Assembly: GCA_944349805.1 (NCBI GenBank)
Contig: CALVNP010000055.1
Span: forward strand, 1,565-65,564
Source: an uncultured Clostridia bacterium
Lineage (GTDB): Bacteria; Bacillota; Clostridia; Christensenellales; UBA1242
DNA: 64,000 nucleotides
Direction: 5' to 3'
Part shown: piece after piece, positions 1 to 64,000 of the stretch
How positions within the stretch are numbered: the stretch's first letter is position 1
How the letters are laid out: every line of letters starts with the position of its first letter
Notes under the pieces: model-generated
The model's database searches: none
What the model saw: the letters and a program-made list of their open reading frames with translations, nothing else
Told to the model about the DNA's origin: nothing
Made by a program: the position numbers and the translations under genes

Positions 1-469
1 AGAAGAAAAAATATTTCCAATTTCCCGTGCAATAGGCTTGGATTCTGAGATGGAAGAAGAAAGACGACTTATGTATGTTGGAATAACTAGAGCAGAAAAA
101 AATTTGTATTTGACAAATTGCAGAACAAGATTTATTTATGGTAAACGGGATTATATGATTCCAAGCAGATTTTTAAATGAGCTTGGTTATTCGAGCATAA
201 AACCAAGGAGTAATTATTTTGAAAAGAAAGAAGAACCAAAATATAGTCACAACATAGATTCGTTTAAGACTGCTTATCAGGCATTTACAACAACAAGCAA
301 GGCAGACACAAGCAAATACAAAACAGGACAAATGGTATTGCATACAAAATTTGGTATAGGTATCATAAAATCTATTTCTCAAGATAAAAAATGTGCTGAT
401 ATTGAATTTAATGGCATAGGAATTAAAACATTATTATTAGAGATTGCACCATTAAAAATTATAAAATAG
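1..469 (+). CDS. pcrA: ATP-dependent DNA helicase PcrA/UvrD, C-terminal fragment (5' end lies outside window)
   Basis: The frame is open from the window edge. EEERRLMYVGITRAEKNLYL...IPSRFL matches the conserved UvrD/PcrA C-terminal helicase region. pcrA-ligA adjacency is typical of Firmicutes. Confidence 0.85.
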   Translation, partial: EEKIFPISRAIGLDSEMEEERRLMYVGITRAEKNLYLTNCRTRFIYGKRDYMIPSRFLNELGYSSIKPRSNYFEKKEEPKYSHNIDSFKTAYQAFTTTSKADTSKYKTGQMVLHTKFGIGIIKSISQDKKCADIEFNGIGIKTLLLEIAPLKIIK

Positions 470-479
470 GAGAATTAAA

Positions 480-2417
480 ATGGATAGAATGAAGGAGCTG
501 GTAAACGAACTTGACAAGCATATATACAATTATTATGTACTCGATAAACCAACAATTTCTGATTATGAATACGATAAGCTATATGATGAACTTGTAGAGC
601 TGGAAAGAAAAAGTGGAATAATTCTTCCAAATTCTCCAACACAAAGGGTAGGTGGGCAAATTTTAGATGGGTTTATAAAATATAACCACGAAGTTCAATT
701 ATTTAGTTTGGATAAATGTCAATCATCGGAAGAATTGAAAAAATGGGTTAATGATATAAAAAAAATATATCCATCTGCAAATTTTTCTGTGGAATACAAA
801 TATGATGGACTTACAATTGTGTGTAAATATAAAGATGGATATTTTGTTGAAGCAGGAACTCGTGGGAATGGTTTAGTGGGTGAAAATGTAACCTTGCAGG
901 TAAAGACAATAAAGAGTGTACCACTCAAAATACCATTTAAAAATGAGTTAATTGTTCAGGGTGAGGGAATGATAACATTATCAAATCTTGCCGATTATAA
1001 TAAAACATCAAAAGAACCATTAAAAAATGCAAGGAATGCTGTTGCAGGAGCAATACGAAATTTAGATCCAAAGGAAACAGCAAAACGCAAACTAGATTGG
1101 TTTACTTATCAAATTTTAAAATGTGATGGAAAGACTTTTAACACTCAGCAGGAAATGAATGATTTTTTGATTGAAAATGGCTTTAAAACGGGGGATTTTT
1201 TCAAAGTATGCAATAGTTTTGAAGAAATTTGGAAAGAAATTGAAAGAATTGATGTAGAAAAGAAAAATTACAACATTTTGATGGATGGAATAGTAATAAA
1301 ACTAAATCAAGTGGAACATAGACAAGAGTTCGGCTATACGGCAAAATTTCCCAAATGGGCAATAGCATATAAATTTAAACCTGAAGAAATATCAACAATT
1401 CTTGAAGATGTTGTTTGGCAGGTTGGAAGAACGGGAAAAATTACACCAATTGGCGTGATAGAACCTGTTGAGCTGGCTGGAGCAAGTATAAGGAGAGCAA
1501 CATTAAACAACTTTGGAGATATAAAAAGAAAACAAGTAAAAATTGGAAGTAGAGTTTTTGTAAGGAGAAGTAATGAAGTAATACCAGAAATTTTAGGTAT
1601 TGCAGAAGATTTGCCAAATAGTACGGAAATTATAGCGCCTCAAAAGTGCCCTAGTTGTGGAACAGATGTGATAGAAAATGGAGCAAATCTTTTTTGCCCC
1701 AATAAAGATAACTGCCCAGAACAAATTATAGATAGAATCACAAATTTTGCTTCTAAAGAGGGAGTGGATATTGATGGCTTTAGTATAATGACAGCAGAAG
1801 AATTGTTCTATAAATTAGGAGTAAAAAGTTTTCATCAACTATACGAATTGACAAAAGAAGACTTTTTAAAATTAGAAAATTTTAAAGATAAAAAAGCTCA
1901 AAATCTATTATCTTCAATAGAAAGTTCAAAAATTACTACACTTCCTAAATTTATTTATGCTTTAGGAATTGACGGCGTGGGGGTTAAAACAGCAAAAGAT
2001 ATTGCAAAAAAATTTAAAACAATAGATAATTTAAAGAATGCAAAATTTGAAGATATTTTAAACATTTATAATATTGGAGATGTAATAGCCCAAAATTTAT
2101 ATGAATATTTTCACAATGATAAAAATCTAGAAGAAATTTGTAAGCTTTTAAATTACATTAAAATTGAAGACTATTATTCTGAAATAAAACAAAATACCTT
2201 TACAAACAAAAAAGTTGTAATTACAGGTACTTTTGAAAAATACAATAGACAACAACTAACTGAACTGCTAGAAAGTTTTGGAGTACAAGTTATTGATAGT
2301 GTTTCTAAAAAAACCGATTATGTTATAGTTGGTCAAAATGCAGGAAGTAAGCTTGCCAAAGCAAGAAATTTGGGAATTAATGTAGTTATGGAACAAGATT
2401 TTTATAAAATGATATAA
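480..2417 (+). CDS. ligA: NAD-dependent DNA ligase LigA
   Basis: 645 aa. The adenylation motif is KYDGL. There is a Cys4 zinc finger (CPSCGT...CPN..C), an HhH region and a C-terminal BRCT-like tail. RBS AGGAG lies upstream. Confidence 0.95.
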   Translation: MDRMKELVNELDKHIYNYYVLDKPTISDYEYDKLYDELVELERKSGIILPNSPTQRVGGQILDGFIKYNHEVQLFSLDKCQSSEELKKWVNDIKKIYPSANFSVEYKYDGLTIVCKYKDGYFVEAGTRGNGLVGENVTLQVKTIKSVPLKIPFKNELIVQGEGMITLSNLADYNKTSKEPLKNARNAVAGAIRNLDPKETAKRKLDWFTYQILKCDGKTFNTQQEMNDFLIENGFKTGDFFKVCNSFEEIWKEIERIDVEKKNYNILMDGIVIKLNQVEHRQEFGYTAKFPKWAIAYKFKPEEISTILEDVVWQVGRTGKITPIGVIEPVELAGASIRRATLNNFGDIKRKQVKIGSRVFVRRSNEVIPEILGIAEDLPNSTEIIAPQKCPSCGTDVIENGANLFCPNKDNCPEQIIDRITNFASKEGVDIDGFSIMTAEELFYKLGVKSFHQLYELTKEDFLKLENFKDKKAQNLLSSIESSKITTLPKFIYALGIDGVGVKTAKDIAKKFKTIDNLKNAKFEDILNIYNIGDVIAQNLYEYFHNDKNLEEICKLLNYIKIEDYYSEIKQNTFTNKKVVITGTFEKYNRQQLTELLESFGVQVIDSVSKKTDYVIVGQNAGSKLAKARNLGINVVMEQDFYKMI

Positions 2418-2523
2418 TTTAATGTACAAATTTAAAATAAAATGAAAAAAATTTTTAAAAAGTGTGTACAAAATGAAAAACTTGTGATATACTCTCTAAG
2501 TTAAAAAGCGAGGTGTTAAAAGT

Positions 2524-2727
2524 ATGGCAATGATTGAACCACCAATCGATGAATTGGCAAGTAAATTCGGTGGAAATAAATATAAGCTCAGTTGCGTTCT
2601 TGCAAAAAGAGCAAAAGAGCTTGAAAAAAGAATTCCTGCTGAAATTGAAAAAAGTGATAAAAAAGCTATAAGCTTAGCAGCAGACGAAATCTACAATGGG
2701 GAAGTTGTTTCCTCTGACCAAGAATAA
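2524..2727 (+). CDS. rpoZ: DNA-directed RNA polymerase subunit omega
   Basis: 67 aa. The pattern PPIDEL....NKYKL..VLAKRAKEL is characteristic of RpoZ. RBS GAGGTG. Confidence 0.8.
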   Translation: MAMIEPPIDELASKFGGNKYKLSCVLAKRAKELEKRIPAEIEKSDKKAISLAADEIYNGEVVSSDQE

Positions 2728-2762
2728 ATTTTGGTTAATATATAGAGAAAGGAGTTGATAAA

Positions 2763-2963
2763 ATGGCAGTACCAAAGGGTAAGGTTTCAAAGGCAAGAAG
2801 AAATAAAAGAAATTCTGCAAACTTTAAAGCTGGCACAGTAACACTTGTTGAATGTCCACATTGTCACGAACTAAAACTTCCACACAAAGTTTGCAAAGCT
2901 TGTGGAATGTACGATGGCAAAAAAGTTGTTGAAACAGAAAAGAAAGAAAAAAAGGCTAATTAA
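2763..2963 (+). CDS. rpmF: 50S ribosomal protein L32
   Basis: MAVPKGKVSKARRNKR start plus the CPHC...CKAC zinc ribbon. RBS AAGGAG. Confidence 0.95.
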   Translation: MAVPKGKVSKARRNKRNSANFKAGTVTLVECPHCHELKLPHKVCKACGMYDGKKVVETEKKEKKAN

Positions 2964-2965
2964 AA

Positions 2966-3298
2966 ATGTGTGTGTTTTGTGATATAATTGATGGAAAAAT
3001 TCCATCAAAAAAACATTTTGAAAATAATGATTTTATTGTTATTGATGATATAAGTCATAAAGCAAAAAAACATTATTTACTAATACCTAAGAAGCATTAT
3101 GTTGGACTTTTTGACCAAAGCGAAGATGACGCAATAAAACTTGCAAAAATGTTGCGTTTTTTGCCTTCTTTACAGTCTGAACTTGGTTTGGAAGATGGTT
3201 ATAGACTTATCATAAATCAAGGGGGAAATGCTGGTCAAAGCGTAATGCATTTGCATATTCACATACTTGGGGGAGAAATTCTTCCAATAGCACCATAG
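2966..3298 (+). CDS. HIT-family (histidine triad) nucleotide hydrolase
   Basis: 110 aa with N-terminal CVFCDII and the HLHIHILGG histidine triad. Confidence 0.9.
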   Translation: MCVFCDIIDGKIPSKKHFENNDFIVIDDISHKAKKHYLLIPKKHYVGLFDQSEDDAIKLAKMLRFLPSLQSELGLEDGYRLIINQGGNAGQSVMHLHIHILGGEILPIAP

Positions 3299-3333
3299 AA
3301 TGCTAAATATAAAACAAAAAGGTGGTGAAAACA

Positions 3334-3516
3334 ATGACAACAGTTAAAGTGGGCGAAAACGAAAGCTTAGAAAGTGCTCTTAAACGCTTTAAAAGAAAAT
3401 GTCAAAAAGATGGCATTATTGGAGATATAAGAAAGAAAGAAGCATATGACAAGCCAAGTGTTGCAAAAAAGAAAAAAAGAGAAGCAGCAAGAAAAAAAGC
3501 AAGAAAGCATATGTAA
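3334..3516 (+). CDS. rpsU: 30S ribosomal protein S21
   Basis: VKVGENESLESALKRFKRKCQKDGI... followed by a basic tail. ATG at 3334 sits behind RBS AAAGGTGG. The ORF-track GTG at 3322 lies inside that RBS. Confidence 0.93.
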   Translation: MTTVKVGENESLESALKRFKRKCQKDGIIGDIRKKEAYDKPSVAKKKKREAARKKARKHM

Positions 3517-3520
3517 TAAA

Positions 3521-3550
3521 AAAATCCAAACAATTTGTTTGGATTTTTTT
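3521..3550 (+). terminator. Rho-independent terminator after rpsU
   Basis: Stem AAATCCAAAC/GTTTGGATTT followed by a T-run. Confidence 0.8.
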
Positions 3551-3590
3551 GTATATGTTCTAAAAAACTTTAAAATTCTAATAAAAAAAT

Positions 3591-3619
3591 TTGACATTAT
3601 ATAAATAAAAATGTAAAAT
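3591..3619 (+). promoter_or_regulatory. SigA-type promoter for the 3677 gene
   Basis: TTGACA, then a 17-nt spacer ending in TG, then TAAAAT. Confidence 0.55.
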
Positions 3620-3676
3620 TAAGAAAAATTAAATTATATTTTAATTTTTGGTAAACATATAAAAAGGGGATAGATA

Positions 3677-5014
3677 ATGAAAAAGAGAGCAAAAATTTTA
3701 GCATTAGCTTCAACAGTATGTTTTTGTTTGAGTTTATTGGTGGTATGTGTTTTTGCAGCAACATCTGTTTCATTTAGCGTAACGAGTAATTTAAATTTTA
3801 GTGCAGATAGTGTTTTTGTCAAAGTTGACGGCGCACTAAAACAAGGTGCAACACCAGCAAGTGCAAATACAGTAAAACAAGAATACGAAGCATATTCTTA
3901 TAAACCAAAGGCAGATGGTACTCCGGATGGTTCAGCACCCAAAAGTACATTTGTAGCTTCTGATGGAACAACAGATAGAAGTGATTGGGATATAGGAGCA
4001 ATTGATTTCAGTACTCAAGAACCAACTGTTGTGTATGAGTTTACATTTACTAATTATTCTGAAGAAATGGTTTGGGTAAATCCTACATCAAATGCAAAAA
4101 GTATAATGACGACATTTGCTGGAAGTGCATATTCTACAACAGGTGAAAATTTAAATTCTTTGTACAAATACATTCATATTTTTGAAAATTATCCAACAGG
4201 ATTCATTCTTGATGGATATTCGGGGACGGTTAATGCAGACAATCAAAAAACTTACAGAATGGAAATAACATTAGGAAGTTTTGTGACAAAAATAACAAAT
4301 GAACCTGTTACTATTGATTTTGATGTTGAAAAAATTGAAGTTCATCCTGAATATTTTGAAGGGACAACAACCATTACAGGATTGTCTTCTGTGTATACAA
4401 GTCTTTCAGAAAAACCAACAACATTAGTTATTCCTTCAAATTGTACAAATTTTAATGTAGGTAGTCAATTTAATGGTTTAAAAGCAAATACTAATTTAAT
4501 ATTTTTAGATGGTGTTACAAGCATATTATTTAATACGTTTCCTTCCCCTGCTCCATCTTTGCTATGTATTCCTGAAAGCGTTAATTCTTTAAGGCTTTAT
4601 GATAATATGTCTCCCAAGTTTAATGTTCCCAACAACTCTGCTTTTACTTTAACATTATACTTATCAGGGGCAGGAACCAAATCTCCACTCTATATTCCTA
4701 AAAATGTTACATCGCTTAACGATTTTAATTCTGAAGTTTCAATGCCTTATTTAATTATTGAGTCAACATATTTTAATTTTCCATCGCTTTCTCAAGCCCA
4801 TTGTAGGTTAATAGATGCAAGTAATGTTGATTGGAGTGATGGTAGAACAACAGTTAAGTCATCAGGATTATTAACGGGGGATAAATTAATAATGAAAATT
4901 GGTGTTGGTGAAATAGAAGACGCAAAAACTAAGTTGTTACAAAATGTTTCATCTGGTACGATTTTAACTGACGGTGTTACAACTTATACTTGGAACGGTT
5001 CTGCTTGGGCATAA
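3677..5014 (+). CDS. Secreted or cell-surface protein; the C-terminal half has degenerate BspA-like leucine-rich repeats
   Basis: N-terminal signal/TM segment (KILALASTVCFCLSLLVVCVFAA). Recurring units (L)vIPsNcTnf, LCIPESVNSL and LYIPKNVTSLNDF resemble the IP.sVtsI motif of BspA-type LRRs. RBS AAGGGG. Confidence 0.5.
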   Translation: MKKRAKILALASTVCFCLSLLVVCVFAATSVSFSVTSNLNFSADSVFVKVDGALKQGATPASANTVKQEYEAYSYKPKADGTPDGSAPKSTFVASDGTTDRSDWDIGAIDFSTQEPTVVYEFTFTNYSEEMVWVNPTSNAKSIMTTFAGSAYSTTGENLNSLYKYIHIFENYPTGFILDGYSGTVNADNQKTYRMEITLGSFVTKITNEPVTIDFDVEKIEVHPEYFEGTTTITGLSSVYTSLSEKPTTLVIPSNCTNFNVGSQFNGLKANTNLIFLDGVTSILFNTFPSPAPSLLCIPESVNSLRLYDNMSPKFNVPNNSAFTLTLYLSGAGTKSPLYIPKNVTSLNDFNSEVSMPYLIIESTYFNFPSLSQAHCRLIDASNVDWSDGRTTVKSSGLLTGDKLIMKIGVGEIEDAKTKLLQNVSSGTILTDGVTTYTWNGSAWA

Positions 5015-5035
5015 TATAATTATTAGTTCTCTATT

Positions 5036-5072
5036 AAAAAATTCTATGAATTGTTTTCATAGAATTTTTTTT
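5036..5072 (+). terminator. Rho-independent terminator
   Basis: Stem ATTCTATGAA/TTCATAGAAT followed by T8. Confidence 0.8.
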
Positions 5073-5130
5073 CTAATAAAACTACAAGCTAAGCTAGTGG
5101 TTTATTTGTTTTTTTAAATTTAATTTCTTT

Positions 5131-6153
5131 TTATGCAACAAGCTCTGCCATTAGTTCGTTCGCTATGCTGTTATCTACAACCTTGCTGAATGGAATATTA
5201 TTTTTATTGTTTAATTCACCAGCATTATCCATTATATCTAACATTCTGTTATATGCATTTTCACTCATTACAGGTGTTGAATTCCAAGCATCAGATGCTA
5301 TATAGCTATTTATTGATGTTATTATGCTTTGTTTATCAAATCCGTCAAATGATGGTAATAATGCTTCATATATTTCATCTACACTTGCTGATTTTAAAAA
5401 TTCTAATCCGCGCATAACTGCTTTTAAGAATTTTTTCGCATTGTCTCTATTATTTTCTAAATAAGATTTTGTTGCACAGAAAGCAGTGTAGGGAACTTCG
5501 CCACTTTCTAAGCCCACACTTGCAACGACATATCCTTTTCCTTTTGCTTCCATATCGCTTGCTGTTGGTTCAAACAATGTACAGTACTCGGCATCAGTAC
5601 TTTCAAAAACACTTGCTGTTAAGTTAAATTCAACATCAGTTCTTAAATTAACTTCATTTTCACCTGTACCAATTGTCAGACCAGCTTCTTCAATTACATA
5701 TTGAAGGGTCATTGCAGGCATTCCACCTTTTCTGCCACCAATTATTGTTTTACCTTTTAAATCACTCCAATTAAAATCATTTGTATCTGTTTTTGCAACA
5801 ATAAATGAGCCATCTCTTTTTGTCAATTGACCAAAAACAACAGGGTGATCGCTTGCACCACCATCAACAACATAAACCGTTGCTTCTGGGCCCAAAAGTC
5901 CTATGTCTGCACTCCCAGAAAGAAGGGCAGTCATTCCTTTATCTGAGCCTCCAGCATTTGTTAATTCAACTTCAAGTCCTTCATCTTCAAAATACCCGTT
6001 ATTTAATGCTACATATAATGGTGCATAAAAGATGCTATGCGTTACTTCAACTAGATTAATTTTGTTATCGTTGTCACCACCACAGCCTATGCTAAATAGA
6101 GAAACACCAATAATGAGCATTAAGCACGCCATAAAGCCAGCTATTTTTTTCAT
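5131..6153 (-). CDS. ABC-transporter substrate-binding lipoprotein, NMT1/THI5-like (NitT/TauT family)
   Basis: Lipobox LFSIGC at the end of the signal peptide. Overall resemblance to NMT1/THI5-type binding proteins (H..FYAPLYVA..NGYF..EGL). Strong RBS AGGAGG. No permease or ATPase gene is adjacent. Confidence 0.7.
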   Translation of the reverse strand: MKKIAGFMACLMLIIGVSLFSIGCGGDNDNKINLVEVTHSIFYAPLYVALNNGYFEDEGLEVELTNAGGSDKGMTALLSGSADIGLLGPEATVYVVDGGASDHPVVFGQLTKRDGSFIVAKTDTNDFNWSDLKGKTIIGGRKGGMPAMTLQYVIEEAGLTIGTGENEVNLRTDVEFNLTASVFESTDAEYCTLFEPTASDMEAKGKGYVVASVGLESGEVPYTAFCATKSYLENNRDNAKKFLKAVMRGLEFLKSASVDEIYEALLPSFDGFDKQSIITSINSYIASDAWNSTPVMSENAYNRMLDIMDNAGELNNKNNIPFSKVVDNSIANELMAELVA

Positions 6154-6283
6154 TTTTCCTCCTTGACTATAAAAATTCTATTCAAAATTTATGAATAATG
6201 TTAATTTTTAAAGTTTTTTTAAAAAAACTATTGAAAAATTAATTATGTCGTGCTAAAATTGTATCAATAGATAAGGAGAATTT

Positions 6284-6508
6284 ATGCTTTTGTTTGTAGA
6301 TTTATTGACAAGACTAGCAATGCCAAATGTAATAACAGGTTTAGTTTTAGCAGCACTTGGACTTGCTATAACATTCCTTGCAAGAAAAATTGCCAGAGTT
6401 GTTAGAAAGGAAAAGGAAATTCCAAACAATGACAATGTATACTTGATTTGTAAAGCACTTGGACTTGTTATGATTTGTGTAGCGCTGATTGTTATGATTA
6501 TACAATAG
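6284..6508 (+). CDS. Small two-TM membrane protein, unknown function
   Basis: 74 aa with two hydrophobic helices flanking a basic loop. RBS AAGGAG lies 6 nt upstream. Confidence 0.5.
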   Translation: MLLFVDLLTRLAMPNVITGLVLAALGLAITFLARKIARVVRKEKEIPNNDNVYLICKALGLVMICVALIVMIIQ

Positions 6509-6544
6509 GCAATGATAAACAATAATAAAAAAATACTTAAAAAC

Positions 6545-6991
6545 TTATTTGTTTTTAAGTATTTTTTCTACCTCGTTTCTTGCTAGTTCATCACATCTGT
6601 TATTAAGTTCATTATCTGAATGTCCTTTAACTTTATTCCAATGTATATTATGAATTCTGGATAATTGTATAAGTTCTTTCCAAAGCTCTTGATTTAAAAC
6701 TTCCTTTTTATTTGATGTTTTCCAGCCATTTTTTATCCAATTTCCAATCCAATCATTTAAAAAAGCATTCACAACATAAGCTGTGTCTGAGAATATTTCA
6801 ACATTACAAGGTTCCTTTAATGCCTTTAATCCATTTATAACAGCCATAAGCTCCATTTTATTATTTGTTGTTAAGCTTTCTCCACCTGACATTTCTTTTT
6901 TATTATCATTAAAAATTAGTACACAAGCCCAGCCACCAGCTCCTGGATTTCCTGAACAGGCACCATCTGTATATAGAGTTATATTTTTCAT
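6545..6991 (-). CDS. rnhA: Ribonuclease HI
   Basis: LYTDGACSGNPGAGGW...MELMAV...SDTAYV...W.KVKGHS...N..CDELA gives the D-E-D-D catalytic pattern of RNase H1. Confidence 0.92.
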   Translation of the reverse strand: MKNITLYTDGACSGNPGAGGWACVLIFNDNKKEMSGGESLTTNNKMELMAVINGLKALKEPCNVEIFSDTAYVVNAFLNDWIGNWIKNGWKTSNKKEVLNQELWKELIQLSRIHNIHWNKVKGHSDNELNNRCDELARNEVEKILKNK

Positions 6992-7073
6992 AATTATATA
7001 TTAAATTAATTAAAAATTAATATCAAGTTTTTATATAATAAAAATAAAAAAATGCACAAGTTATTGTGCATCT

Positions 7074-7147
7074 TGGCAGGGGTGGAAGGAATCGAACCCT
7101 CAATAATGGTTTTGGAGACCATCGCTATACCGTTTAACTACACCCCT
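7074..7147 (-). tRNA. trnW: tRNA-Trp (anticodon CCA)
   Basis: The reverse complement reads AGGGGTG-TA-...-ATGGT-CTCCAAA-ACCAT-...-GGGTTCGATTCC-...-CACCCCT-G-CCA. This folds as a full cloverleaf with CCA encoded. Confidence 0.93.
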
Positions 7148-7214
7148 AAGCCTTGTTAGTATATATCATTATAAAAATAAATGTCAATAAAAATTTCCCA
7201 TTTATTTTAATTTT

Positions 7215-8399
7215 TTATCTTAAAAAGTTTGCCTTTTTTAAGCTTGCTGACTTGATTATATCTTCACCATATTTTCTTCTAATTATATCTATTGCTTTGC
7301 TTAATTCTGCATTTTTTGTTGTTTTATCAAACATAGATAGTTGTTTAATGGGCATTGTTGAAAGGGAAGAACAGCAAATTCTTATTGCTCTTATTTTTTC
7401 TTTATAATCCCAAAAACTATTAAGAAGTTTCATTGCATTTTCAGCAATGTCCTTTGTGCTGTTTGTTGGGGCTTGCATTTTGCAAGAATGATGCTCATAC
7501 TTAAATTCACAAGTTTTTACGGTAACTGAAATAGCATAGGAAAAGAGTTTTTTTTCTCTTAATCTTCTTCCAACTTCTTCTGATAAATATAGTATTGTAT
7601 CATTAACTTCTTTGGGAGTAAAAATGTCGACTATGGTTGTTGTTCCATTTCCAACGCTTTTGGGAAGTTCGTCTTCATATATACTTTTAACTGTTTCATT
7701 ATATATTCCTTTCACTTTTAAACTTAATTCTTCGCCAACAATACCAAATTTATGCTTTAATATTTCTGTTGGAATATTTGCCAAATCTCCAATTGTTGTT
7801 ATATTCATTTTTGATAGATGCATTTCCATTTTTCTTCCTATGCCAACAATACTACTTATTGGAAGTAAATATGTTAAAGCTTTGAAGTTTTGCTTTGGTA
7901 TAACAGTTATTGCATCTGGTTTTTTAATGTCGCTACCAAGTTTTGCAAAAAGTTTACTAAAACTAACTCCAATTGATACAGTTATATTTAATTCACTTTT
8001 AACCCTTGCTCTGATGTCTTCTGCTAAATTTAATGCACCATTAAAAAGCTGTTCCGTTTCTGTGACATCCAACCAACATTCATCAATACCAAATGGCTCA
8101 ATAAGGTGAGTGTAGGTTGAATATATTTCGTGTAGTTTTTTAGAGTAAGTTTCATATAATTCGTGATTTGGAGAAACACATATGAGTTCTGGGCATTTTT
8201 CTTTTGCTTGCCAAATTGCTTCACCTGTTTTTATTCCATATTTTTTTGCAATATCATTCTTAGCAAGAATAATTCCTGTTCTTTTTTGTGGATTTCCAGA
8301 AACGGCAACTGCCTTTCCTTTAAGTTCTGGATTTATTGCACATTCAACGGAAGCATAAAAACTATTAGCATCACAATGTAAAATAACCCTTTCTTTCAT
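7215..8399 (-). CDS. dinB: DNA polymerase IV (Y-family translesion polymerase)
   Basis: ILHCDANSFYASVE, a GIDECWLDVT-like motif and SIGVS. The start is placed at ATG 8399 behind RBS AGGAG. The 16 extra N-terminal codons in the ORF track are unlikely to be translated. Confidence 0.9.
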   Translation of the reverse strand: MKERVILHCDANSFYASVECAINPELKGKAVAVSGNPQKRTGIILAKNDIAKKYGIKTGEAIWQAKEKCPELICVSPNHELYETYSKKLHEIYSTYTHLIEPFGIDECWLDVTETEQLFNGALNLAEDIRARVKSELNITVSIGVSFSKLFAKLGSDIKKPDAITVIPKQNFKALTYLLPISSIVGIGRKMEMHLSKMNITTIGDLANIPTEILKHKFGIVGEELSLKVKGIYNETVKSIYEDELPKSVGNGTTTIVDIFTPKEVNDTILYLSEEVGRRLREKKLFSYAISVTVKTCEFKYEHHSCKMQAPTNSTKDIAENAMKLLNSFWDYKEKIRAIRICCSSLSTMPIKQLSMFDKTTKNAELSKAIDIIRRKYGEDIIKSASLKKANFLR

Positions 8400-8461
8400 T
8401 TTACTATTTCTCCTTTTTTTGTTAGAATACACATATAAATAAGACACAGGGAGACAAGTTT

Positions 8462-9733
8462 ATGAAATATCATTTTTACAATGCAAATATTTTATCTGCT
8501 GGTGAAATAATAAAAGGAGATGTTGTTGTAGAAGATAATGTAATAACATATGTTGGAAGTTCAATAGACACCATTTCTGATAGAAAAATAGATGTTAATG
8601 GTAATCTGTTAATGGCAGGCTTTGTAAATGCGCACACTCATAGTCCAATGTCCATTTTTAGAGGTATTGCAGACGATATCGACTTAAATTCTTGGCTTTT
8701 TGATAAAATCTTCCCAGCAGAGCAAAAACTAACACCAGAAGATGTTTATTGGGGAGAAATGCTTGGTATTGCTGAGCAGGTTAGGGCAGGAATTACAACA
8801 ATTGAAGAGTGTTATTTCTTTTATGATAAGCTTTTGGAAGCGATAAATAAAAGTGGTATTAGATGTAGAATTGGAATACCAAATAACTTTCAAGAATGTG
8901 AAGATGGCAAAATGAAAGAGTTTTTGGACTCAATAATTTCCCAACTAGATAATGAACTTATAAAACCTGTAATCTATGCACATTCAATTTATACATTAAG
9001 CGATGATGAACTAAATTATTTAGTTGATTATTCTGCTAAAAACAAACTTCCAATGAGTATGCATATGTCTGAAACATTGAAAGAAGTTGGAGATTGTACT
9101 GTAAAAAATGAATGTACTCCACCTGAATATTTGGAAAATATTGGTTTTTTAGACAGAAAAACAACTTTGTATCATTGCGTGCACTTAGATAAAGATGATA
9201 TAAAAATTTTGGCAGATTATAATGTGAATGTTGTTACTTGCCCTTCAAGTAACCTTAAACTTGCTTCTGGTATTGCTCCAATTTATTCAATGTTGAATCA
9301 GGGCTTGAATATATGTATAGGTACTGACGGCGTAGCTAGTAATAATGCTTTTGATATGTTTAAAGAGATGTTTTTGGTTGCAACTTTAAATAAGGCACTT
9401 TTATATGATGCATCTATTATTTCTGCTAAGCAGGTAATAGAAATGGCAACTAAAAATGGTGCAACTGCTTTAGGCTTTGATAGGTGTGGTGATATTAAAG
9501 TTGGGAATTTAGCAGATTTAATTTTATTGGATTTAAACGCAGTTCACCATCAACCACTAAATAACATTATTTCTAACATTGTTTATTCTGCAAAAAGCTC
9601 TGATGTATATTTTACTATGGTGAATGGTAAAATTCTTTATGAAAATGGTAAATTTTATATTGGAGAAAATATTGAAGATATTTATAGTAATTGTAAAAAA
9701 ATTGCAAAAAGAATTTTTAATTTAATTGATTAA
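8462..9733 (+). CDS. mtaD: Amidohydrolase of the MtaD/SsnA chlorohydrolase family (probable 5-methylthioadenosine/S-adenosylhomocysteine deaminase)
   Basis: Metal motif FVNAHTHSPMS. Downstream H, H and D positions (MHMSET, YHCVH, GTDG) fit the amidohydrolase superfamily. Confidence 0.75.
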   Translation: MKYHFYNANILSAGEIIKGDVVVEDNVITYVGSSIDTISDRKIDVNGNLLMAGFVNAHTHSPMSIFRGIADDIDLNSWLFDKIFPAEQKLTPEDVYWGEMLGIAEQVRAGITTIEECYFFYDKLLEAINKSGIRCRIGIPNNFQECEDGKMKEFLDSIISQLDNELIKPVIYAHSIYTLSDDELNYLVDYSAKNKLPMSMHMSETLKEVGDCTVKNECTPPEYLENIGFLDRKTTLYHCVHLDKDDIKILADYNVNVVTCPSSNLKLASGIAPIYSMLNQGLNICIGTDGVASNNAFDMFKEMFLVATLNKALLYDASIISAKQVIEMATKNGATALGFDRCGDIKVGNLADLILLDLNAVHHQPLNNIISNIVYSAKSSDVYFTMVNGKILYENGKFYIGENIEDIYSNCKKIAKRIFNLID

Positions 9734-9774
9734 ATTCATATGTGGGTTTATAATATTGAAAAGAGGTGATTAGT

Positions 9775-12231
9775 ATGAGTAATTTGAATTCTTTTTCAGA
9801 TAGTGCTGAAAAAGTTATAAAAAATGCTGGCAAAATAGCAAAAGAATTAGGTAGTAATGAAGTTGGAACAGAACATATTTTGTATGGAATTACAAGCGTA
9901 AAAGAGTGTGCTTCATCAAAACTTTTAGCTGAATATGGTATCACAGAAGAAAGTATGGAAAATGTACTTGAAGAAAATGCTGATAGCATTCAAATTTTTG
10001 GGACGGAAATTGAATTTACTCCAAGAGTTAAGGATTTGTTTAGATTGGCTCAAAATATAGCTATGCAACTTGGACACAATTTTATTGGTACTGAACATCT
10101 ATTGTATGCTCTTTTGTCTAGTAGTGGAAGCTTTGCATATAGGCTTATGTTTGCATATTTTAGAGTAAATATAAATGAATTAAAAACAAAAGTATTAACA
10201 TATTTACAAGGTCAAAATAATTCTAATTCCAATTCAAATGATATAGATGCTGGGAGCACAGGAATGAAAAGCACTCTTCCAGAAAAATTGTTATCAATGG
10301 GTACGGATATCACATTAAAAGCTAGGGAAGGCAAAATTGACCCAATTATAGGTCGTGAACAGGAGATTGAAAGAGTTATTGAAATTCTTTGTAGAAAAAC
10401 AAAAAATAATCCTGTTTTAATTGGTGAGGCTGGTGTTGGTAAAACAGCAGTAGTTGAAGGCTTGGCTCAGGCAATTGTAGAAGGAAATGTACCAGAATTA
10501 TTGAAAGATAAAATTATATATTCACTTGAAATTGGTGGGCTTATGGCAGGAACAAAATATCGCGGTAGTATGGAAGAAAGGCTTAAAGATGTTATAGAAA
10601 CAATAATAGCAAGTAAAAATATCATTGTGTTTATAGATGAAATTCACACTCTTGCACAAGCTGGTTCTGAAAAAGGTGAAACAAGTCCTGCTGATATGCT
10701 AAAACCTTATCTTGCCCGTGGAGAATTGCAAACGATTGGTGCAACTACAACAGATGAATATAAAAAATTTGTGGAAAAAGATAAGGCATTGGAAAGAAGA
10801 TTTCAACCTATAATGGTAAATCCACCAACCGTTGAACAGACAATTGAAATATTGAAAGGCTTAAAAGATGCTTATGAAGCATTCCATAAAATAACCATAA
10901 CCCCAGAAGCAATTGAGGCAGCTGCAACACTTTCAGACAGGTATATAATGGATAGAAGCTTGCCAGATAAAGCAATAGATTTAATTGACGAAGCAAGTAG
11001 TAAAGCAAAAGTTAACTTTAATTTAAAACCAAGTGCAATTAGGGAAAAAGAAGAAAAAATAAAACAACTTTCTGCAAACAGAGATGATGCTTCAATACAA
11101 AGAAATTATGAGAAGGCTGCGAAATTACAATCTGAAATAATTAAGCTTGAAAACGAACTTGAAACATTGAATGCTGATTATAACAAGACAGTAAAGAGAG
11201 CATCGAGCTCAATAGGTGCAAATGAAATTGCAGAAGTTGTATCAAAATGGACAGGTATTCCTGTTACAAAAATAACTGAGTCAGAAAAAGATAGGCTTAT
11301 TCATTTGGAAGAAATATTGCATAAGCGAGTTGTAGGACAGGAAGAGGCTGTAAATGCAGTTGCAAGGGCAATCAGGCGTTCAAGAGTTGGTCTCCAAGAT
11401 AATAAAAGACCAATTGGCTCATTCTTGTTTATGGGGCAAACAGGTGTTGGTAAAACAGAGCTTTCAAAAGCAATAGCTGAAGCAATGTTTGATAACGAAA
11501 ATAACATCATCAGACTTGATATGAGTGAGTATATGGAAAGTCATTCAGTGGCTAAGTTGATTGGTGCTCCTCCTGGATATGTTGGATACGATGAAGGTGG
11601 TCAATTGACAGAACAAGTCAGACGCAGACCTTATAGTGTTGTGTTGTTTGATGAGATAGAGAAAGCTCATCCTGATATTTTTAATGCGCTATTGCAAATT
11701 TTAGATGATGGAAGATTGACCGATGGACAAGGTAGACTTGTAAGTTTTAGAAATACAATAATAATTATGACAAGTAATCTTGGTTCAGCAGAAGTCAGAG
11801 CTAAACATTTGGGATTTAATGAAAATGAAGAGCAAAGAGATATGACTGAGGTCAAGAAAATATATTTAGAGGCATTGAAGCATAAGTTTAAACCAGAATT
11901 TATTAACAGAATTGATGTTATTTGCGTTTTCCATCCATTATCTAAGGAAGATTTAACAAAAATTGCCAAAATGCTTATAAGCAACATAAATGAAAGATTG
12001 AAGAAACAAAATTTAGAGTTAAAAATAACAGAAGATGCTTTAAATTTAGTTGTTAATAATGGGTGTGCAAATGCTGAATATGGCGCTAGACCACTTAAAA
12101 GATATATTCAACAAGAAATAGAAGATAGAATTGCAGAAAAAATGCTTTTAGGTGAGCTTGAAAAAGAAGGAACAATTATTATTGATTGCGAAGGTAATGA
12201 ATTAACATTTGAAAGTGAAAATAATGCATAA
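9775..12231 (+). CDS. clpC: AAA+ chaperone ClpC (Clp protease ATP-binding subunit)
   Basis: Double Clp_N repeat. Two Walker A motifs ([16 protein letters not shown]). The middle domain is short, as in ClpC rather than ClpB. ATG 9775 sits behind RBS AGAGGTG. Confidence 0.9.
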
Positions 12232-12279
12232 ATGTTTGTTTTTATAGTTTAAATTTGGTATAATACTAACGGAGGATGT

Positions 12280-12810
12280 ATGAAAATTGAATTTATAGAA
12301 AGAAATTATGATATTGGAAATAGATTAAAGGAACTTTTAACAAAAAAGATAAATAAACTTGATAGATATTTTGGTGATGATGCAACTGCAAGAGTCGTAT
12401 GTAAATTGGAAAACAAAACTTATAAATTAGAGCTTACGATAACAAATAAAGGATTATTGTACCGTTCAGAAGTTACAGGGGAAAATATGTATGAAAATAT
12501 TGACCTTGCACTTCCTAAAATTGAAAGACAGATTATTAAACAATCAGAAAAAAGGAAAGATAAATTTAAGGCAGGAGCATTTGATGTTCCAGAATTCTTG
12601 TTCTTAGAAGAAAAACCAGAAGAGAAAAAGAGTGAAATTTATAAGAAAAAGACATTTGATCTTATTCCAATAACAATTGAAGATGCAAAAGAGTTTATGG
12701 AAGCATTAGACCATAAGTTCTATGTATTCTTGAATGCTGAAACAGGACTTGTAAATGTTTTGTACACAAGGGGAGATGGACAATTAGGTCTTATTGAATG
12801 TAACTATTAA
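12280..12810 (+). CDS. hpf: Ribosome hibernation-promoting factor (long HPF)
   Basis: 176 aa with an N-terminal S30AE/YfiA-like domain, a charged linker and a C-terminal dimerisation domain (FYVFLNAETGLVNVLYTRGDG.LGLIE). Confidence 0.9.
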   Translation: MKIEFIERNYDIGNRLKELLTKKINKLDRYFGDDATARVVCKLENKTYKLELTITNKGLLYRSEVTGENMYENIDLALPKIERQIIKQSEKRKDKFKAGAFDVPEFLFLEEKPEEKKSEIYKKKTFDLIPITIEDAKEFMEALDHKFYVFLNAETGLVNVLYTRGDGQLGLIECNY

Positions 12811-12816
12811 TATAAT

Positions 12817-12841
12817 TCACCAGCTAAGCTGGTGGATTTTT
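12817..12841 (+). terminator. Rho-independent terminator after hpf
   Basis: Stem CACCAGC/GCTGGTG followed by a T-run. Confidence 0.75.
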
Positions 12842-12896
12842 AGTAATTAACCAACCACATCTTTTCTGCATAGTATATAGAGAAGAGGTGGAAAAG

Positions 12897-12992
12897 GTGA
12901 GAATAATTTGTGTTAAGGCGCCAAAAATTCTTTCTGGTTTGTTAAAATTAATTTTTAGGAAGAAAATAATAAAGCCTGATGTATTGGATTGA
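12897..12992 (+). CDS. spoVM: Stage V sporulation protein M (small amphipathic peptide); absent from the supplied ORF track
   Basis: A 31-codon GTG ORF, VRIICVKAPKILSGLLKLIFRKKIIKPDVLD, lies behind RBS GAGGTGG. It matches the SpoVM pattern M(K/R).(I/V)..K.PK.L.G..R..F. Its position next to rpmB matches the spoVM-rpmB neighbourhood in Bacillus subtilis. Confidence 0.7.
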   Translation: MRIICVKAPKILSGLLKLIFRKKIIKPDVLD

Positions 12993-13000
12993 TACATAAT

Positions 13001-13032
13001 AAAAAAAGACGACTTTAAGTCGTCTTATTTTT
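13001..13032. terminator. Bidirectional terminator between spoVM and rpmB
   Basis: Stem AAGACGAC/GTCGTCTT, flanked by an A-run on one side and a T-run on the other. Confidence 0.8.
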
Positions 13033-13214
13033 TAATTCTTTTTGCTTGTTTTAATACATTTTGTGCAAGCTCTAACTTTCTTTTGCTCGCCATCTATTTC
13101 CATAACAACATCTTGAAGATTAGCGTCCCAATGTTTGTTTGCTTTACGATTTGAGTGGCTAACTGTGTTGCCTTTCATTTTACCTTTTCCACAAACTTCA
13201 CAAACTTTACTCAT
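13032..13214 (-). CDS. rpmB: 50S ribosomal protein L28
   Basis: MSKVCEVCGKGKMKGNTVSHSNRKANKHW..NLQ is the typical L28 sequence. RBS AGGAGG. Confidence 0.95.
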   Translation of the reverse strand: MSKVCEVCGKGKMKGNTVSHSNRKANKHWDANLQDVVMEIDGEQKKVRACTKCIKTSKKN

Positions 13215-13440
13215 ATTTCCTCCTAAACTAGATTATTACTACTAATGCTTGCCTATTCTAGCATTAAAAAGATTTTTTTGCAAGCATTTTGTTTAAAAAA
13301 TTTCAAAAAGATATATAATTTTAGTTGAAAATTAATTATTAGTGTAGTATATTATATTTGTATGCTAGCTATTGGCAGATTTTAAGTTCAAAATTTCAAT
13401 TTTTTGTTTATATATAATTTAAAAAAAGGAATTCACACTG

Positions 13441-13791
13441 TTGACAGTTGAAACTAATAACTATTATGGTAAAATAAGTATATCCGGCGAAGCAATTGCT
13501 GTCGTTGCGGGCTATGCTGCACTAGATTGTTATGGTGTGGTTGATCTTGTATCTAAAAATTTAAGAGATAACATTAAGGAATTAATTAAAAGAAAAAAAT
13601 ACTCTAAAGGTGTTAAAATTACAACTGTAGAAAATAGAATATTTATTGATATATACTGTATTTTAAAATACGGTGTTTCTATTAGTGCCGTTGCTGAAAG
13701 CCTTAAAAAATCTGTCAAATATAGCGTAGAGAATTTTACCGGAATGATTGTGGACACTGTAAATGTACACGTCGTTGGTGTAAGGGTGTAG
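13441..13791 (+). CDS. Asp23/Gls24-family envelope stress protein (YloU homologue)
   Basis: 116 aa with I...AIA.VAG.AAL.CYGVV, typical of Asp23. It lies directly upstream of the DAK2 gene, as yloU-yloV does. The start is TTG. Confidence 0.85.
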   Translation: MTVETNNYYGKISISGEAIAVVAGYAALDCYGVVDLVSKNLRDNIKELIKRKKYSKGVKITTVENRIFIDIYCILKYGVSISAVAESLKKSVKYSVENFTGMIVDTVNVHVVGVRV

Positions 13792-15429
13792 GTGCATATG
13801 CAGAAGGTTATAAATGGCGCAGAATTAAGAAAAATGATAATAGGTGGAGCTAGCTTGCTTGAACAAAATAAAAAGCTTGTAGACTCTTTAAATGTTTTCC
13901 CTGTACCAGATGGTGACACAGGGACAAATATGTTTTTAACTATGAAATCAGCTGTTAACGAAGTTAACAACTGTTTGAATAACAATTTGGACAGTCTTTG
14001 TGAAGCATTTGCAAAGGGTGCTCTTCGTGGTGCAAGAGGTAATTCTGGGGTTATTACATCTCAGATTATTAAAGGCTTTTGTAGTGTGTTAAAAACAGCA
14101 ACAGAAGTAAATACAAAGGTTTTTGCAAAGGCAATTCAAGAAGGTGCAAACATTGCTTATAAGGCAGTTACAAAACCAAAAGAAGGCACAATTTTAACTG
14201 TTATAAGGGTTATGGCAGAGAGTGCTGTTGATGCTGCTAAAAGGAATTCAACATTTGAAAATTTCTTTAAAATTGTACTTGATAAGGGTGAAGAAATTTT
14301 ACAACAAACTCCTGAAATGTTGCCTGTGCTTAAAAAAGCTGGTGTTGTTGATGCTGGTGGAAGGGGACTTATAGTCATCTTTACAGGTTTTTATAAAGTT
14401 CTTTTGGGTGAAGAACTTGATTTTGTGTTTGAAGATGCTCCAATTCAGGCAACTGTGGAAGATGTTGTTCCGGACTTAAATAACATCCCTGAAATTGAAT
14501 TTGGTTATTGTACAGAATTTATGATAATCAATATGCATAAAAAGACTACGGAAGCAGATATTGATAAGCTTCGTGAAAAACTTATGCAGATAGGGGACTC
14601 TGTGCTTTGTATAGGGGATTTATTGCTTGTAAAGGTGCACGTTCATACAAATCAACCAAATGTTGCTCTTGGATATGCTCTTGAACTTGGTGAACTCTTC
14701 AATTTAAAAATTGAAAATATGAGGGAGCAAAATAGAGAACTTAAAAGAAAAGCACAGCAACAACAGGACCTTAAAGAACACGGAATGGTTGCCGTTGCTC
14801 CTGGAAAAGGCATTGCTGACTTGTTTAAGGATTTATATGTTGACCAGATCATAGAAGGTGGGCAAACAATGAACCCAAGTGCTGCCGATATAGCTAGCGC
14901 AGCAGACAAAATTCCAGCGAAGAATGTGTTTGTGTTCCCAAACAACAAGAATATAATTTTGGCAGCAGAACAAGCTAAGGGCTTGACAACAAAAAACCTG
15001 AGAGTTATTCCATCTAAGAGTGTTCCGGAAGGTATTTCATCAGCACTTGCTTTTAATCCAGAAGGTACTGTGGAAGAAAACGAAGAGGCAATGATTGCTT
15101 CACTTCAAAATGTAAAGTCTGGTTCTGTGACTTATGCAGTTAGAAGTACTCACGTTGATGGCTTTGACTTGTCTGTTGGGGAAATTATAGGTCTTGATGA
15201 TAAAGCTATTTTGTCAAAAGGAACACTTGTTGGTCCAACAACGGAAGCTTTGATAGAAAAATTAATAACAGATAGTGCAGTAAACATAACACTTTTTTAT
15301 GGTGAAGATATCAAGGAAGAAGAGGCATTAAACTTACAACAAAAACTTGCTGAGAAATATCCAGAATGTGAAGTTACAGCAATATATGGGGGACAACCTG
15401 TTTATTATTATATAATTTCAATAGAGTAA
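13792..15429 (+). CDS. DAK2-domain fusion protein (YloV homologue)
   Basis: N-terminal Dak2 signature LN.FPVPDGDTGTNM and a C-terminal DegV-like/uncharacterised domain. 545 aa, typical for YloV. Confidence 0.9.
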   Translation: MHMQKVINGAELRKMIIGGASLLEQNKKLVDSLNVFPVPDGDTGTNMFLTMKSAVNEVNNCLNNNLDSLCEAFAKGALRGARGNSGVITSQIIKGFCSVLKTATEVNTKVFAKAIQEGANIAYKAVTKPKEGTILTVIRVMAESAVDAAKRNSTFENFFKIVLDKGEEILQQTPEMLPVLKKAGVVDAGGRGLIVIFTGFYKVLLGEELDFVFEDAPIQATVEDVVPDLNNIPEIEFGYCTEFMIINMHKKTTEADIDKLREKLMQIGDSVLCIGDLLLVKVHVHTNQPNVALGYALELGELFNLKIENMREQNRELKRKAQQQQDLKEHGMVAVAPGKGIADLFKDLYVDQIIEGGQTMNPSAADIASAADKIPAKNVFVFPNNKNIILAAEQAKGLTTKNLRVIPSKSVPEGISSALAFNPEGTVEENEEAMIASLQNVKSGSVTYAVRSTHVDGFDLSVGEIIGLDDKAILSKGTLVGPTTEALIEKLITDSAVNITLFYGEDIKEEEALNLQQKLAEKYPECEVTAIYGGQPVYYYIISIE

Positions 15430-15457
15430 AAAATGCGAGTTCAAACTCGCATTTTTA
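15430..15457 (+). terminator. Rho-independent terminator after yloV
   Basis: Stem AAATGCGAGT/ACTCGCATTT followed by a T-run. Confidence 0.8.
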
Positions 15458-15533
15458 TTTTGAAATCGACTAAATGATAGAAAAGAATTGCAAAAAGATA
15501 GTAAATATGATAAACTAGTCAAGTTTAAGGTAT

Positions 15534-15572
15534 GTCCTCTTAGTTAAACGGATATAACAAGCCCCTCCTAAG
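15534..15572 (+). other. attL: 5' half of the host tRNA-Arg(CCT) gene, ending in the 8-bp core CTCCTAAG (15565-15572)
   Basis: GTCCTCT-TA-GTTAAACGGATATAAC-A-AGCCC-CTCCTAAG gives the acceptor 5' strand, D arm, 5' anticodon stem and anticodon loop. tRNA-like sequence stops abruptly after the core. Confidence 0.85.
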
Positions 15573-15655
15573 TATCGCATTGAACACAATAAAAATCGCT
15601 AAATCGCCCGAATTACGCATACTTTCAAACCAAACAAACAACCACAAAACACAAT

Positions 15656-15677
15656 TTGTACCCAAATTGTACCCAAA
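15656..15677 (+). repeat. Tandem 11-bp repeat TTGTACCCAAA x2 (candidate arm-type integrase sites, left end)
   Basis: A perfect tandem duplication lies about 85 bp inside attL. The same motif recurs near attR. Confidence 0.6.
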
Positions 15678-15717
15678 ACAAAAATTAACCCCAATAACAC
15701 AACAAAATCACTCATAT

Positions 15718-15794
15718 GTGGGTATAGCTCAGCTGGATAGAGCGTCCGCCTCCTAAGCGGAAGGTCTGCAGTTCAAATCTGCATACTCACACCA
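15718..15794 (+). tRNA. Element-borne tRNA-Arg (anticodon CCT), complete
   Basis: GTGGGTA-TA-GCTC-AGCTGGATA-GAGC-G-TCCGC-CTCCTAA-GCGGA-AGGTC-TGCAG-TTCAAAT-CTGCA-TACTCAC-A-CCA. 77 nt with a canonical cloverleaf and one G-U pair in the acceptor stem. Confidence 0.92.
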
Positions 15795-15798
15795 ATTT

Positions 15799-15822
15799 AA
15801 CATCCCCAATGGGGTGTTTTTT
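15799..15822 (+). terminator. Terminator after the element tRNA
   Basis: Stem ACATCCCC/GGGGTGT followed by T6. Confidence 0.7.
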
Positions 15823-15871
15823 ATAAAATATGATTTTAATCAAAATTGATTTATTTTTTTTATAAAAATGG

Positions 15872-15900
15872 TTGACAAATGAAAAATATTAATTTATAAT
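15872..15900 (+). promoter_or_regulatory. Consensus SigA promoter upstream of the XRE/ImmA pair
   Basis: TTGACA, exactly 17 nt, then TATAAT. It lies 26 nt upstream of the XRE start codon region. Confidence 0.7.
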
Positions 15901-15925
15901 GTAGGCATGATAAAGGAGAAAAATT

Positions 15926-16288
15926 ATGAAATATACACCTTTTGGAGAATTTTATAAAATACTTCGTATAAAAAATCATGAGAACTTAAATGACGCTAGT
16001 AATCTTTTAGATGTGTCACCAGCTTTTATTTCATCTGTAGAGTGTGGTAAAAGACCTGTTCCTGATGATTGGTATAATATTTTATGTAAACACTATTCTT
16101 TATCACAAACAGAACAGTCACAATTAAAAGACGCCATAGACGCATCTCAAACTATTGTCAAGTTGGGGTTACTTAATGCATCTCTTCAGCAAAGAAAAGT
16201 TGCTGTAGCATTTCAGCGATCATTTGATAATTTAAATGAAGAGGTAGCAAATGAATTATTAAAAATCCTTAATAAGGTTAAAAAGTAG
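15926..16288 (+). CDS. XRE-family helix-turn-helix regulator (ImmR/CapH-like)
   Basis: 120 aa. The HTH is LNDASNLLDVSPAFISSVECGKRPVP. RBS AAGGAG. Its stop overlaps the start of the downstream metallopeptidase gene (TAGTG). Confidence 0.8.
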   Translation: MKYTPFGEFYKILRIKNHENLNDASNLLDVSPAFISSVECGKRPVPDDWYNILCKHYSLSQTEQSQLKDAIDASQTIVKLGLLNASLQQRKVAVAFQRSFDNLNEEVANELLKILNKVKK

Positions 16289-16812
16289 TGGATTATAAAA
16301 CATATCCAATTAAACGACAATCATTGAGAGAAATTGCGTCTATATTAAGAAAAATATTTGGCTGTAAAAATAAGTATAAATTTAATGTTGTGGATTCTTT
16401 TGAAAGAATACATTCTTTATTCTCCAATATTTATACGGAAGTAGTTGAAGATGAAGAATTAGAAAGAAATATTCCAGCAAGATGTATTCCAGATTTTGCA
16501 AATAATGAATATTTGATACAAGTTAAAAATTCAGTTTATGAGGGTGCTTGCGATGAAATTGGAGGATATCGAGCTCACATTCTACACGAAATATGTCATG
16601 CCATACTTTGTATTTTAGGTTTCGTTCCAATTATGGATAGACAGTACAAAAATAATGAAATTAAATGTTATGAAAGCATGGAATGGCAGGCAAAAGCTTT
16701 GTGTGGAGAAATTCTAATGCCATATAATGAAACTCAAAATTTAAGTACTGAAGAAATTATGAGATTTTGTAAAGTTTCTAGAGATAGTGCAGAAAAAAGA
16801 AAAACTTATTAG
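16288..16812 (+). CDS. ImmA/IrrE-family zinc metallopeptidase (ImmA/CapP-like)
   Basis: 174 aa with HEXXH motif HEICH within AHILHEICHAIL. It is translationally coupled to the upstream XRE gene, the classic repressor/anti-repressor protease arrangement. Confidence 0.75.
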   Translation: MDYKTYPIKRQSLREIASILRKIFGCKNKYKFNVVDSFERIHSLFSNIYTEVVEDEELERNIPARCIPDFANNEYLIQVKNSVYEGACDEIGGYRAHILHEICHAILCILGFVPIMDRQYKNNEIKCYESMEWQAKALCGEILMPYNETQNLSTEEIMRFCKVSRDSAEKRKTY

Positions 16813-16944
16813 TTGATTTCAGGTATTACCTGTTTTCATAAAAAAAAGAACAAGTTCGCACCTTGTTCTAAAACGGATAAGGCTCCGTAATGCCGTTTGA
16901 AATATGTTCTAATTTCGTAACAATAATATTATAACATATTTTGT

Positions 16945-16976
16945 ATCGGTATGCAAGTCCTTGCGCCGATTTTTTT
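16945..16976 (+). terminator. Rho-independent terminator after the XRE/ImmA operon
   Basis: Hairpin ATCGG..GCAAG-TC-CTTGC..CCGAT followed by T6. Confidence 0.65.
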
Positions 16977-17018
16977 AAATTTACTAAAAAAATCGAGACT
17001 ACTTCAAGGAGGTGTTAA

Positions 17019-17237
17019 ATGGGAACACTGTACACACTTATTACCGGTATGAGTATAGTAGGTATCAAGGCATTAGATATATTCCTATCTTTTATATTTG
17101 ATTGCTTGTCATTTACTATTGCTTGGAAGATTGGTGGACTAGGTACGACTTCAAAAATGCGTGGCTTTTTACACTGGTCTAGTAGAATTGGTATATATAT
17201 TTTATTAGTAATCACAACAAAAAATATAATTTTATAG
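17019..17237 (+). CDS. Small 2-3 TM membrane protein, first gene of the CBASS-like operon
   Basis: 72 aa behind the very strong RBS AAGGAGGTG with 5-nt spacing. It is hydrophobic. There is only a faint resemblance to the N-terminal part of phage_holin_4-type holins. Confidence 0.5.
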   Translation: MGTLYTLITGMSIVGIKALDIFLSFIFDCLSFTIAWKIGGLGTTSKMRGFLHWSSRIGIYILLVITTKNIIL

Positions 17238-17243
17238 GAGACA

Positions 17244-18485
17244 ATGTTTATGGATAAATTTAAAAAAGAAGAACTAATGAATAAAATTGCGCATGCACTG
17301 GATATCACTCCTCAAATTTATAACGAATCGATAAGTGCTGTTCGTGGATTAAGTGCTTATATAAAAAATCAAATTAAAAATGTTGAGATTTATAAACAGG
17401 GTTCGTTTAAATTGGGCACAATAGTTAGACCATATTACAAAGATAAAGACGGCGAATTTGATATTGACTTAGTAGTACAATTTCAAGCGAGCAAAAATAA
17501 TATAAAACCTTCAACAATAAAACAAGCATTAAGATCATGTTTATCTTCTCAAAATTACAGGAACTTATTAGAAGAAGAAAAAAGAAGATGCTGGACTTTA
17601 CACTATCCTTCTAATACGTGTTCATTCCATGTTGATTTATTGCCATGTGTTGATGAATCATCAGAAGTTAAAAGCTCTATTGCTCCTGTACAATATAGAA
17701 ATACCTCTATTGCAATAACTGAAATTGAAGATAAAAAAAACAAACCTTATAATTATAAATGGATGACCAGTAATCCTAAAGGCTATGCTGAGTGGTTTGA
17801 TGATATCAATCAACGTGTTTATGGAGAAATAAAAAAACAAGATAGGCTCAGAGTTTTGAACGAGAATATAACAATGTTTGATTCTATTGATTCTGTTTCT
17901 GATGAATATACTAGAACTCCTTTGCAACAAGTAATACAAATATTAAAAAGACATCGTGATGTTATGTATTGCAACGATAGCGACAATGCTCCAATCTCTA
18001 TTATTATAACTACATTGGTTGGTAAGATTGTTGAAGAAAATCCAAAAGTATACAATACCACATATGATTTATTAAATTCTGTTATCGAAGGCCTAAATTT
18101 TTATTCTCAACTAACAATTGGTGGTATAACAACAGATTTTAGTGAGGATTTTAAGACCAAAAAATTAATTACTAAAAATATGCAAAACGGTAAACCTTAT
18201 TGGTGTATAAAAAATCCAGCAAATTCTCAAGAAAATTTAGCAAACAAATGGAATGAAAATCCAGAAAAAGCAACTGAATTTTTTAAATGGGTTCGTCAAG
18301 TAAAAAGTGATTTGATAGATATATTAGACTTTGAGCCAGAACAAATTAAGCAAAAATTAAAGTACTGTTTAGGAGAACGAATTAGTAACCAGGTTTTATA
18401 TGATTTTAATTTCAATAACATAGATAGTTCTAAATCACGCACATTAAATTTTAGTGATAGTACTCCTAAACCATATAGATGGTAG
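17244..18485 (+). CDS. CD-NTase / SMODS-family nucleotidyltransferase (CBASS cyclase candidate)
   Basis: Pol-beta-type NTase motifs QGSFKLGT...(13)...EFDIDLVV, with the third acidic residue in FHVDLLPC. The downstream LKRHRD and SIIITTL helices are typical of cGAS/DncV-like enzymes. RBS AGGAG. The second ATG at 17250 is better spaced from it. Confidence 0.7.
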   Translation: MFMDKFKKEELMNKIAHALDITPQIYNESISAVRGLSAYIKNQIKNVEIYKQGSFKLGTIVRPYYKDKDGEFDIDLVVQFQASKNNIKPSTIKQALRSCLSSQNYRNLLEEEKRRCWTLHYPSNTCSFHVDLLPCVDESSEVKSSIAPVQYRNTSIAITEIEDKKNKPYNYKWMTSNPKGYAEWFDDINQRVYGEIKKQDRLRVLNENITMFDSIDSVSDEYTRTPLQQVIQILKRHRDVMYCNDSDNAPISIIITTLVGKIVEENPKVYNTTYDLLNSVIEGLNFYSQLTIGGITTDFSEDFKTKKLITKNMQNGKPYWCIKNPANSQENLANKWNENPEKATEFFKWVRQVKSDLIDILDFEPEQIKQKLKYCLGERISNQVLYDFNFNNIDSSKSRTLNFSDSTPKPYRW

Positions 18486-18489
18486 CCTT

Positions 18490-19170
18490 ATGGATTTTGA
18501 TTTTTTTAGAGATGGGCTCGTATTATTTGATGAATATCAATTAACAAAGTTTGACAAATTTGAAACAATCTCTGGGATATACAACTTAGATGTGATAGTT
18601 AAAGATAAAGTTTATCAAGGGAAATTTGCAGTAATTATAAATATTGAAAATACAAAAAATTTTATTCCAGAAGTTTATTTACCAAATCTTTCTTTACCTT
18701 ACAAATTCGAGCATGTATACAAAGACAAAAACAATTTATGCTGTTTAGGATTAAACTATGAAATTGAGCTAACTTGGGGAGAAAAACGTAACTTTTATAA
18801 TTTTTTAACAAAGATCTTAGATCCTTTCTTAGTAAATTATTTAGAATACTGCCAAACTAAAAATTATATAAACGGTGATAGACCTCATGCAAAAGAAGGA
18901 TTAATTGAGTACTACTCTCAATTTTTTCCTAATGAAAACCACAATAAAATAATTCCTATTTTATTATATTGTTATCATAAAATTTCAAGAAACGAATTTG
19001 CAAAAGGTAATAACTTGTGCCCTTGTGGCAGCGGTAAAAATATTAGGCATTGTATTCATCAACAGAAAATTAGAGAATTTATTAATAATGCATTAAATAA
19101 TGCTTACTTAAAAAATGCGTTTCTAAACGATATGAAAAATTATATAGGAGACAAAAATGAGCAAAGGTAA
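18490..19170 (+). CDS. E2/UBC-like protein with C-terminal SEC-C zinc motif (Cap2-short-like candidate)
   Basis: The sequence shows a UBC-like layout. The beta-meander is GKFAVIINIENTKNFIPEVYLP. The catalytic-loop-like segment is EHVYKDKNNLCCLGL (H75, C84/C85). A helix TWGEKRNFYNFLTKILDPFL follows. The C-terminal CPCGSGKNIRHC is a SEC-C motif. The start is uncertain (ATG 18490 or GTG 18454). Confidence 0.5.
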   Translation: MDFDFFRDGLVLFDEYQLTKFDKFETISGIYNLDVIVKDKVYQGKFAVIINIENTKNFIPEVYLPNLSLPYKFEHVYKDKNNLCCLGLNYEIELTWGEKRNFYNFLTKILDPFLVNYLEYCQTKNYINGDRPHAKEGLIEYYSQFFPNENHNKIIPILLYCYHKISRNEFAKGNNLCPCGSGKNIRHCIHQQKIREFINNALNNAYLKNAFLNDMKNYIGDKNEQR

Positions 19171-20296
19171 AAATATTAACAAAGAAACAAGAAACTATTC
19201 AAAAGAAACAATAGCTTTACTTTATGGAAAAACTGCAGGTCATTGTACAATTTGTAATCGACCTTTGCAGTTTGACAATTACTCCCATAGTGATGTAAAC
19301 ATTTCAGAAAAAGCACACATTAAACCTTTTAGCGAATTAGGACCTCGCTCTTCAACTGAAGTTTTAACCACAGAAGAAAAAAACGGTTATGATAATTTAA
19401 TTTTGCTCTGTGGAGCATGTCATTCTACTATCGATAAAAAAGTTTTAGAAGGTGTATATACTGTAGACTGGCTGAAAGAGGAAAAAATACGAAAAGAAAA
19501 ACAAATACGCGAAGTGATGAAGTGTTTAACTCCAAAAGAAATATATTGCTTAAAGTTATTTAGCCCGATAGCTGATTCAAATTTTGATTATGATGATAAT
19601 TTGTTAAAAAGATTGTGCTACAAAAATGGTTTTCATGTAAATGAAACTTTAATTGATTTAGGAGATAATCTTAATATTGAAAATAAAAAAATAAATTTAA
19701 CTGTATTCAATCAACAAATAAAATCTAAAGTGAAATTATTAAATAATAATGGAGAAAATAATGAACTTTGTATATTTGCACTTGGACCACAATATTTGTT
19801 AATAAAATTAGGTTATGAATTATCCGATAAAATAGATGCACATATTTTTACAAAACATAGAAATGGATGGATTTATGATAATATCAATGAAAAGAAAAAT
19901 TACTTTTCTATAATTCGTCCTGTGAAAATTGAAAAAAATAACCAAGTGTCTATAATTGTTTCATCTAGCGCAGAAGTAAATCACGATAGAGTATATCATT
20001 GTTTAGGTAAAAATATAGATATCTGGGAATTAAAGGCAAATAATATAGGTATTGATAATATAAATTCAATAGAAGAAATAGTACAGTTTTCAATTCAATG
20101 TGTTACTATTATTGATAATATTGGCACTATATATGGTAAGGATAAAATAATTAATTTATTTCCTGCTATGTGTAATTCTTTGGCTGTTAAATTTGGACAA
20201 TCAATATTTCATAAAAGCCATAATAAAATTTTGATATATGATACTATTAAAGATAAAACAGGGGAAATAATAGAAAAACCCATTTTAAAAATTTAA
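19157..20296 (+). CDS. HNH endonuclease fused to a SAVED sensor domain (Cap5-like CBASS effector)
   Basis: The N-terminal HNH is CTICNRPL...EKAHIKPFS...NLILLCGACHSTID. The C-terminal ~230 aa contains two CARF-like repeats (ELCIFALGPQYLLIKLGYELSD and IINLFPAMCNSLAVKFGQSI) as in SAVED. RBS AGGAG. It overlaps the previous gene by 14 nt. Confidence 0.7.
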   Translation: MSKGKNINKETRNYSKETIALLYGKTAGHCTICNRPLQFDNYSHSDVNISEKAHIKPFSELGPRSSTEVLTTEEKNGYDNLILLCGACHSTIDKKVLEGVYTVDWLKEEKIRKEKQIREVMKCLTPKEIYCLKLFSPIADSNFDYDDNLLKRLCYKNGFHVNETLIDLGDNLNIENKKINLTVFNQQIKSKVKLLNNNGENNELCIFALGPQYLLIKLGYELSDKIDAHIFTKHRNGWIYDNINEKKNYFSIIRPVKIEKNNQVSIIVSSSAEVNHDRVYHCLGKNIDIWELKANNIGIDNINSIEEIVQFSIQCVTIIDNIGTIYGKDKIINLFPAMCNSLAVKFGQSIFHKSHNKILIYDTIKDKTGEIIEKPILKI

Positions 20297-20337
20297 AAAA
20301 TATCCACCACCAATAAATTTGGTAGTGGATTTTTTTA
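20296..20337. terminator. Bidirectional terminator between the Cap5-like gene and the integrase gene
   Basis: A 12-bp stem ATCCACCACCAA/TTGGTAGTGGAT with one mismatch, with an A-run on one side and a T-run on the other. Confidence 0.75.
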
Positions 20338-21729
20338 TCCAAAAATTTTATTGATTTTTTCTGAGGCGTGGATGTCGCTATTTTGCAAAAAGTGAGAATA
20401 AAAGTCGCTTGTCGTGCTTGCTCTGGCGTGGCCTGCACGCGTTGAAACCGTCTTCATATCAACTCCAGCATTGAGTTGCAATGTGATATTGGTATGGCGC
20501 AGCGAGTGTAGTGTAACCTTAGGCAAACCCGCTTTATTCAAAATCTTATGTAGCCAAACTATGTATAGCCCATGTGATATTGGCTCACCAGAATCTGTTG
20601 AGAACAATCTATCAATCGTTTCCCATCTATCGCCAAGATATGACTTATGTTCTTGCCACCAAGTTTGGTATTCCTTTAAATATGTGATCAAGTTCTCTGG
20701 CATTGAGATCGTTCTTTTGGACGTTTCTGTCTTTGGCTCTTTTGTGAATATCCCAAAACCAGGTAATTCTTGCACTGAGCGGCATATTCTCATTGTGCCA
20801 TTTTCAAAGTCAATATCTTTCCACTCAAGGCCACCAAGTTCACCGCGTCTAAGCCCCATATACAAAATTGTTAAAATTGCAATGCGCCAACGCGGATTTA
20901 TTTCTTCTTCTCGCAAATAGCGTTCCAATTCAATAGCCTCTTTATCATTAAGGATTTTTATTTCCTTTTTATATCCCTGTATAGGAGCAATGTATTCTTG
21001 GGATGCAAAATTGTGTTCAATTAAGCCTTGACGCTTTGCACTCGCGAGTATTGTCGCAAGCGTGCGCTTTAGCTTTAATATTGTTTCTTTTGCATATGGA
21101 TGACTATCTGTTTGAATTTTGAAATAATCATCAAATTTGAGATTTAAAATTTCACATAACTTTTGTGCATTTGAAACTAATATGCCATGGCCTGAAAGTG
21201 CTGAAAAGTATGTTGACCTAGAAAAGTCGTTTTCTCGCAGTTTCTTGCACAAATCTACCGAATGCGATCTTACAAATAGTTGTAAATCTTTAATAAGGAA
21301 CGCTCGTTCCATTTGCACTTTATGGCTGCAAAGCTTGTCCAAATATCCTTGTACTGTTATTGGCCTGATGTCTGCAAGTTTGATGTTCCCAAAGTATTCT
21401 TCAAACTTTCGCAGTGCATCTCTGCCTTTAATAAAGTAGTTGACTGAACGCGTCATTTTAATCGTTTCAAGCCACTTGTATGCATATTCCATAAAGGTGA
21501 TAGAATCGTCAACCATAATGTCGCCATTCAGTTGCTTTCTAAACTTGTCTTCAAATTCAATTTCAAGGCGTTTAAGTTCCTTTTCACATTGTCTCTCAGT
21601 CAGTTCTGCAGGCTTGCGCCATGTCATAACCTTAGCCTCAAATTTACCTGTTCGCAAGTTTTTTGCTTTGACCTGTATGCGATAAGATATATCACCATTT
21701 TGCAAAACATTCTTTTTTATGCATCCCAT
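20335..21729 (-). CDS. Tyrosine site-specific integrase
   Basis: 464 aa. Box I is LYMGLRRGELGGLEWKDI. Box II is LHSLRHTNIT...AGHARASTTSDFYSH, giving the R..HxxR..Y catalytic set. The N-terminal arm-binding-type domain is GDISYRIQVK. RBS AGGAGG. Confidence 0.92.
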   Translation of the reverse strand: MGCIKKNVLQNGDISYRIQVKAKNLRTGKFEAKVMTWRKPAELTERQCEKELKRLEIEFEDKFRKQLNGDIMVDDSITFMEYAYKWLETIKMTRSVNYFIKGRDALRKFEEYFGNIKLADIRPITVQGYLDKLCSHKVQMERAFLIKDLQLFVRSHSVDLCKKLRENDFSRSTYFSALSGHGILVSNAQKLCEILNLKFDDYFKIQTDSHPYAKETILKLKRTLATILASAKRQGLIEHNFASQEYIAPIQGYKKEIKILNDKEAIELERYLREEEINPRWRIAILTILYMGLRRGELGGLEWKDIDFENGTMRICRSVQELPGFGIFTKEPKTETSKRTISMPENLITYLKEYQTWWQEHKSYLGDRWETIDRLFSTDSGEPISHGLYIVWLHKILNKAGLPKVTLHSLRHTNITLQLNAGVDMKTVSTRAGHARASTTSDFYSHFLQNSDIHASEKINKIFG

Positions 21730-21740
21730 AATTGCACCTC

Positions 21741-21959
21741 CTAATTTATTTTTATTTGTTCCATTGGTAATGCGTATTCTTTACTTTGAAGGAAAGCAAG
21801 TAGTGAATCGAAGTCCACCATAACTTTACTTCCTGTTTTTACTGAACGAATTTTCTCGTTGTATGCAAGCATCCTAATGAAGTAAGCAGTGATACTAGAA
21901 TCAGGATCTTCATGCTTAATCATTTTTACAGCCTCGTTTATTGTTCTTATTCTTGTCAT
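21741..21959 (-). CDS. Small Xis-like / excisionase-type DNA-binding protein
   Basis: 72 aa (MTRIRTINEAVKMIK...ITAYFIRMLAYNEKI...) lying immediately upstream of int in the same direction. RBS GGAGG lies 6 nt before ATG 21959. The longer 120-aa ORF-track form is rejected. Confidence 0.6.
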   Translation of the reverse strand: MTRIRTINEAVKMIKHEDPDSSITAYFIRMLAYNEKIRSVKTGSKVMVDFDSLLAFLQSKEYALPMEQIKIN

Positions 21960-22072
21960 TGAAACCTCCTCGTGCTGTCCTTGACTGGAGCTTTTTGGTA
22001 GCAGTGATGTTACCTCTAAATTTATTAAAAGTCCAGACAATTCGCAGCTAATCTTAAAACTTATTTCTAAAT

Positions 22073-22106
22073 AGCGCGGCATTTGCCCTAAACAGCGCGG
22101 CATTTG
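22073..22106. promoter_or_regulatory. Direct repeat AGCGCGGCATTTG x2, spaced 21 bp start to start (candidate operator of the xis-int promoter)
   Basis: Two perfect 13-bp GC-rich copies (22073-22085 and 22094-22106) sit in an AT-rich region about 115-150 bp upstream of the xis-like start. Confidence 0.5.
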
Positions 22107-22171
22107 TGCAGAAACACTTTTCTTGAATAAATTATCGTCTTTGATAAAACATCGCCACAGAGCGCAAATAT

Positions 22172-22235
22172 TTGATTTCTTTTGAATTTTGATTTTATTT
22201 GATTATTTTTTGATTTATTTTTGATTTTTTATCAA
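22172..22235. repeat. Helically phased TTGATTT repeats, 6 direct copies plus an inverted copy
   Basis: TTGAT/TTGAA motifs start at 22172, 22182, 22189, 22199, 22210 and 22221 (spacings 10, 7, 10, 11, 11). An inverted ATCAA lies at 22231. The block sits between the rep-like and xis-like genes. Confidence 0.6.
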
Positions 22236-22311
22236 CGAAAATCCATATATTAAAACATCAAAAACTTAAGAATTGCCTTATATTTAGGGCAATTTGCCAA
22301 GCTAACAACTA

Positions 22312-23088
22312 TTATTTTTTTGATTTTTGATTTCGCGAACTTTTGTGTGAAAGCCCGCGTCCGCTCACAAGCCTAATCCCGTAGAGATTTAGAGCCCCTC
22401 CCTCAGAAAGTGGTGGAAGTTCACTTATCATTTCAGTTAACACTTCCTTCACAACATTTTCAAAAGGATTATTTGGTCTGCGCTGTAATTCATCTGCTGA
22501 TGGTACAGTAAGAAGAATTAACTTGTCCGATACACTATCAGTTTTTGAATCTTTAAAATGCATATCAAAAGCATATTCACTTATTAGCGGTTTAATCTTT
22601 TGCTTTAATTTTAAAACAAACAAGTTCCCATCCAGATCCTTCACGCGCGCGTTTCTAGAAATAATTTTAATTTTATTTTTATAATATCTCACTATTACAG
22701 GTACTGCTTGTCCGGCTGGTAGGCAAAGAATGTCTTGTCTATCATCAGGTGTCAGCATTGGGCTACCGTCCAAACCCCAAAAAAGAATCTCAGAATTTAT
22801 GTAAATGTAAAGGCGGTTGTTGTTTTCTAAATGCCTTTTTATTATTCCTTTTTCTTCTAAGCCAACAAGAATTCTGCGAGTTTGGCGCTCCTTTCTTCTT
22901 AGGATAGGTAGGTCATCAAGCATCTTTTTGTATGTAATCCAACAATACTTCCTCCTGTTAATGAATTTTGTAACAGCGTTGCCGCTATCAAAGAACTTGA
23001 TTAAATAATCAAGTAGCAATGCATCTTGCATTGTAAGTCCAAGTCCGACCATAGTTTTTTGATCAAAGTCGAAAATGTATTCTCTCAT
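22312..23088 (-). CDS. Winged-helix replication-initiator / replisome-organizer-like protein
   Basis: 258 aa. The N-terminal ~100 aa (LTMQDALLLDYLIKF...WITYKKMLDDLPIL..KERQTRRILVGLEEKGIIKR) looks like a DnaD/replisome-organizer-type wHTH. It has a basic C-terminal tail and is flanked on both sides by repeat fields. RBS AGGAGG. Confidence 0.45.
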   Translation of the reverse strand: MREYIFDFDQKTMVGLGLTMQDALLLDYLIKFFDSGNAVTKFINRRKYCWITYKKMLDDLPILRRKERQTRRILVGLEEKGIIKRHLENNNRLYIYINSEILFWGLDGSPMLTPDDRQDILCLPAGQAVPVIVRYYKNKIKIISRNARVKDLDGNLFVLKLKQKIKPLISEYAFDMHFKDSKTDSVSDKLILLTVPSADELQRRPNNPFENVVKEVLTEMISELPPLSEGGALNLYGIRLVSGRGLSHKSSRNQKSKK

Positions 23089-23510
23089 AATATCCTCCTA
23101 ATTAAATTTTTTTGCCACGCAATAGGTTGATCAGGTCTATCACGAAGCATATATTTTAACGAGCTCTCGAGCACTCGATAAAACCAAATTGAAATGTGCC
23201 TACATATATAAGGACTAAGAAAGGCAAAAGTCCCCTAGCAATGTGCCAAAAATTTTCATCCTCCTATATATAAGGACAGAAAAAGTTAAATCACCACTAG
23301 TAAAGCGCCAAGTTTTTTATAAAACAAAAAAAGACCGCTAAACTAATAGCAGTCTCTTTTGACCTTCCTCTTATATTATACGGCTCGGCACAGACATAGC
23401 GTAATCCGGTCGTTCACTTTTCATAATCTTTTCGTGACTTTTTTTGAATTATCGCAAAATAACACACCTACAAAAGAACAAAATTTAATCCTGTTTAATA
23501 AATAATTTGC

Positions 23511-23940
23511 TGTCACAAGTGTCATATCCGTCACTAAAAAATAAACTTACATAATAAAAAACGTTGTCATCCTTGTCACATCCGTCACAAGAAAAATGAC
23601 AGAAATGACAAATGACATTAAAATTCGTTTATATAGGAATTAGTGACACTTATGACAACGATGACAAGGATTTTAATATAAAACAGTGACACTTGTGACG
23701 CTTGTGACAGGTAATTTTTATATAAAAACATTTGTCCTATTTGTCCTTTGTCCACAAAATAATGGACAGAAAGACAAAAGGCAAATAGATTCGTTTAAAA
23801 GGACATATTGGACAAACAGGACAAATAGACAAATAAATTTTTTATTTTTTACCGAATCTCACGCGTACGCGCACGTAAAATAATTAGTGTTTTAGTGTCT
23901 TTAGTGTCAGAAATTACACTAATTACACTATTACACTAAA
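23511..23940. repeat. Non-coding iteron field: three short-repeat families in direct and inverted trimer arrays plus one GC-rich direct trimer, mostly at 9-bp periodicity
   Basis: GTCAC/GTCAT trimers lie at 23512-23534 and 23566-23588. Inverted TGAC(A) trimers lie at 23597-23617, 23644-23666 and 23686-23708. TTGTCC x3 lies at 23732-23753. Inverted GGACA arrays lie at 23764-23786 and 23801-23832. ACGCG x3 lies at 23859-23876. TAGTGT x3 lies at 23885-23907. Inverted TACACTA x3 lies at 23915-23938. Confidence 0.9.
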
Positions 23941-24001
23941 TTTGTTTGATCTATATATTAGTAGTAACCCCAAATTTTCCGATAAAAAAAGAACGGGCAG
24001 G

Positions 24002-24382
24002 TTAGTCCGTTCTCTTTTTATTCAATATCATTAATACTATTACACTTATTATTCCTATCAGAAGAATTGACGGAACTACAATTTTAATCCACAATGGCCA
24101 AGAAATAAGCCATCGTTGAAACTCTATAATACCTTGATATATGAATATTCCAATGATAATAAGAATTACAAAAACAGCAATAAAAGCATCTTTTCCATCT
24201 TTTTTATTTGTTATCAAATGAAGTGAGTATAACACACCTACAATCGCATATGCAATCATGCCTATTATTGCAAATACAGTATTCCAAAAATAATTATCTA
24301 AAAAGCCAATGCCGGTTATACTTAAAGAGGAAATCAAAGCAACCAATAAAATTTTATAATAACTAAGAGAATTGTTCTTCAT
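24002..24382 (-). CDS. Four-TM membrane protein, last gene of the R-M operon
   Basis: 126 aa with four hydrophobic helices. The start lies 8 nt after the ASCH gene stop. No recognisable family. Confidence 0.55.
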   Translation of the reverse strand: MKNNSLSYYKILLVALISSLSITGIGFLDNYFWNTVFAIIGMIAYAIVGVLYSLHLITNKKDGKDAFIAVFVILIIIGIFIYQGIIEFQRWLISWPLWIKIVVPSILLIGIISVIVLMILNKKRTD

Positions 24383-24389
24383 ATTTTAC

Positions 24390-24734
24390 CTACACATTAA
24401 CCCAAATTATCGCACCCTTAGGGTGTTTATATTTTATTGGCTTTTCAAATCTTTGAGCGTTAGCTAAGACCCATGCGTATGTATTTTTATAGGGCAATTT
24501 ATTTACATCTTGTATACAATGTTTCATTGATTCTTTTTGAAACATATCCATAGACAAATGGATGGAATCAATTAATTCACAACTACCTACAATTAAACCT
24601 GAGCCGCTTTGAATCAAAAAAATTTTACCTCTAATTTTTGTGTTAGAACCTCTAATTTCCCAAGTTTTCTTTCTGTTAAGGATATAATCAACCCACGGTT
24701 GTTTTATAATTAAAGCTTTCATATAATTCGCCAA
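24390..24734 (-). CDS. ASCH-domain (PUA-like fold) protein
   Basis: ALIIKQPWVDYILNRKKTWEIRGSNTKIRGKIFL is the characteristic ASCH N-terminal strand pattern. The gene abuts the endonuclease stop codon. The start is TTG 24734 or ATG 24722. Confidence 0.65.
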   Translation of the reverse strand: MANYMKALIIKQPWVDYILNRKKTWEIRGSNTKIRGKIFLIQSGSGLIVGSCELIDSIHLSMDMFQKESMKHCIQDVNKLPYKNTYAWVLANAQRFEKPIKYKHPKGAIIWVNV

Positions 24735-25502
24735 CTATTTGTAGATTTTAATAGTTCCATATGTAAGAAGTTTTTGTAAAATAATTCTAAATCCCGTTCC
24801 ATGATCATGCGTTTTACCTTTGTTTTTACCAGAAGCATAGACACCAATTCTAATATCAATAAATAAATCTCCATTTTCTATGGCTGATAACATTTTTTCA
24901 ATTGTTAACCCTTCTAAAATGACCATCTGTTCATATCGAACGAAATGGTAACCACCTTCATCTTTTTCTTCGCCATATAGGATTGCAATTTTATTCAATT
25001 TTTTTGATAATGCATTTTCTAGAACAGAAAAGTCCCAATACACATTTTTCCCTATACTTTCACTTTCTAAAATAACATCGTCAACTGTTCTTTTTACGAC
25101 TAATCTAAGTTTTTTGGAAGCCCGATCTACATTTACTTTAAAGCAGTGGCCACCTCTATGAGAATTAAATTTATTGCCACTAACAGTTGTATTAAGAACC
25201 TTTTTCCCTGAATCTGGTTCTATCACACCATAACTTTCTCTAAGATATGTATTTACCCCTTTGGGGGATGATGGTGATTTAGAAAAAAGCGACATGAGAC
25301 TAGACGTAATTATTCTGTGTGATTTTAATTCAATTCCTTTAAAATCTGCCTCTGGTTTGTTGTCTTCTTTTTTACCAATTAAGTCTTCAAAGGCATTCCC
25401 TAAACACTGGTCTCCATGCCTTTTTGTTTCTATCCATCCCAACTTCTTTATTGAATAGAAAAGGTCAACCAATTCTTGCTCTGCTTGTAAATAATTATCC
25501 AT
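24735..25502 (-). CDS. Type II restriction endonuclease, MvaI/BcnI family
   Basis: GNAFEDLIGKKEDNKPEADFKGIELKS and the C-terminal ...KTHDHGTGFRI....L parallel BcnI (GQILERQFGVQENN...DLGEFELKG and ...GPHDRGPHLRI). ATG 25502 sits behind RBS GAGG. Confidence 0.7.
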   Translation of the reverse strand: MDNYLQAEQELVDLFYSIKKLGWIETKRHGDQCLGNAFEDLIGKKEDNKPEADFKGIELKSHRIITSSLMSLFSKSPSSPKGVNTYLRESYGVIEPDSGKKVLNTTVSGNKFNSHRGGHCFKVNVDRASKKLRLVVKRTVDDVILESESIGKNVYWDFSVLENALSKKLNKIAILYGEEKDEGGYHFVRYEQMVILEGLTIEKMLSAIENGDLFIDIRIGVYASGKNKGKTHDHGTGFRIILQKLLTYGTIKIYK

Positions 25503-25584
25503 ATATACCTCACTATGACCAATTATAGCAAAAAAAATGATGCAACACAAATCTTGCATCATTTTTATTATACTTTTTTAAAAA

Positions 25585-26835
25585 TTATTTAATCCTTTTC
25601 ATTACAACAATATATTCTTTAGTCATTGTTGAAATTTGGCCTCCAACTCTATTAGATGGGGATGCTTTTGAAGGCATACGCTTATTCAAGATATCTCTTA
25701 CATGAGTAACAATATGTTCATATCCTAATTTTTCAAACATTTTATAAGTAATAACATCTAATGGCAATTCAATATTTCTAACTCTACGATTACCAACAAC
25801 ATACACAACATATCCTCCAATTTTAACTGTCTGAGATATCGCCTCAATCGTTTCAAGATAGTCTTTATAAAAAGATATGACAGATCTATATCGGTCTCCA
25901 TTATTATTTAAATCGTATTTCTTTATTTTATCTATAGCATCATCTAATTCTTCTATATTAAAATGATATGCATTTATTTTTCGACCACCCATTAGTTTTG
26001 AATCAACTTGACCAGCATCTGTAAAACCAAGCCATTCATTTGAGAGTCTCGAAAATTGGCCATAGGCTACTGTCGTGTGGCTATCTCCATATGGAGGAGA
26101 TGTTATAATTAAATCAAATTTGTCTTGTAAATGATATTTTTGTATACACATGTTTGAGTTGTCATAAAATAATTTAACATTAGTATTATATTTAACATCC
26201 GCATTTTCTAAAATTTCTATATTTCTATCAACAATTTGTTCAAATAACTTAAATGCGTCAGGATTAAAATTTTCTAGCGATTTTTTTGACATTCTATATA
26301 ATTTAAATTCGCCATTTCTTGTTTCAGAAACACATCTAACCACTTCAGAAAAACACATTTTAAAAAACTTCAACGAAGAATCATCAAAAGATTCAAAAAC
26401 AAATTTTTTAATTTTTGCTAATTCAATAATACTTTGTTCTTTAAACCAAGAATGAAGAATTGAAAAACTAGGTATTTCACTAGGTTCTATATTTAGTATT
26501 TTGTAATTTTCAAACTTTTTAAATCTTTCTTTAATATTTTCTATTACTATAGGTTTTGTTTTTACTTCTGTAATTAACAAAGCCAAAGGATTTAGATCAA
26601 AACCATATGCTTCTTTAGCTCCATATAATTGAGCTTCCGCAATAGTTGTGCCAGATCCAACATAAGGATCTAGAAAAATTGTATCTGGACCTTTCCCATA
26701 TTCTTTTAACATTTCTCTTGCAATTAAAGGCATCATCATTGCTGGATAAGGATGAAGTCCATGCACATATTCTTTCATGCTGTGTTCTTTAAAGTTCCAT
26801 TTTTCATCATATTGTCTCTTATAATTGTTTTTCAT
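25585..26835 (-). CDS. DNA methyltransferase (amino-MTase with SPPY motif; N4-cytosine or N6-adenine)
   Basis: SAM motif I is LDPYVGSGTT near residue 56. Catalytic motif IV is ITSPPYGD near residue 245. The order I...TRD...IV indicates the alpha class. Confidence 0.85.
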   Translation of the reverse strand: MKNNYKRQYDEKWNFKEHSMKEYVHGLHPYPAMMMPLIAREMLKEYGKGPDTIFLDPYVGSGTTIAEAQLYGAKEAYGFDLNPLALLITEVKTKPIVIENIKERFKKFENYKILNIEPSEIPSFSILHSWFKEQSIIELAKIKKFVFESFDDSSLKFFKMCFSEVVRCVSETRNGEFKLYRMSKKSLENFNPDAFKLFEQIVDRNIEILENADVKYNTNVKLFYDNSNMCIQKYHLQDKFDLIITSPPYGDSHTTVAYGQFSRLSNEWLGFTDAGQVDSKLMGGRKINAYHFNIEELDDAIDKIKKYDLNNNGDRYRSVISFYKDYLETIEAISQTVKIGGYVVYVVGNRRVRNIELPLDVITYKMFEKLGYEHIVTHVRDILNKRMPSKASPSNRVGGQISTMTKEYIVVMKRIK

Positions 26836-27028
26836 TTTTACCTCTTATTATTCCTGATTCCACAAATAATTTATATAATTTTTTTCTGTATTTCGTTGAA
26901 GGATTAAATTTTCCTTTTTCCCATCGATTTACGGTTGTTTTAGAGACGTTTAAAATTTGAGCCAAATCATTTTGTGTTAGGAAATTATTTTCACGATATA
27001 CAAATATATTCTTTTGAAAATCAATCAT
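26819..27028 (-). CDS. Controller (C) protein-like XRE HTH regulator of the R-M operon
   Basis: 69 aa starting at ATG 27028 (MIDFQKNIF...LTQNDLAQILNVSKTTVNRWEKGK). It overlaps the MTase start by 17 nt. Confidence 0.7.
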   Translation of the reverse strand: MIDFQKNIFVYRENNFLTQNDLAQILNVSKTTVNRWEKGKFNPSTKYRKKLYKLFVESGIIRGKNEKQL

Positions 27029-27053
27029 TATATTTACCTCAATATATGACATT

Positions 27054-27083
27054 ATTATAACATAAAGTTGACATAAAATCAAC
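27054..27083 (-). promoter_or_regulatory. Promoter with overlapping inverted repeat (C-box-like operator) for the C-M-R operon
   Basis: The minus strand reads TTGATT, 17 nt, TATAAT. The inverted repeat GTTGA-N7-TCAAC (27067-27083) overlaps the -35 element. Confidence 0.5.
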
Positions 27084-27165
27084 ATTTTAAATTTATTTTT
27101 TTTAGAACTACTTGGCTTTTTAATAAAAACGTTTTATAGTGTCACACAACGCAAGGAGGTGTAGT

Positions 27166-27567
27166 GTGAAAGCACGATTTATTTATAAAAAGCCAGATGC
27201 ACGACTTGTGCGCAATGCAATTGATCGTGGAGAAGGTCAAAGAGCCGAGTATGTTGTAGAAAGAACAATTTACCTTCCAAAAGAAAAGTTTATTCATTTT
27301 AGAAGTCACTTGCTGGAAGATAATGATGCGATAATGACCTACAAAAATGAAATGTATGTTGACGAAAACAAAGTGTGGCACGTCTTGATGTTTTGCTCAA
27401 TGATTGCCGATATTATGATTCTTGTTAACAGTGAAGGATTTAATTATGCGCGCTACTGCTCAATAATTTGCAATGGAGGTGAACAAGTTGAAAAACGTTA
27501 TTCGACTCGTCAGAGATATCCTACAAGACCAAAAAATAACTGCAGAAGAACAACTGCAGTTAAATAA
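27166..27567 (+). CDS. Hypothetical protein; the 3' part may be out of frame
   Basis: The GTG start lies 6 nt after the strong RBS AAGGAGG. The last ~30 codons overlap the next ORF in another frame. Confidence 0.45.
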   Translation: MKARFIYKKPDARLVRNAIDRGEGQRAEYVVERTIYLPKEKFIHFRSHLLEDNDAIMTYKNEMYVDENKVWHVLMFCSMIADIMILVNSEGFNYARYCSIICNGGEQVEKRYSTRQRYPTRPKNNCRRTTAVK

Positions 27568-27730
27568 AATTTGTGAACTAGAAGAAAAATTCGTTAAAGA
27601 TTTTTCTAAAGACAAATGGAGAGAATATTTTGATTTAGATGTTGAAAAAGGTCAACTTGTAAACTTACAAATTGACCAAGTGATTAAAATTACATATGAA
27701 GTTTATAAACGACTTTTTATTGGAAAGTAG
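27473..27730 (+). CDS. Hypothetical helical protein (possibly the displaced C-terminal part of the preceding gene)
   Basis: 85 aa with no RBS. It overlaps the upstream ORF by 95 nt in the +1 frame. Confidence 0.4.
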   Translation: MEVNKLKNVIRLVRDILQDQKITAEEQLQLNKICELEEKFVKDFSKDKWREYFDLDVEKGQLVNLQIDQVIKITYEVYKRLFIGK

Positions 27731-27736
27731 CCAAGA

Positions 27737-27786
27737 GTACCCAAAGTCAAAAATTGCCTAAAATTGTACCCAAATAGTGCCCAAGT
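27737..27786 (+). repeat. GTACCCAAA-type repeats (candidate arm-type integrase sites, right end)
   Basis: GTACCCAAA lies at 27737-27745 and TTGTACCCAAA at 27764-27774. Degenerate copies are TTGCCTAAA (27754-27762) and GTGCCCAAG (27778-27786). All have the same orientation as the left-end copies. Confidence 0.6.
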
Positions 27787-27906
27787 TTTAGGTATGCGCA
27801 AGAAAAGATATAAAAATTGATATAGTTTTTGCTTGATTTGAAAGATATTTTGAGCGATATTGCGCAAATAGATATATAAAATGAGAAAAAAGTAAGATTT
27901 TGAGCG

Positions 27907-27950
27907 CTCCTAAGGGCTAGTTAGGGGTTCGATTCCCTTAGGGGACGCCA
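27907..27950 (+). other. attR: 8-bp core CTCCTAAG plus the 3' half of the host tRNA-Arg(CCT) gene
   Basis: CTCCTAAG-GGCT-AGTT-AGGGG-TTCGATT-CCCTT-AGGGGAC-G-CCA. The 3' acceptor strand pairs with GTCCTCT at 15534-15540. Confidence 0.85.
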
Positions 27951-27969
27951 TTTTTTTGTGTTATCTTTG

Positions 27970-27998
27970 TAAGCAATTTTTTGTTGCTTATTTTTTTT
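27970..27998 (+). terminator. Terminator downstream of the tRNA 3' half
   Basis: Stem AAGCAA/TTGCTT followed by T8. Confidence 0.6.
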
Positions 27999-28111
27999 AC
28001 TCAATTTTTAATATTTTGACTTACATTTTTTGTAATTCAATTTTATTTTTGTTTGTTTTTTAAAACATTTTTTTGCGTTTAAAAAGTTGTTTGTTTGTCT
28101 ATATTTGTTGT

Positions 28112-28483
28112 ATGGAAACATTTTTAACTTATTTATATGTCTTTTTGGTGGGTGGACTTATTTGTATGATAGGTCAAATTTTGATTATAAGGACAAAAAT
28201 CACTTCGGCAAGAATTTTGGTTACTTTTGTCCTTGTGGGTGTTGTTTTGGAAGCTGTTGGAGTTTTCGATTACATCTCAGCTTTTGCTAAAGCTGGGGTT
28301 AATGTTCCAATAACGGGTTTTGGAGCTTCTCTTGCAAAGGGGGCAATGGGTGGTGTTAAGGCTATGGGACTTATTGGAGCATTCACTGGTGGACTTGAAG
28401 CTGTTGCTGGTGGAATTGCTGCTGCCGTTGGCTTTGCATTCTTGTTTTCTTTGATTTTTAGAGCACACACAAAAAAGAATTGA
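28112..28483 (+). CDS. spoVAE: Stage V sporulation protein AE (SpoVAEB-type)
   Basis: FLVGGLICMIGQILI..TKITSARILV.FV..GV.LEA.G..D....FA.AG..VPITGFG..LAKG is the SpoVAE signature. The start is placed at ATG 28112. Confidence 0.8.
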   Translation: METFLTYLYVFLVGGLICMIGQILIIRTKITSARILVTFVLVGVVLEAVGVFDYISAFAKAGVNVPITGFGASLAKGAMGGVKAMGLIGAFTGGLEAVAGGIAAAVGFAFLFSLIFRAHTKKN

Positions 28484-28555
28484 AATTTCCTATTGCAAAA
28501 TTAAAATTTTTATGTTAAACTTGCAATGAAGAAAGTTTCTGCAGGGGGGGAGATT

Positions 28556-29758
28556 ATGGCAGAAAATAAGAAGTTTAGTGTAAAAAAAGCAATTGCAGTT
28601 GCTGGTTGCGTTACAATTTTGGGGCTGAGCATTTTTCTTGGTCAGAAGTATATTTCAGAAAAATTGCAGGAAGAACCAGATTTACCACCTGTTGTGGATA
28701 CAATTCCAGATGAAACACCAGCTGTTGAAACACCAGCTGTTGAACTTGCAAAACTTGAAACACCTGTTGTTGAGTACGATGAAGAAAACAACATTGTTTC
28801 TTGGAATGAAATTGAAAATGCTGAAAAGTATCTTCTTAAAGTAAACGGTGTTGAACAGGAAGTTGAAGAAACACAGGCGCAAGTGGACATTGAAGAAAAG
28901 AGCAATTATACCATAAGTGTTAAAGCGTTGGGTGATGGTAAAGAATACTTGGACAGCGAAGAAGCAAGCATAAGTGGTTACAGGCAGGACCAAAACGAAG
29001 TTTATTACAAAAACATAGAGAGCAACATCTACAAGTTTTTTGATACTTATAAGTATAATGGAAAATATTTAACTTATGTAAAAGATATTTTAAATGTCGA
29101 GTATGAAGATAATAAGCTTACAGTTTTGTTTAAATGTACAACTCGTGAAGAAACAGCTCCTGTAATGGAATATAAAGAAATTATTTTTGATTTAAACAGT
29201 GTATATTCTAATGATAATGTAACATTAAAAACAATCTCAGAAGCATCAAATTACATTTTTGATTTAAATTTTAATCAAATAAATTATAGGAATTTAACAG
29301 ATAATATATTCTCTTATGGTACAGGTTGTTATGATGTTATGATAGAAGATGAAAGGCTTACAGGACAGCTAAGGGAATATTTGGACAATGGCTACACTGC
29401 AACAAGATTGTATTCTGAAATATCAGCAGATGTACAACCAGATAAGTTTGTTGTTAATTCTTGTATAAGACTACAAAAAGATGAAGAAATTAAAATTGTA
29501 ACTGTTCAAAATTTTATATATCAAAAGTATAATGGAGCTTATGCACTTGATGGTTATGTTAAAGCATATTTGAATGGAACAGCAGAAGATGTTAGAATTG
29601 AAGAAAGCAAGTTTGAAGAAAATTCCAGCACATCAGAGATATGGCAAAAAGCAGATGATAAGTACGGGCAAGCTGAAATTCAGCAGGCAAAAGCTCAGTA
29701 CTACACTGGTGCTGAAATGAAATTTTATAGTCAACCAGCATATTCTCCAGAACTTTAA
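28556..29758 (+). CDS. Membrane-anchored extracellular protein, unknown function
   Basis: N-terminal TM (AIAVAGCVTILGLSIFLG). A Pro/Glu/Thr-rich linker carries the repeat ETPAVETPAVE. An Fn3-like segment follows (SWNEIENAEKYLLKVNG). ATG 28556 sits behind RBS GGGGGAG. Confidence 0.6.
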   Translation: MAENKKFSVKKAIAVAGCVTILGLSIFLGQKYISEKLQEEPDLPPVVDTIPDETPAVETPAVELAKLETPVVEYDEENNIVSWNEIENAEKYLLKVNGVEQEVEETQAQVDIEEKSNYTISVKALGDGKEYLDSEEASISGYRQDQNEVYYKNIESNIYKFFDTYKYNGKYLTYVKDILNVEYEDNKLTVLFKCTTREETAPVMEYKEIIFDLNSVYSNDNVTLKTISEASNYIFDLNFNQINYRNLTDNIFSYGTGCYDVMIEDERLTGQLREYLDNGYTATRLYSEISADVQPDKFVVNSCIRLQKDEEIKIVTVQNFIYQKYNGAYALDGYVKAYLNGTAEDVRIEESKFEENSSTSEIWQKADDKYGQAEIQQAKAQYYTGAEMKFYSQPAYSPEL

Positions 29759-29767
29759 AAAACAAAG

Positions 29768-29799
29768 AATCAACAAAAAGTTATTTGTTGATTTTTTTT
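29768..29799 (+). terminator. Rho-independent terminator
   Basis: Stem AATCAACAAA/TTTGTTGATT followed by T8. Confidence 0.8.
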
Positions 29800-29858
29800 A
29801 ATATGCAATTTTTAAATTTTACTTGATATATTTTACATAAGTTGATAAAATAAGTTTG

Positions 29859-31439
29859 ATGAAAAAGTTTTTTAGCTTTGTTTTATTTACACTTCTTATC
29901 ACCATTTCAGTTTTTACAAGTGGTTGCTTTTTTATTCCTGGCCTTGATGACATTGGTGGTTTAGGTGATGACCTTTTGTACCCATCAGGTACGGTTTCAG
30001 GGTACAAGGTGTGTTATAAACCTGAAATTTACGATTTCGGCAAAATTTTTGAAACATTTAGCAGAACTATTACAGCTGAATTATATACATATTTTACATT
30101 TTCAACTTTAACGGTGGACAATAAGAATTCATTTGGTTGGAATGATGTTTTAAACTTGGACAGGGTAAGATATCAAACTAAAATTGTTACTGAAATTGTC
30201 AATGAAGTTGAAACAGAGTACTATACTTATGATGATGTTTCTTGGAATTGGAGTTTTGGGAAGAATATTCAATATTTTGAAACACATTTAAATATTAATA
30301 CTAACAAAATAATATGTGAAGGAAATTTACAAAATGTTATAAGCACTTATTTAAGTTATAATACAAATAGAATTACAGAAATTTCAAATATATATTCCAC
30401 TGTGCTAGAATACAACATTTATGAGCTTGTTTTGGGCAGAACTCCAACAAGTCCTGTTGTAACAATTGATGACAATGCAACAACTGTTCCTGCATCTGTT
30501 AATGTGACATTAAATGGGGAAAAAGTTGACGGAACAACAGAAACAAGGAATGATATTCTTGCTTCAATAAAGGAAGAGTACTCCAAATACGGAACTTATG
30601 TTGGCTTTTCTGAAAGAGATAGGGAGAATTTAAAAAATTATATTCTTGAAACGGTGATAGGAAGTCAGATTGTAAATAACCCTACTTACAATAAAAATAA
30701 TGAATATCAAAATAAAGTGGCTGACATTATAAATAATGCTAATCCGTCTTTAAATCAAGGTGGTGAAGGGGAGCAGGAAGCATTAAGAGATTTCTTTGAC
30801 CCTTATCCTGCAAGTAAGATTAAAGACTTTAACGGTACAGCATTTTATATCAATGGTGGTATTGATGAAAATGGAGCTTCGGCTGACAATGCTTTTGACC
30901 ATATTCAGTCTGCTGAATACCAAAGTTTTGTTATTATGCCAGAAGAAGATGATTTGTCCTTATGTGCATTATGGCTTGCGTTTGAGTCTGAGCAAGCAAT
31001 GGACGCTGTAATTCGAGTTAGGTATTATGATGGCAATGGAAGGTTGTTTGAAACAGCAAAACAGCGTATTTCAATGTCTGGTGAAGCTTTTAATGCTGAA
31101 ACAGACATTATAATGATGGACTTAGTTTATAGTGAAATTTCTGACACTGAGCTTGATACATCTGTTGATATGACGCTTGATAAATTTGATAATAATCTTG
31201 ATAACGGTGTTTTAAAAGCTGATAGTATTGATGGTAAATATGTTTCTGGTGAGCTTGCAAACTACTACAACATAATAGAGTCAGACAGTGGTTTTGGGGC
31301 AATTGGAGTGCTTAATCATAACAAAATTCCATTTGCGTATATGGAGATTGTCATTGATGTTATAAAGGATCCAAACACGCCACAAGCAACTTATCCATTC
31401 AAAATGGGTGTGGTTGGAATTTTTCCAACAGCGGAGTAA
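29859..31439 (+). CDS. Large lipoprotein, unknown function
   Basis: Signal peptide with lipobox VFTSGC. 526 aa with no recognisable catalytic motif. Confidence 0.6.
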   Translation: MKKFFSFVLFTLLITISVFTSGCFFIPGLDDIGGLGDDLLYPSGTVSGYKVCYKPEIYDFGKIFETFSRTITAELYTYFTFSTLTVDNKNSFGWNDVLNLDRVRYQTKIVTEIVNEVETEYYTYDDVSWNWSFGKNIQYFETHLNINTNKIICEGNLQNVISTYLSYNTNRITEISNIYSTVLEYNIYELVLGRTPTSPVVTIDDNATTVPASVNVTLNGEKVDGTTETRNDILASIKEEYSKYGTYVGFSERDRENLKNYILETVIGSQIVNNPTYNKNNEYQNKVADIINNANPSLNQGGEGEQEALRDFFDPYPASKIKDFNGTAFYINGGIDENGASADNAFDHIQSAEYQSFVIMPEEDDLSLCALWLAFESEQAMDAVIRVRYYDGNGRLFETAKQRISMSGEAFNAETDIIMMDLVYSEISDTELDTSVDMTLDKFDNNLDNGVLKADSIDGKYVSGELANYYNIIESDSGFGAIGVLNHNKIPFAYMEIVIDVIKDPNTPQATYPFKMGVVGIFPTAE

Positions 31440-31441
31440 TT

Positions 31442-31780
31442 ATGGGAATTTTTGATAAAATTTTAAAAGGGTTAGGGTTTGAAGGTGAAAACAAATCTTC
31501 AAGTACTAAAATTAAAAAGCAAATTAAAAAGAAAGCTGGTGTTTATTCCTTAGATGATGAAAAAGAAGAAATCATTGAAGAAATGAAACCTAAAAATCAA
31601 GAAGAAGTTGCAAAAATTGTTGATTTTTTGAAAAAGGAAGGAAAGGTCATTGCAGACCTTTCAAATTTTGAAGAGCAGAATTTTTACAATGCATTAAGCT
31701 TTTTGTCTGGGGCAGTATATGCATTTGGTGGTCAAGTTTACAAGCTTGATGACACAAGATACAAACTTATGGTGGTGTGA
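31442..31780 (+). CDS. sepF: Cell division protein SepF
   Basis: The N-terminal amphipathic membrane-targeting helix is MGIFDKILKGLGF. The C-terminal SepF core is P.NQEEVAKIVDFLK.G..VI..L...E...........FLSGAVYA.GG. Confidence 0.85.
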   Translation: MGIFDKILKGLGFEGENKSSSTKIKKQIKKKAGVYSLDDEKEEIIEEMKPKNQEEVAKIVDFLKKEGKVIADLSNFEEQNFYNALSFLSGAVYAFGGQVYKLDDTRYKLMVV

Positions 31781-32325
31781 TGAAGAAGAAAAAAAATATA
31801 TTCAATGTTTACGGCAAAGGTTATAAAGCAATTGCAATTGTAATTTGTGTTGTGTTTTGGGACTTACTGACAAAAGTTTTAACAGATGGTTTTTCTGTTA
31901 AAATTTGGCCAAATGTAATAAATTTTGTTTCCGTTCACAACACAGGTGGAGCTTGGAGCATACTTAACCAGCACACTTGGATTTTAATTGTTTTAACATT
32001 TTTATTTTTAATTGCATTTTTTACTTTTAATTATTTTTTCAAACAAAGGACAACATTTTATACCATTGCATTTTCCTTAATTGTTGGTGGAGCAATTGGA
32101 AATTTAATTGACAGATTGTTTTTAGGTTATGTTCGAGATTTTATTAGCTTAGACTTAATTCCAAATTTTCCTGTATTCAATATTGCTGACATATGCTTAT
32201 GTGTTGGTGTTGTACTGTTTTGTGTGTTCTTTATCTTTATATTACCAAAGCTCAACAAAGGATTTGTTAAAAAGGAAATAAAGCTTAAAAAATCTAATGC
32301 TATAAAGCATATTAAAAAGGATTAG
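31777..32325 (+). CDS. lspA: Lipoprotein signal peptidase II
   Basis: VHNTGGAWS, GGAIGNLIDR and FPVFNIAD motifs. It overlaps the sepF stop. Confidence 0.92.
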   Translation: MMKKKKNIFNVYGKGYKAIAIVICVVFWDLLTKVLTDGFSVKIWPNVINFVSVHNTGGAWSILNQHTWILIVLTFLFLIAFFTFNYFFKQRTTFYTIAFSLIVGGAIGNLIDRLFLGYVRDFISLDLIPNFPVFNIADICLCVGVVLFCVFFIFILPKLNKGFVKKEIKLKKSNAIKHIKKD

Positions 32326-32326
32326 T

Positions 32327-33229
32327 ATGGTTTTTACAGTTGACATCAATGATAAAGGAAAGAGATTAGATCTCTTTCTTTTAAACAACCTTAAAGATAT
32401 TTCTCGTTCTAGAATTAAAACATTAATTGAAAACGGAAATATTCTTTTAAATGATGAAAAAATTAAAAGTGGAGAAAAGTTAAGAGTTGGAGATGTAATT
32501 TCGGTTGAAATTCCTGAAATTGAAGAAGTTAAAACCAAACCAGAAAACATTCCACTTGATATTGTGTATGAAGATGATGATTTGGCAGTTATAAACAAAG
32601 CACAAGGAATGGTTGTTCACGCAGGAGCAGGGAACAGCTCAGGGACACTTGTAAATGCTCTTTTATATAATTTAAAAAATCTTAGTGGAATAAATGGAAA
32701 ACTAAGACCTGGAATTGTACACAGGCTGGACAAAAACACATCTGGACTTTTACTTGTTGCAAAAAATGACAGTGCTCACATTAGCTTAGCAAAACAAATT
32801 GCTGACAAAACTTGCAAAAGATGTTATATTGCTCTTTTAGAAGGAAATTTAAAGGAAGAGTCGGGCACAATTACAACTCATATTGCACGAGATAAAAAAC
32901 ACAGAACTCTTATGAACATATGCGAAAATGATAAAGGCAAATTAGCAATTACGGACTTTAAGGTTTTAGAAAGATTTAATGGCTTTACTCTTGTTGAATT
33001 TAGTCTAAAAACAGGTAGAACACATCAAATTAGAGTACACGCATCAAGGTACTTACATAAACCAATAGTTGGTGACAAAGAATATAATCCATCAACAAAA
33101 ATTAATGGTCAACTTTTGCACGCATACAAAATTGAGTTTAATCATCCAAAAACAAATGATAGAATTTGTTTTCAAACAAACCTTCCAACATACTTTGAAA
33201 ATGTATTACAAAAATTAAGAAAAAAATAG
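32327..33229 (+). CDS. rluD: 23S rRNA pseudouridine synthase, RluA family (RluD)
   Basis: N-terminal S4 domain, catalytic HRLDKNTSGLLLVAKN, and the RTHQIRVH motif. Confidence 0.92.
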   Translation: MVFTVDINDKGKRLDLFLLNNLKDISRSRIKTLIENGNILLNDEKIKSGEKLRVGDVISVEIPEIEEVKTKPENIPLDIVYEDDDLAVINKAQGMVVHAGAGNSSGTLVNALLYNLKNLSGINGKLRPGIVHRLDKNTSGLLLVAKNDSAHISLAKQIADKTCKRCYIALLEGNLKEESGTITTHIARDKKHRTLMNICENDKGKLAITDFKVLERFNGFTLVEFSLKTGRTHQIRVHASRYLHKPIVGDKEYNPSTKINGQLLHAYKIEFNHPKTNDRICFQTNLPTYFENVLQKLRKK

Positions 33230-33280
33230 TAGACAATTATTGCAATTGCATATATAATATTATGGTTAAAGGAGTGAAAT

Positions 33281-33616
33281 ATGGCAAGTAATAGTAGTAA
33301 AAGCAGTAATAGTAGTAGCAAAAGCACAAGTACGCAAAAAAGAGGCTTTTCAATTAAATGGTTTTTAAATTTGCTTTCTTTTGTTGCTCTCGTGGTAGTT
33401 GGAATTTGCCTTTTGTTGCAAGTTATTTTTAATGCAATCGATGCACAAAGACTTTCAAGTGCAATCAATGCAACGAGAACAATTGGTGAATGTATAGCTT
33501 ACTGTGTAATTGCAGCTTATGCATTTTTCTTTGTGAAAAATAAGAAAAAACCTATATGGTTTGTTCTTTACGCAGTTGCACTTACAGCAATATTGATTTT
33601 AATTATATTTAGATAA
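33281..33616 (+). CDS. Membrane protein with a Ser/Asn-rich N-terminus
   Basis: 111 aa with three TM segments. RBS AAGGAG. The N-terminal codons form an 18/21-bp tandem repeat. Confidence 0.55.
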   Translation: MASNSSKSSNSSSKSTSTQKRGFSIKWFLNLLSFVALVVVGICLLLQVIFNAIDAQRLSSAINATRTIGECIAYCVIAAYAFFFVKNKKKPIWFVLYAVALTAILILIIFR

Positions 33617-33618
33617 TA

Positions 33619-33999
33619 ATGGCTAAAAAAATCGTGTTTATTGTTATGTTTACATTCTTGGCACTGGGCTTTGCGTGTTTGATTTTAAAGCTCGCAAGTC
33701 CAGTGTTTAACTATGTGTCTATTTTTTCGTTGGCTTTGTGTTCAGCTTGTTTTGGTTGTTTTGAAATTTGTAAGTATTTTGAATTAAAAAAACAAATTAT
33801 GAACGATTATCCATTGTTTCTAGCTGAATTATATTCTAAAGGTATTGCTACAAAGTCGCAAGTAGAAAATGTGGACAAGGTCTTTTTTAAGCAACATAAA
33901 AGAAAGTATTTGACATTAATTCTGGTAAATATAGGACTAATTATGGTAGGATTTTCTTTGATGATAACTCTTCTTTATGTCTTTTTTGCCAAAGTTTAA
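33619..33999 (+). CDS. Membrane protein, unknown function
   Basis: 126 aa with three hydrophobic helices, closely following the previous gene. Confidence 0.5.
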   Translation: MAKKIVFIVMFTFLALGFACLILKLASPVFNYVSIFSLALCSACFGCFEICKYFELKKQIMNDYPLFLAELYSKGIATKSQVENVDKVFFKQHKRKYLTLILVNIGLIMVGFSLMITLLYVFFAKV

Positions 34000-34061
34000 C
34001 AAAATATTATTTGAAAAGTGCGAGTTAGTGTGTTATACTCTCGCAAGAAAAGGAGAAAATT

Positions 34062-35342
34062 ATGTATACAGCAGAAAAAATCGAAGATGATAAGTTTAAA
34101 ATTAAAATTTCTTTAACAGCAGATGAATGGAATTCTTATGTTAATGAAGCATATGAACAAAATAAAGGTAAGTTTAGTGTTCAGGGATTTAGAAAGGGTA
34201 AAGTTCCTAAAAAAGTTATAGAACAAAACTATGGTGCTGATATCTTTTTTGATGATGCACTTCAACTTGCTTTTTCAAAAGAATATGGTGATATGCTTAG
34301 CAAAGAATTACAAATTCAACCTGTTGACCATCCAGATGTAAAACTTGAAAAATTTGATTCTGATGGCTTAGTTTTAGATGTTACAGTTCAATCTATTCCT
34401 GAAGTAAAATTAGGAAATTACAAAGGTCTTGAAATATCTAAGGCAAAGGGTGAAGTTAAGGAAGAACAAGTTCAAGATGAAATTAATCAAGCTCGTGAAA
34501 GAAACGCAAGGTTTGTTGAAGTCCAAAGAGAAGCAAAACTTGGGGATTTTGTTACAATAGATTTTTCAGGAAGTGTTGATGGGGTCAAATTTCCAGGTGG
34601 AGAGGCAAAAGATTATCGTTTAGAATTGGGCTCTAAAAGTTTTATTGAAGGTTTTGAAGACCAAATTGTTGGTATGAAAATCGGTGAAACAAAAGTTATT
34701 AATGTAAAATTTCCAGACGATTATCACGCTGAAAATCTTAAAGGAAAACCTGCTGATTTTGAAATAAAATTGAACAAAATTGAAGAAAAACAACTTCCTG
34801 AACTTAATGATGAGTTTGCTTCTAATGTCAGCGAATTTGAAACATTAAAAGAATACGAAGACGATATTAAAAAACATTTGGAAGAAAGTTTACAAGAAAG
34901 GCTTGAAAGAGAAACTGAAAACAATATAATTAAAGAAATTGTAAAAAATGCAACTGTTAAAATTCCAGATTGTATGGTTGAAAGTCAACTTGATGCATAT
35001 ATGAAAGATATGGAAACAAGACTTTCATATCAAGGCTTAAAACTTGAAGATTACTGTTCTTATATGAATACATCTGTTGACAATATCAGAAAAGAAAATC
35101 GCGAACACGCAGTTGAAACTGTTAAAACAAGGCTTGTTATTGAAAAAATTATTGATGTTGAAAACTTAAAAGTTACAGATAAAGAACTTGATGAAAAATT
35201 AAGCGAAGTTGCAGAAAAGTATAAAAAATCATTGGAAGACTATAAAAAGTCTTTGAGTGAAAAACAATTGATATATTTTGAAAATGATATTTTGATGGAC
35301 AAATTGGTTAAATTCTTAAAAGAAAATAATAAATTAATTTAG
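34062..35342 (+). CDS. tig: Trigger factor
   Basis: GFRKGKVPKKVIEQ ribosome-binding signature, a central FKBP-type PPIase domain, and tig-clpP-clpX synteny. Confidence 0.95.
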   Translation: MYTAEKIEDDKFKIKISLTADEWNSYVNEAYEQNKGKFSVQGFRKGKVPKKVIEQNYGADIFFDDALQLAFSKEYGDMLSKELQIQPVDHPDVKLEKFDSDGLVLDVTVQSIPEVKLGNYKGLEISKAKGEVKEEQVQDEINQARERNARFVEVQREAKLGDFVTIDFSGSVDGVKFPGGEAKDYRLELGSKSFIEGFEDQIVGMKIGETKVINVKFPDDYHAENLKGKPADFEIKLNKIEEKQLPELNDEFASNVSEFETLKEYEDDIKKHLEESLQERLERETENNIIKEIVKNATVKIPDCMVESQLDAYMKDMETRLSYQGLKLEDYCSYMNTSVDNIRKENREHAVETVKTRLVIEKIIDVENLKVTDKELDEKLSEVAEKYKKSLEDYKKSLSEKQLIYFENDILMDKLVKFLKENNKLI

Positions 35343-35351
35343 AGGTGATTT

Positions 35352-35945
35352 ATGTTAGTTCCTATGGTAGTTGACCAAACAGCAAACGGAGAAAGGTCCT
35401 ATGATATTTATTCTCGTTTGCTTGAAGATAGAATTATATTTTTAACAGGTGAAATTAATGATGCAATGGCAAACATTATCGTTGCTCAAATGATATATCT
35501 TGAAGGTAAAAATCCTGATAAGGATATATATTTATATATAAATAGTCCTGGTGGAAGTGTTAGTGCTGGTATGGCCATTTACGATACTATGAATTATTTA
35601 AAATGTGATGTTTCTACAATTTGTATTGGACTTGCTGCGTCAATGGGTGCTTTTCTTTTAAGTAGTGGGGCAAAAGGCAAAAGATTTGTTTTACCAAACA
35701 GCGAAGTTATGATTCATCAACCTCTTGGTGGTGCACAAGGTCAAGCAAGTGATATTGCTATTCAAGCTAAACACATACAACATATAAAGGAAAAAATAAA
35801 CATAATTCTTAGTGAAAACACAGGACAACCTTTAGAAAAAATCGAGAGAGATACGGACAGAGATAATTATATGACAGCTGAAGAAGCTAAGGAATATGGC
35901 TTAGTTGATAAAATTTTTGTTAAACGCTCAAACGAAAATAAATAA
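35352..35945 (+). CDS. clpP: ATP-dependent Clp protease proteolytic subunit
   Basis: Catalytic context GLAASMGAF (Ser) and MIHQP (His), with the typical [12 protein letters not shown]-terminus. Confidence 0.97.
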
Positions 35946-35960
35946 TAAAAGAGGTGAACT

Positions 35961-37244
35961 TTGAAAGGTAATGATAACTTATTTTGTTCTTTTTGTGGAA
36001 AATCTCAAAAACAAGCAAAAAGACTAATTGCAAGTCCAGATGGCGAGAGTTATATTTGTGATGAATGTGTTGAAGTTTGCAAGGATATTATTAAACAAGA
36101 TAAAGTAACAACTGTAGAAACAAGTATTGACCTTCCAACTCCACAAGAAATTAAAGAGCAACTCGACGAATACATTATTGGTCAAGATGATGCAAAAAGG
36201 GTGTTGTCTGTTGCCGTTTATAATCACTACAAAAGAATCAACTATAATATTGTTGCGAAAAGAAGTAAAGACTCGTCAACTGATACAAGCATAGAGTTGG
36301 AAAAAAGCAATATTTTAATGGTGGGACCAACAGGTTGTGGTAAAACACTTTTGGCTAAAACCCTAGCAAAAATTTTAAAAGTTCCTTTTGCTTCTGCTGA
36401 TGCAACAACTCTAACAGAAGCTGGATATGTTGGTGATGATGTTGAAAATATACTTTTAAAATTGATACAAAATGCTGATTACGATATAGCAAAAGCTCAG
36501 CGTGGAATTATTTATGTTGACGAAATTGATAAAATTGCAAGAAAAACTCAAAATGTTTCAATAACCCGTGATGTTTCTGGTGAAGGAGTACAGCAGGCAC
36601 TTTTAAAAATCATTGAAAGCACAACAGCAAGCGTTCCTCCACAGGGTGGAAGAAAACATCCACATCAGGAGATGATACAAATAGACACAACAAATATTCT
36701 TTTTATATGTGGTGGAGCTTTTGTAGGACTTGATAAAATTATTGAATCAAGACTAAACAACACTAGCTTAGGTTTTAACGCAACAATAAATACAACTATT
36801 GAAAAAAGTCAAATAAATTTTGTAAAGCATTTACAGCCACAAGATTTAATTAAGTTTGGCTTGATACCAGAATTTGTGGGAAGATTACCTGTGGTTGTTG
36901 GTTTGCACGATTTAACTGAAAATGCTTTAATTAGAATTTTAACTGAACCTAAAAATGCTATTTTAAAACAATATAAAAAGATGTTTGATATAGACAAAGT
37001 AGAGCTTGAATTTGAGCCAGAGGCAATTAGGTCGGTTGCTCATAAGGCAATGGAACTTAAAACGGGTGCAAGGGGATTAAGAACCATATTAGAAGATGGC
37101 ATGCTTGAACTTATGTATGAAATTCCAAGCCGTAAAGATGTTGCAAAAGTTATAATTCCTAAGGATTATTTTACAGAGTCAGACATTCAACCTATAATTG
37201 TAAATAGGGAAGAAAACAAAAAGAATAATGAAGATGCAGTTTAA
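35961..37244 (+). CDS. clpX: ATP-dependent Clp protease ATP-binding subunit ClpX
   Basis: N-terminal C4 zinc finger (CSFCGK...CDEC), Walker A GPTGCGKT and Walker [10 protein letters not shown]. The start is TTG behind GAGGTG. Confidence 0.97.
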
Positions 37245-37268
37245 AACAGGATTTTATCCTGTTTTTTT
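37245..37268 (+). terminator. Rho-independent terminator after clpX
   Basis: Stem AACAGGAT/ATCCTGTT followed by T7. Confidence 0.85.
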
Positions 37269-37437
37269 AACACCATTATGTATGGTGTTATTTTTTTGTC
37301 ATAAATCGTTTTATATACAAATATATTACAATGTAGGAATTGAATATTCGACAATACAATATCTTTTCTGACAAATTAAATCTATATTAGCATTTGTATT
37401 TTTTTCATAAGCTTTTATAGTTAAAAGTGAGGATTTA

Positions 37438-38205
37438 ATGCACTTTTTATGTGTAAAACTAAAATCTATCAAATTTGTATTATTAATGGGTCTTGTTGCT
37501 ATATTGCTTGCTGTTAGCATCAATGGAGTTGCTTCTGCACAAGTATTTTTTGGTTATTCAACAAAAAGAGTTCCAATTTATTCAGTTGAAACAGTCAACA
37601 AACAAGTTGCTATAAGTTTTGATGCTGCTTGGGGTGCAGATAAAACTGCTAAAATTGTTGAAACATTACAAGAATACAATGTTGGTGCAACATTCTTTTT
37701 AGTCGGATTTTGGGTAGATAAAAACTCAGATATGGTAAAACTTATTGATGAAGCAGGCTTTGAAATTGGGAACCATTCAAGTACACATCCAGATTTAACA
37801 ACCGTAAGCAGTGAAAAATTGGAAGCAGAATTAGATGGCTGTAACACTTTAATAAAAAATATTACAGGGAAAGATGTAAAACTTTTTAGGGCTCCTTATG
37901 GTGCATACAACAACACAGTGTTAGATACAGTTACAAAATTAGGAATGCAAACAATTCAATGGGATGTGGATTCTTTAGATTGGAAAGGGCTTTCAGCTGA
38001 CCAAATTACAATGCGAATTCTAAACAATGTTAAAAATGGTTCAATCATTTTATGTCATAACAATTCCGACCATATTTTAGATGCATTGCCAATGGTTTTA
38101 GACAGATTACAAAAACAGGGATATAAGGTGACATCAATTGGAGATTTAATCTATAAAGATAACTACAATATTGATAGAAATGGAATCCAAAAACAAAAAG
38201 TATAA
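37438..38205 (+). CDS. Polysaccharide deacetylase (NodB domain; PdaB-like sporulation type)
   Basis: Signal/TM segment. NodB motifs are FDAAWG, HSSTHPD and RAPYG. Confidence 0.85.
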   Translation: MHFLCVKLKSIKFVLLMGLVAILLAVSINGVASAQVFFGYSTKRVPIYSVETVNKQVAISFDAAWGADKTAKIVETLQEYNVGATFFLVGFWVDKNSDMVKLIDEAGFEIGNHSSTHPDLTTVSSEKLEAELDGCNTLIKNITGKDVKLFRAPYGAYNNTVLDTVTKLGMQTIQWDVDSLDWKGLSADQITMRILNNVKNGSIILCHNNSDHILDALPMVLDRLQKQGYKVTSIGDLIYKDNYNIDRNGIQKQKV

Positions 38206-38219
38206 AAGGAGAAAAATAT

Positions 38220-38855
38220 ATGAATTATGAACTAATGAATAACAACAAAGTTCAATTAAGTGGTATTGTAAAGGAAAAGCCTGTTTTTAGTCACGAAACA
38301 TTTGGAGAAGCTTTCTATGAGGTCAAAATATCTGTACCTAGATTGTCCGAACATATAGACATATTGCCTGTGACTGTGTCGGAAAAGATGTTGAATTATT
38401 TTGAAATTGGTAAAAAGGTATCATTGAAAGGACAGTTAAGAAGTTATAACAAATTAGAAGATGAAAAAAGTAAGCTTATATTAAGTGTTTTTGTTAGGGA
38501 AATAATTGATGAATGCGAACAAGATAATCCGAATGTCATAGAGATAAGTGGATTTGTTTGTAAACCACCAATTTTTAGAACAACACCATTTAAAAGAGAA
38601 ATTTGTGATGTTTTAATAGCTGTAAATAGGGCTTATAATAAATCTGATTATCTACCTTGTATAGCGTGGGGAAGAAATGCAAGGTTTATTAAAGATGCTC
38701 AAATTGGTTCTAAAATAGAAATTGTTGGAAGAATACAAAGTAGGGAATATCAAAAAAAACTAGATGATGGAACAATTGAAACAAGAACTGCCTACGAAAT
38801 TTCAGTTAATCACGTAAATGTATTTTCTGAAAATAACATAGAAATTATAGGGTAG
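38220..38855 (+). CDS. Tandem OB-fold, SSB-like protein
   Basis: It has two ~95-aa halves, each with an SSB-like pattern. The first is N.V.LSG.V...P......G.......I........D.L.V.....M. The second is I.ISGFV.KPP.....................AWGRNA.F......GSKIEI.GRIQSREY. Confidence 0.6.
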   Translation: MNYELMNNNKVQLSGIVKEKPVFSHETFGEAFYEVKISVPRLSEHIDILPVTVSEKMLNYFEIGKKVSLKGQLRSYNKLEDEKSKLILSVFVREIIDECEQDNPNVIEISGFVCKPPIFRTTPFKREICDVLIAVNRAYNKSDYLPCIAWGRNARFIKDAQIGSKIEIVGRIQSREYQKKLDDGTIETRTAYEISVNHVNVFSENNIEIIG

Positions 38856-38905
38856 ATGTTTATTTGGGTATTGTATAATTTTAGATATTATGTTATCATT
38901 TAGTT

Positions 38906-39898
38906 ATGAAATACAAAAAGGAAATTTGTGATGTGTACGGTGAGCGTATGCATCCTAAAAACAAAAAAAGATTTAGAAACTATGTTTGTTCTGTTGCAAA
39001 AAGTCTAGATTATAAATGTAATATTGAAAGTGGTTTGTTGGCAAAAAATATTATAATAGGTAATCCTAAAAAAGCTGAATTTGTTGTCACAGCACATTAT
39101 GATACACCACCAAGGCTTCCCAAATTTTTTGTAAAGCATATGTTGTTTCATAGTTTAATATCTTTACCATTATTGTTTTTAGGGTTTAATTTTTTACTCA
39201 CACAAGTTTTCCTTTTTTTTAATTTATCAATTAATTTTGTTAATATAGTATTTCCAACAATTAATTATTTAATTTGTGGAGGACTTGTTGGATATAGTTT
39301 AGGGTTTTTAGGAAATGCTAATAAAAAAAATTATAATGATAATTCAAGCGGAATTTTAGGTATTTTAAATTTAATGGAAAAATATAAATCTGATGAATTT
39401 AAAAGCAAAATTTGTTTTGTTTTAACTGACAATGAAGAAAAGGGACTTTTAGGTGCATTATATTACTCTAGAAAACATAAGAAATCTTTAAGGTGTCAAA
39501 CAGTTATAAATCTTGATTGCATAGGTAATGGCGACCAATTTAATTTATATTATTGTGGGGAAAAGGAAACTGAAATTATTAAAAGCATAAAAGAATCAAA
39601 ACAAGAAAAATATAAGTTTAAATCTATTAAAAGTAGTCTACTTAGTATGAGTGATCATATTGCTTTTAGAAAAAGTAATCATGTATGTTTGCTTTCAGTT
39701 GAGCAGAAAAACAATAAATCATTATATAATCAAATACATTCAATTAATGATACTATCATAAATGAGAATAACATTGATTTTGTAGTTTCAACATTAAATG
39801 ATGTTATGAAAAAAGAAAATAAATTTTATAAGAAAAAGAAGCTTGATTTAATCAATAAAACCGATAAAAAAGCAGAAGAGTTGTGTATAAACAATTAA
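38906..39898 (+). CDS. M28-family metallopeptidase with inserted TM segments
   Basis: VVTAHYDTPP, DNSSGILGIL, TDNEEKGLLGA, NLDCIG and SDH are M28 zinc-ligand contexts. A hydrophobic insertion spans residues 80-130. Confidence 0.7.
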   Translation: MKYKKEICDVYGERMHPKNKKRFRNYVCSVAKSLDYKCNIESGLLAKNIIIGNPKKAEFVVTAHYDTPPRLPKFFVKHMLFHSLISLPLLFLGFNFLLTQVFLFFNLSINFVNIVFPTINYLICGGLVGYSLGFLGNANKKNYNDNSSGILGILNLMEKYKSDEFKSKICFVLTDNEEKGLLGALYYSRKHKKSLRCQTVINLDCIGNGDQFNLYYCGEKETEIIKSIKESKQEKYKFKSIKSSLLSMSDHIAFRKSNHVCLLSVEQKNNKSLYNQIHSINDTIINENNIDFVVSTLNDVMKKENKFYKKKKLDLINKTDKKAEELCINN

Positions 39899-39929
39899 AA
39901 AAGCACTTTACTTTGTAAAGTGCTTTTAT
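39897..39929. terminator. Bidirectional terminator between convergent genes
   Basis: Stem AAGCACTTTAC/GTAAAGTGCTT with A- and T-runs on either side. Confidence 0.8.
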
Positions 39930-42900
39930 TTATTTACCTTGTTTAATCTTTTTAATTTCTTTTATTAAGAACTCAGGAGAGTTGGCATTTTCTATTTCTA
40001 TCTTTATGCTGTCCAATCTATTTAAAAGTTTTGTATGTTTATTGGCATATAGCTTAAATGCTTTTTCATCTTCCTTAGTTATATTCTTTCCGTGTTCTTT
40101 TCTTTGATTTGCAATTCTTTCTTTATTTTCATTTTCAAGTGTTTGTATTTCTTCTTCAATTTCTTTTAAGCTTTGTTTTAATTCTTTAATGTAAGCATCT
40201 CTTCTGTCTTCTGCTTCTTTTTTAATTGCATCTCTATAAAGTGTTTGTTCACGGTCATAATTGCCTTTTTTCTTAGAATCAGGTTTTTTAATTTTTACTT
40301 TCTTCATTGCATATGCAACAAGAGCTAAAATCAATGCAATAGCAAATAGAATTGAAGGAATTAAATACCAAATCATAGCATTGTTATTAGATGGTGTTTC
40401 TGTGTTGTCATTATCAGTGGTATCATCATCTTGTTCCGTTTCTACGAATAATGCAGTACCTATTGGATTTTGCTTTTCTGTATTATAAATTTCTTCACTA
40501 ACTGTTTCATACGCAAAACTATCAAATACTGCAGAACCTGTGTTGCTGATTGAGTCAGATGAAATAGCAAATCTTACATTTACATCGAGGTCTTTTAAAG
40601 CTTTAACATAAATTGTGTATTGTGTATATACATTATTTGTAATTTCATCAATTATTGCACCATCAAGACCTTCTAACGAGAATTCAGCACCGTATTTATT
40701 GTCATCGCTATTGTTTTCGGGGAGATTTGTTTTTACATAAACTGTAAATTTATAATAGGAACCTTGTGTTAATGAAATTGAATCATTAGCTTTCATTGAA
40801 TAAGTTGCAATTCCATTTGTCTTTAAGTACATCACATTTTTAATAATGCTTGTATTATTTTCATTAGGTACAACACTCAACAAGTTATTTTCTGAATCTA
40901 CAATTCCACCAAATGCAATAGGGTCACCAGATGATTGGTTAGAACCATTTTCAAGTGTGCCTGTGTAGGTGAGTGGAGCATAAACTCCATATTCTTCTGT
41001 ACTTGCTTTTAAATTAAAACCAGCATTTGTAAAGTCTACAATATTTGCATTATATACAAGAGATTCATATTCTTCGTTTGTATATTCAACTGAGTTTAAT
41101 TCAAAATTATCAAAATAAGCTATTCCAGAAACTGTATTGTTTTCTGTCCCAAGTTCTAATTTTACCTTCAAATTTTTTGAAGCTTGACTGGTTCTAAAAA
41201 TTATTTCAAAAGTTGACCAATTTTTATCTGCAACATTATTTGAATTAATACCCAATTTTTCATATAGTATTGTATCATCATCAGCTAGAACATAGACATT
41301 TAAAATATTTTCATCATCAATATTATCTGAAATTGTTTTAAAGTTAAATGTTAGTTTATAATAACTATCAGCAGAAACTGTAAAACTAGGGCTAATTAAG
41401 GATTGATAACTTTCTCCCTTATTCCACATCATCAAAATGTTGTTTGTATCAGTTGTTGGAATATTTATGCCTTGATATTTAGGATTTTCAGGATTTGCTC
41501 TTCCACCTAAGTATTCATCTTTAATTTGGTCATACAATTCATAATAAGTATTTATTATTCCCCAAACTGAAGAATTTTCTTCTGATATGTCAGCTGTCCA
41601 ATCTGATGCGTGTATAGGGTATTCTAAATTTTGAGATTGATTATTTAAGTTATTAAATGTACCATTTGTAAATGTCAATTCAGACTCGAAAGATGTTAAC
41701 TCTATTTTATTGTTGCTTGTTGAAGACGATACATTGTTATAATCTTCAGCGCTTATACTTTCTATTCTTATAGTATCAAAAACAACTGTACCTTTTGTTA
41801 AGTCATCGCTTTGACCCAACCATAATTCTAAATTGAATGATGTAGGGTAGAGAGAGTTTCCATAAATATAGAAGGAATAGGTTGTATAATTGTTTTTAAA
41901 CTCGTCAGTTTCATTTGTTGTTATAACAATTTCTTCTTCGATTGGAGTGTAATCCGTATAAGGATTTTCACTATCATAAAATTCATTTACATCATTATTT
42001 TCTTTTAAAATGATGTACGCACTGCCTGTCAAATTATCCACTTTTGCATTTACAGATATCTTATAAATTGCGTGCATTGGCATTTCAATTTTTGGTGATT
42101 TATAACCAAAGAATCCTGCATTTTCAGTTGATAGCACCAAAGCATAATTATTATTTGCTGTGTTGTCTGTTCCCAATTCAAAGTTTTGATTTGTATTGAA
42201 AACATCTGCGATTGCATTTTCAGGAAATTCATTGTTTGTTATTTCCCAATTTGTCAATGTCCCTTTTTCGAAATCAAGATTTGCATCTTTATATGTCAAT
42301 GTTGAATTTATATTTTCAACATAGTTGATTTCAATGTTTGCTTCACTATAAACATAAGAATTAGATTCTGTACTTAAACTTGCATTTTTTAAATTTGTTT
42401 GATAATTTGCCTGTGTATGTCTTTCTACTGTAACATTATCGAAGAAAACGACACCAGAAGAAGTTGTGTTCTCCTTTTTACCTAACCAAAGCTCAATATT
42501 TACTGTTTCTTCATTTGTCCCCGTTGATAGAAAGAATTCATATTCCGTCCATTCCGTAGCTTCATAACTTTCAAAGCTTACATTTTGTATGCTTTCATCT
42601 AAGCCTGTTAAATATATTGATGCCTTTGCATTATTCATAGTTTTAGTATGAATGCTGAATGTATAAAAAGAATATGGTTTCAACTCAATACTCTGACTTT
42701 TATATCCTTGTACAGAAGGGAGCTCTGATCCAGTTGATGATGTTCTAGCATTTATCATTAACACCTTGTCATCATAATCAACATTCATCTTTTCAGGGTT
42801 TTCGTCAGCATACAAAAAGTATGATGAGTAGTTCGATTTAAACTTACTATCATTTACATTAATAATTCCACTTTTAACAGTGCTTGTTGTTTTAATTAAG

Positions 42901-43088
42901 CTCCAACCTGTTGGATTGGAATCTAATGTAGATGTATTAGGAGATGAATTAAAATCTCCATTTGTTAATTCAATATTTTCAAAAGTTGTTTTGCTTAGTG
43001 CTTGTGCAACATTATAATTTGGAAAAATAAATGCGATAGCTAGCACCAATAAGCAAAATGTTATAATAAAGTTTTTAGTTTTGTTCAT
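39930..43088 (-). CDS. Large type-I membrane surface protein with repeated CBM-like beta-sandwich modules and a cytoplasmic coiled-coil tail
   Basis: 1052 aa with a signal peptide. Motifs recur at module starts about every 170-230 aa: ELTNGDFNS...PTGWSL, DANLDFEKGTLTNWEI, LTFTNGTFNN...ASDWTA and VDFTNAGFNL. A single TM (IWYLIPSILFAIALILALVAYAM) is followed by a ~150-aa K/E-rich helical tail. Confidence 0.6.
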   Translation of the reverse strand: MNKTKNFIITFCLLVLAIAFIFPNYNVAQALSKTTFENIELTNGDFNSSPNTSTLDSNPTGWSLIKTTSTVKSGIINVNDSKFKSNYSSYFLYADENPEKMNVDYDDKVLMINARTSSTGSELPSVQGYKSQSIELKPYSFYTFSIHTKTMNNAKASIYLTGLDESIQNVSFESYEATEWTEYEFFLSTGTNEETVNIELWLGKKENTTSSGVVFFDNVTVERHTQANYQTNLKNASLSTESNSYVYSEANIEINYVENINSTLTYKDANLDFEKGTLTNWEITNNEFPENAIADVFNTNQNFELGTDNTANNNYALVLSTENAGFFGYKSPKIEMPMHAIYKISVNAKVDNLTGSAYIILKENNDVNEFYDSENPYTDYTPIEEEIVITTNETDEFKNNYTTYSFYIYGNSLYPTSFNLELWLGQSDDLTKGTVVFDTIRIESISAEDYNNVSSSTSNNKIELTSFESELTFTNGTFNNLNNQSQNLEYPIHASDWTADISEENSSVWGIINTYYELYDQIKDEYLGGRANPENPKYQGINIPTTDTNNILMMWNKGESYQSLISPSFTVSADSYYKLTFNFKTISDNIDDENILNVYVLADDDTILYEKLGINSNNVADKNWSTFEIIFRTSQASKNLKVKLELGTENNTVSGIAYFDNFELNSVEYTNEEYESLVYNANIVDFTNAGFNLKASTEEYGVYAPLTYTGTLENGSNQSSGDPIAFGGIVDSENNLLSVVPNENNTSIIKNVMYLKTNGIATYSMKANDSISLTQGSYYKFTVYVKTNLPENNSDDNKYGAEFSLEGLDGAIIDEITNNVYTQYTIYVKALKDLDVNVRFAISSDSISNTGSAVFDSFAYETVSEEIYNTEKQNPIGTALFVETEQDDDTTDNDNTETPSNNNAMIWYLIPSILFAIALILALVAYAMKKVKIKKPDSKKKGNYDREQTLYRDAIKKEAEDRRDAYIKELKQSLKEIEEEIQTLENENKERIANQRKEHGKNITKEDEKAFKLYANKHTKLLNRLDSIKIEIENANSPEFLIKEIKKIKQGK

Positions 43089-43180
43089 TTTTCACCTGCA
43101 ATTAAAATTTAACTTGGATAGTATATAACAAATAACGCTTAAAATCAAATATTTTTTCAAAAATAAACAATAATATTTTT

Positions 43181-43552
43181 GTGAAAATTAAAAGTAAGGT
43201 TGTTTATTGGATTATATTAGTCCTTTCTAGTGTGTTTATAGGATTAATAAATGGATTTTTTGGTGGTGGGGGAGGAATGGTGACCGTTCCATTGCTTGAA
43301 GAGATTTTGAATATAGATAACAAAAAATCACACGCAACAGCAATGTTGATAATTTTTCCGTTGAGTTTAATAAGTGCGATAACATATGCTTTAAACACTA
43401 AAATTAATTATATTGACGTTTTATATACAAGCATTGGTGTTTTAGTAGGAGGCATATTGGGAGCTTTATTATTAAAGAGATTAAATAACAAGGTTGTAAG
43501 AATAATTTTTATATTCGTTATGCTGTCAGCTGGTATTAAAATTCTAATATAA
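43181..43552 (+). CDS. TauE/SafE (TSUP) family transporter, half-size subunit 1
   Basis: 123 aa with 4 TM and the GFFGGGGGMVTVPLL motif. Confidence 0.7.
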   Translation: MKIKSKVVYWIILVLSSVFIGLINGFFGGGGGMVTVPLLEEILNIDNKKSHATAMLIIFPLSLISAITYALNTKINYIDVLYTSIGVLVGGILGALLLKRLNNKVVRIIFIFVMLSAGIKILI

Positions 43553-43564
43553 TGGGGAATAGAG

Positions 43565-43945
43565 GTGTTAATGGTTATAATCTTAATTTTATTTGGTTTT
43601 TTGTCAGGAATTTTAGGTGGTATGGGAATGGGTGGGGGTACTGTGCTAATTCCATTATTGACTATATTTTTAAGTTTTAGTCAAAAGACGGCACAAGCAT
43701 TTAATTTGTTTTCATTTTTACTTATGTGCATATTTGCTTTGGTTATACATTTTAAAAATGGGCTTGTTGAGTTTAAAAAGGTAATACCAATAATTTTGAT
43801 TAGTCTGCCATTTAGCTTTGTTGGTTCGTACATTGCAATCTATATTGATGAAAAAATATTAAAAATTGCTTTTGGGGTGTTTTTATTGCTTATTTCTCTC
43901 ATTGAAATTGTAAAACTTTTTAAAAAAAATAAAATAAATAATTAG
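43565..43945 (+). CDS. TauE/SafE (TSUP) family transporter, half-size subunit 2
   Basis: 126 aa with 4 TM and the GILGGMGMGGGTVLIPLL motif. Confidence 0.7.
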   Translation: MLMVIILILFGFLSGILGGMGMGGGTVLIPLLTIFLSFSQKTAQAFNLFSFLLMCIFALVIHFKNGLVEFKKVIPIILISLPFSFVGSYIAIYIDEKILKIAFGVFLLLISLIEIVKLFKKNKINN

Positions 43946-43997
43946 TTTACAAAATTGCGAATGTGTGTTATCATTAGGTGTTTATAAGGAGAAAAAT

Positions 43998-44171
43998 ATG
44001 CCAGTAGATAAAAATAAATGTATAAGTTGTGGCTCTTGCGTTGGTATTTGTCCTGTTGGAGCAATAAGTTTTGGAGAAGATGGTAAAGCTGAAATTGATG
44101 AGTCTAAATGTATTAGATGTGGTTCTTGCGAAGCAACTTGTCCTGTTAGTGCAATTAAGATTAATTATTAA
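43998..44171 (+). CDS. 2x[4Fe-4S] ferredoxin
   Basis: Two CxxCxxCxxxCP motifs (CISCGSCVGICP and CIRCGSCEATCP). ATG 43998 sits behind RBS AAGGAG. Confidence 0.9.
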   Translation: MPVDKNKCISCGSCVGICPVGAISFGEDGKAEIDESKCIRCGSCEATCPVSAIKINY

Positions 44172-44183
44172 GGGTGTGAAGAT

Positions 44184-45692
44184 TTGGAAAAATTAGGTTT
44201 AGTATATATAAGTGAAAGTATTCATAGGTTAGTTCTTTTAGAGTTGGAAGGCACTTACTTTAATGTTTTTGAAGACATATCAGAAAGTATAAAACTCAAT
44301 GAAGATATATTATCAAACGGAATGATTAAAGCTAATAAAGTTAAAGATAGCTTAAATGTCCTTAAAATGTTTAGAAAAATATGTGATAATAATGAAATTA
44401 CAAAAATAACTTCAATTGCTTCAAGTTTTATATTATCGTCAAAAAATCAAAAGAGTTATTTTGAAGAAATTTACAATAACACAGGATTTAATTTTTTAAT
44501 TATGCAATCAGAAGATGAGACGAAAATGATTTATTCTGGTGTTATTAACTCAATTGATGTACCAAAAGGATTGATAGTCAATGTTGGACAAAATGAAACA
44601 AATTTAATCTCATATAATAGAAGGAATATCAATTTTTCACTTTCTTTACCTTTTGGGTCTCAAAATTTGAGCTGTATAGTAGATGTTGAACCTACATCAA
44701 GAGAAGCTGTATCCAAAATTTTAGCTTATGTAAAAAAAGAGCTTGATAAAAAGGATATTCTTTCAAATATAGAACCAGAAACATCATTTGTTGGTGCAGG
44801 AGAACTTTTTGCAACACTCGGAAAGCTTGCTAGAAAAAGTACACATTATTCACTTGAAATAGAAAACAATTATATCTTAGATACTTCTGTATTTGAAAAA
44901 GTATTTGGAGTTGTTAAGGATTTGGGTTTAGATAAGACAAAAAGGTTAAAAGGCATTTCTGAAGACAGTGTGGATTCTTTGCTTTGTGGTTTTTGCATTG
45001 TGAAAGCAATTATAGATTTTTTAAGTGTTGAACAATTAACCATTGCAGGTGATAGATTGCGTGAAGGTTTAATATATAGTTATATAGCTGTTGAAGCTAA
45101 CGATAAACCTTTTAGTGATATGTTGGGATACAGCTTAGAAAATATCAGAACTTTTAGTGATATTAAGTATTCTAACTCTGCCCATGTTTATAATTTAGCA
45201 ATAATTCTGTTCAAGCAATTGAAAGTTATACACAAACTTCCAAGAGTGTATGTAAAAGCATTAAGAATTGCAGCATCAATGTACGATTGTGGTAAAAGAA
45301 TATGTTTTGATAATCACGAAAAATATGGTTTTAATGTGATATTAAATTCTGCACTTAATGGAGTTTCTCATAAAGATGTTTTGCTGGCGGCGTTTACTTG
45401 TGTTTGTCAAAATCCAGATAATTTAAATTTATCAGATTGGATAAAATATAAGGATATATTAACAGAAGAAGATATTGAAGCTGTAAAGAAAATGGGTGTT
45501 ATTATAAAGCTTGCTGATCAGCTTGATAAGTCTAAAAGAGGTAATGTAACTGATATTTGTTGTGACATTTTAGGCGATTCAGTAATTTTGAAAACAGTAG
45601 TAAAAGGAAATGCTGATTTTGAAATTATGGAGGGAATGAAATTAGGTTCAACATTTAAAAAAGTATTTAAAAAGTATTTAGAAATAATTTAG
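44184..45692 (+). CDS. Ppx/GppA-family protein with degenerate phosphate-binding loops, plus a C-terminal HD-like domain
   Basis: Overall layout and length match Ppx/GppA. However, the canonical DIGSNS and DIGGGSTE loops read YISESI and NVGQNET. Confidence 0.5.
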   Translation: MEKLGLVYISESIHRLVLLELEGTYFNVFEDISESIKLNEDILSNGMIKANKVKDSLNVLKMFRKICDNNEITKITSIASSFILSSKNQKSYFEEIYNNTGFNFLIMQSEDETKMIYSGVINSIDVPKGLIVNVGQNETNLISYNRRNINFSLSLPFGSQNLSCIVDVEPTSREAVSKILAYVKKELDKKDILSNIEPETSFVGAGELFATLGKLARKSTHYSLEIENNYILDTSVFEKVFGVVKDLGLDKTKRLKGISEDSVDSLLCGFCIVKAIIDFLSVEQLTIAGDRLREGLIYSYIAVEANDKPFSDMLGYSLENIRTFSDIKYSNSAHVYNLAIILFKQLKVIHKLPRVYVKALRIAASMYDCGKRICFDNHEKYGFNVILNSALNGVSHKDVLLAAFTCVCQNPDNLNLSDWIKYKDILTEEDIEAVKKMGVIIKLADQLDKSKRGNVTDICCDILGDSVILKTVVKGNADFEIMEGMKLGSTFKKVFKKYLEII

Positions 45693-45701
45693 GGAGGATT
45701 T

Positions 45702-46787
45702 ATGAAAAATAAAGTATTTTTATTAAGTTTTGTGTTCTTATTTAGCATAATTTCTCTTGCAGGTTGTTCTCTTACTTTTGATTTTGGTGGTGGAAAAACT
45801 ATAACCAATACAGAACCTTTGGTAGTTGAAACAGGAGCAACCCCATCCGATATTATAAATGAGTATTTAGATGCAACTGTAACTGTATTCAATGTTGACA
45901 AGTCTGGAAATTCTATTAGCTTTGGTAGTGGTATAGCAGTACATTCAGGTGGGTATATTGCAACCAATTATCACGTAATAAGTTATACTGTTGCATCGCC
46001 AACTATGTATTCATTAAAAGTGTATTTAAATAATGGCGAAGTTGGTTATGATGCTGATATTTTATGGTATAATCAGCAATTAGATCTTGCAATTATTAGA
46101 TGCGATTATTTTGATATACCATTTGTAAAAATGGCTGATAGGTGGGTAGACACATACAATAGATTAATCGTTTTAGAAGAAGTAATAACATTGGGTACTC
46201 CAATAGATTTTAGTTTGCAAAACACTGCATCACTTGGTTATATCAGTAGTACGGAATATAGATACGCAACAAATAGTGGAAATGTTTATGAAGATTTAAT
46301 ACAACACTCTGCTCCAATAAGTAATGGTAATAGTGGTGGGCCATTATTTGATATGCAAGGGAATTTAATAGGTTTGAACACATTAGGAGTTTCAGATAGT
46401 AATGGAAATGATGCAAATAGTTTATTTTTCGCAGTTCCAATTTATCCTATAATGCTTGTAATAGATAGAGTTGTTGACGGTAATTATCAAACTTCAAGTT
46501 TTGGTATCTCAGGGTATGACAGCATTGAAGCAAAACAAAGTGGAATTACAACATTCACAGAATCTGGGGTAAAGGTTGTAAGTGTGGACTCTTCATCTTG
46601 TTCATATAATAAATTGACGGTTGGAGATGTTATTAAGTCTGTTAAATGTGCAGATGGTAAGATTTTTGAAATTGATAGTAGAAATGATTTAATTTATGCA
46701 AAATTATATTCAAATGTCGGAGAGACTGTTGAAGTTACTTATACCAGAAACAATGTTACAAATAGTGTAAACATAACTTTAGATTAG
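45702..46787 (+). CDS. Trypsin-like serine protease (HtrA/S1C-like) lipoprotein with a C-terminal PDZ-like domain
   Basis: Lipobox SLAGCS. The catalytic triad contexts are TNYHVI, DLAIIRC and SNGNSGGPLFD. Confidence 0.8.
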   Translation: MKNKVFLLSFVFLFSIISLAGCSLTFDFGGGKTITNTEPLVVETGATPSDIINEYLDATVTVFNVDKSGNSISFGSGIAVHSGGYIATNYHVISYTVASPTMYSLKVYLNNGEVGYDADILWYNQQLDLAIIRCDYFDIPFVKMADRWVDTYNRLIVLEEVITLGTPIDFSLQNTASLGYISSTEYRYATNSGNVYEDLIQHSAPISNGNSGGPLFDMQGNLIGLNTLGVSDSNGNDANSLFFAVPIYPIMLVIDRVVDGNYQTSSFGISGYDSIEAKQSGITTFTESGVKVVSVDSSSCSYNKLTVGDVIKSVKCADGKIFEIDSRNDLIYAKLYSNVGETVEVTYTRNNVTNSVNITLD

Positions 46788-46795
46788 GAGGAAAA

Positions 46796-47803
46796 ATGAA
46801 AACCATCTTAGCAATTGATATGGGAAATTCCTATATTTCTATTTTCAAAAAAAATTTTGGTATTGTACTCAAAGAACCAAATTTAATTGCTGTAAGTGGT
46901 TCAAACTCTAATTATAAAATTATTGCGTATGGTAATGAAGCAAAAAAACTGCAAGGTAAAACTTCTGAAAATATCGTCATATTTACACCAATTTCAGAAG
47001 GAGAAGTAAAGAGTAAAGAGTATTTAAGTTCACTTTTAAAACATTTCTTAGATAAATTAAATATTTCAAAATTTAGCAAAATAAAGGCGCTTGTAACAAT
47101 TCCTTGTGGTATAACTGATGAAGCTAAGGAAGCATATAGAAAAGCTTGCTTTATGGCAGGAATTGATGAAGTAAATTTGTTGCCTTCAGTGATTGCTGGC
47201 GCTATTGGGTCGGGGAAAAATATAAAAGGTGAAGAAACAACATTTATTGCATCATTAGGTGGTGGAGTTACTGATGTTGCTGTCATTAATTTGAACTCTA
47301 TTTTAAAAGGAGGCACACTTGCAGTTGGTGGTAGGGCTCTTGATATTTCAATTGCAAGTGCAATAGCAGATAGAAGTAAAGTGTTGATAGGAGTAGCATC
47401 AGCTGAAAAAGTCAAAGAAGAAATTGGTAGTTTGTTTGAAAATGACACTTTAAATATTGAAATTTCAGGAAACAATTTAACTTCCAAAATGCCAGAAAAT
47501 GTAATTATATTCTCAAAAGATATAAGAGATAAAGTTGCAGAATATGTAGATAATTTTTTAAAGTTAATTGAAACGACTTTAAATTTATGTCCCCCTGAAA
47601 TTTCTTCTGATATAGCTCAAAATGGCTTAATTTTAATAGGTGGTGGCGCAAAACTTGTTGGTTTGTCAGAGTACATATCAAAGGTAATAAAAATGCCTTG
47701 TACGGTATCAGATAGCCCTGAAAATGCAACAATATTAGGTGCAGGTAAACTTTTGTCAGATGAACAAAATTTAAATACAATACTAAATAATGTTGGGAGC
47801 TAA
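46796..47803 (+). CDS. Divergent MreB/Mbl-like actin-family ATPase
   Basis: AIDMGNSYISIF, LKEPNLIAV, IASLGGGVTDVAVI and ILIGGGAKLVGL align with the MreB phosphate and adenosine motifs, but the sequence is strongly diverged. Confidence 0.65.
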   Translation: MKTILAIDMGNSYISIFKKNFGIVLKEPNLIAVSGSNSNYKIIAYGNEAKKLQGKTSENIVIFTPISEGEVKSKEYLSSLLKHFLDKLNISKFSKIKALVTIPCGITDEAKEAYRKACFMAGIDEVNLLPSVIAGAIGSGKNIKGEETTFIASLGGGVTDVAVINLNSILKGGTLAVGGRALDISIASAIADRSKVLIGVASAEKVKEEIGSLFENDTLNIEISGNNLTSKMPENVIIFSKDIRDKVAEYVDNFLKLIETTLNLCPPEISSDIAQNGLILIGGGAKLVGLSEYISKVIKMPCTVSDSPENATILGAGKLLSDEQNLNTILNNVGS

Positions 47804-47806
47804 AAT

Positions 47807-50008
47807 TTGTACGCAGAGGTTATAGTTGATTTATTAAATTCAGAAACAGATAAGGTATTTGATTACATAATACCTGACAATCTAAACATAAAGGAAGGCA
47901 CAAGGGTTCTTGTGCCTTTTGGTAATAGAAAAATAGAAGGGTATGTTATAAAAATAAAAAATCAAACAGAATTAAGTTTAAACAAGCTTAAACCAATTAT
48001 AAAAGTGTTAGACGATTTTGTAGCAATTATTCCAGAAATGTTGACATTAAAAGATTATATGGTTGAAAAATATAATTTAAGGTTAGCAGACACACTTAGA
48101 TTATTTATACCATCTGAAATGAGGGGAAGTAAAGTAAGACCTATCATAAAAACATACTGCGAACTGAATTTAGGTAATAATTTGGAAAATATCATAAACA
48201 AACTGCCTAAAAATGCAAAACGACAAATTGAGCTTTTATCATTTTTAACTAAATCAGGGAAAACAGAGATTTCAATACTTAACAATAAGTTTGGGTCAAA
48301 TAATGTTAAAAAGTTTATTAGTTTAAAATATATTCTTGAAACAAAGGAAGAAGTTGAAAGGTCTCCAGATTATGTGGGTGAAAAACAAACAATTTTAAAA
48401 CATACAAAAGAACAAGAAAGAGCAATTGATAACATAATATTAAACAAATATGAAAAATATCTATTGCACGGGGTGACGGGCAGTGGTAAAACAGAAGTTT
48501 ATATGACTATCATTGAAAATGTTTTAAAATTAAATAAATCTGCAATTATGCTTGTTCCTGAAATATCTTTAACTCCACAAATAATGCACAATTTTAAAAG
48601 CAGATTCGGAGAAAATGTTGCTTTATTACATAGTGGACTTTCAGCTGGAGAAAGATTTGATGAATGGCGAAGAGTTAGGAGTGGAAAAGCAAGGGTTGTG
48701 GTTGGTGCAAGATCTGCAATATTTGCTCCAATAGAAAATGTGGGCGTAATAATAATTGATGAAGAACACGACTCTTCATACAGTAGTGAATCAAATCCAA
48801 GATATAAAACTCAGGAAATTGCAGATTTTAGAGCTAAATACAATAATTGCCCGTTAATTTTGGGAAGTGCAACACCTAGTATTAATTCCTATTATCAAGC
48901 TGAGAAAGGCAATTATAAACTTCTGGAATTGCCAACAAGAGCAAACGGAAAAGAAATGCCCAAAATTCAAATTGTGGATATGTTAAGTGAAATACGAAAT
49001 GGGAATATGGGTATTTTTTCCAATGTATTAAAAAACGAACTTTATGATTGTATAAATGAAAAAAAACAAGCAATGTTGTTTTTGAATCGTAGAGGTTATG
49101 CATCATTTATGATGTGTAGAAATTGTGGTTATGTTGCAAAATGTTCAGATTGTGATGTTTCTCTTGTGTACCATAAGTATGAAGATAGGTTAAAGTGTCA
49201 TTATTGTGGTAAACGATTTAAGGCATTGACAAAATGTCCTCAATGTGGTAGTTCTGAAATAAAGCAAGGAGCAATTGGTACACAAAAAGTTGTAGATGAA
49301 TTAAGGAGTATGTTTCCAAGTGTAAATATTTTAAGAATGGATAACGATACAACAAAAAATAAAAATGCTCATCAAAAAATTTTGGAGGAATTTTCATCAT
49401 CACATCCTGGAATTTTGGTTGGAACACAAATGATAGCAAAGGGTCACGATTTCCCAGATGTTACACTTGTTGGAATTATAGATGCTGACCAAAGTTTGTA
49501 TCAATCTGATTATAGAAGTCCAGAAAGAGCTTTTGCTCTTATAACACAGGTAAGTGGGCGAGCTGGTAGAAAGGATTTAGAAGGGAAGGTTATATTGCAA
49601 ACATATAATCCTAAACATTACGTATATAAGTTTGCTTCAAATTATAATTACAAAGCTTTTTATGAAAAAGAAATTAATTTAAGAGAAACTACAAAATTTC
49701 CACCATTTACAACTATTGTAAGAATATTAGTAAGTAGTGAAAATGAAGATTTGACTAAAAATGTTATAAGGAAAATATATAATGAACTAGCAGATATTTA
49801 CAATAGTAATAAAGAAAGTTTCTATTATTTTAATGCGATGAAATCACCTGTTGGGCGAATTAAAAATAAAATTAGATATCAAATTTTAATGAGATTTACA
49901 AAAAGTATAGAAGGTGATATAATGAAGAAGATTTATGCTATTACTGATAGTGAAAAGTGTGCAAAAGTAAGCATTTTTGTTGAAATTGACCCACAAAATT
50001 TAAGTTAG
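47807..50008 (+). CDS. priA: Primosomal protein N' (PriA helicase)
   Basis: Walker A GVTGSGKTE, a DEEHD box, and the Cys-rich zinc insertion CRNCGY..KCSDCD...CHYCG...CPQCGS. Confidence 0.95.
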   Translation: MYAEVIVDLLNSETDKVFDYIIPDNLNIKEGTRVLVPFGNRKIEGYVIKIKNQTELSLNKLKPIIKVLDDFVAIIPEMLTLKDYMVEKYNLRLADTLRLFIPSEMRGSKVRPIIKTYCELNLGNNLENIINKLPKNAKRQIELLSFLTKSGKTEISILNNKFGSNNVKKFISLKYILETKEEVERSPDYVGEKQTILKHTKEQERAIDNIILNKYEKYLLHGVTGSGKTEVYMTIIENVLKLNKSAIMLVPEISLTPQIMHNFKSRFGENVALLHSGLSAGERFDEWRRVRSGKARVVVGARSAIFAPIENVGVIIIDEEHDSSYSSESNPRYKTQEIADFRAKYNNCPLILGSATPSINSYYQAEKGNYKLLELPTRANGKEMPKIQIVDMLSEIRNGNMGIFSNVLKNELYDCINEKKQAMLFLNRRGYASFMMCRNCGYVAKCSDCDVSLVYHKYEDRLKCHYCGKRFKALTKCPQCGSSEIKQGAIGTQKVVDELRSMFPSVNILRMDNDTTKNKNAHQKILEEFSSSHPGILVGTQMIAKGHDFPDVTLVGIIDADQSLYQSDYRSPERAFALITQVSGRAGRKDLEGKVILQTYNPKHYVYKFASNYNYKAFYEKEINLRETTKFPPFTTIVRILVSSENEDLTKNVIRKIYNELADIYNSNKESFYYFNAMKSPVGRIKNKIRYQILMRFTKSIEGDIMKKIYAITDSEKCAKVSIFVEIDPQNLS

Positions 50009-50019
50009 GAGTGTTGTAT

Positions 50020-50472
50020 ATGGCGACAAGAAATGTGATTAAAATAGGAGATGAAATTTTAAGAAAGGTTTCAAAACCCGTAAAAAATTTTGATGAAGGT
50101 CTTTGGGAGCTTCTAGATGATATGAGAGAGACTATGTATAAGAATGATGGGGCTGGCTTAGCTGCTGTTCAAGTTGGTGTGCTAAAACGAGCTATCGTTA
50201 TGGAAATTAATAATATGTATTTTGAATTGATAAATCCTGAAATTGTACAAGAAGAAGGTGAAGAAATTGCAAAAGAAGGGTGTTTAAGTGTCGGTGGTGT
50301 TCAAGAGTACGTAAAAAGACCACATAAAGTTACAGTTAAGGCAAAAGACAGGTTTGGGTACGATATTGAAATAACAGGTGAAGGTTATCTAGCAAGATGT
50401 ATTTGTCACGAAACAGATCATTTGAATGGAATCTTATTTGTTGATAAAATTGAAAAAGGATATAAGGAATAA
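50020..50472 (+). CDS. def: Peptide deformylase
   Basis: GAGLAAVQVG, EGCLS and HETDHLNG motifs. ATG 50020 lies 8 nt after RBS AGGAG. Confidence 0.95.
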   Translation: MATRNVIKIGDEILRKVSKPVKNFDEGLWELLDDMRETMYKNDGAGLAAVQVGVLKRAIVMEINNMYFELINPEIVQEEGEEIAKEGCLSVGGVQEYVKRPHKVTVKAKDRFGYDIEITGEGYLARCICHETDHLNGILFVDKIEKGYKE

Positions 50473-51377
50473 TGAAAATTGTTTTTTTAGGGAGTTCAAA
50501 TTTTTCCCTTCAATGTTTAAAAGCATTATTAAATGCTAATTATGAAGTTATAGCAGTTGTGTGTCAACCAGACAAGCCTAGTGGAAGAGGGAATAAAACT
50601 ATGCCTTCGGAAATTAAAAACTATGCAATAAGCAACAACATACCTGTTTTTCAATTTAATAAAATTAGGGTTGATGGAGTTGAGACATTAAAATCTTTAA
50701 AACCTGATATTATTGTTGTTGCATCGTATGGTCAAATTTTAAGTCAGGAAATATTAGATATTGCATTGCCAATTAATGTTCACGGTTCCCTGTTGCCCAA
50801 ATATAGAGGGGCAACTCCGATTCAAACTGCATTATTAAATGGAGATAAAGAAACGGGAATTACAATAATGAAGATGGAATACGAGGTTGATTCTGGCGAT
50901 ATTATTTTGCAAAAAGGTATATGTATTGAAGATGATGACAATGCAGAAACACTATTTGAAAAAATGGGTACGCTGGGTGGAGAACTTTTAGTTGAAGCGC
51001 TAAGATTGATAGAAGAAAATAAAGCACATTTTGTACCACAAAAATCCGAGTATGCAACTTTTACTAAGCTGATAAAAAAGGAAGATGCAGAAATAAACTT
51101 TAATGAAGATGCAGAGACAATTGTAAATAAGGTAAGGGCATATTACAAAAACCCAACTGCGTATTTTGTAAGAGATGGAGAAAAATTTAAAGTTTATAAA
51201 GCTTGTAAAAGGGAAAATTTAACTAAACTTTTAAGTGGGGAAGTTGTGTGTGCAAACAGTAAAGAAGGACTTGTTATTAAGTGTTTAAATGGAGCTGTTG
51301 AAATTTTAGAAATTCAAGCACCTAATGGGAAAAGAATGAATGCGAAAGCTTTTTTAAATGGAAGAAAATTTGCGTAG
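50472..51377 (+). CDS. fmt: Methionyl-tRNA formyltransferase
   Basis: INVHGSLLPKYRGATPIQ motif. The ATGA overlap with def gives def-fmt synteny. Confidence 0.95.
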   Translation: MKIVFLGSSNFSLQCLKALLNANYEVIAVVCQPDKPSGRGNKTMPSEIKNYAISNNIPVFQFNKIRVDGVETLKSLKPDIIVVASYGQILSQEILDIALPINVHGSLLPKYRGATPIQTALLNGDKETGITIMKMEYEVDSGDIILQKGICIEDDDNAETLFEKMGTLGGELLVEALRLIEENKAHFVPQKSEYATFTKLIKKEDAEINFNEDAETIVNKVRAYYKNPTAYFVRDGEKFKVYKACKRENLTKLLSGEVVCANSKEGLVIKCLNGAVEILEIQAPNGKRMNAKAFLNGRKFA

Positions 51378-51432
51378 TACACAAAATATAGTATTATGCT
51401 AATAATATATATACAATATATAAAAGGTAATA

Positions 51433-52290
51433 ATGAAAAAGGGAATTGTTATAAAAAAACTTGCTGATAAATTTTGGGTTAAAAGTGATAATCTCACTTA
51501 TGTTTGTGCATCTAAAAAAAATTTAAAAACGATGGGCTTGTATGTTGGTGACTATGTATGTTTTGATGAATTTCAAAATCAAGTTTTGAGTATTGAAAAA
51601 AGAAGTTCTTTACTTATAAGACCTCCGATTGCTAATATTGATCAACTTTTAATTGTTGTTGCTCCTATTCCAAAACCTGATTTGCTTTTGGTTGATAAAT
51701 TGATTTTGTTTGCTTTTACGAACAATATCGAACCAATATTATGCATAAATAAAAACGATATTGTACAAGAATCTTTTGTTGATGATTTTACTTCTGCCTA
51801 TAAAAATGTTGTAAATATTATAAATATTTCTGCTCACAAAAATATAGATGAATTGTTAAAAATTTTAAAAGGAAAAGTCTCTGCTTTTGCTGGTCAATCT
51901 GCTGTTGGAAAATCTTCATTGACTAATGCAATTTTACCTGATTTATGTTTGGAAGTTGGAGATATTTCAAAAATTGAAAGGGGTAGGAATACAACAAGAC
52001 ATACGCAGTTGTATGAAATTGATGATAATAGTTTTATTGCCGATACATCAGGGTTTAATTCTCTTGATGAAAAGTATCTCACAATTAATTATGAAGAGCT
52101 TGATAAATACTATCCAGATTTTATCAAATACATATCTGGTTGTAAATTCAGGTCTTGTAATCATATAAACGAAACAAATTGTTGTGTTAAAACTGCCGTA
52201 AAAAATGGCGAAATTGATTTAGGTAGATACAACAGATACAAAATAATTTATGAAAATTTAAAAAAGGAATGGGAAAGAAAATATGATTAA
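51433..52290 (+). CDS. rsgA: Ribosome small-subunit-dependent GTPase A (RsgA/CpgA)
   Basis: Circularly permuted GTPase with NKND before GQSAVGKSSL, RGRNTTRH, DTSGF, and the C-terminal zinc knuckle CKFRSCNHINETNC. Confidence 0.92.
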   Translation: MKKGIVIKKLADKFWVKSDNLTYVCASKKNLKTMGLYVGDYVCFDEFQNQVLSIEKRSSLLIRPPIANIDQLLIVVAPIPKPDLLLVDKLILFAFTNNIEPILCINKNDIVQESFVDDFTSAYKNVVNIINISAHKNIDELLKILKGKVSAFAGQSAVGKSSLTNAILPDLCLEVGDISKIERGRNTTRHTQLYEIDDNSFIADTSGFNSLDEKYLTINYEELDKYYPDFIKYISGCKFRSCNHINETNCCVKTAVKNGEIDLGRYNRYKIIYENLKKEWERKYD

Positions 52291-52924
52291 AATAGCACCA
52301 TCTACTGACCCTGCCAAATCTTATGATGAACTTTTAGAATATATAAACGAAATAAAAGGCTATGCTCATTTTTTACACATTGATGTTATGAATAAAAATT
52401 TTGTCGGCAAGACTAATTTTGATGAAACATTTGTAAAAAAAATAAATGAACATACTATAATGATGTTAGATGTCCATTTAATGATTAAAAAGCCTGATGT
52501 TTTAAAATATATAAATGCTGGGGCAAATGTTGTTACAATTCATTATGAAGCATTTGATAATAAAAAAGACCTTATAAAAGCATTAAGAACAATAAATGCC
52601 AATAAAACATTAGTTGGTTTAAGTTTAAATCCAGAGACTGAAATTTCATTGTTAAAGCCATTTTTAAAATATTGTAATATCATTCTTTTAATGACTGTCG
52701 AACCTGGAAAAAGTGGACAAAAATTTATGGACAATGGTATTTCTAGATTGCAAGAATTGAAAAAATTAATAGGGAATCGCAATATTCAAATAGAAGTTGA
52801 TGGGGGAATTAATCCAGATAATGCTAAGCTTTTAAAGGACAATGGGGCAAACATATTAGTAAGTGGGAGCTATATTTTTTCGAGTAAAGATAGAGTAAAA
52901 GCTATTAAAGAACTAATTGAGTAA
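52283..52924 (+). CDS. rpe: Ribulose-phosphate 3-epimerase
   Basis: HIDVMN, DVHLM, MTVEPG..GQKF and VDGGIN motifs, with rsgA-rpe synteny. Confidence 0.9.
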   Translation: MIKIAPSTDPAKSYDELLEYINEIKGYAHFLHIDVMNKNFVGKTNFDETFVKKINEHTIMMLDVHLMIKKPDVLKYINAGANVVTIHYEAFDNKKDLIKALRTINANKTLVGLSLNPETEISLLKPFLKYCNIILLMTVEPGKSGQKFMDNGISRLQELKKLIGNRNIQIEVDGGINPDNAKLLKDNGANILVSGSYIFSSKDRVKAIKELIE

Positions 52925-52959
52925 TGTTTGAAATATAAAATTTTGTCAAAACTTACTAT

Positions 52960-53451
52960 ATGATTAAAAAATTAATTATAATATTGTTAATATGTAATGT
53001 TTTAATATTATCGTCTTGTTATACTGACAATACATTGCAAGCAGTTTATTTTAAAAATTTAACTACTGCTGGTTCTGAAAATTATACAATTTCAGTTAAT
53101 AAATTAAACGATAGTTCATTAAAAGATTTGTATGTAGATATACTATTAAAGGTCGATACTGACAATTTAGATTTTAACTTGTCGCTTGAAAACAATGAAC
53201 CATTTAAACTTTATATTTCTAAAAGTTACGAATATGTTTCTCTGACAAATCTTATAAATACTCAAACAGATTACAATATAAATTTTGAAACATTTAACAG
53301 TTTTAAAAATAAAACTTTTATTTTAAATTCCAATCAAGATGTAACATTTACTTTTAAAGCTGTTGCTGGAAAAGTGAGTGAAAATGCCTTTAAGGAACAA
53401 AATGCAATATCAAGCGAATTCAAAATTAGTGTGAAAAAGACAATAAAATAA
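52960..53451 (+). CDS. Small lipoprotein, unknown function
   Basis: Signal peptide with lipobox ILSSC. 163 aa. Confidence 0.5.
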   Translation: MIKKLIIILLICNVLILSSCYTDNTLQAVYFKNLTTAGSENYTISVNKLNDSSLKDLYVDILLKVDTDNLDFNLSLENNEPFKLYISKSYEYVSLTNLINTQTDYNINFETFNSFKNKTFILNSNQDVTFTFKAVAGKVSENAFKEQNAISSEFKISVKKTIK

Positions 53452-53500
53452 TTGCAATTTGGTTCTTCAAAATGATATACTTTAAACCGAAGAGGTAAAT

Positions 53501-54142
53501 ATGATTTTAGTAAAAAACTTATATTTAAAGTATATAAGAGAGTATTTTGCGCTATATGATATTAATGTAAAGATAGACGATGGAGAAAAAGTGGCACTTT
53601 TGGGCGAAGAACATAGTGGTAAAACAAGTTTTCTGAGAATATTGGCTAAGTTGGAAAAACCATCTAAAGGGGAAGTTTATATAAAGGACATACCAATAAA
53701 AAAATTAAACTATAAGTTTGACCTTAATGCTGGTTATATTCCTGCTAGTCCTGTTTTTTTTGATAAGAAAACTCTATATGAAAATTTTAAATATATACTA
53801 AAATATCAAAAGCTCAACGAAGCCGAATTAGAGAACAAAATTAATGAAGCATTAATTAATTTTAACATTGAAACATTAAAAGATACTAAAATTAAAGATT
53901 TGACACTTTTTGAAAAATATTTAATATCTATCGTAAGGTTATCTTTTAGAAATCTTGATTTGTTGATGATTGACAATATTTTTGATAATTTAACCGACGA
54001 AGAAAATGAAAAAATTATTTCCATTATAAAGGATAAATTTTATGATAAAAAGTTGACACTTTTGGTTGCAACAACTTCTCAAAAAATAGCTGAACAGCTT
54101 TCAACCAGAATTATACACTTTTCAAATGGGTCAATTGTTTAA
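53501..54142 (+). CDS. ABC-type ATPase-like protein with degenerate catalytic motifs
   Basis: Walker A is GEEHSGKTS. The position of the LSGGQ signature reads LTLFEK. Walker B/catalytic Glu reads LLMIDNIF. No permease gene is adjacent. Confidence 0.6.
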   Translation: MILVKNLYLKYIREYFALYDINVKIDDGEKVALLGEEHSGKTSFLRILAKLEKPSKGEVYIKDIPIKKLNYKFDLNAGYIPASPVFFDKKTLYENFKYILKYQKLNEAELENKINEALINFNIETLKDTKIKDLTLFEKYLISIVRLSFRNLDLLMIDNIFDNLTDEENEKIISIIKDKFYDKKLTLLVATTSQKIAEQLSTRIIHFSNGSIV

Positions 54143-54153
54143 AGGGATAAAAT

Positions 54154-54516
54154 ATGAAAAAGAAAAAGGAATATTCTTGTGATATTGTTTTTAAAGATTT
54201 TGAAGGCGAGGTTAGAGGACTTTTTTCAACTGAACATATTTTAAATTGTTTCAATAATCGAGATGTTTACTTTTCTATTTTGCAGAATGAAAATATAAAA
54301 GCTTTGTTTAAAGATGAAGAATTAATGAGTACTGTAGAACATTTTTTTAAAAACAATTTAAATGTTTTGCAAACATCAAAAGCAAGTTTTATGCATAGAA
54401 ATACACTTTTATATAGACTAGATAAAATTAAAAAGTTGACAGGGCTTAATTTGAAGAGTTTTGAAGATGCTGTGGTATTTGAAAATTTAATTTGTGTTAA
54501 GAATCTTCTTTCTTAG
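54154..54516 (+). CDS. PucR/CdaR C-terminal-type HTH protein
   Basis: NLNVLQTSKASFMHRNTLLYRLDKIKKLTGLNL matches the PucR C-terminal HTH pattern. Confidence 0.65.
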   Translation: MKKKKEYSCDIVFKDFEGEVRGLFSTEHILNCFNNRDVYFSILQNENIKALFKDEELMSTVEHFFKNNLNVLQTSKASFMHRNTLLYRLDKIKKLTGLNLKSFEDAVVFENLICVKNLLS

Positions 54517-54826
54517 AACTATAATAATCTTTAACACTTACATATTTACAATCACTTATTTTAGTGGTTGTTTTTTTTACTTTTTTTTGTGTTGGTTGCA
54601 TTAAATTCATAATGCTCATTATTTGTGTTAATTGTGGATTATTAGATGATAAATTTTTTATTATTTCAATAGGGGAAGAGTTATTATTTAAAATAGAAAT
54701 CAAGGTTTCAAAATTTAAACCACTTTGTTGCGATTGTTGGTTGTTATTTTTATAAAAACTACTATCGTCTGGATAGTAATTAAACACATTGTTTTGATTA
54801 TTGTCAATATTATTTTTACTAAACAT
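54497..54826 (-). CDS. Asn/Gln-rich hypothetical protein
   Basis: 109 aa and low-complexity N/Q-rich. It converges on the previous gene with a 20-nt overlap. Confidence 0.35.
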   Translation of the reverse strand: MFSKNNIDNNQNNVFNYYPDDSSFYKNNNQQSQQSGLNFETLISILNNNSSPIEIIKNLSSNNPQLTQIMSIMNLMQPTQKKVKKTTTKISDCKYVSVKDYYSSKKEDS

Positions 54827-54896
54827 AAATTTCCTTATATGTACATTAATTTATATGCAAGCATATAATAGATTAGTTCAATAAAGGAGAATATTT

Positions 54897-55175
54897 GTGA
54901 AAAGTTTGTCAGAATTTGGTAATGAAAAGATTGAACAAGATAAGATTGAACAAGATGCAATCTTTGACGAAAAAAATATAAGAAACACTTATGAAAAATA
55001 TAAAGATTTACCAGAAGATGAATTGTTAAAAACTTTTTTGAAAGAAGTTGAAAATCAAAAAAGTAATGGTACTTTTAATTACGAAAATCTTAAGAGCTTG
55101 GTTGACAGTATGGCACCAATGCTTTCAACAGAACAACTTTTTAACATAAACACTCTTTTAGAAAAAATTAAGTAA
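54897..55175 (+). CDS. Hypothetical small acidic protein
   Basis: 92 aa. The GTG start sits behind RBS AAGGAG, directly upstream of the S8 protease gene. Confidence 0.45.
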   Translation: MKSLSEFGNEKIEQDKIEQDAIFDEKNIRNTYEKYKDLPEDELLKTFLKEVENQKSNGTFNYENLKSLVDSMAPMLSTEQLFNINTLLEKIK

Positions 55176-55191
55176 AAATTGTGGGTGGCAA

Positions 55192-56337
55192 ATGATAAAT
55201 AAAAAAATTGATTGTGAACTAAAAAAAATTATTGCTCTTGAAGATATAGAAAGAAATATTGATTGTTTAATATATCTTTCAAATTATCAATTTGCTTTAA
55301 ATAAAATTCGTGAAGCGGGATACAAAATTGAAAAAGAATTTCCTTTCATTAATGCCGTAAGTATTAAAACCCCAATAAGACTTTTAAATAAACTATCTAC
55401 CAAAAACTATGTACAATTTATTTCAAGTCAAAGTAAAGTTGAAGCGTTGATGCATATTTCAAGAAAGGTTTTAAAATTAAACAGCTTTGACGGTGGAAAC
55501 AATATTTCAATTGCATACATTGATACGGGAATATCTCCTCATCCTGACTTTAAATTAGTTAGAAATAGGATTATAAAATTTGTTGATTTAATCAACAACA
55601 AACCAACACCTTATGATGACAATGGACACGGAACTTTTGTTGCTGGAGTCGGTTCTGGAAATGGACTCATTTCAGCAGGAAGGTATAAAGGAATTGCTCC
55701 AAATTCAAACATTATTTCAATTAAAGCACTTGATAAAAATGGGGAAGCAAATGCCACAAAAATTTTAGAGGGTATGCAATGGATTTATGACAACTATAAA
55801 AAGTATGACATTAAAGTTGTTTGTATGAGTTTTGGGAGTGACCCTTTAGGATTTAATGACCCAATAATGAAAGGAGCTGAAACTCTTTGGAAAAATGGTA
55901 TTGTTGTTGTTTCTGCTGCAGGTAATAGTGGGCCAGATTATCAAACAATAAAAAGTCCTGGTGTTAGTCCTAAAATAATAACAGTTGGTGGTATGAATGA
56001 CAATAGATTTGATGATGAGTTTAAGGAAGAGTTTTATGAAATAGCAAAATTTTCATCTAGAGGACCTGCTTTAAATAGGTATAAACCTGATATTGTTGCA
56101 CCATCAGTTGATATCAATTCTTGTTCTAATGAATATGGTTATACAAAACTTAGTGGAACAAGTGTCGCAACGCCTATGATTGCAGGATTATGCGCCTTAG
56201 CTTTTGAAAAGAACAAAACACTTAGACCAGACCAAATAAAAAGAGCATTAATATACAGTGCTAACGGAATAACATATAACAAAAATATTGAAGGATTTGG
56301 ACTACCGAATGCTGAAAAATTTTTAAGTTTCATTTAG
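55192..56337 (+). CDS. Subtilisin-like serine protease (S8 family), no signal peptide
   Basis: The catalytic triad contexts are AYIDTGI (Asp), GHGTFVAG (His) and SGTSVATPMIAG (Ser). Confidence 0.88.
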   Translation: MINKKIDCELKKIIALEDIERNIDCLIYLSNYQFALNKIREAGYKIEKEFPFINAVSIKTPIRLLNKLSTKNYVQFISSQSKVEALMHISRKVLKLNSFDGGNNISIAYIDTGISPHPDFKLVRNRIIKFVDLINNKPTPYDDNGHGTFVAGVGSGNGLISAGRYKGIAPNSNIISIKALDKNGEANATKILEGMQWIYDNYKKYDIKVVCMSFGSDPLGFNDPIMKGAETLWKNGIVVVSAAGNSGPDYQTIKSPGVSPKIITVGGMNDNRFDDEFKEEFYEIAKFSSRGPALNRYKPDIVAPSVDINSCSNEYGYTKLSGTSVATPMIAGLCALAFEKNKTLRPDQIKRALIYSANGITYNKNIEGFGLPNAEKFLSFI

Positions 56338-57382
56338 AACTTGTTTTTGCAAGTTCTATTATTTTGTCAATAATTATTTTGTTTGAAGAAGCTGTTGTTA
56401 TGTTTTCCATATTCTTAAGATATTCATCTTTGTTTTGTTTTAATTTAATAATTGAATTGACAAGGGAAAGTGGTGATAAATTCTCTTCATATAAAACACT
56501 TGCATATCCATATTTTTTAAAGGCGTCAGCATTTTCAATTTGGTCGCCCCTTGATTGTGCTTTGCTTAATGGTATCAAAAGCATTGGTTTTTTTAAAGCT
56601 AAAATTTCAAATATTGAATTTGCACCTGCTCTTGATATTACATAATCGCATAAGGCAAAGTAATCCCAAATGTTTTCTGCAAACTCAAGCTGAAAATAAT
56701 TTGATTTGTTTATTTTTTTAGAATTGTTTTTCCCAACTATATGAACAATGTTAAAGTCTTTTAATTTGTCTATACTTTTGTAAACAACTTCATTAATGCT
56801 TTTAGAACCCAAACTACCACCAAAAATTAAAATGGTTGGTTGTTTTTTTTCAAATTTACATAAACATTTTTCTTTATTTCCATTAAAAATTTCTTGTCTT
56901 ATAGGAGAACCTGTATAGATGCATTTATTGTTTTTACATGATTCTCTAAAACTTGTAAACATATATGTACATTTTTTAAGTATTAATTTATTTGCTAAAC
57001 CAAAAGAAAAATCGCTTTCGTGACTTATAATTGGGATTCCAAGTTTCTTTCCAGCAAAACAAACAGGAACAGAAACAAATCCTCCTTTTGAAAAAATTAT
57101 ATCTGGTTTTATGTCTTTTAAAATCTTTTTACATTGTGATATGAAAGAAAAAAGTTTAAAGGGAATAAGTAAATTTTTTAGTGTCAGCTTTCTTATAAAT
57201 TTTACTGTATTTATTTCTATAAACTCCACACCCTTAATTTTTGATATTAAGTGTTTTTCCATACCGTTTTTACTGCCAATATAAATTATTTTTTGAAAGT
57301 GCTTTTTAAGTTCTGGAATAAGTGCAATATTGGGCATAATATGTCCAGCAGTACCACCACCAGTTAATACAATTGTTTTCAT
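56330..57382 (-). CDS. murG: UDP-N-acetylglucosamine--N-acetylmuramyl-(pentapeptide) pyrophosphoryl-undecaprenol N-acetylglucosamine transferase (lipid II synthase)
   Basis: The N-terminal TGGGTAGHIMPNIAL motif and the C-terminal GGSLGS/RAGANS pattern. Confidence 0.9.
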   Translation of the reverse strand: MKTIVLTGGGTAGHIMPNIALIPELKKHFQKIIYIGSKNGMEKHLISKIKGVEFIEINTVKFIRKLTLKNLLIPFKLFSFISQCKKILKDIKPDIIFSKGGFVSVPVCFAGKKLGIPIISHESDFSFGLANKLILKKCTYMFTSFRESCKNNKCIYTGSPIRQEIFNGNKEKCLCKFEKKQPTILIFGGSLGSKSINEVVYKSIDKLKDFNIVHIVGKNNSKKINKSNYFQLEFAENIWDYFALCDYVISRAGANSIFEILALKKPMLLIPLSKAQSRGDQIENADAFKKYGYASVLYEENLSPLSLVNSIIKLKQNKDEYLKNMENITTASSNKIIIDKIIELAKTSSK

Positions 57383-57547
57383 ATTTTTATTTTATGATTT
57401 TGTTTAATTTTTATGCTATAATGAATAATTATGCAATATTATGTATAAATAATAATTTTTGCAAAATATAAAAATGTTTTTAGACTTTTATTTTCTTGAC
57501 AATAATTTTTTAAAATTGTTATACTAAAATGTTAATAAGAGGGATAT

Positions 57548-59488
57548 ATGGCAAATTATGAATCTAAAGATATTGTGGTTTTAGACGGCTTAGATGCAGT
57601 CAGGTTGCGTCCTGGAATGTATATAGGAACTACAGGTAATAAAGGATTGCATCACATTCTTTGGGAGATTGTCGACAATGCAATAGATGAAATTTCAAAT
57701 GGTTTTGGTAATAAAATTGTAATCACCTTAGAAAAAGATGGCTCTGCCACTGTTGAAGATAATGGAAGGGGTATACCTGTTGATATACATCCAACTGAAA
57801 AAAAATCAGGTGTGGAAGTGGTGTTTACAAAGCTTCACGCAGGTGGAAAATTTGATACACATAATTATGGATTTTCTGGTGGATTGCACGGTGTCGGTGC
57901 ATCAGTTACTAATGCTTTATCTGAATGGCTTAAAGTTACAGTGTGTAAGGACAAGAAAAAATATTTTATGGAGTTTAGGAGCTACGCAGATGAAAAGGGA
58001 AAGGTTCATAGTGGTGTTCCAATTTCGCCATTAACAGAAATAGGTGTTGCAACGACATCTGGAACAAAAGTACAGTTTCTTCCAGATAAGAGAGTGTTTG
58101 AAGATATAAAATTTAATTATGATGTTATTGCTAGAAGAATTAAAGAGTTGGCATTTTTAAACAAAGGGATAATAATACAATTAATTGATAAAAATTCTGG
58201 TCAGGATCAGACATATTGTTATGAAGGTGGCTTAAAGGATTTTATTCTTTATATTAATGAAGGTAAAACAACACTTTTTAGTCAACCAATTTATTTGTCA
58301 GCTGAAAGCAAAATTATAAAAATGGAAAGTGTTATTCAGTATACAGATTCTTATACTGAGAATTCTTTTTCTTTTGTAAACAACATACCAACCACAGAAG
58401 GTGGTACACACGAGACAGGCTTTAGGACAGGCTTTACAAAATTTATGAACGAATTTGCAAGAAATAATGGGTTTTTAAAAGATAAAGAACAAAATTTTAT
58501 AGGTGAAGATTTCAGAGAAGGTATAACAGTAATTCTTGCAATTAAAATGAACAATGTTCAGTTTGAAGGACAGACAAAAACCAAGCTTGGTAATCCAGAA
58601 GCAAAGACAGAGATTGAAGCTATGGTTTATAAGGGGCTGAGTAAATTCTTTGAAGTTAAAGATAATCAGAAAATTGCAGAAATTATTATAAACAAGGCAA
58701 AGGGTGCTGCAAAAAGCAGAGAAGCAGCAAAAAGAGCAAAAGAGCTTACCAGAGCAAAAAACTCAGTAGATAATTATAATTTAGTGGGTAAGCTTGCAAG
58801 TTGTACAAGTAGAAAGTCTGAATTGTCAGAATTGTTTATTGTGGAAGGTGATAGTGCAGGTGGAAGCGCAAAACAAGGTAGAGATAGGACATTTCAGGCA
58901 ATTTTACCTTTAAGAGGAAAACCTCTAAATGCTGAGAAAAAAAGATTAGAACAAGTTTTGGCAAATGAGGAAATTAGAACAATAATAAGTGCGCTTGAAA
59001 CAGGAATTAGTGAAGATTTCAATATTAACAATTTAAGATATAATAAAGTTATAATTCTGTCAGATGCTGACCAAGATGGTGCACATATAAGAGCAATTCT
59101 GTTAACATTCTTTTTTAGGTATATGAAGGAATTAATAACAGATGGACACGTATTTATAGGACTACCACCACTATATAAAATTCAAAAGGGTAATCAGGTA
59201 GAATATGTTTATTCTGATTATGAACTTCCAGATGCAATAAAAAAATTTGGTAAAAATTATCAAATTCAGAGATATAAAGGATTAGGGGAAATGAATCCTG
59301 AACAACTATGGGAAACAACTATGGACCCTGCTAAAAGGTCTTTGGTTAAAGTTACAATTGAAGATGCAACTGAAGCAGAAAAAATGGTTACTACTTGGAT
59401 GGGAGATAATATAGAAGCTAGAAAATCTTATATAAATGAACACGCTAATTTTAATAGAGAAGATACATTTTTAGAAGAAATAAGGTAG
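57548..59488 (+). CDS. parE: Type IIA topoisomerase subunit B (ParE/GyrB family; ParE favoured)
   Basis: The GHKL ATPase is GLHHILWEIVDNAIDE and DNGRGIP. The TOPRIM region is EGDSAGG and DADQDGAHI. It is called ParE because the partner lacks a GyrA box and the locus is not next to dnaA/recF. Confidence 0.7.
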   Translation: MANYESKDIVVLDGLDAVRLRPGMYIGTTGNKGLHHILWEIVDNAIDEISNGFGNKIVITLEKDGSATVEDNGRGIPVDIHPTEKKSGVEVVFTKLHAGGKFDTHNYGFSGGLHGVGASVTNALSEWLKVTVCKDKKKYFMEFRSYADEKGKVHSGVPISPLTEIGVATTSGTKVQFLPDKRVFEDIKFNYDVIARRIKELAFLNKGIIIQLIDKNSGQDQTYCYEGGLKDFILYINEGKTTLFSQPIYLSAESKIIKMESVIQYTDSYTENSFSFVNNIPTTEGGTHETGFRTGFTKFMNEFARNNGFLKDKEQNFIGEDFREGITVILAIKMNNVQFEGQTKTKLGNPEAKTEIEAMVYKGLSKFFEVKDNQKIAEIIINKAKGAAKSREAAKRAKELTRAKNSVDNYNLVGKLASCTSRKSELSELFIVEGDSAGGSAKQGRDRTFQAILPLRGKPLNAEKKRLEQVLANEEIRTIISALETGISEDFNINNLRYNKVIILSDADQDGAHIRAILLTFFFRYMKELITDGHVFIGLPPLYKIQKGNQVEYVYSDYELPDAIKKFGKNYQIQRYKGLGEMNPEQLWETTMDPAKRSLVKVTIEDATEAEKMVTTWMGDNIEARKSYINEHANFNREDTFLEEIR

Positions 59489-59497
59489 AGGTGTTGT

Positions 59498-62416
59498 TTG
59501 AAAGATGATGAATTTGACGGCGAATTAAAAGGTGAAGAATTATTGCCGGGACAGATGTGTTATGATGAGTTGTTAACAAATGACAATATTGACGAAGATT
59601 CTGAACAAGAATATAAAAATTTTGTTTTACAAAATCAATTAAACATCGATGATCTTGTTGTAAATAATCTGAATCAAAATAAAGATGAGAATTTAAAGAA
59701 TTTTATCGACAAAGATTCAATTAATACACCTATTGGGAAAAACAATTTAGAATCAGATGACTTGGGGAAAAATAATGTAGAATCAGATGAAAACCAAATA
59801 GATGATATAGATTTGGAAGTAGATAATTTAAAAAAGGAACATAGTGATGAAGTAAAACAAGCAACTGAAAAAATAATAGAAAATGAAAACCATTATGAAG
59901 AAGACAGTGTTTATGATAACACTTTTAACATAAATTTAAGAGAAAATAAAAAGAAGGATAGTATGTCAGAAAAACAAGAAAAAAATAATTCTTTAAGGTT
60001 CAAACCGTTTGATTATGAAGATGGAGTTATTGTAAAGACAATAGATGAGGTTCTTCACGAGTCTATGATACCATACACAGAACACGTTGTAATGGATAGA
60101 GCTCTGCCAAGAGTTGAGGATGGACTAAAACCTGTTCAAAGACGCATTCTTTATTCAATGCTGGAATTAGGGCTAACACCAGATAAGCAATATAGAAAGT
60201 CAGCTCGTATTGTGGGTGATTGTATGGGTAAGTACCACCCACACGGTGATAGTTCTGTTTATGATGCAATGGTGCGTATGTCACAAGATTTTAGTTTACG
60301 AGCACCACTTGTTGATGGGCACGGAAACTTCGGTTCTGTTGACGGTGATAGTGCTGCAGCTATGAGATACACCGAAGCAAAACTTACGCCATTAGCAATG
60401 GAACTTTTGAGAGATTTAGAAAAAAATACTGTCCATTGGAGCTTAAATTTTGATGATACAATAAAAGAACCAGATATGTTGCCTGGAAGATTTCCAAATC
60501 TTTTAGTCAATGGGGCATCAGGTATAGCAGTTGGTGTTGCAACAAACATACCACCTCACAACTTAGGAGAAGTTATAAATGGAGTTGTGGCATACATTGA
60601 TAACAATAAGATTACAATAGATGAAATGATGAAGTATATTCCTGCACCAGACTTTCCAACAGGTGGTATAATTATCTGTAATGAAGAATTAAAAACGGCC
60701 TATGAAACAGGTAAGGGTAAAATTGTTTTAAGAGCAAAAGTAAAGCTTGAAGAGGAGGGGGATAAACAAAATTTAGTTATAACTGAAATTCCCTATCAGG
60801 TTAATAAAGCAGCATTGTTGCAAAAAATAGCAGAATTAAAATCTGATGAAAATTCTTTAGCGTCCTATATTGGTGAAATCCGTGACGAGTCCGATAGAAA
60901 TGGAATGCGTGCTGTTTTAAAAATAAAAAAGGGTGGCAATGCAGAAAAGATATTGGAGTACTTATTCAAAGTTACACAATTAGAAATATCTTTTGGAATT
61001 AATATGGTTGCTATTGCAAATGGAAAGCCAAAGCAGTTAGGACTGCTTGATATCATTAGTTACTATGTTGAATATCAAAGAGAGGTTATTGTTCGAAGAA
61101 CAAAATTTGACCTTGATGTTGCAAAAGATAGGGCACATATTGTAGAAGGTCTGCTGATTGCCATACGAAATATTGATGAAGTTGTTAAAATAATTAAAAA
61201 ATCTGCAACAACTACGGAAGCTAAACAAAAATTAAAAGACAGATTTAATTTGTCAGAAAAACAAGCTCAGGCAATTTTAGATATGAGATTGGCAAGATTA
61301 GTTAACCTTGAAATAACTAAACTTGAACAAGAGCTAAAAGACCTAAAACTTCTTATAGAAAAATTGACAGCTATTTATAATTCTAAAAAACTTCAATACA
61401 ACACTGTCAAAACTGAAATATTGTCAATTAAAAACAAATTTGCAAATCCAAGAAGAAGCAATATAACCAAAGTTAAGGGAAATGTTGAAAGAAAAGTAGA
61501 ATTAAAAGTTGAAAATGAGGTCGTTTCAAAAGATGTTGTTGTGACAATTTGTGCTGATAAGACTGTAAAAAGTATACCACTTAAAAATTATATGATGAGT
61601 AGCAAAGAGTTAACAGACACCTCTTCATTAAATGATGTACATTTGACAGAGCTATTTAGTGTTACAACAAACAAAGGCTTAATTTTTACAAATTTCGGAA
61701 ATGTTTTGAAGATTAATTTTTCTGAAATAAATGAATGTAAGTGGAGGGGAAAAGGTGTTTCATTAAAATCTATAAATTCAAAAGTTCTTACAGATGAATA
61801 TCCTGTATCTATAATAGAAATACCTGATAATCTTGAAAATTTAGAATTGCTTTTTTATACACAGAAGGGTATGGTTAAACTTAGCACCCTAGATGAATGC
61901 GTTGTAAACAAATCTTATTATCAAGCCATTAAATTAAAAGATGATGATTTATTGTTAAATGTAGAAATAAAGAATGAAGATTCCTCAGTTTTAATGGTTA
62001 CACAAAAAGCTATGGCGTTACATTTCAAATTAGATGATGTTCCTGTTATGGGTAGAGTTTCTGTTGGTGTTAAGGGAATAAACTTAGATGATGATGATTT
62101 TGTAATCTTTGCAGGTCAAACTGAAAGAACGGGTGCTATAACTGTTTTGACAAGTGATGGTTTTGGTAAAAAAGTCCCAATTGGTGAGTATGAAAAAATG
62201 GCTAGATATAGAAAAGGGTTAAGAATTATATCTTTAAATAATGGTTCAAATTTAATTTATGCTTCCTTTAAAAAGGAACCAAAGTCAATTGCTATAAAGA
62301 AGGAAACAAGTTTAGAATTATTGAAAGATAAGAATATAAGTTATGATTCAAGAACCTCAAAAGGTAAACAACTTATAAAAAGTAAATTTTTAGAAGCATT
62401 TATTTATCAGGATTAA
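59498..62416 (+). CDS. parC: Type IIA topoisomerase subunit A (ParC-like) with a ~170-aa acidic N-terminal extension
   Basis: The core begins at ...[32 protein letters not shown]. The active-site region is [10 protein letters not shown]. No QRRGGKG GyrA box is present in the C-terminal domain. The TTG start sits behind RBS GAGGTG. Confidence 0.7.
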
Positions 62417-62451
62417 ATTATTTATTTTATTTAAAAACTTTTATAAATGTA

Positions 62452-62480
62452 TTGATTTTTATTTTTATAGGTGTTATAAT
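62452..62480 (+). promoter_or_regulatory. SigA-type promoter of the rimP-nusA operon
   Basis: TTGATT, then a 17-nt spacer ending in TGT, then TATAAT (extended -10). Confidence 0.6.
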
Positions 62481-62498
62481 AAACGCGTTAGCAACTTT

Positions 62499-62530
62499 GG
62501 GAGTGGGCAGTTTGCCCACTCTTAATTTTA
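62499..62530 (+). promoter_or_regulatory. Leader hairpin / attenuator-like terminator upstream of rimP
   Basis: Stem GAGTGGGCA/TGCCCACTC followed by the interrupted U-tract TTAATTTT. It lies between the promoter and the rimP RBS. Confidence 0.5.
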
Positions 62531-62542
62531 GAAAGGAGTTTT

Positions 62543-63004
62543 ATGGCAAGTAAGGTAGAAATGCTTTGTGAAGAAAACATTGTACCTTTAATTGAAAAGT
62601 TGGGTTACGATGTTATTGAAGTAGAGTATGCGAAAAAGGTAGACGGAATGAATTTGACATTTGTCATAGATAAAGAAAATGGTGTGAATCTAGATGATTG
62701 TGAAAAGGTTCATAAATTGGTTGATGAGAAACTAGATGAATTAAATCCCACTAATGATTCCCCATATATTTTAAATGTCAGTTCGGCAGGCATAGATAGA
62801 CCTATAAAAAATTATAAAGATTTTTTAAGGAACAAAGGCAAACAAGTTGAGTTAAAGCTTTTTACTCCTGTTGATGGAAATAAAAATTTTGTTGGAGAAT
62901 TAAAAGACTTTACTGATTCAAGTATAGTAATTGTTGTGGACAAACAAGAAAAAGTTTTTAATAGAGATAAAGTTGCGCAGGTAAATCCTGTAATCAAATT
63001 TTAA
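62543..63004 (+). CDS. rimP: Ribosome maturation factor RimP
   Basis: 153 aa in the YlxS/RimP pattern (GY.....V.........L...ID......L.DCE..). It lies directly upstream of nusA. Confidence 0.88.
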   Translation: MASKVEMLCEENIVPLIEKLGYDVIEVEYAKKVDGMNLTFVIDKENGVNLDDCEKVHKLVDEKLDELNPTNDSPYILNVSSAGIDRPIKNYKDFLRNKGKQVELKLFTPVDGNKNFVGELKDFTDSSIVIVVDKQEKVFNRDKVAQVNPVIKF

Positions 63005-63014
63005 GGAGATAAAA

Positions 63015-64000
63015 ATGGTAAATAAAGATTTTTTTCAAGCATTAGACGAATTAGAGGCAGAAAAGAAAATAAATAAGGAACAATTTATTGAAACTTTAGA
63101 AACGGCACTGACATCTGCATATAAAAAAATGTATGGAGAGGCAAAGTCTGCAATGGTAAAACTTATTCCAGAAAAGAATACAATTAAAATTTATTCTTAT
63201 AAGACAGTTGTAGATAATGTTGAAGATGAAGATAAACAAATAAGTTTAGAAGATGCAAAAAAGATTAAAAAATCTTACGAACTTGGTGATACTGTTGTTA
63301 ATGAAGAATCAACAAAAGAATTTGGTAGAATTGCAGCACAAACAGCAAAACAAGTTGTAATGCAAAAATTAAGAGAAATTGAAAGATCAATTGCCGTTTC
63401 AGAATTGTCTGAAAAAGAAGATGAGCTTTTAACTACAATTGTAAAAAGAATTGATAATGGAACAGTTTATGTTAGTATCGCAGGCTCTCATACAGAAGGT
63501 GTTATGCTTGAATCAGATCAGATTCCTGGAGAAAAATTCCGTGTTGGTGATAGGGTTAAAGTTTATGTTAAAAGAATAAAAGAAAGTTTTAAGGGAACAC
63601 AAATTCAAGTATCAAGAAGTAATGCTGAATTTGTAAAAAAACTTTTTGAGCTTGAAATTCCTGAAATTACAAGTGGAGATGTAATAATAAAAGATATTGC
63701 AAGAGATCCTGGAAATAGGACAAAGATTTCTGTATATTCAAACAAACCAAATGTTGATGCTTTAGGGGCTTGTGTGGGCAACAGAGGAATAAGAATAAAC
63801 CAAATTGTTTCTGAAATAAATGGTGAAAAAATAGATTTGGTGTTATATTCAGATGACCCACTTGAATACATTGCAAGAGCATTGAGTCCTGCAAAAGTTA
63901 TAAGTGTTGAAACAAACGAGAGCTTAAAAGTTTCAAGAGTTATAGTTCCAAAAGATAAATTATCCTTGGCAATTGGTAAAAACGGACAGAATGTTAGGCT
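63015..64000 (+). CDS. nusA: Transcription termination/antitermination factor NusA (3' end outside window)
   Basis: ATG 63015 sits behind RBS AAGGAG. The translation reads MVNKDFFQALDELEAEKKI...FGRIAAQTAKQVV.QKLRE...S1 domain...RDPG.RTKI.V......D..GACVG.RG.RI. It is not in the ORF track because the frame is still open at the window end. Confidence 0.93.
   Translation, partial: MVNKDFFQALDELEAEKKINKEQFIETLETALTSAYKKMYGEAKSAMVKLIPEKNTIKIYSYKTVVDNVEDEDKQISLEDAKKIKKSYELGDTVVNEESTKEFGRIAAQTAKQVVMQKLREIERSIAVSELSEKEDELLTTIVKRIDNGTVYVSIAGSHTEGVMLESDQIPGEKFRVGDRVKVYVKRIKESFKGTQIQVSRSNAEFVKKLFELEIPEITSGDVIIKDIARDPGNRTKISVYSNKPNVDALGACVGNRGIRINQIVSEINGEKIDLVLYSDDPLEYIARALSPAKVISVETNESLKVSRVIVPKDKLSLAIGKNGQNVR

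Follow-up and report, generated by a model that had tools for sequence, protein, structure and literature searches.

The skin element in sigK, SPbeta in spsM and the A118-type phages in comK are regulated gene-integrity elements. The closest described system to the present locus is tRNA-dependent lysogeny in actinobacteriophages, for which both the disrupt-and-replace principle and complementation have been demonstrated experimentally (Fionnbharth/K4, LeBron/L, Gaia/X and the Gordonia CQ2/DL phages; Guerrero-Bustamante and Hatfull, mBio 2024, PMC10865867). Because the common core in these phages is only 8–17 bp, neither attL nor attR contains a functional tRNA. Outside the Actinobacteria, passages in three papers (PMC10865867, PMC11476347, PMC12429752) describe non-rebuilding integration with a cognate tRNA for the Lactobacillus johnsonii Lj965 prophage and for Sinorhizobium meliloti phage-related sequences. 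Disrupt-and-replace has so far been described for some phages; we report here a family of small gut-Clostridia islands that appear to use it. The 64-kb stretch of DNA that was analyzed (the window) very likely holds a 12.3-kb non-phage island that was inserted by its own tyrosine integrase into a host tRNA-Arg(CCU) gene, within the anticodon loop, and that carries a whole replacement tRNA.

The insert (15573–27906) separates two tRNA halves (Table 1). The left half reads GTCCTCTTAGTTAAACGGATATAACAAGCCC-CTCCTAAG and is followed by TATCGCATTG, which is unrelated to the tRNA; the right half reads CTCCTAAG-GGCTAGTTAGGGGTTCGATTCCCTTAGGGGACGCCA and is directly preceded by the equally unrelated ATTTTGAGCG. 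The identity block between them is exactly 8 bp, and the neighboring bases differ on both sides. ARAGORN detected no tRNA at either junction of the window as sequenced, but joining 15572 to 27915 in silico produced a 75-nt tRNA-Arg(cct) with a clean cloverleaf. Four copies of CTCCTAAG occur in the 64 kb (0.71 expected; 0 of 100 shuffles reached four), three of which are the two junctions and the anticodon loop of the island's own tRNA. The joined 75-mer matches, base for base, the intact tRNA of two insertion-free metagenome contigs, L081 and L082, in which the gene is preceded by a promoter and adjoins a FakA/yloV homologue. The host 5' half is identical to nt 1–39 of that gene and the 3' half side is identical at 51/51 positions. 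These contigs come from a related organism rather than the same strain (flank nucleotide identity about 81%), and their tRNA is inverted relative to FakA. A first-pass annotation had proposed a mobile element in the anticodon loop of this gene, a shared block of only 8 bp, no rebuilding at either junction and restoration by precise excision; these points are supported, the last of them by the in silico join and the empty site.

Table 1. Features of the island and its junctions (positions in the window)
Feature	Position	Strand	Description or evidence
Host tRNA-Arg(CCT) 5' half	15534–15572	+	Acceptor 5' strand, D arm, anticodon stem 5' strand, anticodon loop
attL core CTCCTAAG	15565–15572	+	3' end of host 5' half
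P' arm of attachment site	15573–15717	+	Between host 5' half and replacement tRNA
Arm-type repeats TTGTACCCAAA, two in tandem	15656–15666, 15667–15677		P' arm
Replacement tRNA-Arg(CCT), complete, 77 nt, CCA encoded	15718–15794	+	Element-borne; ARAGORN; Rfam; covariation among relatives
Intrinsic-terminator-like hairpin with T run	15799–15818	+	Directly 3' of replacement tRNA
Slot 1: XRE-type HTH protein	15926–16288	+	Pfam HTH_31, weak, below curated cut-off
Slot 1: ImmA/IrrE-like metallopeptidase	16288–16812	+	Pfam Peptidase_M78, weak, below curated cut-off
Slot 1: CBASS operon	17244–20296	+	PADLOC and Pfam
CBASS cyclase/CD-NTase	17244–18485	+	PADLOC Cyclase 1e-93; Pfam SMODS/DncV-like
CBASS E2-like protein	18454–19170	+	PADLOC E2 2e-31
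CBASS HNH-SAVED endonuclease effector	19157–20296	+	PADLOC Effector 3.5e-69; Pfam SAVED and HNH
Tyrosine integrase, 464 aa	20335–21729	-	N-terminal SAM-like and catalytic domains; RRGE...HSLRH...Y motifs visible
Candidate excisionase/directionality factor, 72-aa ORF	21741–21959	-	Ends just upstream of int
Rep-like protein	22312–23088	-	Weak match to phage replication-initiation families (PHROG phrog_428, 5e-8)
GTGACA-type inverted and iterated repeat cluster	23494–23745	.	Inverted repeats I1, I2, I5
Slot 2: ASCH-domain protein	24390–24734	-	Pfam
Slot 2: MvaI/BcnI-family restriction endonuclease	24735–25562	-	Pfam; PADLOC REase_II 5e-61
Slot 2: type II DNA methyltransferase	25585–26835	-	Pfam; PADLOC MTase_II 1e-107
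Slot 2: small HTH regulator	26819–27085	-	Pfam
Conserved backbone module, two ORFs	27139–27730	+	First ORF matches phrog_21303
P arm of attachment site	27735–27906	+	Adjoins attR core
Arm-type repeat GAGTACCCAAA	27735–27745		P arm
Arm-type repeat TTGTACCCAAA	27764–27774		P arm
Arm-type repeat TAGTGCCCAAG	27775–27785		P arm
attR core CTCCTAAG	27907–27914	+	Start of host 3' half
Host tRNA-Arg(CCT) 3' half	27907–27950	+	Anticodon stem 3' strand, variable loop, T arm, acceptor 3' strand, G73, CCA

The further claim that the integration is truly disruptive does not hold in the functional sense. A complete tRNA-Arg(CCT) gene with its own terminator-like hairpin lies on the target's strand and starts 145 bp in from the left junction (Rfam 66.5 bits, E = 6e-13). 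It was absent from the earlier description. Its sequence differs from that of the host gene, while the anticodon loop (15750–15757) is the same CTCCTAAG. In the intact element-side tRNAs of relatives, pairing is kept at 100%, and 12 of the 21 pairs show compensatory changes. Neither a sigma-70-like promoter nor a terminator-like site was found in the intervening P' arm, and a T is conserved at position -1 of the carried tRNA. Transcription would most likely start at the host tRNA promoter, or at an unrecognised promoter in the arm, with maturation by RNase P; the product is presumably aminoacylated and needed by the host, in whose genes AGG makes up 86 of the 393 Arg codons in the window. Some bacteria can do without tRNA-Arg(CCU), since AGG can also be read by their tRNA-Arg(UCU). 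Complementation may likewise be non-essential in this host, and a second CCU gene could lie beyond the 64-kb window.

The same layout recurs among the 449 integrase relatives in genome_contigs. Where such a relative is linked to tRNA-Arg, in 29 of 37 loci a truncated 5' half that stops in the same anticodon loop lies 116–183 bp upstream of an intact tRNA, and the split and intact tRNAs share an anticodon (CCT, CCG or ACG). By chance, an exact 7-mer within 400 nt is expected in about 2% of loci. Carried and split anticodons agree in 29 of 30 informative relatives, and in the window. Matching is not absolute, since in the exception, L014, a 5' half of the tRNA-Arg(UCU) type precedes the window-type arm and the replacement is CCU. 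L003, L019 and L021 each have a 5' and a 3' half that together make up a tRNA, and an orphan 3' half is also present at the far end in L033 and L057. In the window, L001 and L002, the same island (integrase 98–99% identical, backbone about 95% at the nucleotide level) follows a different target tRNA each time, and L034 and L057 share an ACG island (99.7% identity across 9.8 kb) but differ in the 5' half that precedes it. Many assemblies independent of one another show the architecture, among them those of two cultured Pumilibacter isolates. Disruption of the host gene thus holds at the DNA level only; the gene is destroyed but was very probably replaced.

An insertion without compensation, with tRNA-Arg(CCU) function lost until excision as in skin or SPbeta, would fit both the failure of either junction to rebuild the gene and its restoration on excision. 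The nearby intact tRNA with the same anticodon, a linkage to attP and an anticodon match kept in 29 relatives across three anticodons, and the compensatory evolution of the carried tRNAs all speak against it, and we find it scarcely credible. The carried tRNA could instead serve mainly another use, as a decoy for anticodon nucleases, a spare in case of their attack or a codon supply for island genes, with complementation incidental. The element is a defense island, the L014 tRNA does not match the one that is split, and a passage in the discussion of PMC10865867 refers to proposals that phage tRNAs counter tRNA-cleaving defenses. Such a use would not account for the anticodon agreement in the other informative relatives and the window (CCT, CCG, ACG), nor for a carried gene that is always on the target's strand at 116–183 bp from the core; AGG is also rarer in island genes than in host genes (4.9 versus 6.3 per 1000 codons). 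We regard this reading as unlikely. Two separate events, in which the 15718–15794 tRNA bounds a classical island and the split tRNA reflects an unrelated rearrangement or an assembly error, would suit an integrase that sits mid-interval and distant relatives whose tRNA directly follows int. However, the 3' part of that tRNA is not copied elsewhere in the interval, which has no internal CTCCTAAG; the arm repeats that follow the 5' half and precede the intact tRNA are found again beside the 3' half 12 kb away; arm and tRNA travel together into other genomes; and the many independent assemblies, with the Pumilibacter isolates among them, repeat the arrangement. This is the least probable of the readings weighed here.

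Only three copies of the exact 11-mer TTGTACCCAAA exist in the 64 kb, and each is at an end of the element; the P arm also contains ATTTTGAGCG twice (27849 and 27897), and the P' arm is conserved together with the tRNA in L001, L002, L010 and L014. The integrase matches Pfam Phage_integrase (2e-19) and Phage_int_SAM_3 as well as PHROG integrase (3.6e-55). Its gene lies in mid-interval and adjoins neither end. The 72-aa ORF had no family match but recurs in about 35 related loci (tblastn), each time immediately upstream of int, a position that makes it a candidate excisionase. The Rep-like gene belongs to the backbone conserved in L001–L003, the repeat cluster is a possible replication origin, and the two-ORF module is conserved in L003, L005, L008, L010, L018 and L022. 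Two variable slots hold defense genes, here CBASS and type II restriction-modification. PHROG matches for several ORFs (integrase, replication initiation, repressor-type HTH, phrog_21303), and a strategy known from phages, might suggest a decayed prophage that lost its structural genes after ordinary tRNA-dependent lysogeny. Against this, Pfam and PHROG profile searches found no capsid, terminase, tail or lysis genes in the island, and its five complete relatives are all 4.3–12.3 kb with a common int-ORF-rep backbone. No integrase relative was found above 40% identity in IMG/VR or above 35% in GenBank phages. A prophage origin of this kind is very unlikely, and the insert is a non-phage integrative island.

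In this island, attP has the order P arm, CTCCTAAG, P' arm and shares only 7–8 bp of the loop with attB; strand exchange therefore leaves non-functional tRNA fragments, the 5' half at attL and the 3' half at attR. The island brings no copy of the tRNA 3' segment but a whole tRNA-Arg(CCU) gene, which after integration occupies the place of the host gene and would supply the lost decoding function. Excision by Int, probably with the product of the small upstream ORF, would restore the original host gene precisely. Because its anticodon loop is the same as the target's, the replacement tRNA is also a fresh attB, into which related islands insert to form nested stacks. Stacked 5' halves separated by arms are present in L001, L009–L013 and L041, and L010 has the window-type arm together with nt 1–40 of the window's element tRNA, which a further island interrupts. 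The stacks are seen on the 5' side only, within the fetched flanks, and the matching inner 3' halves lie beyond. They show that newcomer islands insert into the replacement tRNA of a resident one. Viral contigs and the fetched loci yielded no attP junction, the mark of a circular form; the window copy may still be mobile and move between cells.

Like the phages with tRNA-dependent lysogeny, the island combines a tyrosine integrase with arm-type sites, an attB inside a host tRNA gene and a short core, 8 bp as in Gaia. In both settings, the classical rebuilding mode occurs within the same integrase family: Cain versus Ximenita among the phages, and the more distant relatives L061 and L064, which duplicate a 45-bp 3' half, versus the rest of the islands. 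Unlike the phages, this is a 12-kb non-phage element with defense cargo and complete relatives down to 4.3 kb, found in a gut Clostridia lineage and directed at tRNA-Arg(CCU/CCG/ACG). The replacement tRNA is linked to attP (116–183 bp), is co-oriented with the target and is re-used as attB in nested stacks, whereas the Fionnbharth tRNA lies elsewhere and has its own demonstrated promoter (PMC10865867). Complementation is experimental for those phages and inferred for the island. The Lj965 and S. meliloti cases are prophages or phage-related sequences, and the passages on them in PMC10865867, PMC11476347 and PMC12429752 do not mention tRNA-attP linkage, family-wide anticodon switching or stacking. 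Classical tRNA/tmRNA islands and prophages (Williams 2002 sublocation classes; Islander database, PMC4383910) likewise have a tyrosine integrase, cross over in the symmetric anticodon stem-loop and mark the island's far end with a displaced 3' tRNA fragment, behavior seen here in L061 and L064. In contrast to them, the window island has only 8 bp of attP-target identity, does not regenerate the gene and also leaves a 5' fragment. As with skin, SPbeta and the A118-type phages, a host gene is split by insertion and restored by precise excision. There, integration truly silences the gene and excision follows a developmental schedule; the island supplies a replacement copy, so no loss of function is expected. 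It thus appears to be not an uncompensated knockout but an instance of replacement instead of repair, a principle already described for phages and published in 2024 (PMC10865867), to which this locus adds a non-phage island whose tRNA is linked to attP and that can be re-targeted.

ARAGORN folded the 75 nt obtained by joining window position 15572 to 27915 as tRNA-Arg(cct), whereas in the window as it stands it called no tRNA at the attL or attR junction. On neither side of the shared block CTCCTAAG do the two junctions have the same base, which limits the identity to exactly 8 bp; it covers tRNA positions 32–39, in the anticodon loop. The window has four copies of the block where 0.71 would be expected, and 100 shuffles never produced that many. 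A metagenome scan with the 3' half recovered two empty-site contigs, L081 and L082. Both contain an intact tRNA gene, identical to the joined window halves, with a promoter-like TTGCAA...TATGATATACT upstream, adjoining a FakA/yloV–Asp23 homologue with ∼81% DNA identity to window 13039–15430. Exact-protein look-ups with the FakA/yloV protein and the integrase returned zero contigs on record, and no isogenic empty site was obtained by that route. The first-pass annotation had described, with its coordinates, a tRNA-Arg(CCT) gene split in the anticodon loop, with an identity block of only 8 bp and with the gene rebuilt at neither junction. This description holds throughout: the joined halves score as a tRNA, and a related organism does have the intact gene beside FakA/yloV.

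Alignment of L081:1–470 and L082:1–14670 with window 13057–15572 and 27907–49063 places the intact tRNA beside Asp23–FakA in the opposite orientation. On the far side of the tRNA come homologues of window 37345–49063, and L082 lacks window 27951–37345 (SepF, LspA, RluD, trigger factor, ClpP, and ClpX) at that point. The inverted tRNA and the missing interval indicate a break in synteny between the two genomes at the tRNA. A second island at 27951–37345 was considered and rejected, because the genes encoded there mark a species synteny break.

The annotation had also called the insertion truly disruptive, which is wrong in function, since the island carries a complete tRNA-Arg(cct) 145 bp inside the left junction. 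ARAGORN called only two tRNAs in the whole window, the other being a tRNA-Trp(cca) at 7074–7147 on the minus strand. The carried tRNA scores 66.5 bits against the Rfam tRNA model (gathering score 29), has an encoded CCA, and is followed by a terminator-like hairpin. It differs from the host gene throughout, the anticodon loop excepted; the D arm is GCTCAGCTGGATAGAGC in the carried tRNA versus GTTAAACGGATATAAC in the host, and the anticodon stem is TCCGC/GCGGA versus AGCCC/GGGCT. Twelve intact element-side tRNAs (one, from related locus L028, of uncertain origin) were aligned on the cloverleaf. Pairing was kept in 168/168 cells, compared with 81.9% in shuffles, both-sided changes were seen in 12 of the 21 pairs, and slid controls brought pairing down to 29–46%. 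This combination of pairing and covariation is the signature of selection on the carried tRNAs.

AGG accounts for 86 of the 393 Arg codons in the window's host genes, where it ranks second in use. Its use is lower in the island's own genes, which argues against a codon-supply role for the carried tRNA. Neither a terminator nor a recognizable promoter was found between the host promoter and the carried tRNA, and a consensus scan of the P' arm (the island's left-end attachment arm) identified no promoter. A conserved TAATAT/TCATAT abutting +1 was considered as a −10 box and rejected as too close to +1. The T at −1 is conserved in relatives and probably provides an RNase P context. The carried tRNA would be transcribed by read-through from the host promoter and then processed by RNase P.

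Features of the split tRNA gene, the island, and its attachment sites (island contents in order along 15573–27906)
Feature	Position	Strand	Sequence or evidence
Host tRNA 5' half (attL side)	15534–15572	+	GTCCTCTTAGTTAAACGGATATAACAAGCCC-CTCCTAAG, then unrelated TATCGCATTG
Carried tRNA-Arg(CCT)	15718–15794	+	First feature of the island; ARAGORN
Terminator-like hairpin	15799–15818		
XRE/ImmA-like pair			Second feature; weak matches
CBASS operon	17244–20296		Cyclase (1e-93), E2-like protein (2e-31), HNH-SAVED effector (3.5e-69); genes adjacent or overlapping; PADLOC
Tyrosine integrase, 464 aa	20335–21729	−	Pfam PF00589 (2e-19) and N-terminal SAM-like domain; PHROG integrase (3.6e-55)
72-aa ORF, candidate Xis			Directly upstream of integrase
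Rep-like ORF	22312–23088		GTGACA repeat cluster next in order
GTGACA/TGTCAC repeats	23494–23745		Dense, inverted and direct; non-coding
ASCH protein and MvaI/BcnI-type restriction-modification pair with HTH regulator			After GTGACA repeats
Conserved module	27139–27730		Function not assigned
Host tRNA 3' half (attR side)	27907–27950	+	CTCCTAAG-GGCTAGTTAGGGGTTCGATTCCCTTAGGGGACGCCA; unrelated ...GATTTTGAGCG on 5' side
Exact 11-mer TTGTACCCAAA, two tandem copies	15656–15677	+	
Exact 11-mer TTGTACCCAAA, single copy	27764–27774	+	Near copies at 27735 and 27775
attP (predicted)			Left flank ...GATTTTGAGCG; core CTCCTAAG; right flank TATCGCATTG...; spanning sequence GAGCGCTCCTAAGTATCG
attB (predicted)			Left flank ...AACAAGCCC; core CTCCTAAG; right flank GGCTAGTT...; spanning sequence AAGCCCCTCCTAAGGGCTAG

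The three exact copies of the 11-mer are the only ones in 64 kb, and their positions are in the layout expected of arm-type integrase sites, in putative P' and P arms. Neither attP junction sequence was matched (GAGCGCTCCTAAGTAYCG in viral_contigs, AGCGCTCCTAAGTA in all fetched loci), and there is thus no evidence for a circular form. The CBASS assignment reflects a CD-NTase cyclase and a nucleotide-sensing effector in one operon; its E2-like protein stands alone, with no E1 or JAB partner detected, its effector is Cap5-like, and its genes overlap. The candidate excisionase and the other small backbone ORFs belong to no Pfam, NCBIfam, or PHROG family; their only match, TelK_stirrup (E 0.039), was dismissed. 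Against plasmids, the Rep-like protein gave two weak partial matches, both to Clostridium botulinum phage-plasmid ORFs, which do not indicate a replicon type. A few hundred bases from its gene, the GTGACA/TGTCAC cluster resembles origin iterons, which suggests that the excised island may replicate. The G+C content of the int-ORF-rep backbone (20335–24019) is 35.4%, that of the cargo slots is 27.8% (15800–20335) and 28.8% (24019–27150), and that of the host flanks is 30–31%; the contrast is consistent with different origins for backbone and cargo. Our confidence is low in anything said of present-day mobility, the mechanism of transfer, the route of expression, or the necessity of the carried tRNA.

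An integrase scan of one genome per species gave 449 relatives, of which the best 80 loci were kept; these come from gut and rumen Clostridia MAGs and from two cultured Pumilibacter species. Nearly all of the 80 have a tRNA downstream of int on the opposite strand. The window layout, in which a 5' half ending in the anticodon loop is followed by a 116–183-bp arm containing a pair of direct repeats, beyond which stands a complete tRNA of the same anticodon, recurs in 29 of the 37 tRNA-Arg loci among them. The anticodon is CCT in 20, CCG in four (core CTCCGAC; both Pumilibacter isolates included), and ACG in five (core CTACGGA). Each candidate 5' half was joined to a synthetic 3' half and submitted to ARAGORN; since this chimera test was too permissive, accepting spurious sites in arms and coding DNA, only exact-loop matches at 116–183 bp were counted, and one locus (L034) was added by eye. 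A pair-joining scan showed that, as in the window, a tRNA results when a 5' half is joined to a distant 3' half in L003, L019, and L021, whose integrases are 70%, 38%, and 38% identical (L021 is a CCG locus). Two further loci, L033 and L057, also have an orphan 3' half at the far end, and all orphan 3' halves in relatives (10/10) start at the anticodon loop. Conserved among relatives are the P' arm with its tRNA, the int-ORF-rep region, and the 27150–27710 module, with two variable intervals between; the 72-aa ORF lies directly upstream of int in ∼35 loci.

The same island is found behind different targets. Window-type islands (integrase 98–99% identical, backbone ∼95% at the nucleotide level) follow one target tRNA in the window, another in L001, and a third in L002, and L034 and L057 share an ACG island (99.7% identity across 9.8 kb) that has a different 5' half in front of it in each. 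The anticodon loop is the only part common to the targets of these moved islands. Near-identical islands behind different target tRNAs are evidence, as read from their sequences, of movement. The classical mode is found in the same family: L061 and L064, whose integrases are more distant (32%), rebuild the gene, and their host-promoter tRNA-Arg(CCG) has its 45-bp 3' half repeated without mismatch at the far end.

Several individual loci deserve description. Pumilibacter muris CLA-AA-M08 (L020) and P. intestinalis CLA-AA-M10 (L021), which are experimentally tractable carriers, have an identical replacement tRNA-Arg(CCG) and nearly identical arms; their target 5' halves differ (GTGTCCGTAGCGCAACC... 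versus GCGCCCGTGGTGGAATT...). The L021 locus is at about 97.6–119.0 kb of NZ_CALPCH010000003.1, and its island, in tRNA-Arg(CCG), measures 12.3 kb. At L014:13154–13350 (minus strand), upstream in the tRNA sense of an intact tRNA at c13077–13153, a window-type P' arm follows a host-promoter 5' half, GTTCTCGTAGCTCAGCAGGATAGAGCAACGG-TTTTCTAAG, with a tRNA-Arg(UCU)-type anticodon loop, and the island tRNA is CCU. This looks like an off-target insertion in which the isoacceptor was not matched. At the two mismatched positions the bases retained in attL are those of the target, which places strand exchange within CTAAG. In L034, the 5' half beside the island (L034:127) has acceptor GCGACCG and the orphan 3' half (L034:9614–9740) has acceptor ...GCGACGC-A-CCA. 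These cannot pair, so the halves come from different tRNA-Arg(ACG) genes, a mismatch that would imply either nesting or island-mediated rearrangement between two tRNA genes. In L017 (L017:6275 and L017:11646–11720), the orphan 3' half matches that of the intact island-side tRNA exactly, whereas in the related L016 (L016:4129 and L016:11637–11711) the two differ. In L017 the carried tRNA may recently have been captured from, or converted by, the host allele, a clue to the origin of replacement tRNAs. Each of the two contigs stops a short way upstream of the tRNA, which leaves the left junction outside.

Some loci are stacked. Two serial 5' halves, with an arm after each, were found in L001, L009–L013, and L041, and in L002 another island's arm precedes the split 5' half. 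In the tRNA sense, L010 reads host promoter, 5' half, window-type arm (with two copies of the 11-mer), a 5' half equal to nt 1–40 of the window's island tRNA, a second and different arm, and an intact tRNA. This order indicates that a newcomer has used a resident island's replacement tRNA as its insertion site. Only one side of the nesting, the 5' side, is in view, the matching inner 3' halves lying beyond the fetched flanks. We regard it as somewhat probable, with all parts taken jointly, that these loci represent an undescribed family of small non-viral defense islands of gut Clostridia in which disruption and replacement of the host tRNA act as a self-renewing landing pad. The tRNA-Arg gene would be cut at the anticodon loop and the island copy installed beside attP under the host promoter; that copy would then be attB for the next island, so that islands could pile up indefinitely with decoding kept. 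Integrase and carried tRNA would be switched together between CCU, CCG, and ACG targets. If this is true, island-borne tRNA-Arg alleles would steadily replace those of the host and spread horizontally.

Other kinds of element were weighed against gene content. As a temperate phage the island fails: no capsid, terminase, tail, lysis, virion, or packaging families were found in it with Pfam or PHROG, its length is 12.3 kb, and five bounded (complete) relatives measure 4.3–12.3 kb. No member of the integrase clade turned up above 40% identity in IMG/VR or above 35% in GenBank phages, and the 5'-half signature was found in no viral relative. An IME would have its own integration/excision module together with an oriT, a relaxase, or both; the island has an integrase and a candidate Xis, and no relaxase or mobilization family was found among its ORFs. 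A PICI-like satellite would combine int, a regulator, and rep/pri with genes that redirect the packaging of a helper phage; the island has int, HTH regulators, and a Rep-like gene, and no terS, capsid-size, or packaging-interference family was detected in it. A serine recombinase or transposon mechanism was rejected, the sole recombinase being a tyrosine integrase with arm repeats. Regulated gene integrity, in which the host function is absent while the element is integrated, does not fit, given the apparent replacement tRNA with the same anticodon.

The rule that tRNA-targeting elements repair what they cut would have a second, apparently widespread exception, outside phages and Actinobacteria. 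Because the repeat is only 8 bp and an intact tRNA lies inside the island, finders of the Islander/TIGER type, which look for a long tRNA-fragment repeat, would miss or mis-bound such islands. Since the carried tRNA replaces the host allele, tRNA genes can turn over horizontally by way of these islands, which also explain why, in Clostridia MAGs, arrays of tRNA-half pseudogenes stand beside tRNA-Arg genes. With the replacement tRNA serving again as attB, there is a simple mechanism by which defense-island hotspots are built. For gut anaerobes that are hard to manipulate, a compact int-attP-tRNA cassette would serve as a selectable integration tool that supplies its own complementation, in parallel with the mycobacterial vectors proposed in PMC10865867.

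The closest known system is tRNA-dependent lysogeny (Guerrero-Bustamante and Hatfull, mBio 2024, PMC10865867). Tyrosine integrases there use a core of 8–17 bp in a host tRNA gene, attL is left without a functional tRNA, and a cognate tRNA encoded by the phage makes up for the loss; viable lysogens and integration-proficient plasmids both depend on it, the latter as in pCG44 against pCG38. Lj965 of Lactobacillus johnsonii is named as a likely case outside Actinobacteria. Two Sinorhizobium papers (PMC11476347 and PMC12429752) mention similar phage-related cases. A literature search of incomplete coverage turned up no description of non-phage islands that disrupt and replace, an absence that is weak evidence. 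The island shares four of the defining features and lacks one, that of being a phage. It has a tyrosine-family integrase and arm-type repeats at both ends, and would recombine by attP × attB; attB overlaps a host tRNA gene, as seen in the joined halves and in the intact gene of L081/L082; the core is short (8 bp, against about 10 bp), with the tRNA rebuilt at neither attL nor attR; and a tRNA-Arg(cct) is carried, the carried and split anticodons also matching in 29 relatives. The carried tRNA may also complement the loss and be required in viable integrants, for which conservation, covariation, and host AGG usage give indirect support. Unlike those phages, it has no virion, packaging, or lysis genes. 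Its tRNA is tightly linked to attP and co-oriented, unlike that of Fionnbharth, which PMC10865867 places elsewhere, under its own promoter. Also unlike the phage cases, the island family, with its carried tRNA, switches among three Arg anticodons and re-uses the replacement tRNA as attB. The classical tRNA-restoring islands and prophages (Williams, 2002; Islander) share the crossover at a tRNA sublocation, here the anticodon loop, but the sequence after the attL core is here unrelated to the tRNA. We are highly confident of the anatomy and of the conserved strategy. The window is a clear, well-conserved instance of disrupt-and-replace integration, in which the host tRNA is destroyed and the element's own tRNA very probably substitutes; the principle was published in 2024, and the setting and the twists are new.

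Follow-up and report, generated by a model that had tools for sequence, protein, structure and literature searches.

Integrative elements that destroy a host tRNA gene and bring their own replacement have been described as tRNA-dependent lysogens. Guerrero-Bustamante and Hatfull (mBio 2024; PMC10865867) describe actinobacteriophages, among them Fionnbharth/K4, cluster L, Gaia, BrutonGaster and others, in which a tyrosine integrase uses an attB site within a tRNA gene and a core of 8-17 bp without reconstructing the gene, as was shown experimentally in mycobacterial phages. Viable lysogens then require a phage tRNA of the same anticodon. Classical and replacing phages coexist there in one integrase family, and the authors expected the strategy to occur outside Actinobacteria. 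The Fionnbharth tRNA gene is described there as lying elsewhere in the phage genome, overlapping a protein gene on the opposite strand and having its own demonstrated promoter. Bioinformatic accounts (PMC10865867; PMC11476347) add prophage Lj965 from Lactobacillus johnsonii and sequences of phage origin in Sinorhizobium meliloti, where the tRNA is likewise not rebuilt and a cognate tRNA akin to those of other taxa is brought in.

The element analysed here lies in a 64-kb stretch of DNA from an uncultured Clostridia bacterium (the window, meaning the whole stretch). It displays four defining features of tRNA-dependent lysogeny, namely a tyrosine integrase, an attB in a host tRNA gene, a short shared core that does not rebuild the gene, and a carried tRNA of matching anticodon. 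Here too the integrase family includes both classical and replacing members, the classical case being a relative designated L064. In contrast to the actinobacteriophages, this is a 12.3-kb element of a low-GC Clostridia host, in which no phage structural genes were found and which carries CBASS and restriction-modification (R-M) genes. Its targets are arginine isoacceptors and its crossover falls in the anticodon loop, again unlike the described lysogens, and whereas the tRNA of Fionnbharth lies apart, the tRNA here belongs to a fixed cassette, in which it points in the same direction as the split gene and lies at 123-190 nt from the core. In this family carried tRNAs serve in turn as targets, and such serial stacking is not described in the available portion of PMC10865867. 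Nor do the accessible accounts of Lj965 and the S. meliloti sequences, which concern prophages of other phyla, describe a conserved core-arm-tRNA cassette, stacks of 5' halves or a defence-island context. The viability requirement has been demonstrated for the actinobacteriophages, while the corresponding argument here is drawn from sequence (covariation and host AGG usage).

With classical tRNA-targeting islands and prophages (the sublocation classes of Williams 2002; Islander, PMC4383910) the element shares a tyrosine integrase, a tRNA target, an anticodon-loop crossover and arm-type repeats flanking the core. In classical elements, however, attP carries the 3' part of the tRNA, the gene is regenerated and a 3' fragment is displaced. 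The present element shares just 8 bp with its target and leaves the gene split, with an orphan 5' half upstream of a whole substitute. Islander looks for island sequence that restores the split tRNA, with the displaced fragment as a direct repeat; the direct repeat here measures 8 bp, compared with 45 bp in L064.

The element also resembles the small integrative defence islands and the satellite-like or mobilizable elements of Firmicutes in its backbone of integrase, small open reading frame (ORF) and Rep-like gene, its iteron-like region and its variable defence slots. Compared with PICI-like elements, it has the integrase, HTH regulator, Rep-like ORF and iteron-like repeats, while terS, capsid-morphogenesis and other packaging families were undetected. 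As no packaging, relaxase or helper-interaction genes were recognised in the element, its membership of the satellite or mobilizable classes is not established. To our knowledge a tRNA-replacement cassette is not a described feature of any of these Firmicutes classes, and our literature search found no description of the Clostridia family or of a linked core-arm-tRNA cassette. What is new here is the host group, the non-phage island with CBASS and R-M cargo, and the fixed core-arm-tRNA cassette; the principle of the mechanism is already published. The original prediction had called replacement by a carried gene an unusual solution, and unusual it is, but with the precedent of tRNA-dependent lysogeny (PMC10865867) it is not unprecedented.

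The interrupted tRNA gene and its element

A host tRNA-Arg(CCT) gene of 75 nt is interrupted at its anticodon loop by the 12.3-kb element (15573-27906). The features of the locus, in window coordinates, are:

15488-15516, plus strand: promoter-like site of the host tRNA gene (TTGCAA, 17-nt spacer, TAAACT, with TG ahead of the second hexamer), read by eye and unlisted in the consensus scan
15534-15572, plus strand: 5' half of the host tRNA-Arg(CCT), terminating in the attL core CTCCTAAG (15565-15572)
15573-15717, plus strand: left arm, attP-derived and of P' type, with direct TGTACCCAAA repeats at 15657-15666 and 15668-15677
15718-15794, plus strand: complete element-borne tRNA-Arg(CCT), 77 nt, with A20, discriminator A73 and an encoded CCA (ARAGORN and Rfam)
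15799-15818, plus strand: terminator-like hairpin followed by a T-run (intrinsic type), found by scan just 3' of the carried tRNA
15926-16812, plus strand: HTH regulator (120 aa) and M78/IrrE-type peptidase-domain protein (174 aa), both weak Pfam matches under the curated cut-offs
17244-20296, plus strand: CBASS cargo of CD-NTase cyclase, E2-like protein and HNH-SAVED effector (PADLOC, Pfam)
20335-21729, minus strand: tyrosine integrase (464 aa) with SAM-like N-terminal and catalytic domains and RRGE, HSLRH, GHA and Y motifs
21741-23088, minus strand: 120-aa ORF of unknown function and 258-aa Rep-like protein, backbone upstream of the integrase, its DNA conserved with the relatives L001-L003
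23494-23745, no strand assigned: iteron-like cluster of GTGACA/TGTCAC inverted repeats (repeats I1, I2 and I5) adjoining the Rep-like ORF
24390-27085, minus strand: ASCH-domain gene (conserved backbone), then type II R-M cargo
27139-27567, plus strand: right-end backbone gene, phrog_21303, function unknown, conserved in L003 and L010
27731-27906, plus strand: right arm of P type, with TGTACCCAAA at 27765-27774, AGTACCCAAA at 27736-27745 and GAGCG immediately ahead of the core
27907-27950, plus strand: attR core CTCCTAAG (27907-27914), then the 3' half of the host tRNA-Arg(CCT) to its encoded CCA

The attL core comprises the 7-nt anticodon loop and one further base. Joining 15534-15572 to 27907-27950 in silico at the shared core yields a valid 75-nt tRNA-Arg(CCT), and two metagenome contigs, L081 and L082, contain the identical tRNA without an interruption, between flanks that match the window at 72-81% identity. 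This shows that the split gene is real and that it was an ordinary gene until the element inserted. In both contigs the intact tRNA is preceded by a similar TTGCAA...TATACT site. These contigs came from the metagenome scan and represent related species with rearranged flanks, not an insertion polymorphism within one species. When L081 (1-500) and L082 (11850-14670) are set against 13057-15572 of the window, fakA lies inverted on the opposite side of the tRNA, and L081 opens with 33 nt that repeat the fakA 3' end in inverted orientation. Either the region around the tRNA has been rearranged or the arrangement is an artefact of assembly. For an empty site in the same species, identical-protein look-ups with HPF returned only contigs shorter than 3 kb, and those with FakA (ATG at 13798) and the integrase returned nothing. 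The attP junction predicted after excision would read ...TTTTGAGCG-CTCCTAAG-TATCGCATTG...; neither an attP junction nor an excised circular form was found in the 144 loci or in IMG/VR.

Core copies lie on the plus strand at 15565, 15750 and 27907, with one on the minus strand at 60562. These four copies in 64 kb compare with 0.71 expected by chance, and four were reached in none of 100 shuffles. The direct repeat of the element ends is limited to these 8 bp, the core being the sole sequence common to both sites, and there is no tRNA-like sequence past the core at attL or ahead of it at attR. Since only the 8-bp core is shared with the target, the host tRNA was not rebuilt by the insertion. The junctions point to integrase-mediated recombination between attP and attB at the host tRNA, and the integrase itself is well matched by profiles (Pfam Phage_integrase, 2e-19, with SAM-like N-terminal domains; PHROG 1 integrase, 3.6e-55).

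The exact 10-mer repeated in the arms is present three times in the whole window, twice in the left arm and once in the right arm, always on the same strand, and the right arm also holds a one-mismatch copy. Confinement to both ends is the pattern expected for integrase arm-type sites, and the right junction of L003 has the same layout. In L002 (reverse complement 8095-8385, compared with 15573-15717 of the window) the paired left-arm repeats differ (TTCCACCCAAAAGTCACCG versus TTGTACCCAAATTGTACCC); the L002 integrase is 98% identical to that of the window, and its N-terminal 60 residues and the carried tRNA are identical. Either L002 has a hybrid junction created by recombination within the tRNA, or the repeats are not integrase arm sites. 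The L002 repeats thus weaken the arm-site assignment unless they mark such a hybrid.

Comparison with the closest relatives separates a shared backbone (the arm and tRNA, the int-to-Rep block, the ASCH gene and the right-end gene) from two variable slots that hold defence genes. Upstream of the integrase, the Rep-like ORF (22312-23088) has weak similarity to the PHROG 428 replication initiation protein (E = 5e-8), the repeat cluster beside it may be the replication origin of the element, and the 120-aa ORF may encode an excision or directionality factor. There is also a pair of 53-nt direct repeats at 23204-23318. The HTH and peptidase-domain genes resemble an ImmR/ImmA-like regulatory pair. 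The first variable slot, between the carried tRNA and the integrase, contains a complete CBASS operon, with a CD-NTase cyclase, a nucleotide-sensing effector and an E2-type accessory gene (PADLOC: cyclase 1e-93, E2 2e-31, HNH-SAVED effector 3.5e-69; Pfam SMODS and SAVED); in other genomes this slot holds AbiTii (L003), a C5 methyltransferase (L006) or a C5 methyltransferase with a type II endonuclease (L011). The second slot is occupied by the type II R-M genes (24735-27085), which encode an MvaI/BcnI-family endonuclease, a 416-aa methyltransferase and a small controller-type HTH protein. Profile matching of the element ORFs detected no phage structural, packaging or lysis families, which sets this 12.3-kb element apart from the temperate phages of tRNA-dependent lysogeny.

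ARAGORN reports two tRNAs in the window, tRNA-Trp (7074-7147, minus strand) and the carried tRNA-Arg(CCT). The latter scores 66.5 bits against the Rfam tRNA model (gathering score 29) and starts 145 nt past the end of the left core; the third plus-strand core copy (15750-15757) sits in its anticodon loop. Its coordinates and description in the original prediction, a complete 77-nt tRNA-Arg(CCT) with a terminator 145 bp inside attL, agree with ARAGORN, Rfam and the terminator scan. The assertion that it shares essentially no sequence with the host tRNA was slightly overstated: the two are 58% identical overall, mostly at universally conserved tRNA positions. They differ in all of the acceptor, D, anticodon and T stems, and the conclusion that the carried gene is not a duplicated fragment stands. 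A separate inner element targeting the carried tRNA was considered and rejected, there being no direct repeats of the carried tRNA 3' end within 15400-28100, and we therefore regard everything between the two host halves as one element.

The cassette recurs across gut Clostridia

A search with the integrase, covering one genome per GTDB species, gave 449 confirmed relatives, from which 80 loci were kept; nearly all of these belong to Clostridia metagenome-assembled genomes from gut samples. At integrase identities of at least 60%, a tRNA-Arg(CCT) lies a few kb past the integrase C-terminus in almost every locus, and more distant relatives lie beside tRNA-Arg(CCG) or tRNA-Arg(ACG). The same layout recurs: the 5' half breaks off in the anticodon loop and is followed by an arm bearing a direct-repeat pair and by a complete tRNA of the same anticodon. 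We scored it with a scripted test that required a D-arm-like fold before the repeated loop motif and searched the co-oriented direction only. By this test 30 of the 42 integrase-linked tRNA-Arg genes have the layout, with the 5' half 123-190 nt upstream of the complete tRNA (CCT, CCG and ACG), and every detected instance is co-oriented with its outer half, that being the one orientation searched. The expectation that related islands would combine a split 5' half with a carried tRNA of the same anticodon is thus upheld. Among the genomes that scored are those of the cultured Pumilibacter muris and P. intestinalis (Arg-CCG), as well as several of Christensenella type (Arg-ACG). The exceptions are mostly explained by contig ends (L016, L017), a loop variant (L014, L034) or a classical element (L064).

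Four more elements are bounded on both sides (L003, 12.1 kb; L019, 10.2 kb; L033, 4.3 kb; L021, 12.3 kb), and in each the two outer halves rejoin to a valid tRNA. The smallest, L033 (reverse complement about 9027-13304), consists of the arm, the tRNA, the integrase and about 2 kb more, and looks like the element reduced to a minimum.

The arm and tRNA module of the window recurs at 91-94% identity in L001, L010 and L014, behind different outer halves and beside closely related integrases. This bears out the earlier suggestion that the cargo tRNA is xenologous. The carried tRNA itself is identical in L001, L002 and L014. In L014 (reverse complement 8031-8330) the window-type arm and the identical tRNA-Arg(CCT) stand behind the 5' half of a tRNA-Arg(TCT), whose loop TTTCTAAG deviates from the core at two positions. 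The element seems here to have integrated off target, in another isoacceptor for which a CCT tRNA could not substitute.

L064, a distant relative from Agathobaculum (reverse complement 9758-9834 and 18434; integrase about 32% identical), has a 45-bp direct repeat that spans a tRNA-Arg(CCG) from its anticodon loop to its 3' end. It is a classical element, and classical and replacing strategies therefore coexist within the integrase clade. Integrases of GenBank phages were at most 34% identical, none with the arm and tRNA module; relatives in IMG/VR were at most 40% identical and mostly without an adjacent tRNA.

Two successive 5' halves precede the complete tRNA in seven loci (L001, L009-L013 and L041). 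The right ends of these loci lie beyond the 10-kb flanks, so that nested 3' halves are out of view. In L010 the middle half is the 5' half of the window's carried tRNA, preceded by a window-type arm, and similarity to the window stops exactly at the core. It follows that a window-type carried tRNA was itself the target of a second, different element, which inserted at its anticodon loop. The core copy inside the carried tRNA had been put forward as a potential secondary recombination site, and the split at this sequence in L010, together with the stacks in the other loci, corroborates that role.

Two further arrangements were seen. L143 (IMG/VR UViG_3300029419_000202, reverse complement about 2720-3260) has four to five tRNA-Arg 5' halves, 40-90 nt apart, before one complete tRNA-Arg(CCT), which suggests that replacement took place many times or that arms are much shorter in this lineage. 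L031 (reverse complement 19540-19800) contains an attP-like junction of non-tRNA sequence, the core CTACGGA, an arm and a complete tRNA-Arg(ACG), which points to a tandem array whose elements met at the outer core and not through the carried tRNA.

Selection on the carried tRNA and its probable role

The 19 element-linked tRNA-Arg(CCT) genes that we aligned represent 8 distinct sequences. Across these, 100% of stem cells are standard-paired, with double compensatory changes in 12 of the 21 pairs. The observed covariation score was reached in none of 500 shuffles, and shifting the partners by 1-3 columns abolished pairing. Selection has maintained the cloverleaf. Displaced outer halves, by comparison, contain indels and substitutions (L015, L031 and L041). 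Paired stems beside decayed halves are as expected if the complete copy is a working gene and the outer half debris, and the covariation makes the carried tRNAs look functional.

The carried tRNA might instead be mainly a portable landing pad that keeps an anticodon-loop target available for related elements or for re-integration, with compensation as a side effect. The stacked 5' halves do show carried tRNAs being used as targets, and in L010 one of window type is split exactly at the core. For that purpose, however, the loop of 7-8 nt with its flanks would suffice, whereas compensatory changes preserve pairing in all four stems and the ends are canonical; moreover, invasion by a competitor brings no obvious gain to the resident element. 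We regard this explanation as improbable.

Codon usage bears on a second alternative. AGG accounts for 22% of arginine codons in the host genes of the window and 9.6% in the island genes, or 6.6 and 4.5 per 1000 codons, respectively. This comparison, which the original prediction had raised, shows the host to be the heavier user, and the carried tRNA therefore fits the need of the host better than that of the island. We rejected codon supplementation for the island, as it uses AGG less than the host does. More broadly, the tRNA could serve needs of the element itself, by supplementing codons or by acting as a decoy or spare when defence nucleases cleave tRNAs, and would then match the target only by coincidence. 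Such roles have been proposed for phage tRNAs (PMC10865867), and defence genes are aboard the island. In addition to the lower AGG usage, the carried anticodon always equals that of the split tRNA across CCT, CCG and ACG, which would be unexpected without a link to the target, and the elements are without lytic genes; we give this alternative very little credence. The least probable reading, which we disfavour, is that the tRNA is a passive souvenir without current function, taken from a former host through imprecise excision or left by a decayed tandem element: tandem and hybrid junctions do exist in the family (the attP-like junction of L031, the mismatched arm of L002), but the position is constant at 123-190 nt, the module is conserved across genomes, covariation keeps the cloverleaf, and displaced halves decay while carried tRNAs do not.

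We therefore favour, with a probability of about 0.8, the reading that an integrative element split the host tRNA-Arg(CCT) gene and that the tRNA of its cassette most likely takes over AGG decoding, read-through being the suggested route of transcription. That compensation would come from cargo and not from reconstruction by attP, as originally proposed, is supported by the 8-bp limit of the shared sequence, the linked and recurrent tRNA of the same anticodon, and the covariation of its cloverleaf. Expression of the carried tRNA and compensation for the lost gene are what we infer from these sequences.

In the mechanism that we propose, the element, with its tyrosine integrase, Rep-like gene and defence cargo, has recombined inside the 7-nt anticodon loop of tRNA-Arg(CCT). 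A fixed cassette lies next to the crossover, made up of the core, an arm of about 145 nt with putative integrase arm-type repeats, a complete co-oriented tRNA-Arg(CCT) and a terminator, and integration has brought it immediately downstream of the host promoter and the orphan 5' half. The carried tRNA would be transcribed by read-through from the captured promoter, released by RNase P and 3' processing, and would replace the host tRNA for AGG decoding. The same anticodon loop in the carried tRNA offers a new target to the next related element, which accounts for the stacks of 5' halves in other genomes.

We put read-through from the captured host promoter at roughly even odds. It is consistent with a simple consensus scan, which scored no promoter-like or terminator-like site in the left arm (15573-15717) and placed a terminator right after the tRNA. 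The co-orientation of every detected instance with its outer half also fits, within the single orientation that the script covered. The window arm is A+C-rich with T-runs of at most 3. Members of the close group have T-poor arms, with about 20% T and no run beyond 4, and their genomes have a GC content of about 30%. Against read-through, the arms of distant lineages are T-rich, with T-runs of up to 6; by eye, the window arm contains weak promoter-like combinations such as TTGTAC-17-CCCAAT, and the older stacked half in L001 has an apparent promoter-like site of its own. A weak promoter inside the arm is a possible alternative to read-through.

Compensation may also be dispensable: our view is of a 64-kb window, and a second tRNA-Arg(CCT) elsewhere in the genome, or wobble reading of AGG by tRNA-Arg(UCU), may make it non-essential. 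The addiction-like effect that had been suggested is weak and unsupported as stated, because precise excision by the integrase would rejoin the intact halves and restore the host gene. The host would come to depend on the island only once the element or the outer halves decay.

Consequences for tRNA genes and mobile elements of gut Clostridia

These results extend a mechanism demonstrated only in actinobacteriophages to another phylum and to non-phage defence islands. Splitting and replacing the tRNA is the rule for the whole integrase clade, across three arginine isoacceptors, and the standard design of a large gut-Clostridia family. Island finders that rely on a regenerated tRNA and a displaced 3' fragment would be likely to miss or mis-delimit such elements. 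They can be searched for simply and specifically by an orphan 5' tRNA half that precedes, by about 150 nt, a complete tRNA with the same anticodon. The family also shows that tRNA genes, commonly regarded as stable, can undergo repeated horizontal exchange.

The compact combination of integrase, attP and tRNA, which together with everything else in L033 occupies 4.3 kb, may yield integration vectors for gut Clostridia that are hard to engineer. Mycobacterial versions have been proposed for such use.

A broader proposal, to which we assign slightly less than an even chance, is that these islands constitute a large and hitherto undescribed gut-Clostridia clade of non-phage defence islands with an obligatory core-arm-tRNA cassette. 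Each insertion would kill the resident tRNA-Arg and swap in a foreign tRNA expressed from the captured promoter; that tRNA would be the next landing site, making the locus a self-renewing hotspot in which dead 5' halves accumulate and leading to horizontal replacement of tRNA-Arg across species. If this is true, tRNA replacement would be a general strategy of mobile elements and a driver of tRNA gene turnover, and not a peculiarity of actinobacteriophages.

What the first reader, a model, noticed from the sequence alone, without database searches (positions are those of the whole stretch)
17019..20296. CBASS-like operon: CD-NTase, E2-like/SEC-C protein and HNH-SAVED (Cap5-like) effector
The 413-aa protein has the GS…(D/E)xD plus downstream D catalytic pattern of cGAS/DncV-like nucleotidyltransferases (QGSFKLGT, EFDIDLVV, FHVDLLPC). 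The third gene fuses an HNH nuclease (CTICN…HIKPFS…NLILLCGACHSTID) to a two-repeat SAVED-like C-terminal domain, which is the Cap5 architecture. The genes overlap or abut and share one terminator. The module is a minimal CBASS with an accessory gene that is neither a full Cap2 (E1-E2) plus Cap3 pair nor HORMA/TRIP13. It most resembles the E2-only (type II-short) class.
Basis: partly seen in the sequence, partly recalled or inferred. Interest (0 to 1): 0.7.

Follow-up and report, generated by a model that had tools for sequence, protein, structure and literature searches.

The report
E2-type CBASS anti-phage operon
This is an intact anti-phage alarm system of a known kind (type II-short CBASS: a signal-making enzyme, an E2-like regulator and a DNA-cutting effector), carried on a small mobile island. 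It is an ordinary new member of its class, with a few unstudied details.

Summary

- **Core genes.** Window 17250-20296 (+) encodes three genes:
  - a clade-G CD-NTase (CdnG; PADLOC cyclase 1e-93; the model's best PDB structural matches are SmCdnG and BdCdnG);
  - a 226-aa E2-like protein with a C-terminal SEC-C zinc knuckle (PADLOC E2, 2e-31);
  - an HNH-SAVED Cap5 nuclease (PADLOC 3.5e-69; best solved relative is L. lactis Cap5).
- **Closest studied system.** This architecture matches the type II (short) CdnG/third-gene/Cap5 systems of Lactococcus and Asticcacaulis, which signal with 3'2'-cGAMP.
- **Additions.**
  - The locus has six genes: a CapH/CapP-like HTH plus M78 peptidase pair and a conserved 72-aa hydrophobic ORF lie upstream.
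  - The whole locus sits on a 12.3-kb integrase island. The island splits a host tRNA-Arg(CCT) gene, carries its own tRNA-Arg copy and also carries a type II restriction-modification system.
- **Unstudied details.**
  - The CdnG tail ends in PKPYRW and has no glycine equivalent to the one essential in the Serratia E2-CBASS.
  - This KP[Y/W] tail co-occurs across phyla with the long SEC-C E2-like family, in which one His-Cys-His set is invariant.

Verdict: new member of a known kind, modest interest.

The parts
15534..15572 (+). 5' half of a host tRNA-Arg(CCT) gene, ending in the 8-bp core CTCCTAAG (15565-15572). This is the left island junction (attL).
   Evidence: Joining 15534-15564 to 27907-27950 gives an intact 75-nt tRNA-Arg(CCT) by ARAGORN.
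15718..15794 (+). Island-borne tRNA-Arg(CCT), a different sequence from the split host gene.
   Evidence: ARAGORN; Rfam tRNA 66.5 bits.
15872..15900 (+). Promoter-like site matching the sigma-70 consensus 12 of 12 (TTGACA-17-TATAAT), upstream of the HTH gene.
   Evidence: This is a consensus match only; function is inferred.
15926..16288 (+). CapH-like HTH (XRE-type) regulator, 120 aa.
   Evidence: The window protein gives weak hits: Pfam HTH_31 at 1.4e-3 and PADLOC capH at 2.6e-3. Homologues next to related CBASS loci hit capH at 1e-4 and 2.8e-6. They are 31-36% identical to the window protein.
16288..16812 (+). CapP/ImmA-like M78 zinc metallopeptidase, 174 aa, HEICH motif, peptidase domain only.
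   Evidence: The window protein gives weak hits: Pfam Peptidase_M78 at 8e-4 and PADLOC capP at 0.028. Homologues in L003 and L007 hit capP at 3e-9 and 8.5e-17, covering profile positions 43-151 of 242.
16813..17018 (+). Structured 206-nt spacer. It holds a perfect palindrome AGAACAAG-N7-CTTGTTCT (16847-16869), an inverted repeat over a promoter-like site (16897-16941), and a hairpin plus T-run about 40 nt before the next start codon.
   Evidence: RNA fold -55.4 kcal/mol, z = -4.6. The palindrome is identical in L001-L004 and unique in the window. No Rfam family matches.
17019..17237 (+). 72-aa hydrophobic protein of unknown function, with strong RBS AAGGAGGTG.
   Evidence: It is called as a gene in L001-L004. 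It is 71% identical to the L003 copy, with 26 synonymous-only versus 20 non-synonymous codon changes. Only five short homologues exist among 1.8 billion representatives. It has no Pfam, PADLOC or PHROG hit.
17250..18485 (+). CdnG, a clade-G cGAS/DncV-like nucleotidyltransferase, 411 aa. Active site G51-S52, D71-x-D73, D129. C-terminal tail ...TPKPYRW.
   Evidence: Family, sequence and structure evidence is.
18490..19170 (+). E2-like protein, 226 aa, with invariant H75, C85 and H133 and a C-terminal SEC-C-type zinc knuckle (C177-P-C179-G-S-G...C188-x-H190).
   Evidence: PADLOC E2 at 2e-31. Invariant residues across 59 sequences from many phyla. hhalign to short SmE2-like proteins gives E 4.6e-5 with the His and Cys in register. 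The SEC-C motif is below Pfam's threshold (0.013) and aligns with SecA C-terminal peptides. The model has pLDDT 80.8 and its only meaningful fold match is the TSG101 UEV domain (prob 0.93, E 0.065).
19157..20296 (+). Cap5 effector, 379 aa: N-terminal HNH endonuclease (C30xxC33, H54, C85xxC88-H89) and C-terminal SAVED sensor (185-366).
   Evidence: Pfam SAVED at 4.6e-28, plus HNH_2 at 6.4e-5 (23.2 bits, above the 21-bit cut-off) and HNH at 3.2e-4 (21.2 bits, just under the 21.4-bit cut-off). PADLOC effector at 3.5e-69 and SAVED_HNH at 2.9e-68. PDB 7RWM (LlCap5) at 3.6e-28 and 7RWK (AsCap5) at 6e-22.
20302..20337 (.). Bidirectional intrinsic terminator between cap5 and the convergent integrase gene.
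20335..21729 (-). Tyrosine integrase of the island, 464 aa.
   Evidence: Pfam Phage_integrase at 2e-19; PHROG 1 integrase at 3.6e-55.
22312..23088 (-). Replication-initiator-like protein of the island, 258 aa.
   Evidence: PHROG 428 at 5e-8.
24390..27085 (-). Second defence module of the island: ASCH protein, MvaI/BcnI-type restriction endonuclease, type II DNA methyltransferase and an HTH controller.
   Evidence: Pfam ASCH at 4.6e-7, MvaI_BcnI at 7.6e-46 and HTH_3 at 1.3e-8. PADLOC REase_II at 5e-61 and MTase_II at 1e-107.
27907..27950 (+). 3' half of the split host tRNA-Arg(CCT), beginning with the repeated core CTCCTAAG (27907-27914). This is the right island junction (attR).

Best explanation
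The locus is a functional type II-short ('E2-CBASS') anti-phage system. It is cargo on a 12.3-kb integrase island inserted in a tRNA-Arg gene.

**Proposed working (inferred from homology to studied systems).**
1. In uninfected cells the CapH-like HTH protein keeps transcription low.
2. Stress or DNA damage activates the M78 peptidase, which cleaves the repressor.
3. On phage infection CdnG is switched on. The E2-like cysteine enzyme acts on the CdnG C-terminal tail to control that switch.
4. CdnG makes a cyclic dinucleotide, most likely 3'2'-cGAMP.
5. The SAVED domain of Cap5 binds the nucleotide, Cap5 oligomerises, and its HNH domains degrade DNA indiscriminately. The infected cell dies before phage are released.

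**What is shown here:** gene content, family membership, catalytic motifs, fold of CdnG, conservation of the gene order, and the island borders.

**What is inferred:** the nucleotide product, the covalent E2 chemistry, the regulation, and the defence phenotype.
For: **The three core genes belong to the expected families.**
- CdnG: PADLOC cyclase 1e-93; Pfam SMODS and DncV-like NTase above their cut-offs.
- CdnG's closest solved sequences are the 9woo cGAMP synthase, SmCdnG and BdCdnG.
- The CdnG model (pLDDT 92.2) gives Foldseek top hits 8yjy, 8hsb and 7ljn (E 5e-17 to 5e-15).
- E2-like protein: PADLOC E2 at 2e-31. H75, C85 and H133 are invariant in 59 sequences from many phyla.
- That triad has spacing similar to SmE2 H87, C101 and H152, which are functionally required. 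Profile-profile alignment to short SmE2-like proteins puts the His and Cys in register.
- Cap5: SAVED plus HNH, aligned over nearly its full length to LlCap5 and AsCap5.

**Gene order is conserved.**
- CdnG, then a 224-240-aa E2-like gene, then a 369-378-aa Cap5 recur in relatives with about 55-97% CdnG identity.
- These sit in unrelated defence islands next to type I R-M, GmrSD, Wadjet or BREX.

**Literature on relatives.**
- CdnG enzymes of Serratia, Asticcacaulis, E. coli and Vibrio make 3'2'-cGAMP, and this nucleotide activates Cap5.
- The E2-only CBASS of Serratia defends against phage T4 and needs its E2.

**The genes look functional.** All ORFs are intact and end at a terminator. Synonymous changes outnumber non-synonymous ones in the small ORF.
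Against: **No experiment exists on this locus.** The remaining points are departures from the studied models.

- **No tail glycine.** The CdnG tail (PKPYRW) has no Gly in its last 36 residues. In Serratia the tail Gly is essential, and G406R abolishes both linkage and defence. The Serratia E2 mechanism therefore cannot be transferred residue for residue.
- **E2 fold only weakly supported.** Foldseek gave no match with E below 1e-3; the only meaningful match was the TSG101 UEV domain at E 0.065. No solved E2 is found by sequence.
- **Weak regulator hits.** The window's own HTH and M78 proteins hit capH and capP only weakly (2.6e-3 and 0.028).
- **Regulator architecture differs.** They are co-directional with the operon rather than divergent, and the peptidase lacks the GAF domain of CapP.
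- **No visible activation loop.** The CdnG model shows no long disordered loop of the kind reported for clade G enzymes.
Confidence: 0.85

Rival explanations
1. The operon is a CBASS, but the E2-like/SEC-C protein does not work like the Serratia E2, which forms a Gly-Cys thioester and then a Gly-Lys isopeptide. Instead it recognises the [K/R]-P-[Y/W] tail. It then either only clips the tail (protease-type control) or links a non-glycine residue, with the zinc knuckle providing an extra contact or sensor.
For: **Tail composition.**
- The window tail is PKPYRW.
- In 117 relatives the residue after KP[Y/W] is R 52, G 28, K 13, S 8.
- G406R inactivates the Serratia system.

**Two tail classes track two E2 classes.**
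- KP[Y/W] tails go with long (about 215-310 aa) E2-like proteins, most of which carry a SEC-C-type motif.
- PKxxF[Y/H]G tails go with short (148-171 aa) SmE2-like proteins.

**Other support.**
- A cyclase of a different fold (Pycsar-type) carries an RPW tail next to a SEC-C E2-like gene.
- The zinc-knuckle cysteines are invariant.
Against: - The His-Cys-His set is conserved as in SmE2, and the two families are distantly homologous.
- Glycine is still the second most common residue at that position.
- I could not obtain the SmCdnG tail sequence, so the residue equivalence rests on the positions quoted in the paper.
- Nothing biochemical is known for this family.
Confidence: 0.3
2. The HTH and M78 genes are the island's own ImmR/ImmA-type switch. 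They control excision and transfer of the mobile element, not expression of the CBASS genes.
For: - The pair lies at the edge of an integrase island.
- The peptidase is ImmA-sized (174 aa) and lacks the GAF domain of CapP.
- The genes are co-directional with the operon and separated from it by a 206-nt spacer containing terminator-like hairpins.
- The window proteins' matches to capH and capP are weak.
Against: - Homologous pairs sit directly upstream of, and overlap, cdnG in L006 and L007. No integrase is called on the stretches of those loci that were read.
- Those homologues hit capH and capP significantly.
- In L001-L004 the pair, the spacer palindrome and the CBASS genes travel together.
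- The integrase and replication genes lie 3.5 kb or more away on the other strand.
Confidence: 0.2
3. The 413-aa protein is a non-signalling nucleotidyltransferase (for example an MNT/KNT-type antitoxin), and the locus is a toxin-antitoxin or other module rather than a CBASS.
For: None was found.
Against: - All family hits are CD-NTase or SMODS.
- The top 50 Foldseek hits are all CD-NTases.
- The partner genes are the canonical E2 and HNH-SAVED effector.
Confidence: 0.01

Closest known systems
CdnG / third-gene / Cap5 type II (short) CBASS of Lactococcus lactis and Asticcacaulis sp. (Fatma et al. 2021, PMC8568899)
   Same: - The three-gene architecture is the same.
- LlCap5 (7RWM) is the best solved match to the window's Cap5 (3.6e-28).
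- That paper describes the third gene as a conserved protein of unknown function without a Pfam family. The window's middle gene likewise has no Pfam hit above threshold.
- The signal in those systems is 3'2'-cGAMP.
   Different: - Sequence identity is low; the Cap5 alignment to 7RWM covers nearly the full length but scores only 101 bits.
- The window adds an HTH/M78 pair and a 72-aa ORF, and sits on an integrase island.
- I did not have the Lactococcus CdnG or third-gene sequences, so their tail and E2-like family were not compared directly.
Serratia marcescens E2-CBASS: SmCdnG and SmE2 (Yan et al., bioRxiv 10.1101/2022.05.25.493364; Xiao et al. 2026, PMC12948482)
   Same: - It pairs a clade-G CD-NTase with a stand-alone E2 and has no E1 or JAB.
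- The best PDB structural match for the window's CdnG model is SmCdnG.
- The E2 His-Cys-His arrangement is comparable.
   Different: - SmE2 is about 160 aa without a SEC-C zinc knuckle. The window's E2-like protein is 226 aa with one and is not detectable against SmE2 by sequence search.
- The SmCdnG tail is PKxxxYGE with an essential Gly. The window tail is PKPYRW.
- The Serratia effector is 2TM-SAVED plus an exonuclease, not Cap5.
- The C-terminal helix plus three-stranded sheet of SmCdnG is not evident in the model. Here the last 27 or so residues are of low confidence.
E. coli type II CBASS: CdnG, Cap2, Cap3 and Cap5 (Hobbs & Kranzusch 2026, PMC12991175)
   Same: It has the same CdnG enzyme clade and the same Cap5 effector, and signals with 3'2'-cGAMP.
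   Different: - It uses a full E1-E2 fusion (Cap2) and a JAB peptidase (Cap3), both absent here.
- Its protease-sensing activation loop is not apparent in the window's model.
CapH/CapP regulators of CBASS (Lau et al. 2022, bioRxiv 10.1101/2022.04.27.489752) and ImmR/ImmA, DdrO/IrrE
   Same: - An XRE-type HTH protein is paired with an HExxH M78 peptidase directly upstream of a CBASS operon.
- Homologues in sister loci match the capH and capP profiles.
   Different: - The genes are co-directional with the operon rather than divergent.
- The peptidase is 174 aa and lacks the linker and GAF domains.
- The window's own profile matches are weak.

Membership tests
CBASS type II-short (E2-CBASS) | CD-NTase with the GS...DxD...D active site | tested here: met
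   Pfam SMODS at 4.1e-10 and DncV-like NTase at 2.3e-10, both above cut-off; PADLOC cyclase at 1e-93. G51, S52, D73 and D129 are invariant and D71 is at least 90% conserved.
CBASS type II-short (E2-CBASS) | Stand-alone E2-like gene next to the CD-NTase, with no E1, JAB, HORMA or TRIP13 | tested here: met
   PADLOC E2 PDLC00872 at 2e-31 and four further E2 models. No such accessory genes occur among the ORFs of 15.9-20.3 kb.
CBASS type II-short (E2-CBASS) | Effector with a cyclic-nucleotide sensor domain in the same operon | tested here: met
   HNH-SAVED protein; Pfam SAVED at 4.6e-28; PADLOC effector at 3.5e-69.
CBASS type II-short (E2-CBASS) | Conserved glycine at the CD-NTase C-terminal tail, the residue linked to the E2 in Serratia | tested here: not met
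   The tail is ...TPKPYRW with no Gly in the last 36 residues. In 117 relatives the position after KP[Y/W] is R 52, G 28, K 13. Equivalence to Sm G406 is inferred from the residue numbers given in the paper.
CBASS type II-short (E2-CBASS) | Covalent CD-NTase-E2 adduct and phage defence | not testable with these tools
   Needs co-expression with SDS-PAGE or mass spectrometry, and plaque assays.
CD-NTase clade G (CdnG) | Groups with characterised CdnG enzymes rather than other clades | tested here: met
   The best solved sequence matches after 9woo are SmCdnG and BdCdnG. Foldseek ranks 1-6 are SmCdnG and BdCdnG, ahead of CdnB, DncV and CdnD. No phylogenetic tree was built.
CD-NTase clade G (CdnG) | Product is 3'2'-cGAMP | not testable with these tools
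   Inferred from Serratia, Asticcacaulis, E. coli and Vibrio CdnG.
Cap5 | N-terminal HNH nuclease with catalytic His and zinc-binding cysteines, fused to a C-terminal SAVED domain | tested here: met
   Pfam HNH_2 above its cut-off (23.2 vs 21 bits), HNH just below (21.2 vs 21.4 bits), and SAVED at 4.6e-28. PADLOC SAVED_HNH at 2.9e-68. Alignment to 7RWM spans residues 5-349, with AHIK and LLC..H conserved.
Ubiquitin-conjugating (UBC/E2) fold | Structural match to solved E2 or UEV domains, with the catalytic Cys after an HPN-like His | tested here: inconclusive
   - The model has pLDDT 80.8.
- Foldseek gives no hit with E below 1e-3. The best meaningful hit is the TSG101 UEV domain (prob 0.93, TMt 0.43).
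- H75 and C85 are invariant.
- hhalign to short CBASS E2s gives prob 68%, E 4.6e-5.
- A sister protein (L090) hits the Cap2 E2 region at 2.7e-7.
CapH/CapP regulator pair | HTH repressor plus HExxH M78 peptidase adjacent to CBASS | tested here: met
   HTH_31 and Peptidase_M78 give sub-threshold hits; the HEICH motif is present. Homologous pairs in L003, L006 and L007 hit capH and capP at 1e-4 to 8.5e-17.
CapH/CapP regulator pair | Divergent orientation sharing the CBASS promoter; CapP with linker and GAF domains | tested here: not met
   The genes are co-directional. The peptidase is 174 aa and covers only profile positions about 43-151 of 242. The definition is from Lau et al..

The most novel reading that the evidence does not exclude
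The long E2-like/SEC-C family is a distinct regulatory module. It reads a [K/R]-P-[Y/W]-x-x tail instead of a C-terminal glycine, so it uses chemistry or recognition different from ubiquitin-like Gly conjugation. The tail-plus-E2 module is portable between unrelated cyclases (CD-NTases and Pycsar-type cyclases). The conserved 72-aa membrane protein would be a further, undescribed CBASS accessory component.
Probability: 0.25. Interest if true: 0.6.

Novelty: new member of a known kind. Interest (0 to 1): 0.3.

Why it matters
**As it stands.** This is one more E2-type CBASS; several hundred are catalogued. It adds little beyond an example from a low-G+C, apparently spore-forming Bacillota genome.

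**Where it could be useful.**
- Its E2-like protein belongs to the long SEC-C-containing family. I found no biochemical or structural study of that family.
- Its partner enzyme lacks the tail glycine that the only studied E2-CBASS depends on.
- A compact, intact operon like this one would be a reasonable test case for how that family controls a cGAS-like enzyme.

**The island.** It combines two defence systems and its own tRNA on 12.3 kb. It is a tidy example of how defence genes move.

Tried and rejected
**E2-like protein.**
- Sequence and profile searches against PDB chains found only the SecA and YchJ SEC-C peptides, and no E2.
- Foldseek of the E2 model against PDB put spurious CorA hits (TM about 0.2) at the top. 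Only weak UEV matches followed, so the fold could not be confirmed.
- The word-indexed homologue search found only 12 relatives, even with a profile. I built the wider family from ORFs of fetched loci instead.
- A first hhalign run was spoiled because I included C-terminal domains of 510-567-aa CdnGs. Those are not E2 and are probably AGS-C-type domains. I repeated it with four genuine short E2s.

**CdnG tail.** Two attempts to read the SmCdnG C-terminal residues from PDB alignments failed, because the alignments stopped before the tail. Equivalence therefore rests on the residue numbers quoted in the papers.

**Source organism.** The GTDB representative scan did not contain the window's own genome; the best hit was 55% identical.

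**Island DNA.** It has no near match in plasmids. In phage records it has only a 56-nt match, inside the island's tRNA gene. I found no close relative among sequenced phages or plasmids.

**RNA.** Rfam finds no known RNA family in the leader.

**Rejected.** I considered and rejected a non-signalling NTase, and a remnant or pseudogene state (all ORFs are intact and catalytic residues are conserved).

Full report
**1. The observation**

The + strand between 17019 and 20296 carries four tightly packed ORFs:
- a 72-aa ORF at 17019-17237;
- a 413-aa ORF at 17244-18485;
- a 238-aa ORF at 18454-19170;
- a 379-aa ORF at 19157-20296.

Gene calls in near-identical public contigs start the second gene at the ATG at 17250 (411 aa, MDKF...). 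They start the third just after its stop, which corresponds to the ATG at 18490 in the window (226 aa, MDFDFF...).

They fall on invariant columns of a 114-sequence alignment: G51, S52, D73 and D129, with D71 conserved in at least 90%.

The operon ends at a hairpin (20302-20330) flanked by an A-run and a T-run. This bidirectional terminator is shared with a convergent integrase gene.

In a 30% G+C sequence, ORFs of this length with profile E-values of 1e-93, 2e-31 and 3.5e-69 are not chance.

**2. What the three core genes are**

*The CD-NTase.*
- It passes Pfam's thresholds for SMODS and the DncV-like NTase domain.
- It matches PADLOC cyclase models end to end.
- Its nearest solved relatives by sequence are a cGAMP synthase (9woo), Serratia SmCdnG (8hsb) and Bradyrhizobium BdCdnG (7ljn).
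- An AlphaFold model built on 114 homologues is confident (pLDDT 92.2, pTM 0.90).
- Foldseek ranks SmCdnG and BdCdnG first (E 5e-17 to 5e-15, TM 0.65-0.78), ahead of CdnB, DncV and CdnD.
- It is therefore a clade-G CD-NTase.

*The effector.*
- It has an HNH domain. Pfam HNH_2 is above its cut-off; HNH is just under.
- It has a SAVED domain at 185-366 (Pfam 4.6e-28, NCBIfam 2.5e-31).
- It matches PADLOC 'SAVED_HNH' and 'endonuclease effector' models full length.
- It aligns over residues 5-349 with LlCap5 (7RWM) and over 18-365 with AsCap5 (7RWK). It is a Cap5.

*The middle gene.*
- It matches seven PADLOC E2 or E1-E2 models (best 2e-31).
- It has no Pfam family. Only a sub-threshold SEC-C motif is found, and this aligns with the zinc-binding C-terminal peptide of SecA.

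**3. The E2-like protein in more detail**

I collected 59 distinct homologues from loci in many phyla.
- H75, C85, H133 and G137 are invariant, as are the zinc-knuckle residues C177, C179 and C188. H190 is 94% conserved (numbering of the 226-aa protein).
- In the Serratia E2, H87 and C101 are needed for tail processing and linkage, and H152 for the pH-dependent bond conversion. The spacing there is His-14-Cys-51-His. Here it is His-10-Cys-48-His.
- A profile-profile comparison with four short (148-171 aa) SmE2-like proteins from other CdnG loci gives E 4.6e-5 (probability 68%). The His and Cys align in register.
- Sister proteins also touch the short-E2 profile and the E2 region of Cap2 profiles.
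- The AlphaFold model (pLDDT 80.8) gives no significant Foldseek hit. The only meaningful matches are UEV (E2-variant) domains at probability 0.8-0.9.

I conclude that this is a divergent E2-like cysteine enzyme extended by a zinc knuckle. The fold assignment is only weakly supported by structure comparison.

**4. Surroundings: a six-gene locus**

*The regulator pair.*
- Upstream and co-directional lie a 120-aa HTH protein (15926-16288) and a 174-aa M78 metallopeptidase with an HEICH motif (16288-16812).
- They are preceded by a 12/12 sigma-70 consensus site (15872-15900).
- Their own matches to PADLOC capH and capP are weak (2.6e-3 and 0.028).
- Homologous pairs are 31-36% identical and sit directly upstream of related CdnG-E2-Cap5 operons. 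Those hit capH at 1e-4 to 3e-6 and capP at 3e-9 to 8.5e-17.
- In L006 and L007 the pair accompanies the CBASS genes, and no integrase is called on the stretches read. This argues that the pair regulates CBASS rather than island excision.
- Unlike canonical CapH/CapP, the genes are co-directional and the peptidase has no GAF domain.

*The spacer.* A 206-nt spacer follows the peptidase gene.
- It folds unusually stably (z = -4.6).
- It contains a perfect 8+7+8 palindrome at 16847-16869. This is identical in loci whose flanking proteins are only 34-68% identical, and it is unique in the window.
- It has an inverted repeat over a promoter-like site.
- It has a hairpin plus T-run just before the next ribosome-binding site.
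- I take these as candidate operator and/or attenuator elements, but this is inference. No Rfam family matches.

*The 72-aa ORF.*
- It has a strong Shine-Dalgarno sequence and two hydrophobic stretches.
- It is conserved only in the closest loci.
- Synonymous-only codon changes outnumber non-synonymous ones, 26 to 20.
- An exhaustive search of 1.8 billion representatives found five short homologues.
- No library has a family for it. Its role is unknown.

**5. A mobile defence island**

A host tRNA-Arg(CCT) gene is split.
- Its 5' half ends at 15572 and its 3' half starts at 27907. The 8-bp anticodon-loop core CTCCTAAG is repeated at both junctions.
- Joining the halves restores a 75-nt tRNA by ARAGORN.

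The 12.3-kb insert carries the following:
- its own, different tRNA-Arg(CCT) at 15718-15794;
- the CBASS locus;
- a tyrosine integrase;
- a replication-initiator-like gene;
- an ASCH protein;
- an MvaI/BcnI-type endonuclease with its methyltransferase and an HTH controller.

A TTGTACCCAAA-type repeat lies near both ends.

Related CdnG-E2-Cap5 operons lie in other defence islands, beside type I R-M, GmrSD, Wadjet or BREX.

Compared with the 97%-identical CdnG locus L001, the regulators, the small ORF and CdnG are 94-97% identical. E2 and Cap5 are only 72-73% identical, so a recombination breakpoint lies at the cdnG/E2 border.

**6. Mechanism**

By homology I expect the following:
- CdnG makes 3'2'-cGAMP, the product reported for Serratia, Asticcacaulis, E. 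coli and Vibrio CdnG.
- The SAVED domain of Cap5 binds it, and Cap5 oligomerises and degrades DNA.
- The E2-like enzyme acts on the CdnG C-terminal tail to set its activity, as SmE2 does.
- The HTH/M78 pair raises expression under stress, as CapH/CapP do.

None of this is shown for this locus.

**7. Where it departs from the studied model**

In Serratia the CdnG tail is P400-K401-x-x-x-Y405-G406-E407. G406 is the linked residue, and G406R, V or L abolish linkage.

The window's tail is T-P-K-P-Y-R-W, with no Gly in the last 36 residues.
- Among 117 relatives with a [K/R/Q]P[Y/W/F/H] motif, the next residue is R 52, G 28, K 13, S 8. Two residues usually follow the aromatic.
- Across the fetched loci, almost every CdnG with a [K/R]P[Y/W] tail (57 of 58) has a long E2-like gene next door, and most of those carry a SEC-C-type motif.
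- CdnGs with PKHNFHG or HTFYG tails have short SmE2-like genes instead.
- On a Chryseobacterium plasmid, a Pycsar-type cyclase of unrelated fold ends in ...NRPWLKRS and is followed by a SEC-C E2-like gene. A 2026 preprint already notes E2-like genes beside some Pycsar-like cyclases.

The tail motif thus looks like the recognition element of this E2-like family. The glycine rule does not obviously hold. I could not read the SmCdnG tail sequence directly, so the equivalence is inferred from published residue numbers.

Two further differences appear in the CdnG model:
- It shows neither the long disordered activation loop reported for clade G nor an ordered C-terminal three-stranded sheet after residue 384.
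- Its last 27 or so residues are of low confidence.

**8. Comparison with what is known, and novelty**

The closest described system is the CdnG/third-gene/Cap5 'type II (short)' CBASS of Lactococcus lactis and Asticcacaulis. There the third gene was left uncharacterised and noted to lack a Pfam family.

E2-only CBASS is an established class with hundreds of members. PADLOC already holds profiles for the long E2-like proteins, although RefSeq annotates them as hypothetical or 'SEC-C metal-binding' proteins.

The locus is therefore a new member of a known kind. What remains unstudied, as far as the searched literature shows, is:
- the biochemistry of the long SEC-C E2-like family and its non-glycine tail;
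- the 72-aa ORF;
- the co-directional, GAF-less CapP-like regulator.

**9. Verdict**

- Observation: confirmed.
- Interpretation: supported.
- Confidence that this is a functional E2-type CdnG-Cap5 CBASS: 0.85.
- Interest: 0.3. A specialist would not be surprised by the system itself. The tail/E2 mismatch is a worthwhile but modest lead.

Noticed in passing
window 15534-15572 and 27907-27950; island 15573-27906: A 12.3-kb integrase island is inserted in the anticodon loop of a host tRNA-Arg(CCT) gene, with the 8-bp core CTCCTAAG repeated at both junctions. Joining the halves restores an intact tRNA. The island carries its own, different tRNA-Arg(CCT) at 15718-15794, which presumably replaces the gene it destroys.
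   Followed up: yes
window 24390-27085 (- strand): The same island carries a second defence module: an ASCH protein, an MvaI/BcnI-type type II restriction endonuclease, its methyltransferase and an HTH controller gene.
   Followed up: partly
window 17019-17237: A conserved 72-aa hydrophobic ORF with a strong RBS lies immediately upstream of cdnG. It occurs only in the closest loci (L001-L004), matches no known family and shows a codon-change pattern consistent with purifying selection.
   Followed up: partly
window 16813-17018: The spacer between the M78 gene and the small ORF is unusually structured (z = -4.6). It holds a 23-nt perfect palindrome (16847-16869) that is identical in loci whose flanking proteins are only 34-68% identical, and a hairpin plus T-run about 40 nt before the start codon. 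This is a candidate operator or attenuator; no Rfam family matches.
   Followed up: partly
L091 (Chryseobacterium sp. plasmid pA2BH1, NZ_MN657149.1), locus 1928-4049: A Pycsar-type operon (TM effector plus an adenylate/guanylate-cyclase-domain protein) is followed by a SEC-C E2-like protein of the same family as the window's. The cyclase ends in ...NRPWLKRS, the same tail motif as the CdnGs. An ImmA/IrrE peptidase, a small protein and a sigma-70 factor lie divergently upstream.
   Followed up: partly
L001 versus window (genes hth to cap5): The locus is mosaic. HTH, M78, the small ORF and CdnG are 94-97% identical between the two loci, but E2 and Cap5 are only 72-73% identical. This indicates a recombination breakpoint at the cdnG/E2 border, with E2 and Cap5 exchanged as a unit.
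   Followed up: partly
L034, L040, L043, L045, L048 and others (CdnG homologues of 510-567 aa): Many proteobacterial, planctomycete and other CdnG homologues lack a neighbouring E2-like gene. Instead they carry a C-terminal extension of about 150 aa ending in ...VARSGEFVVRIV. It is not E2-like by hhalign and may be an AGS-C-type sensor domain.
   Followed up: no
window 15653-15676 and 27761-27784: The direct repeat AATTTGTACCCAAAT(T/A)GT(A/G)CCCAA lies about 80 nt inside the left island end and about 125 nt inside the right end. These may be arm-type integrase binding sites.
   Followed up: no
window 28073-28483 and 13792-15429: The flanking host genes include SpoVAC/SpoVAEB and a FakA/DAK2-type fatty-acid kinase subunit. 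Together with 30% G+C this suggests a spore-forming Bacillota host. The genome is not among the GTDB representatives searched.
   Followed up: no
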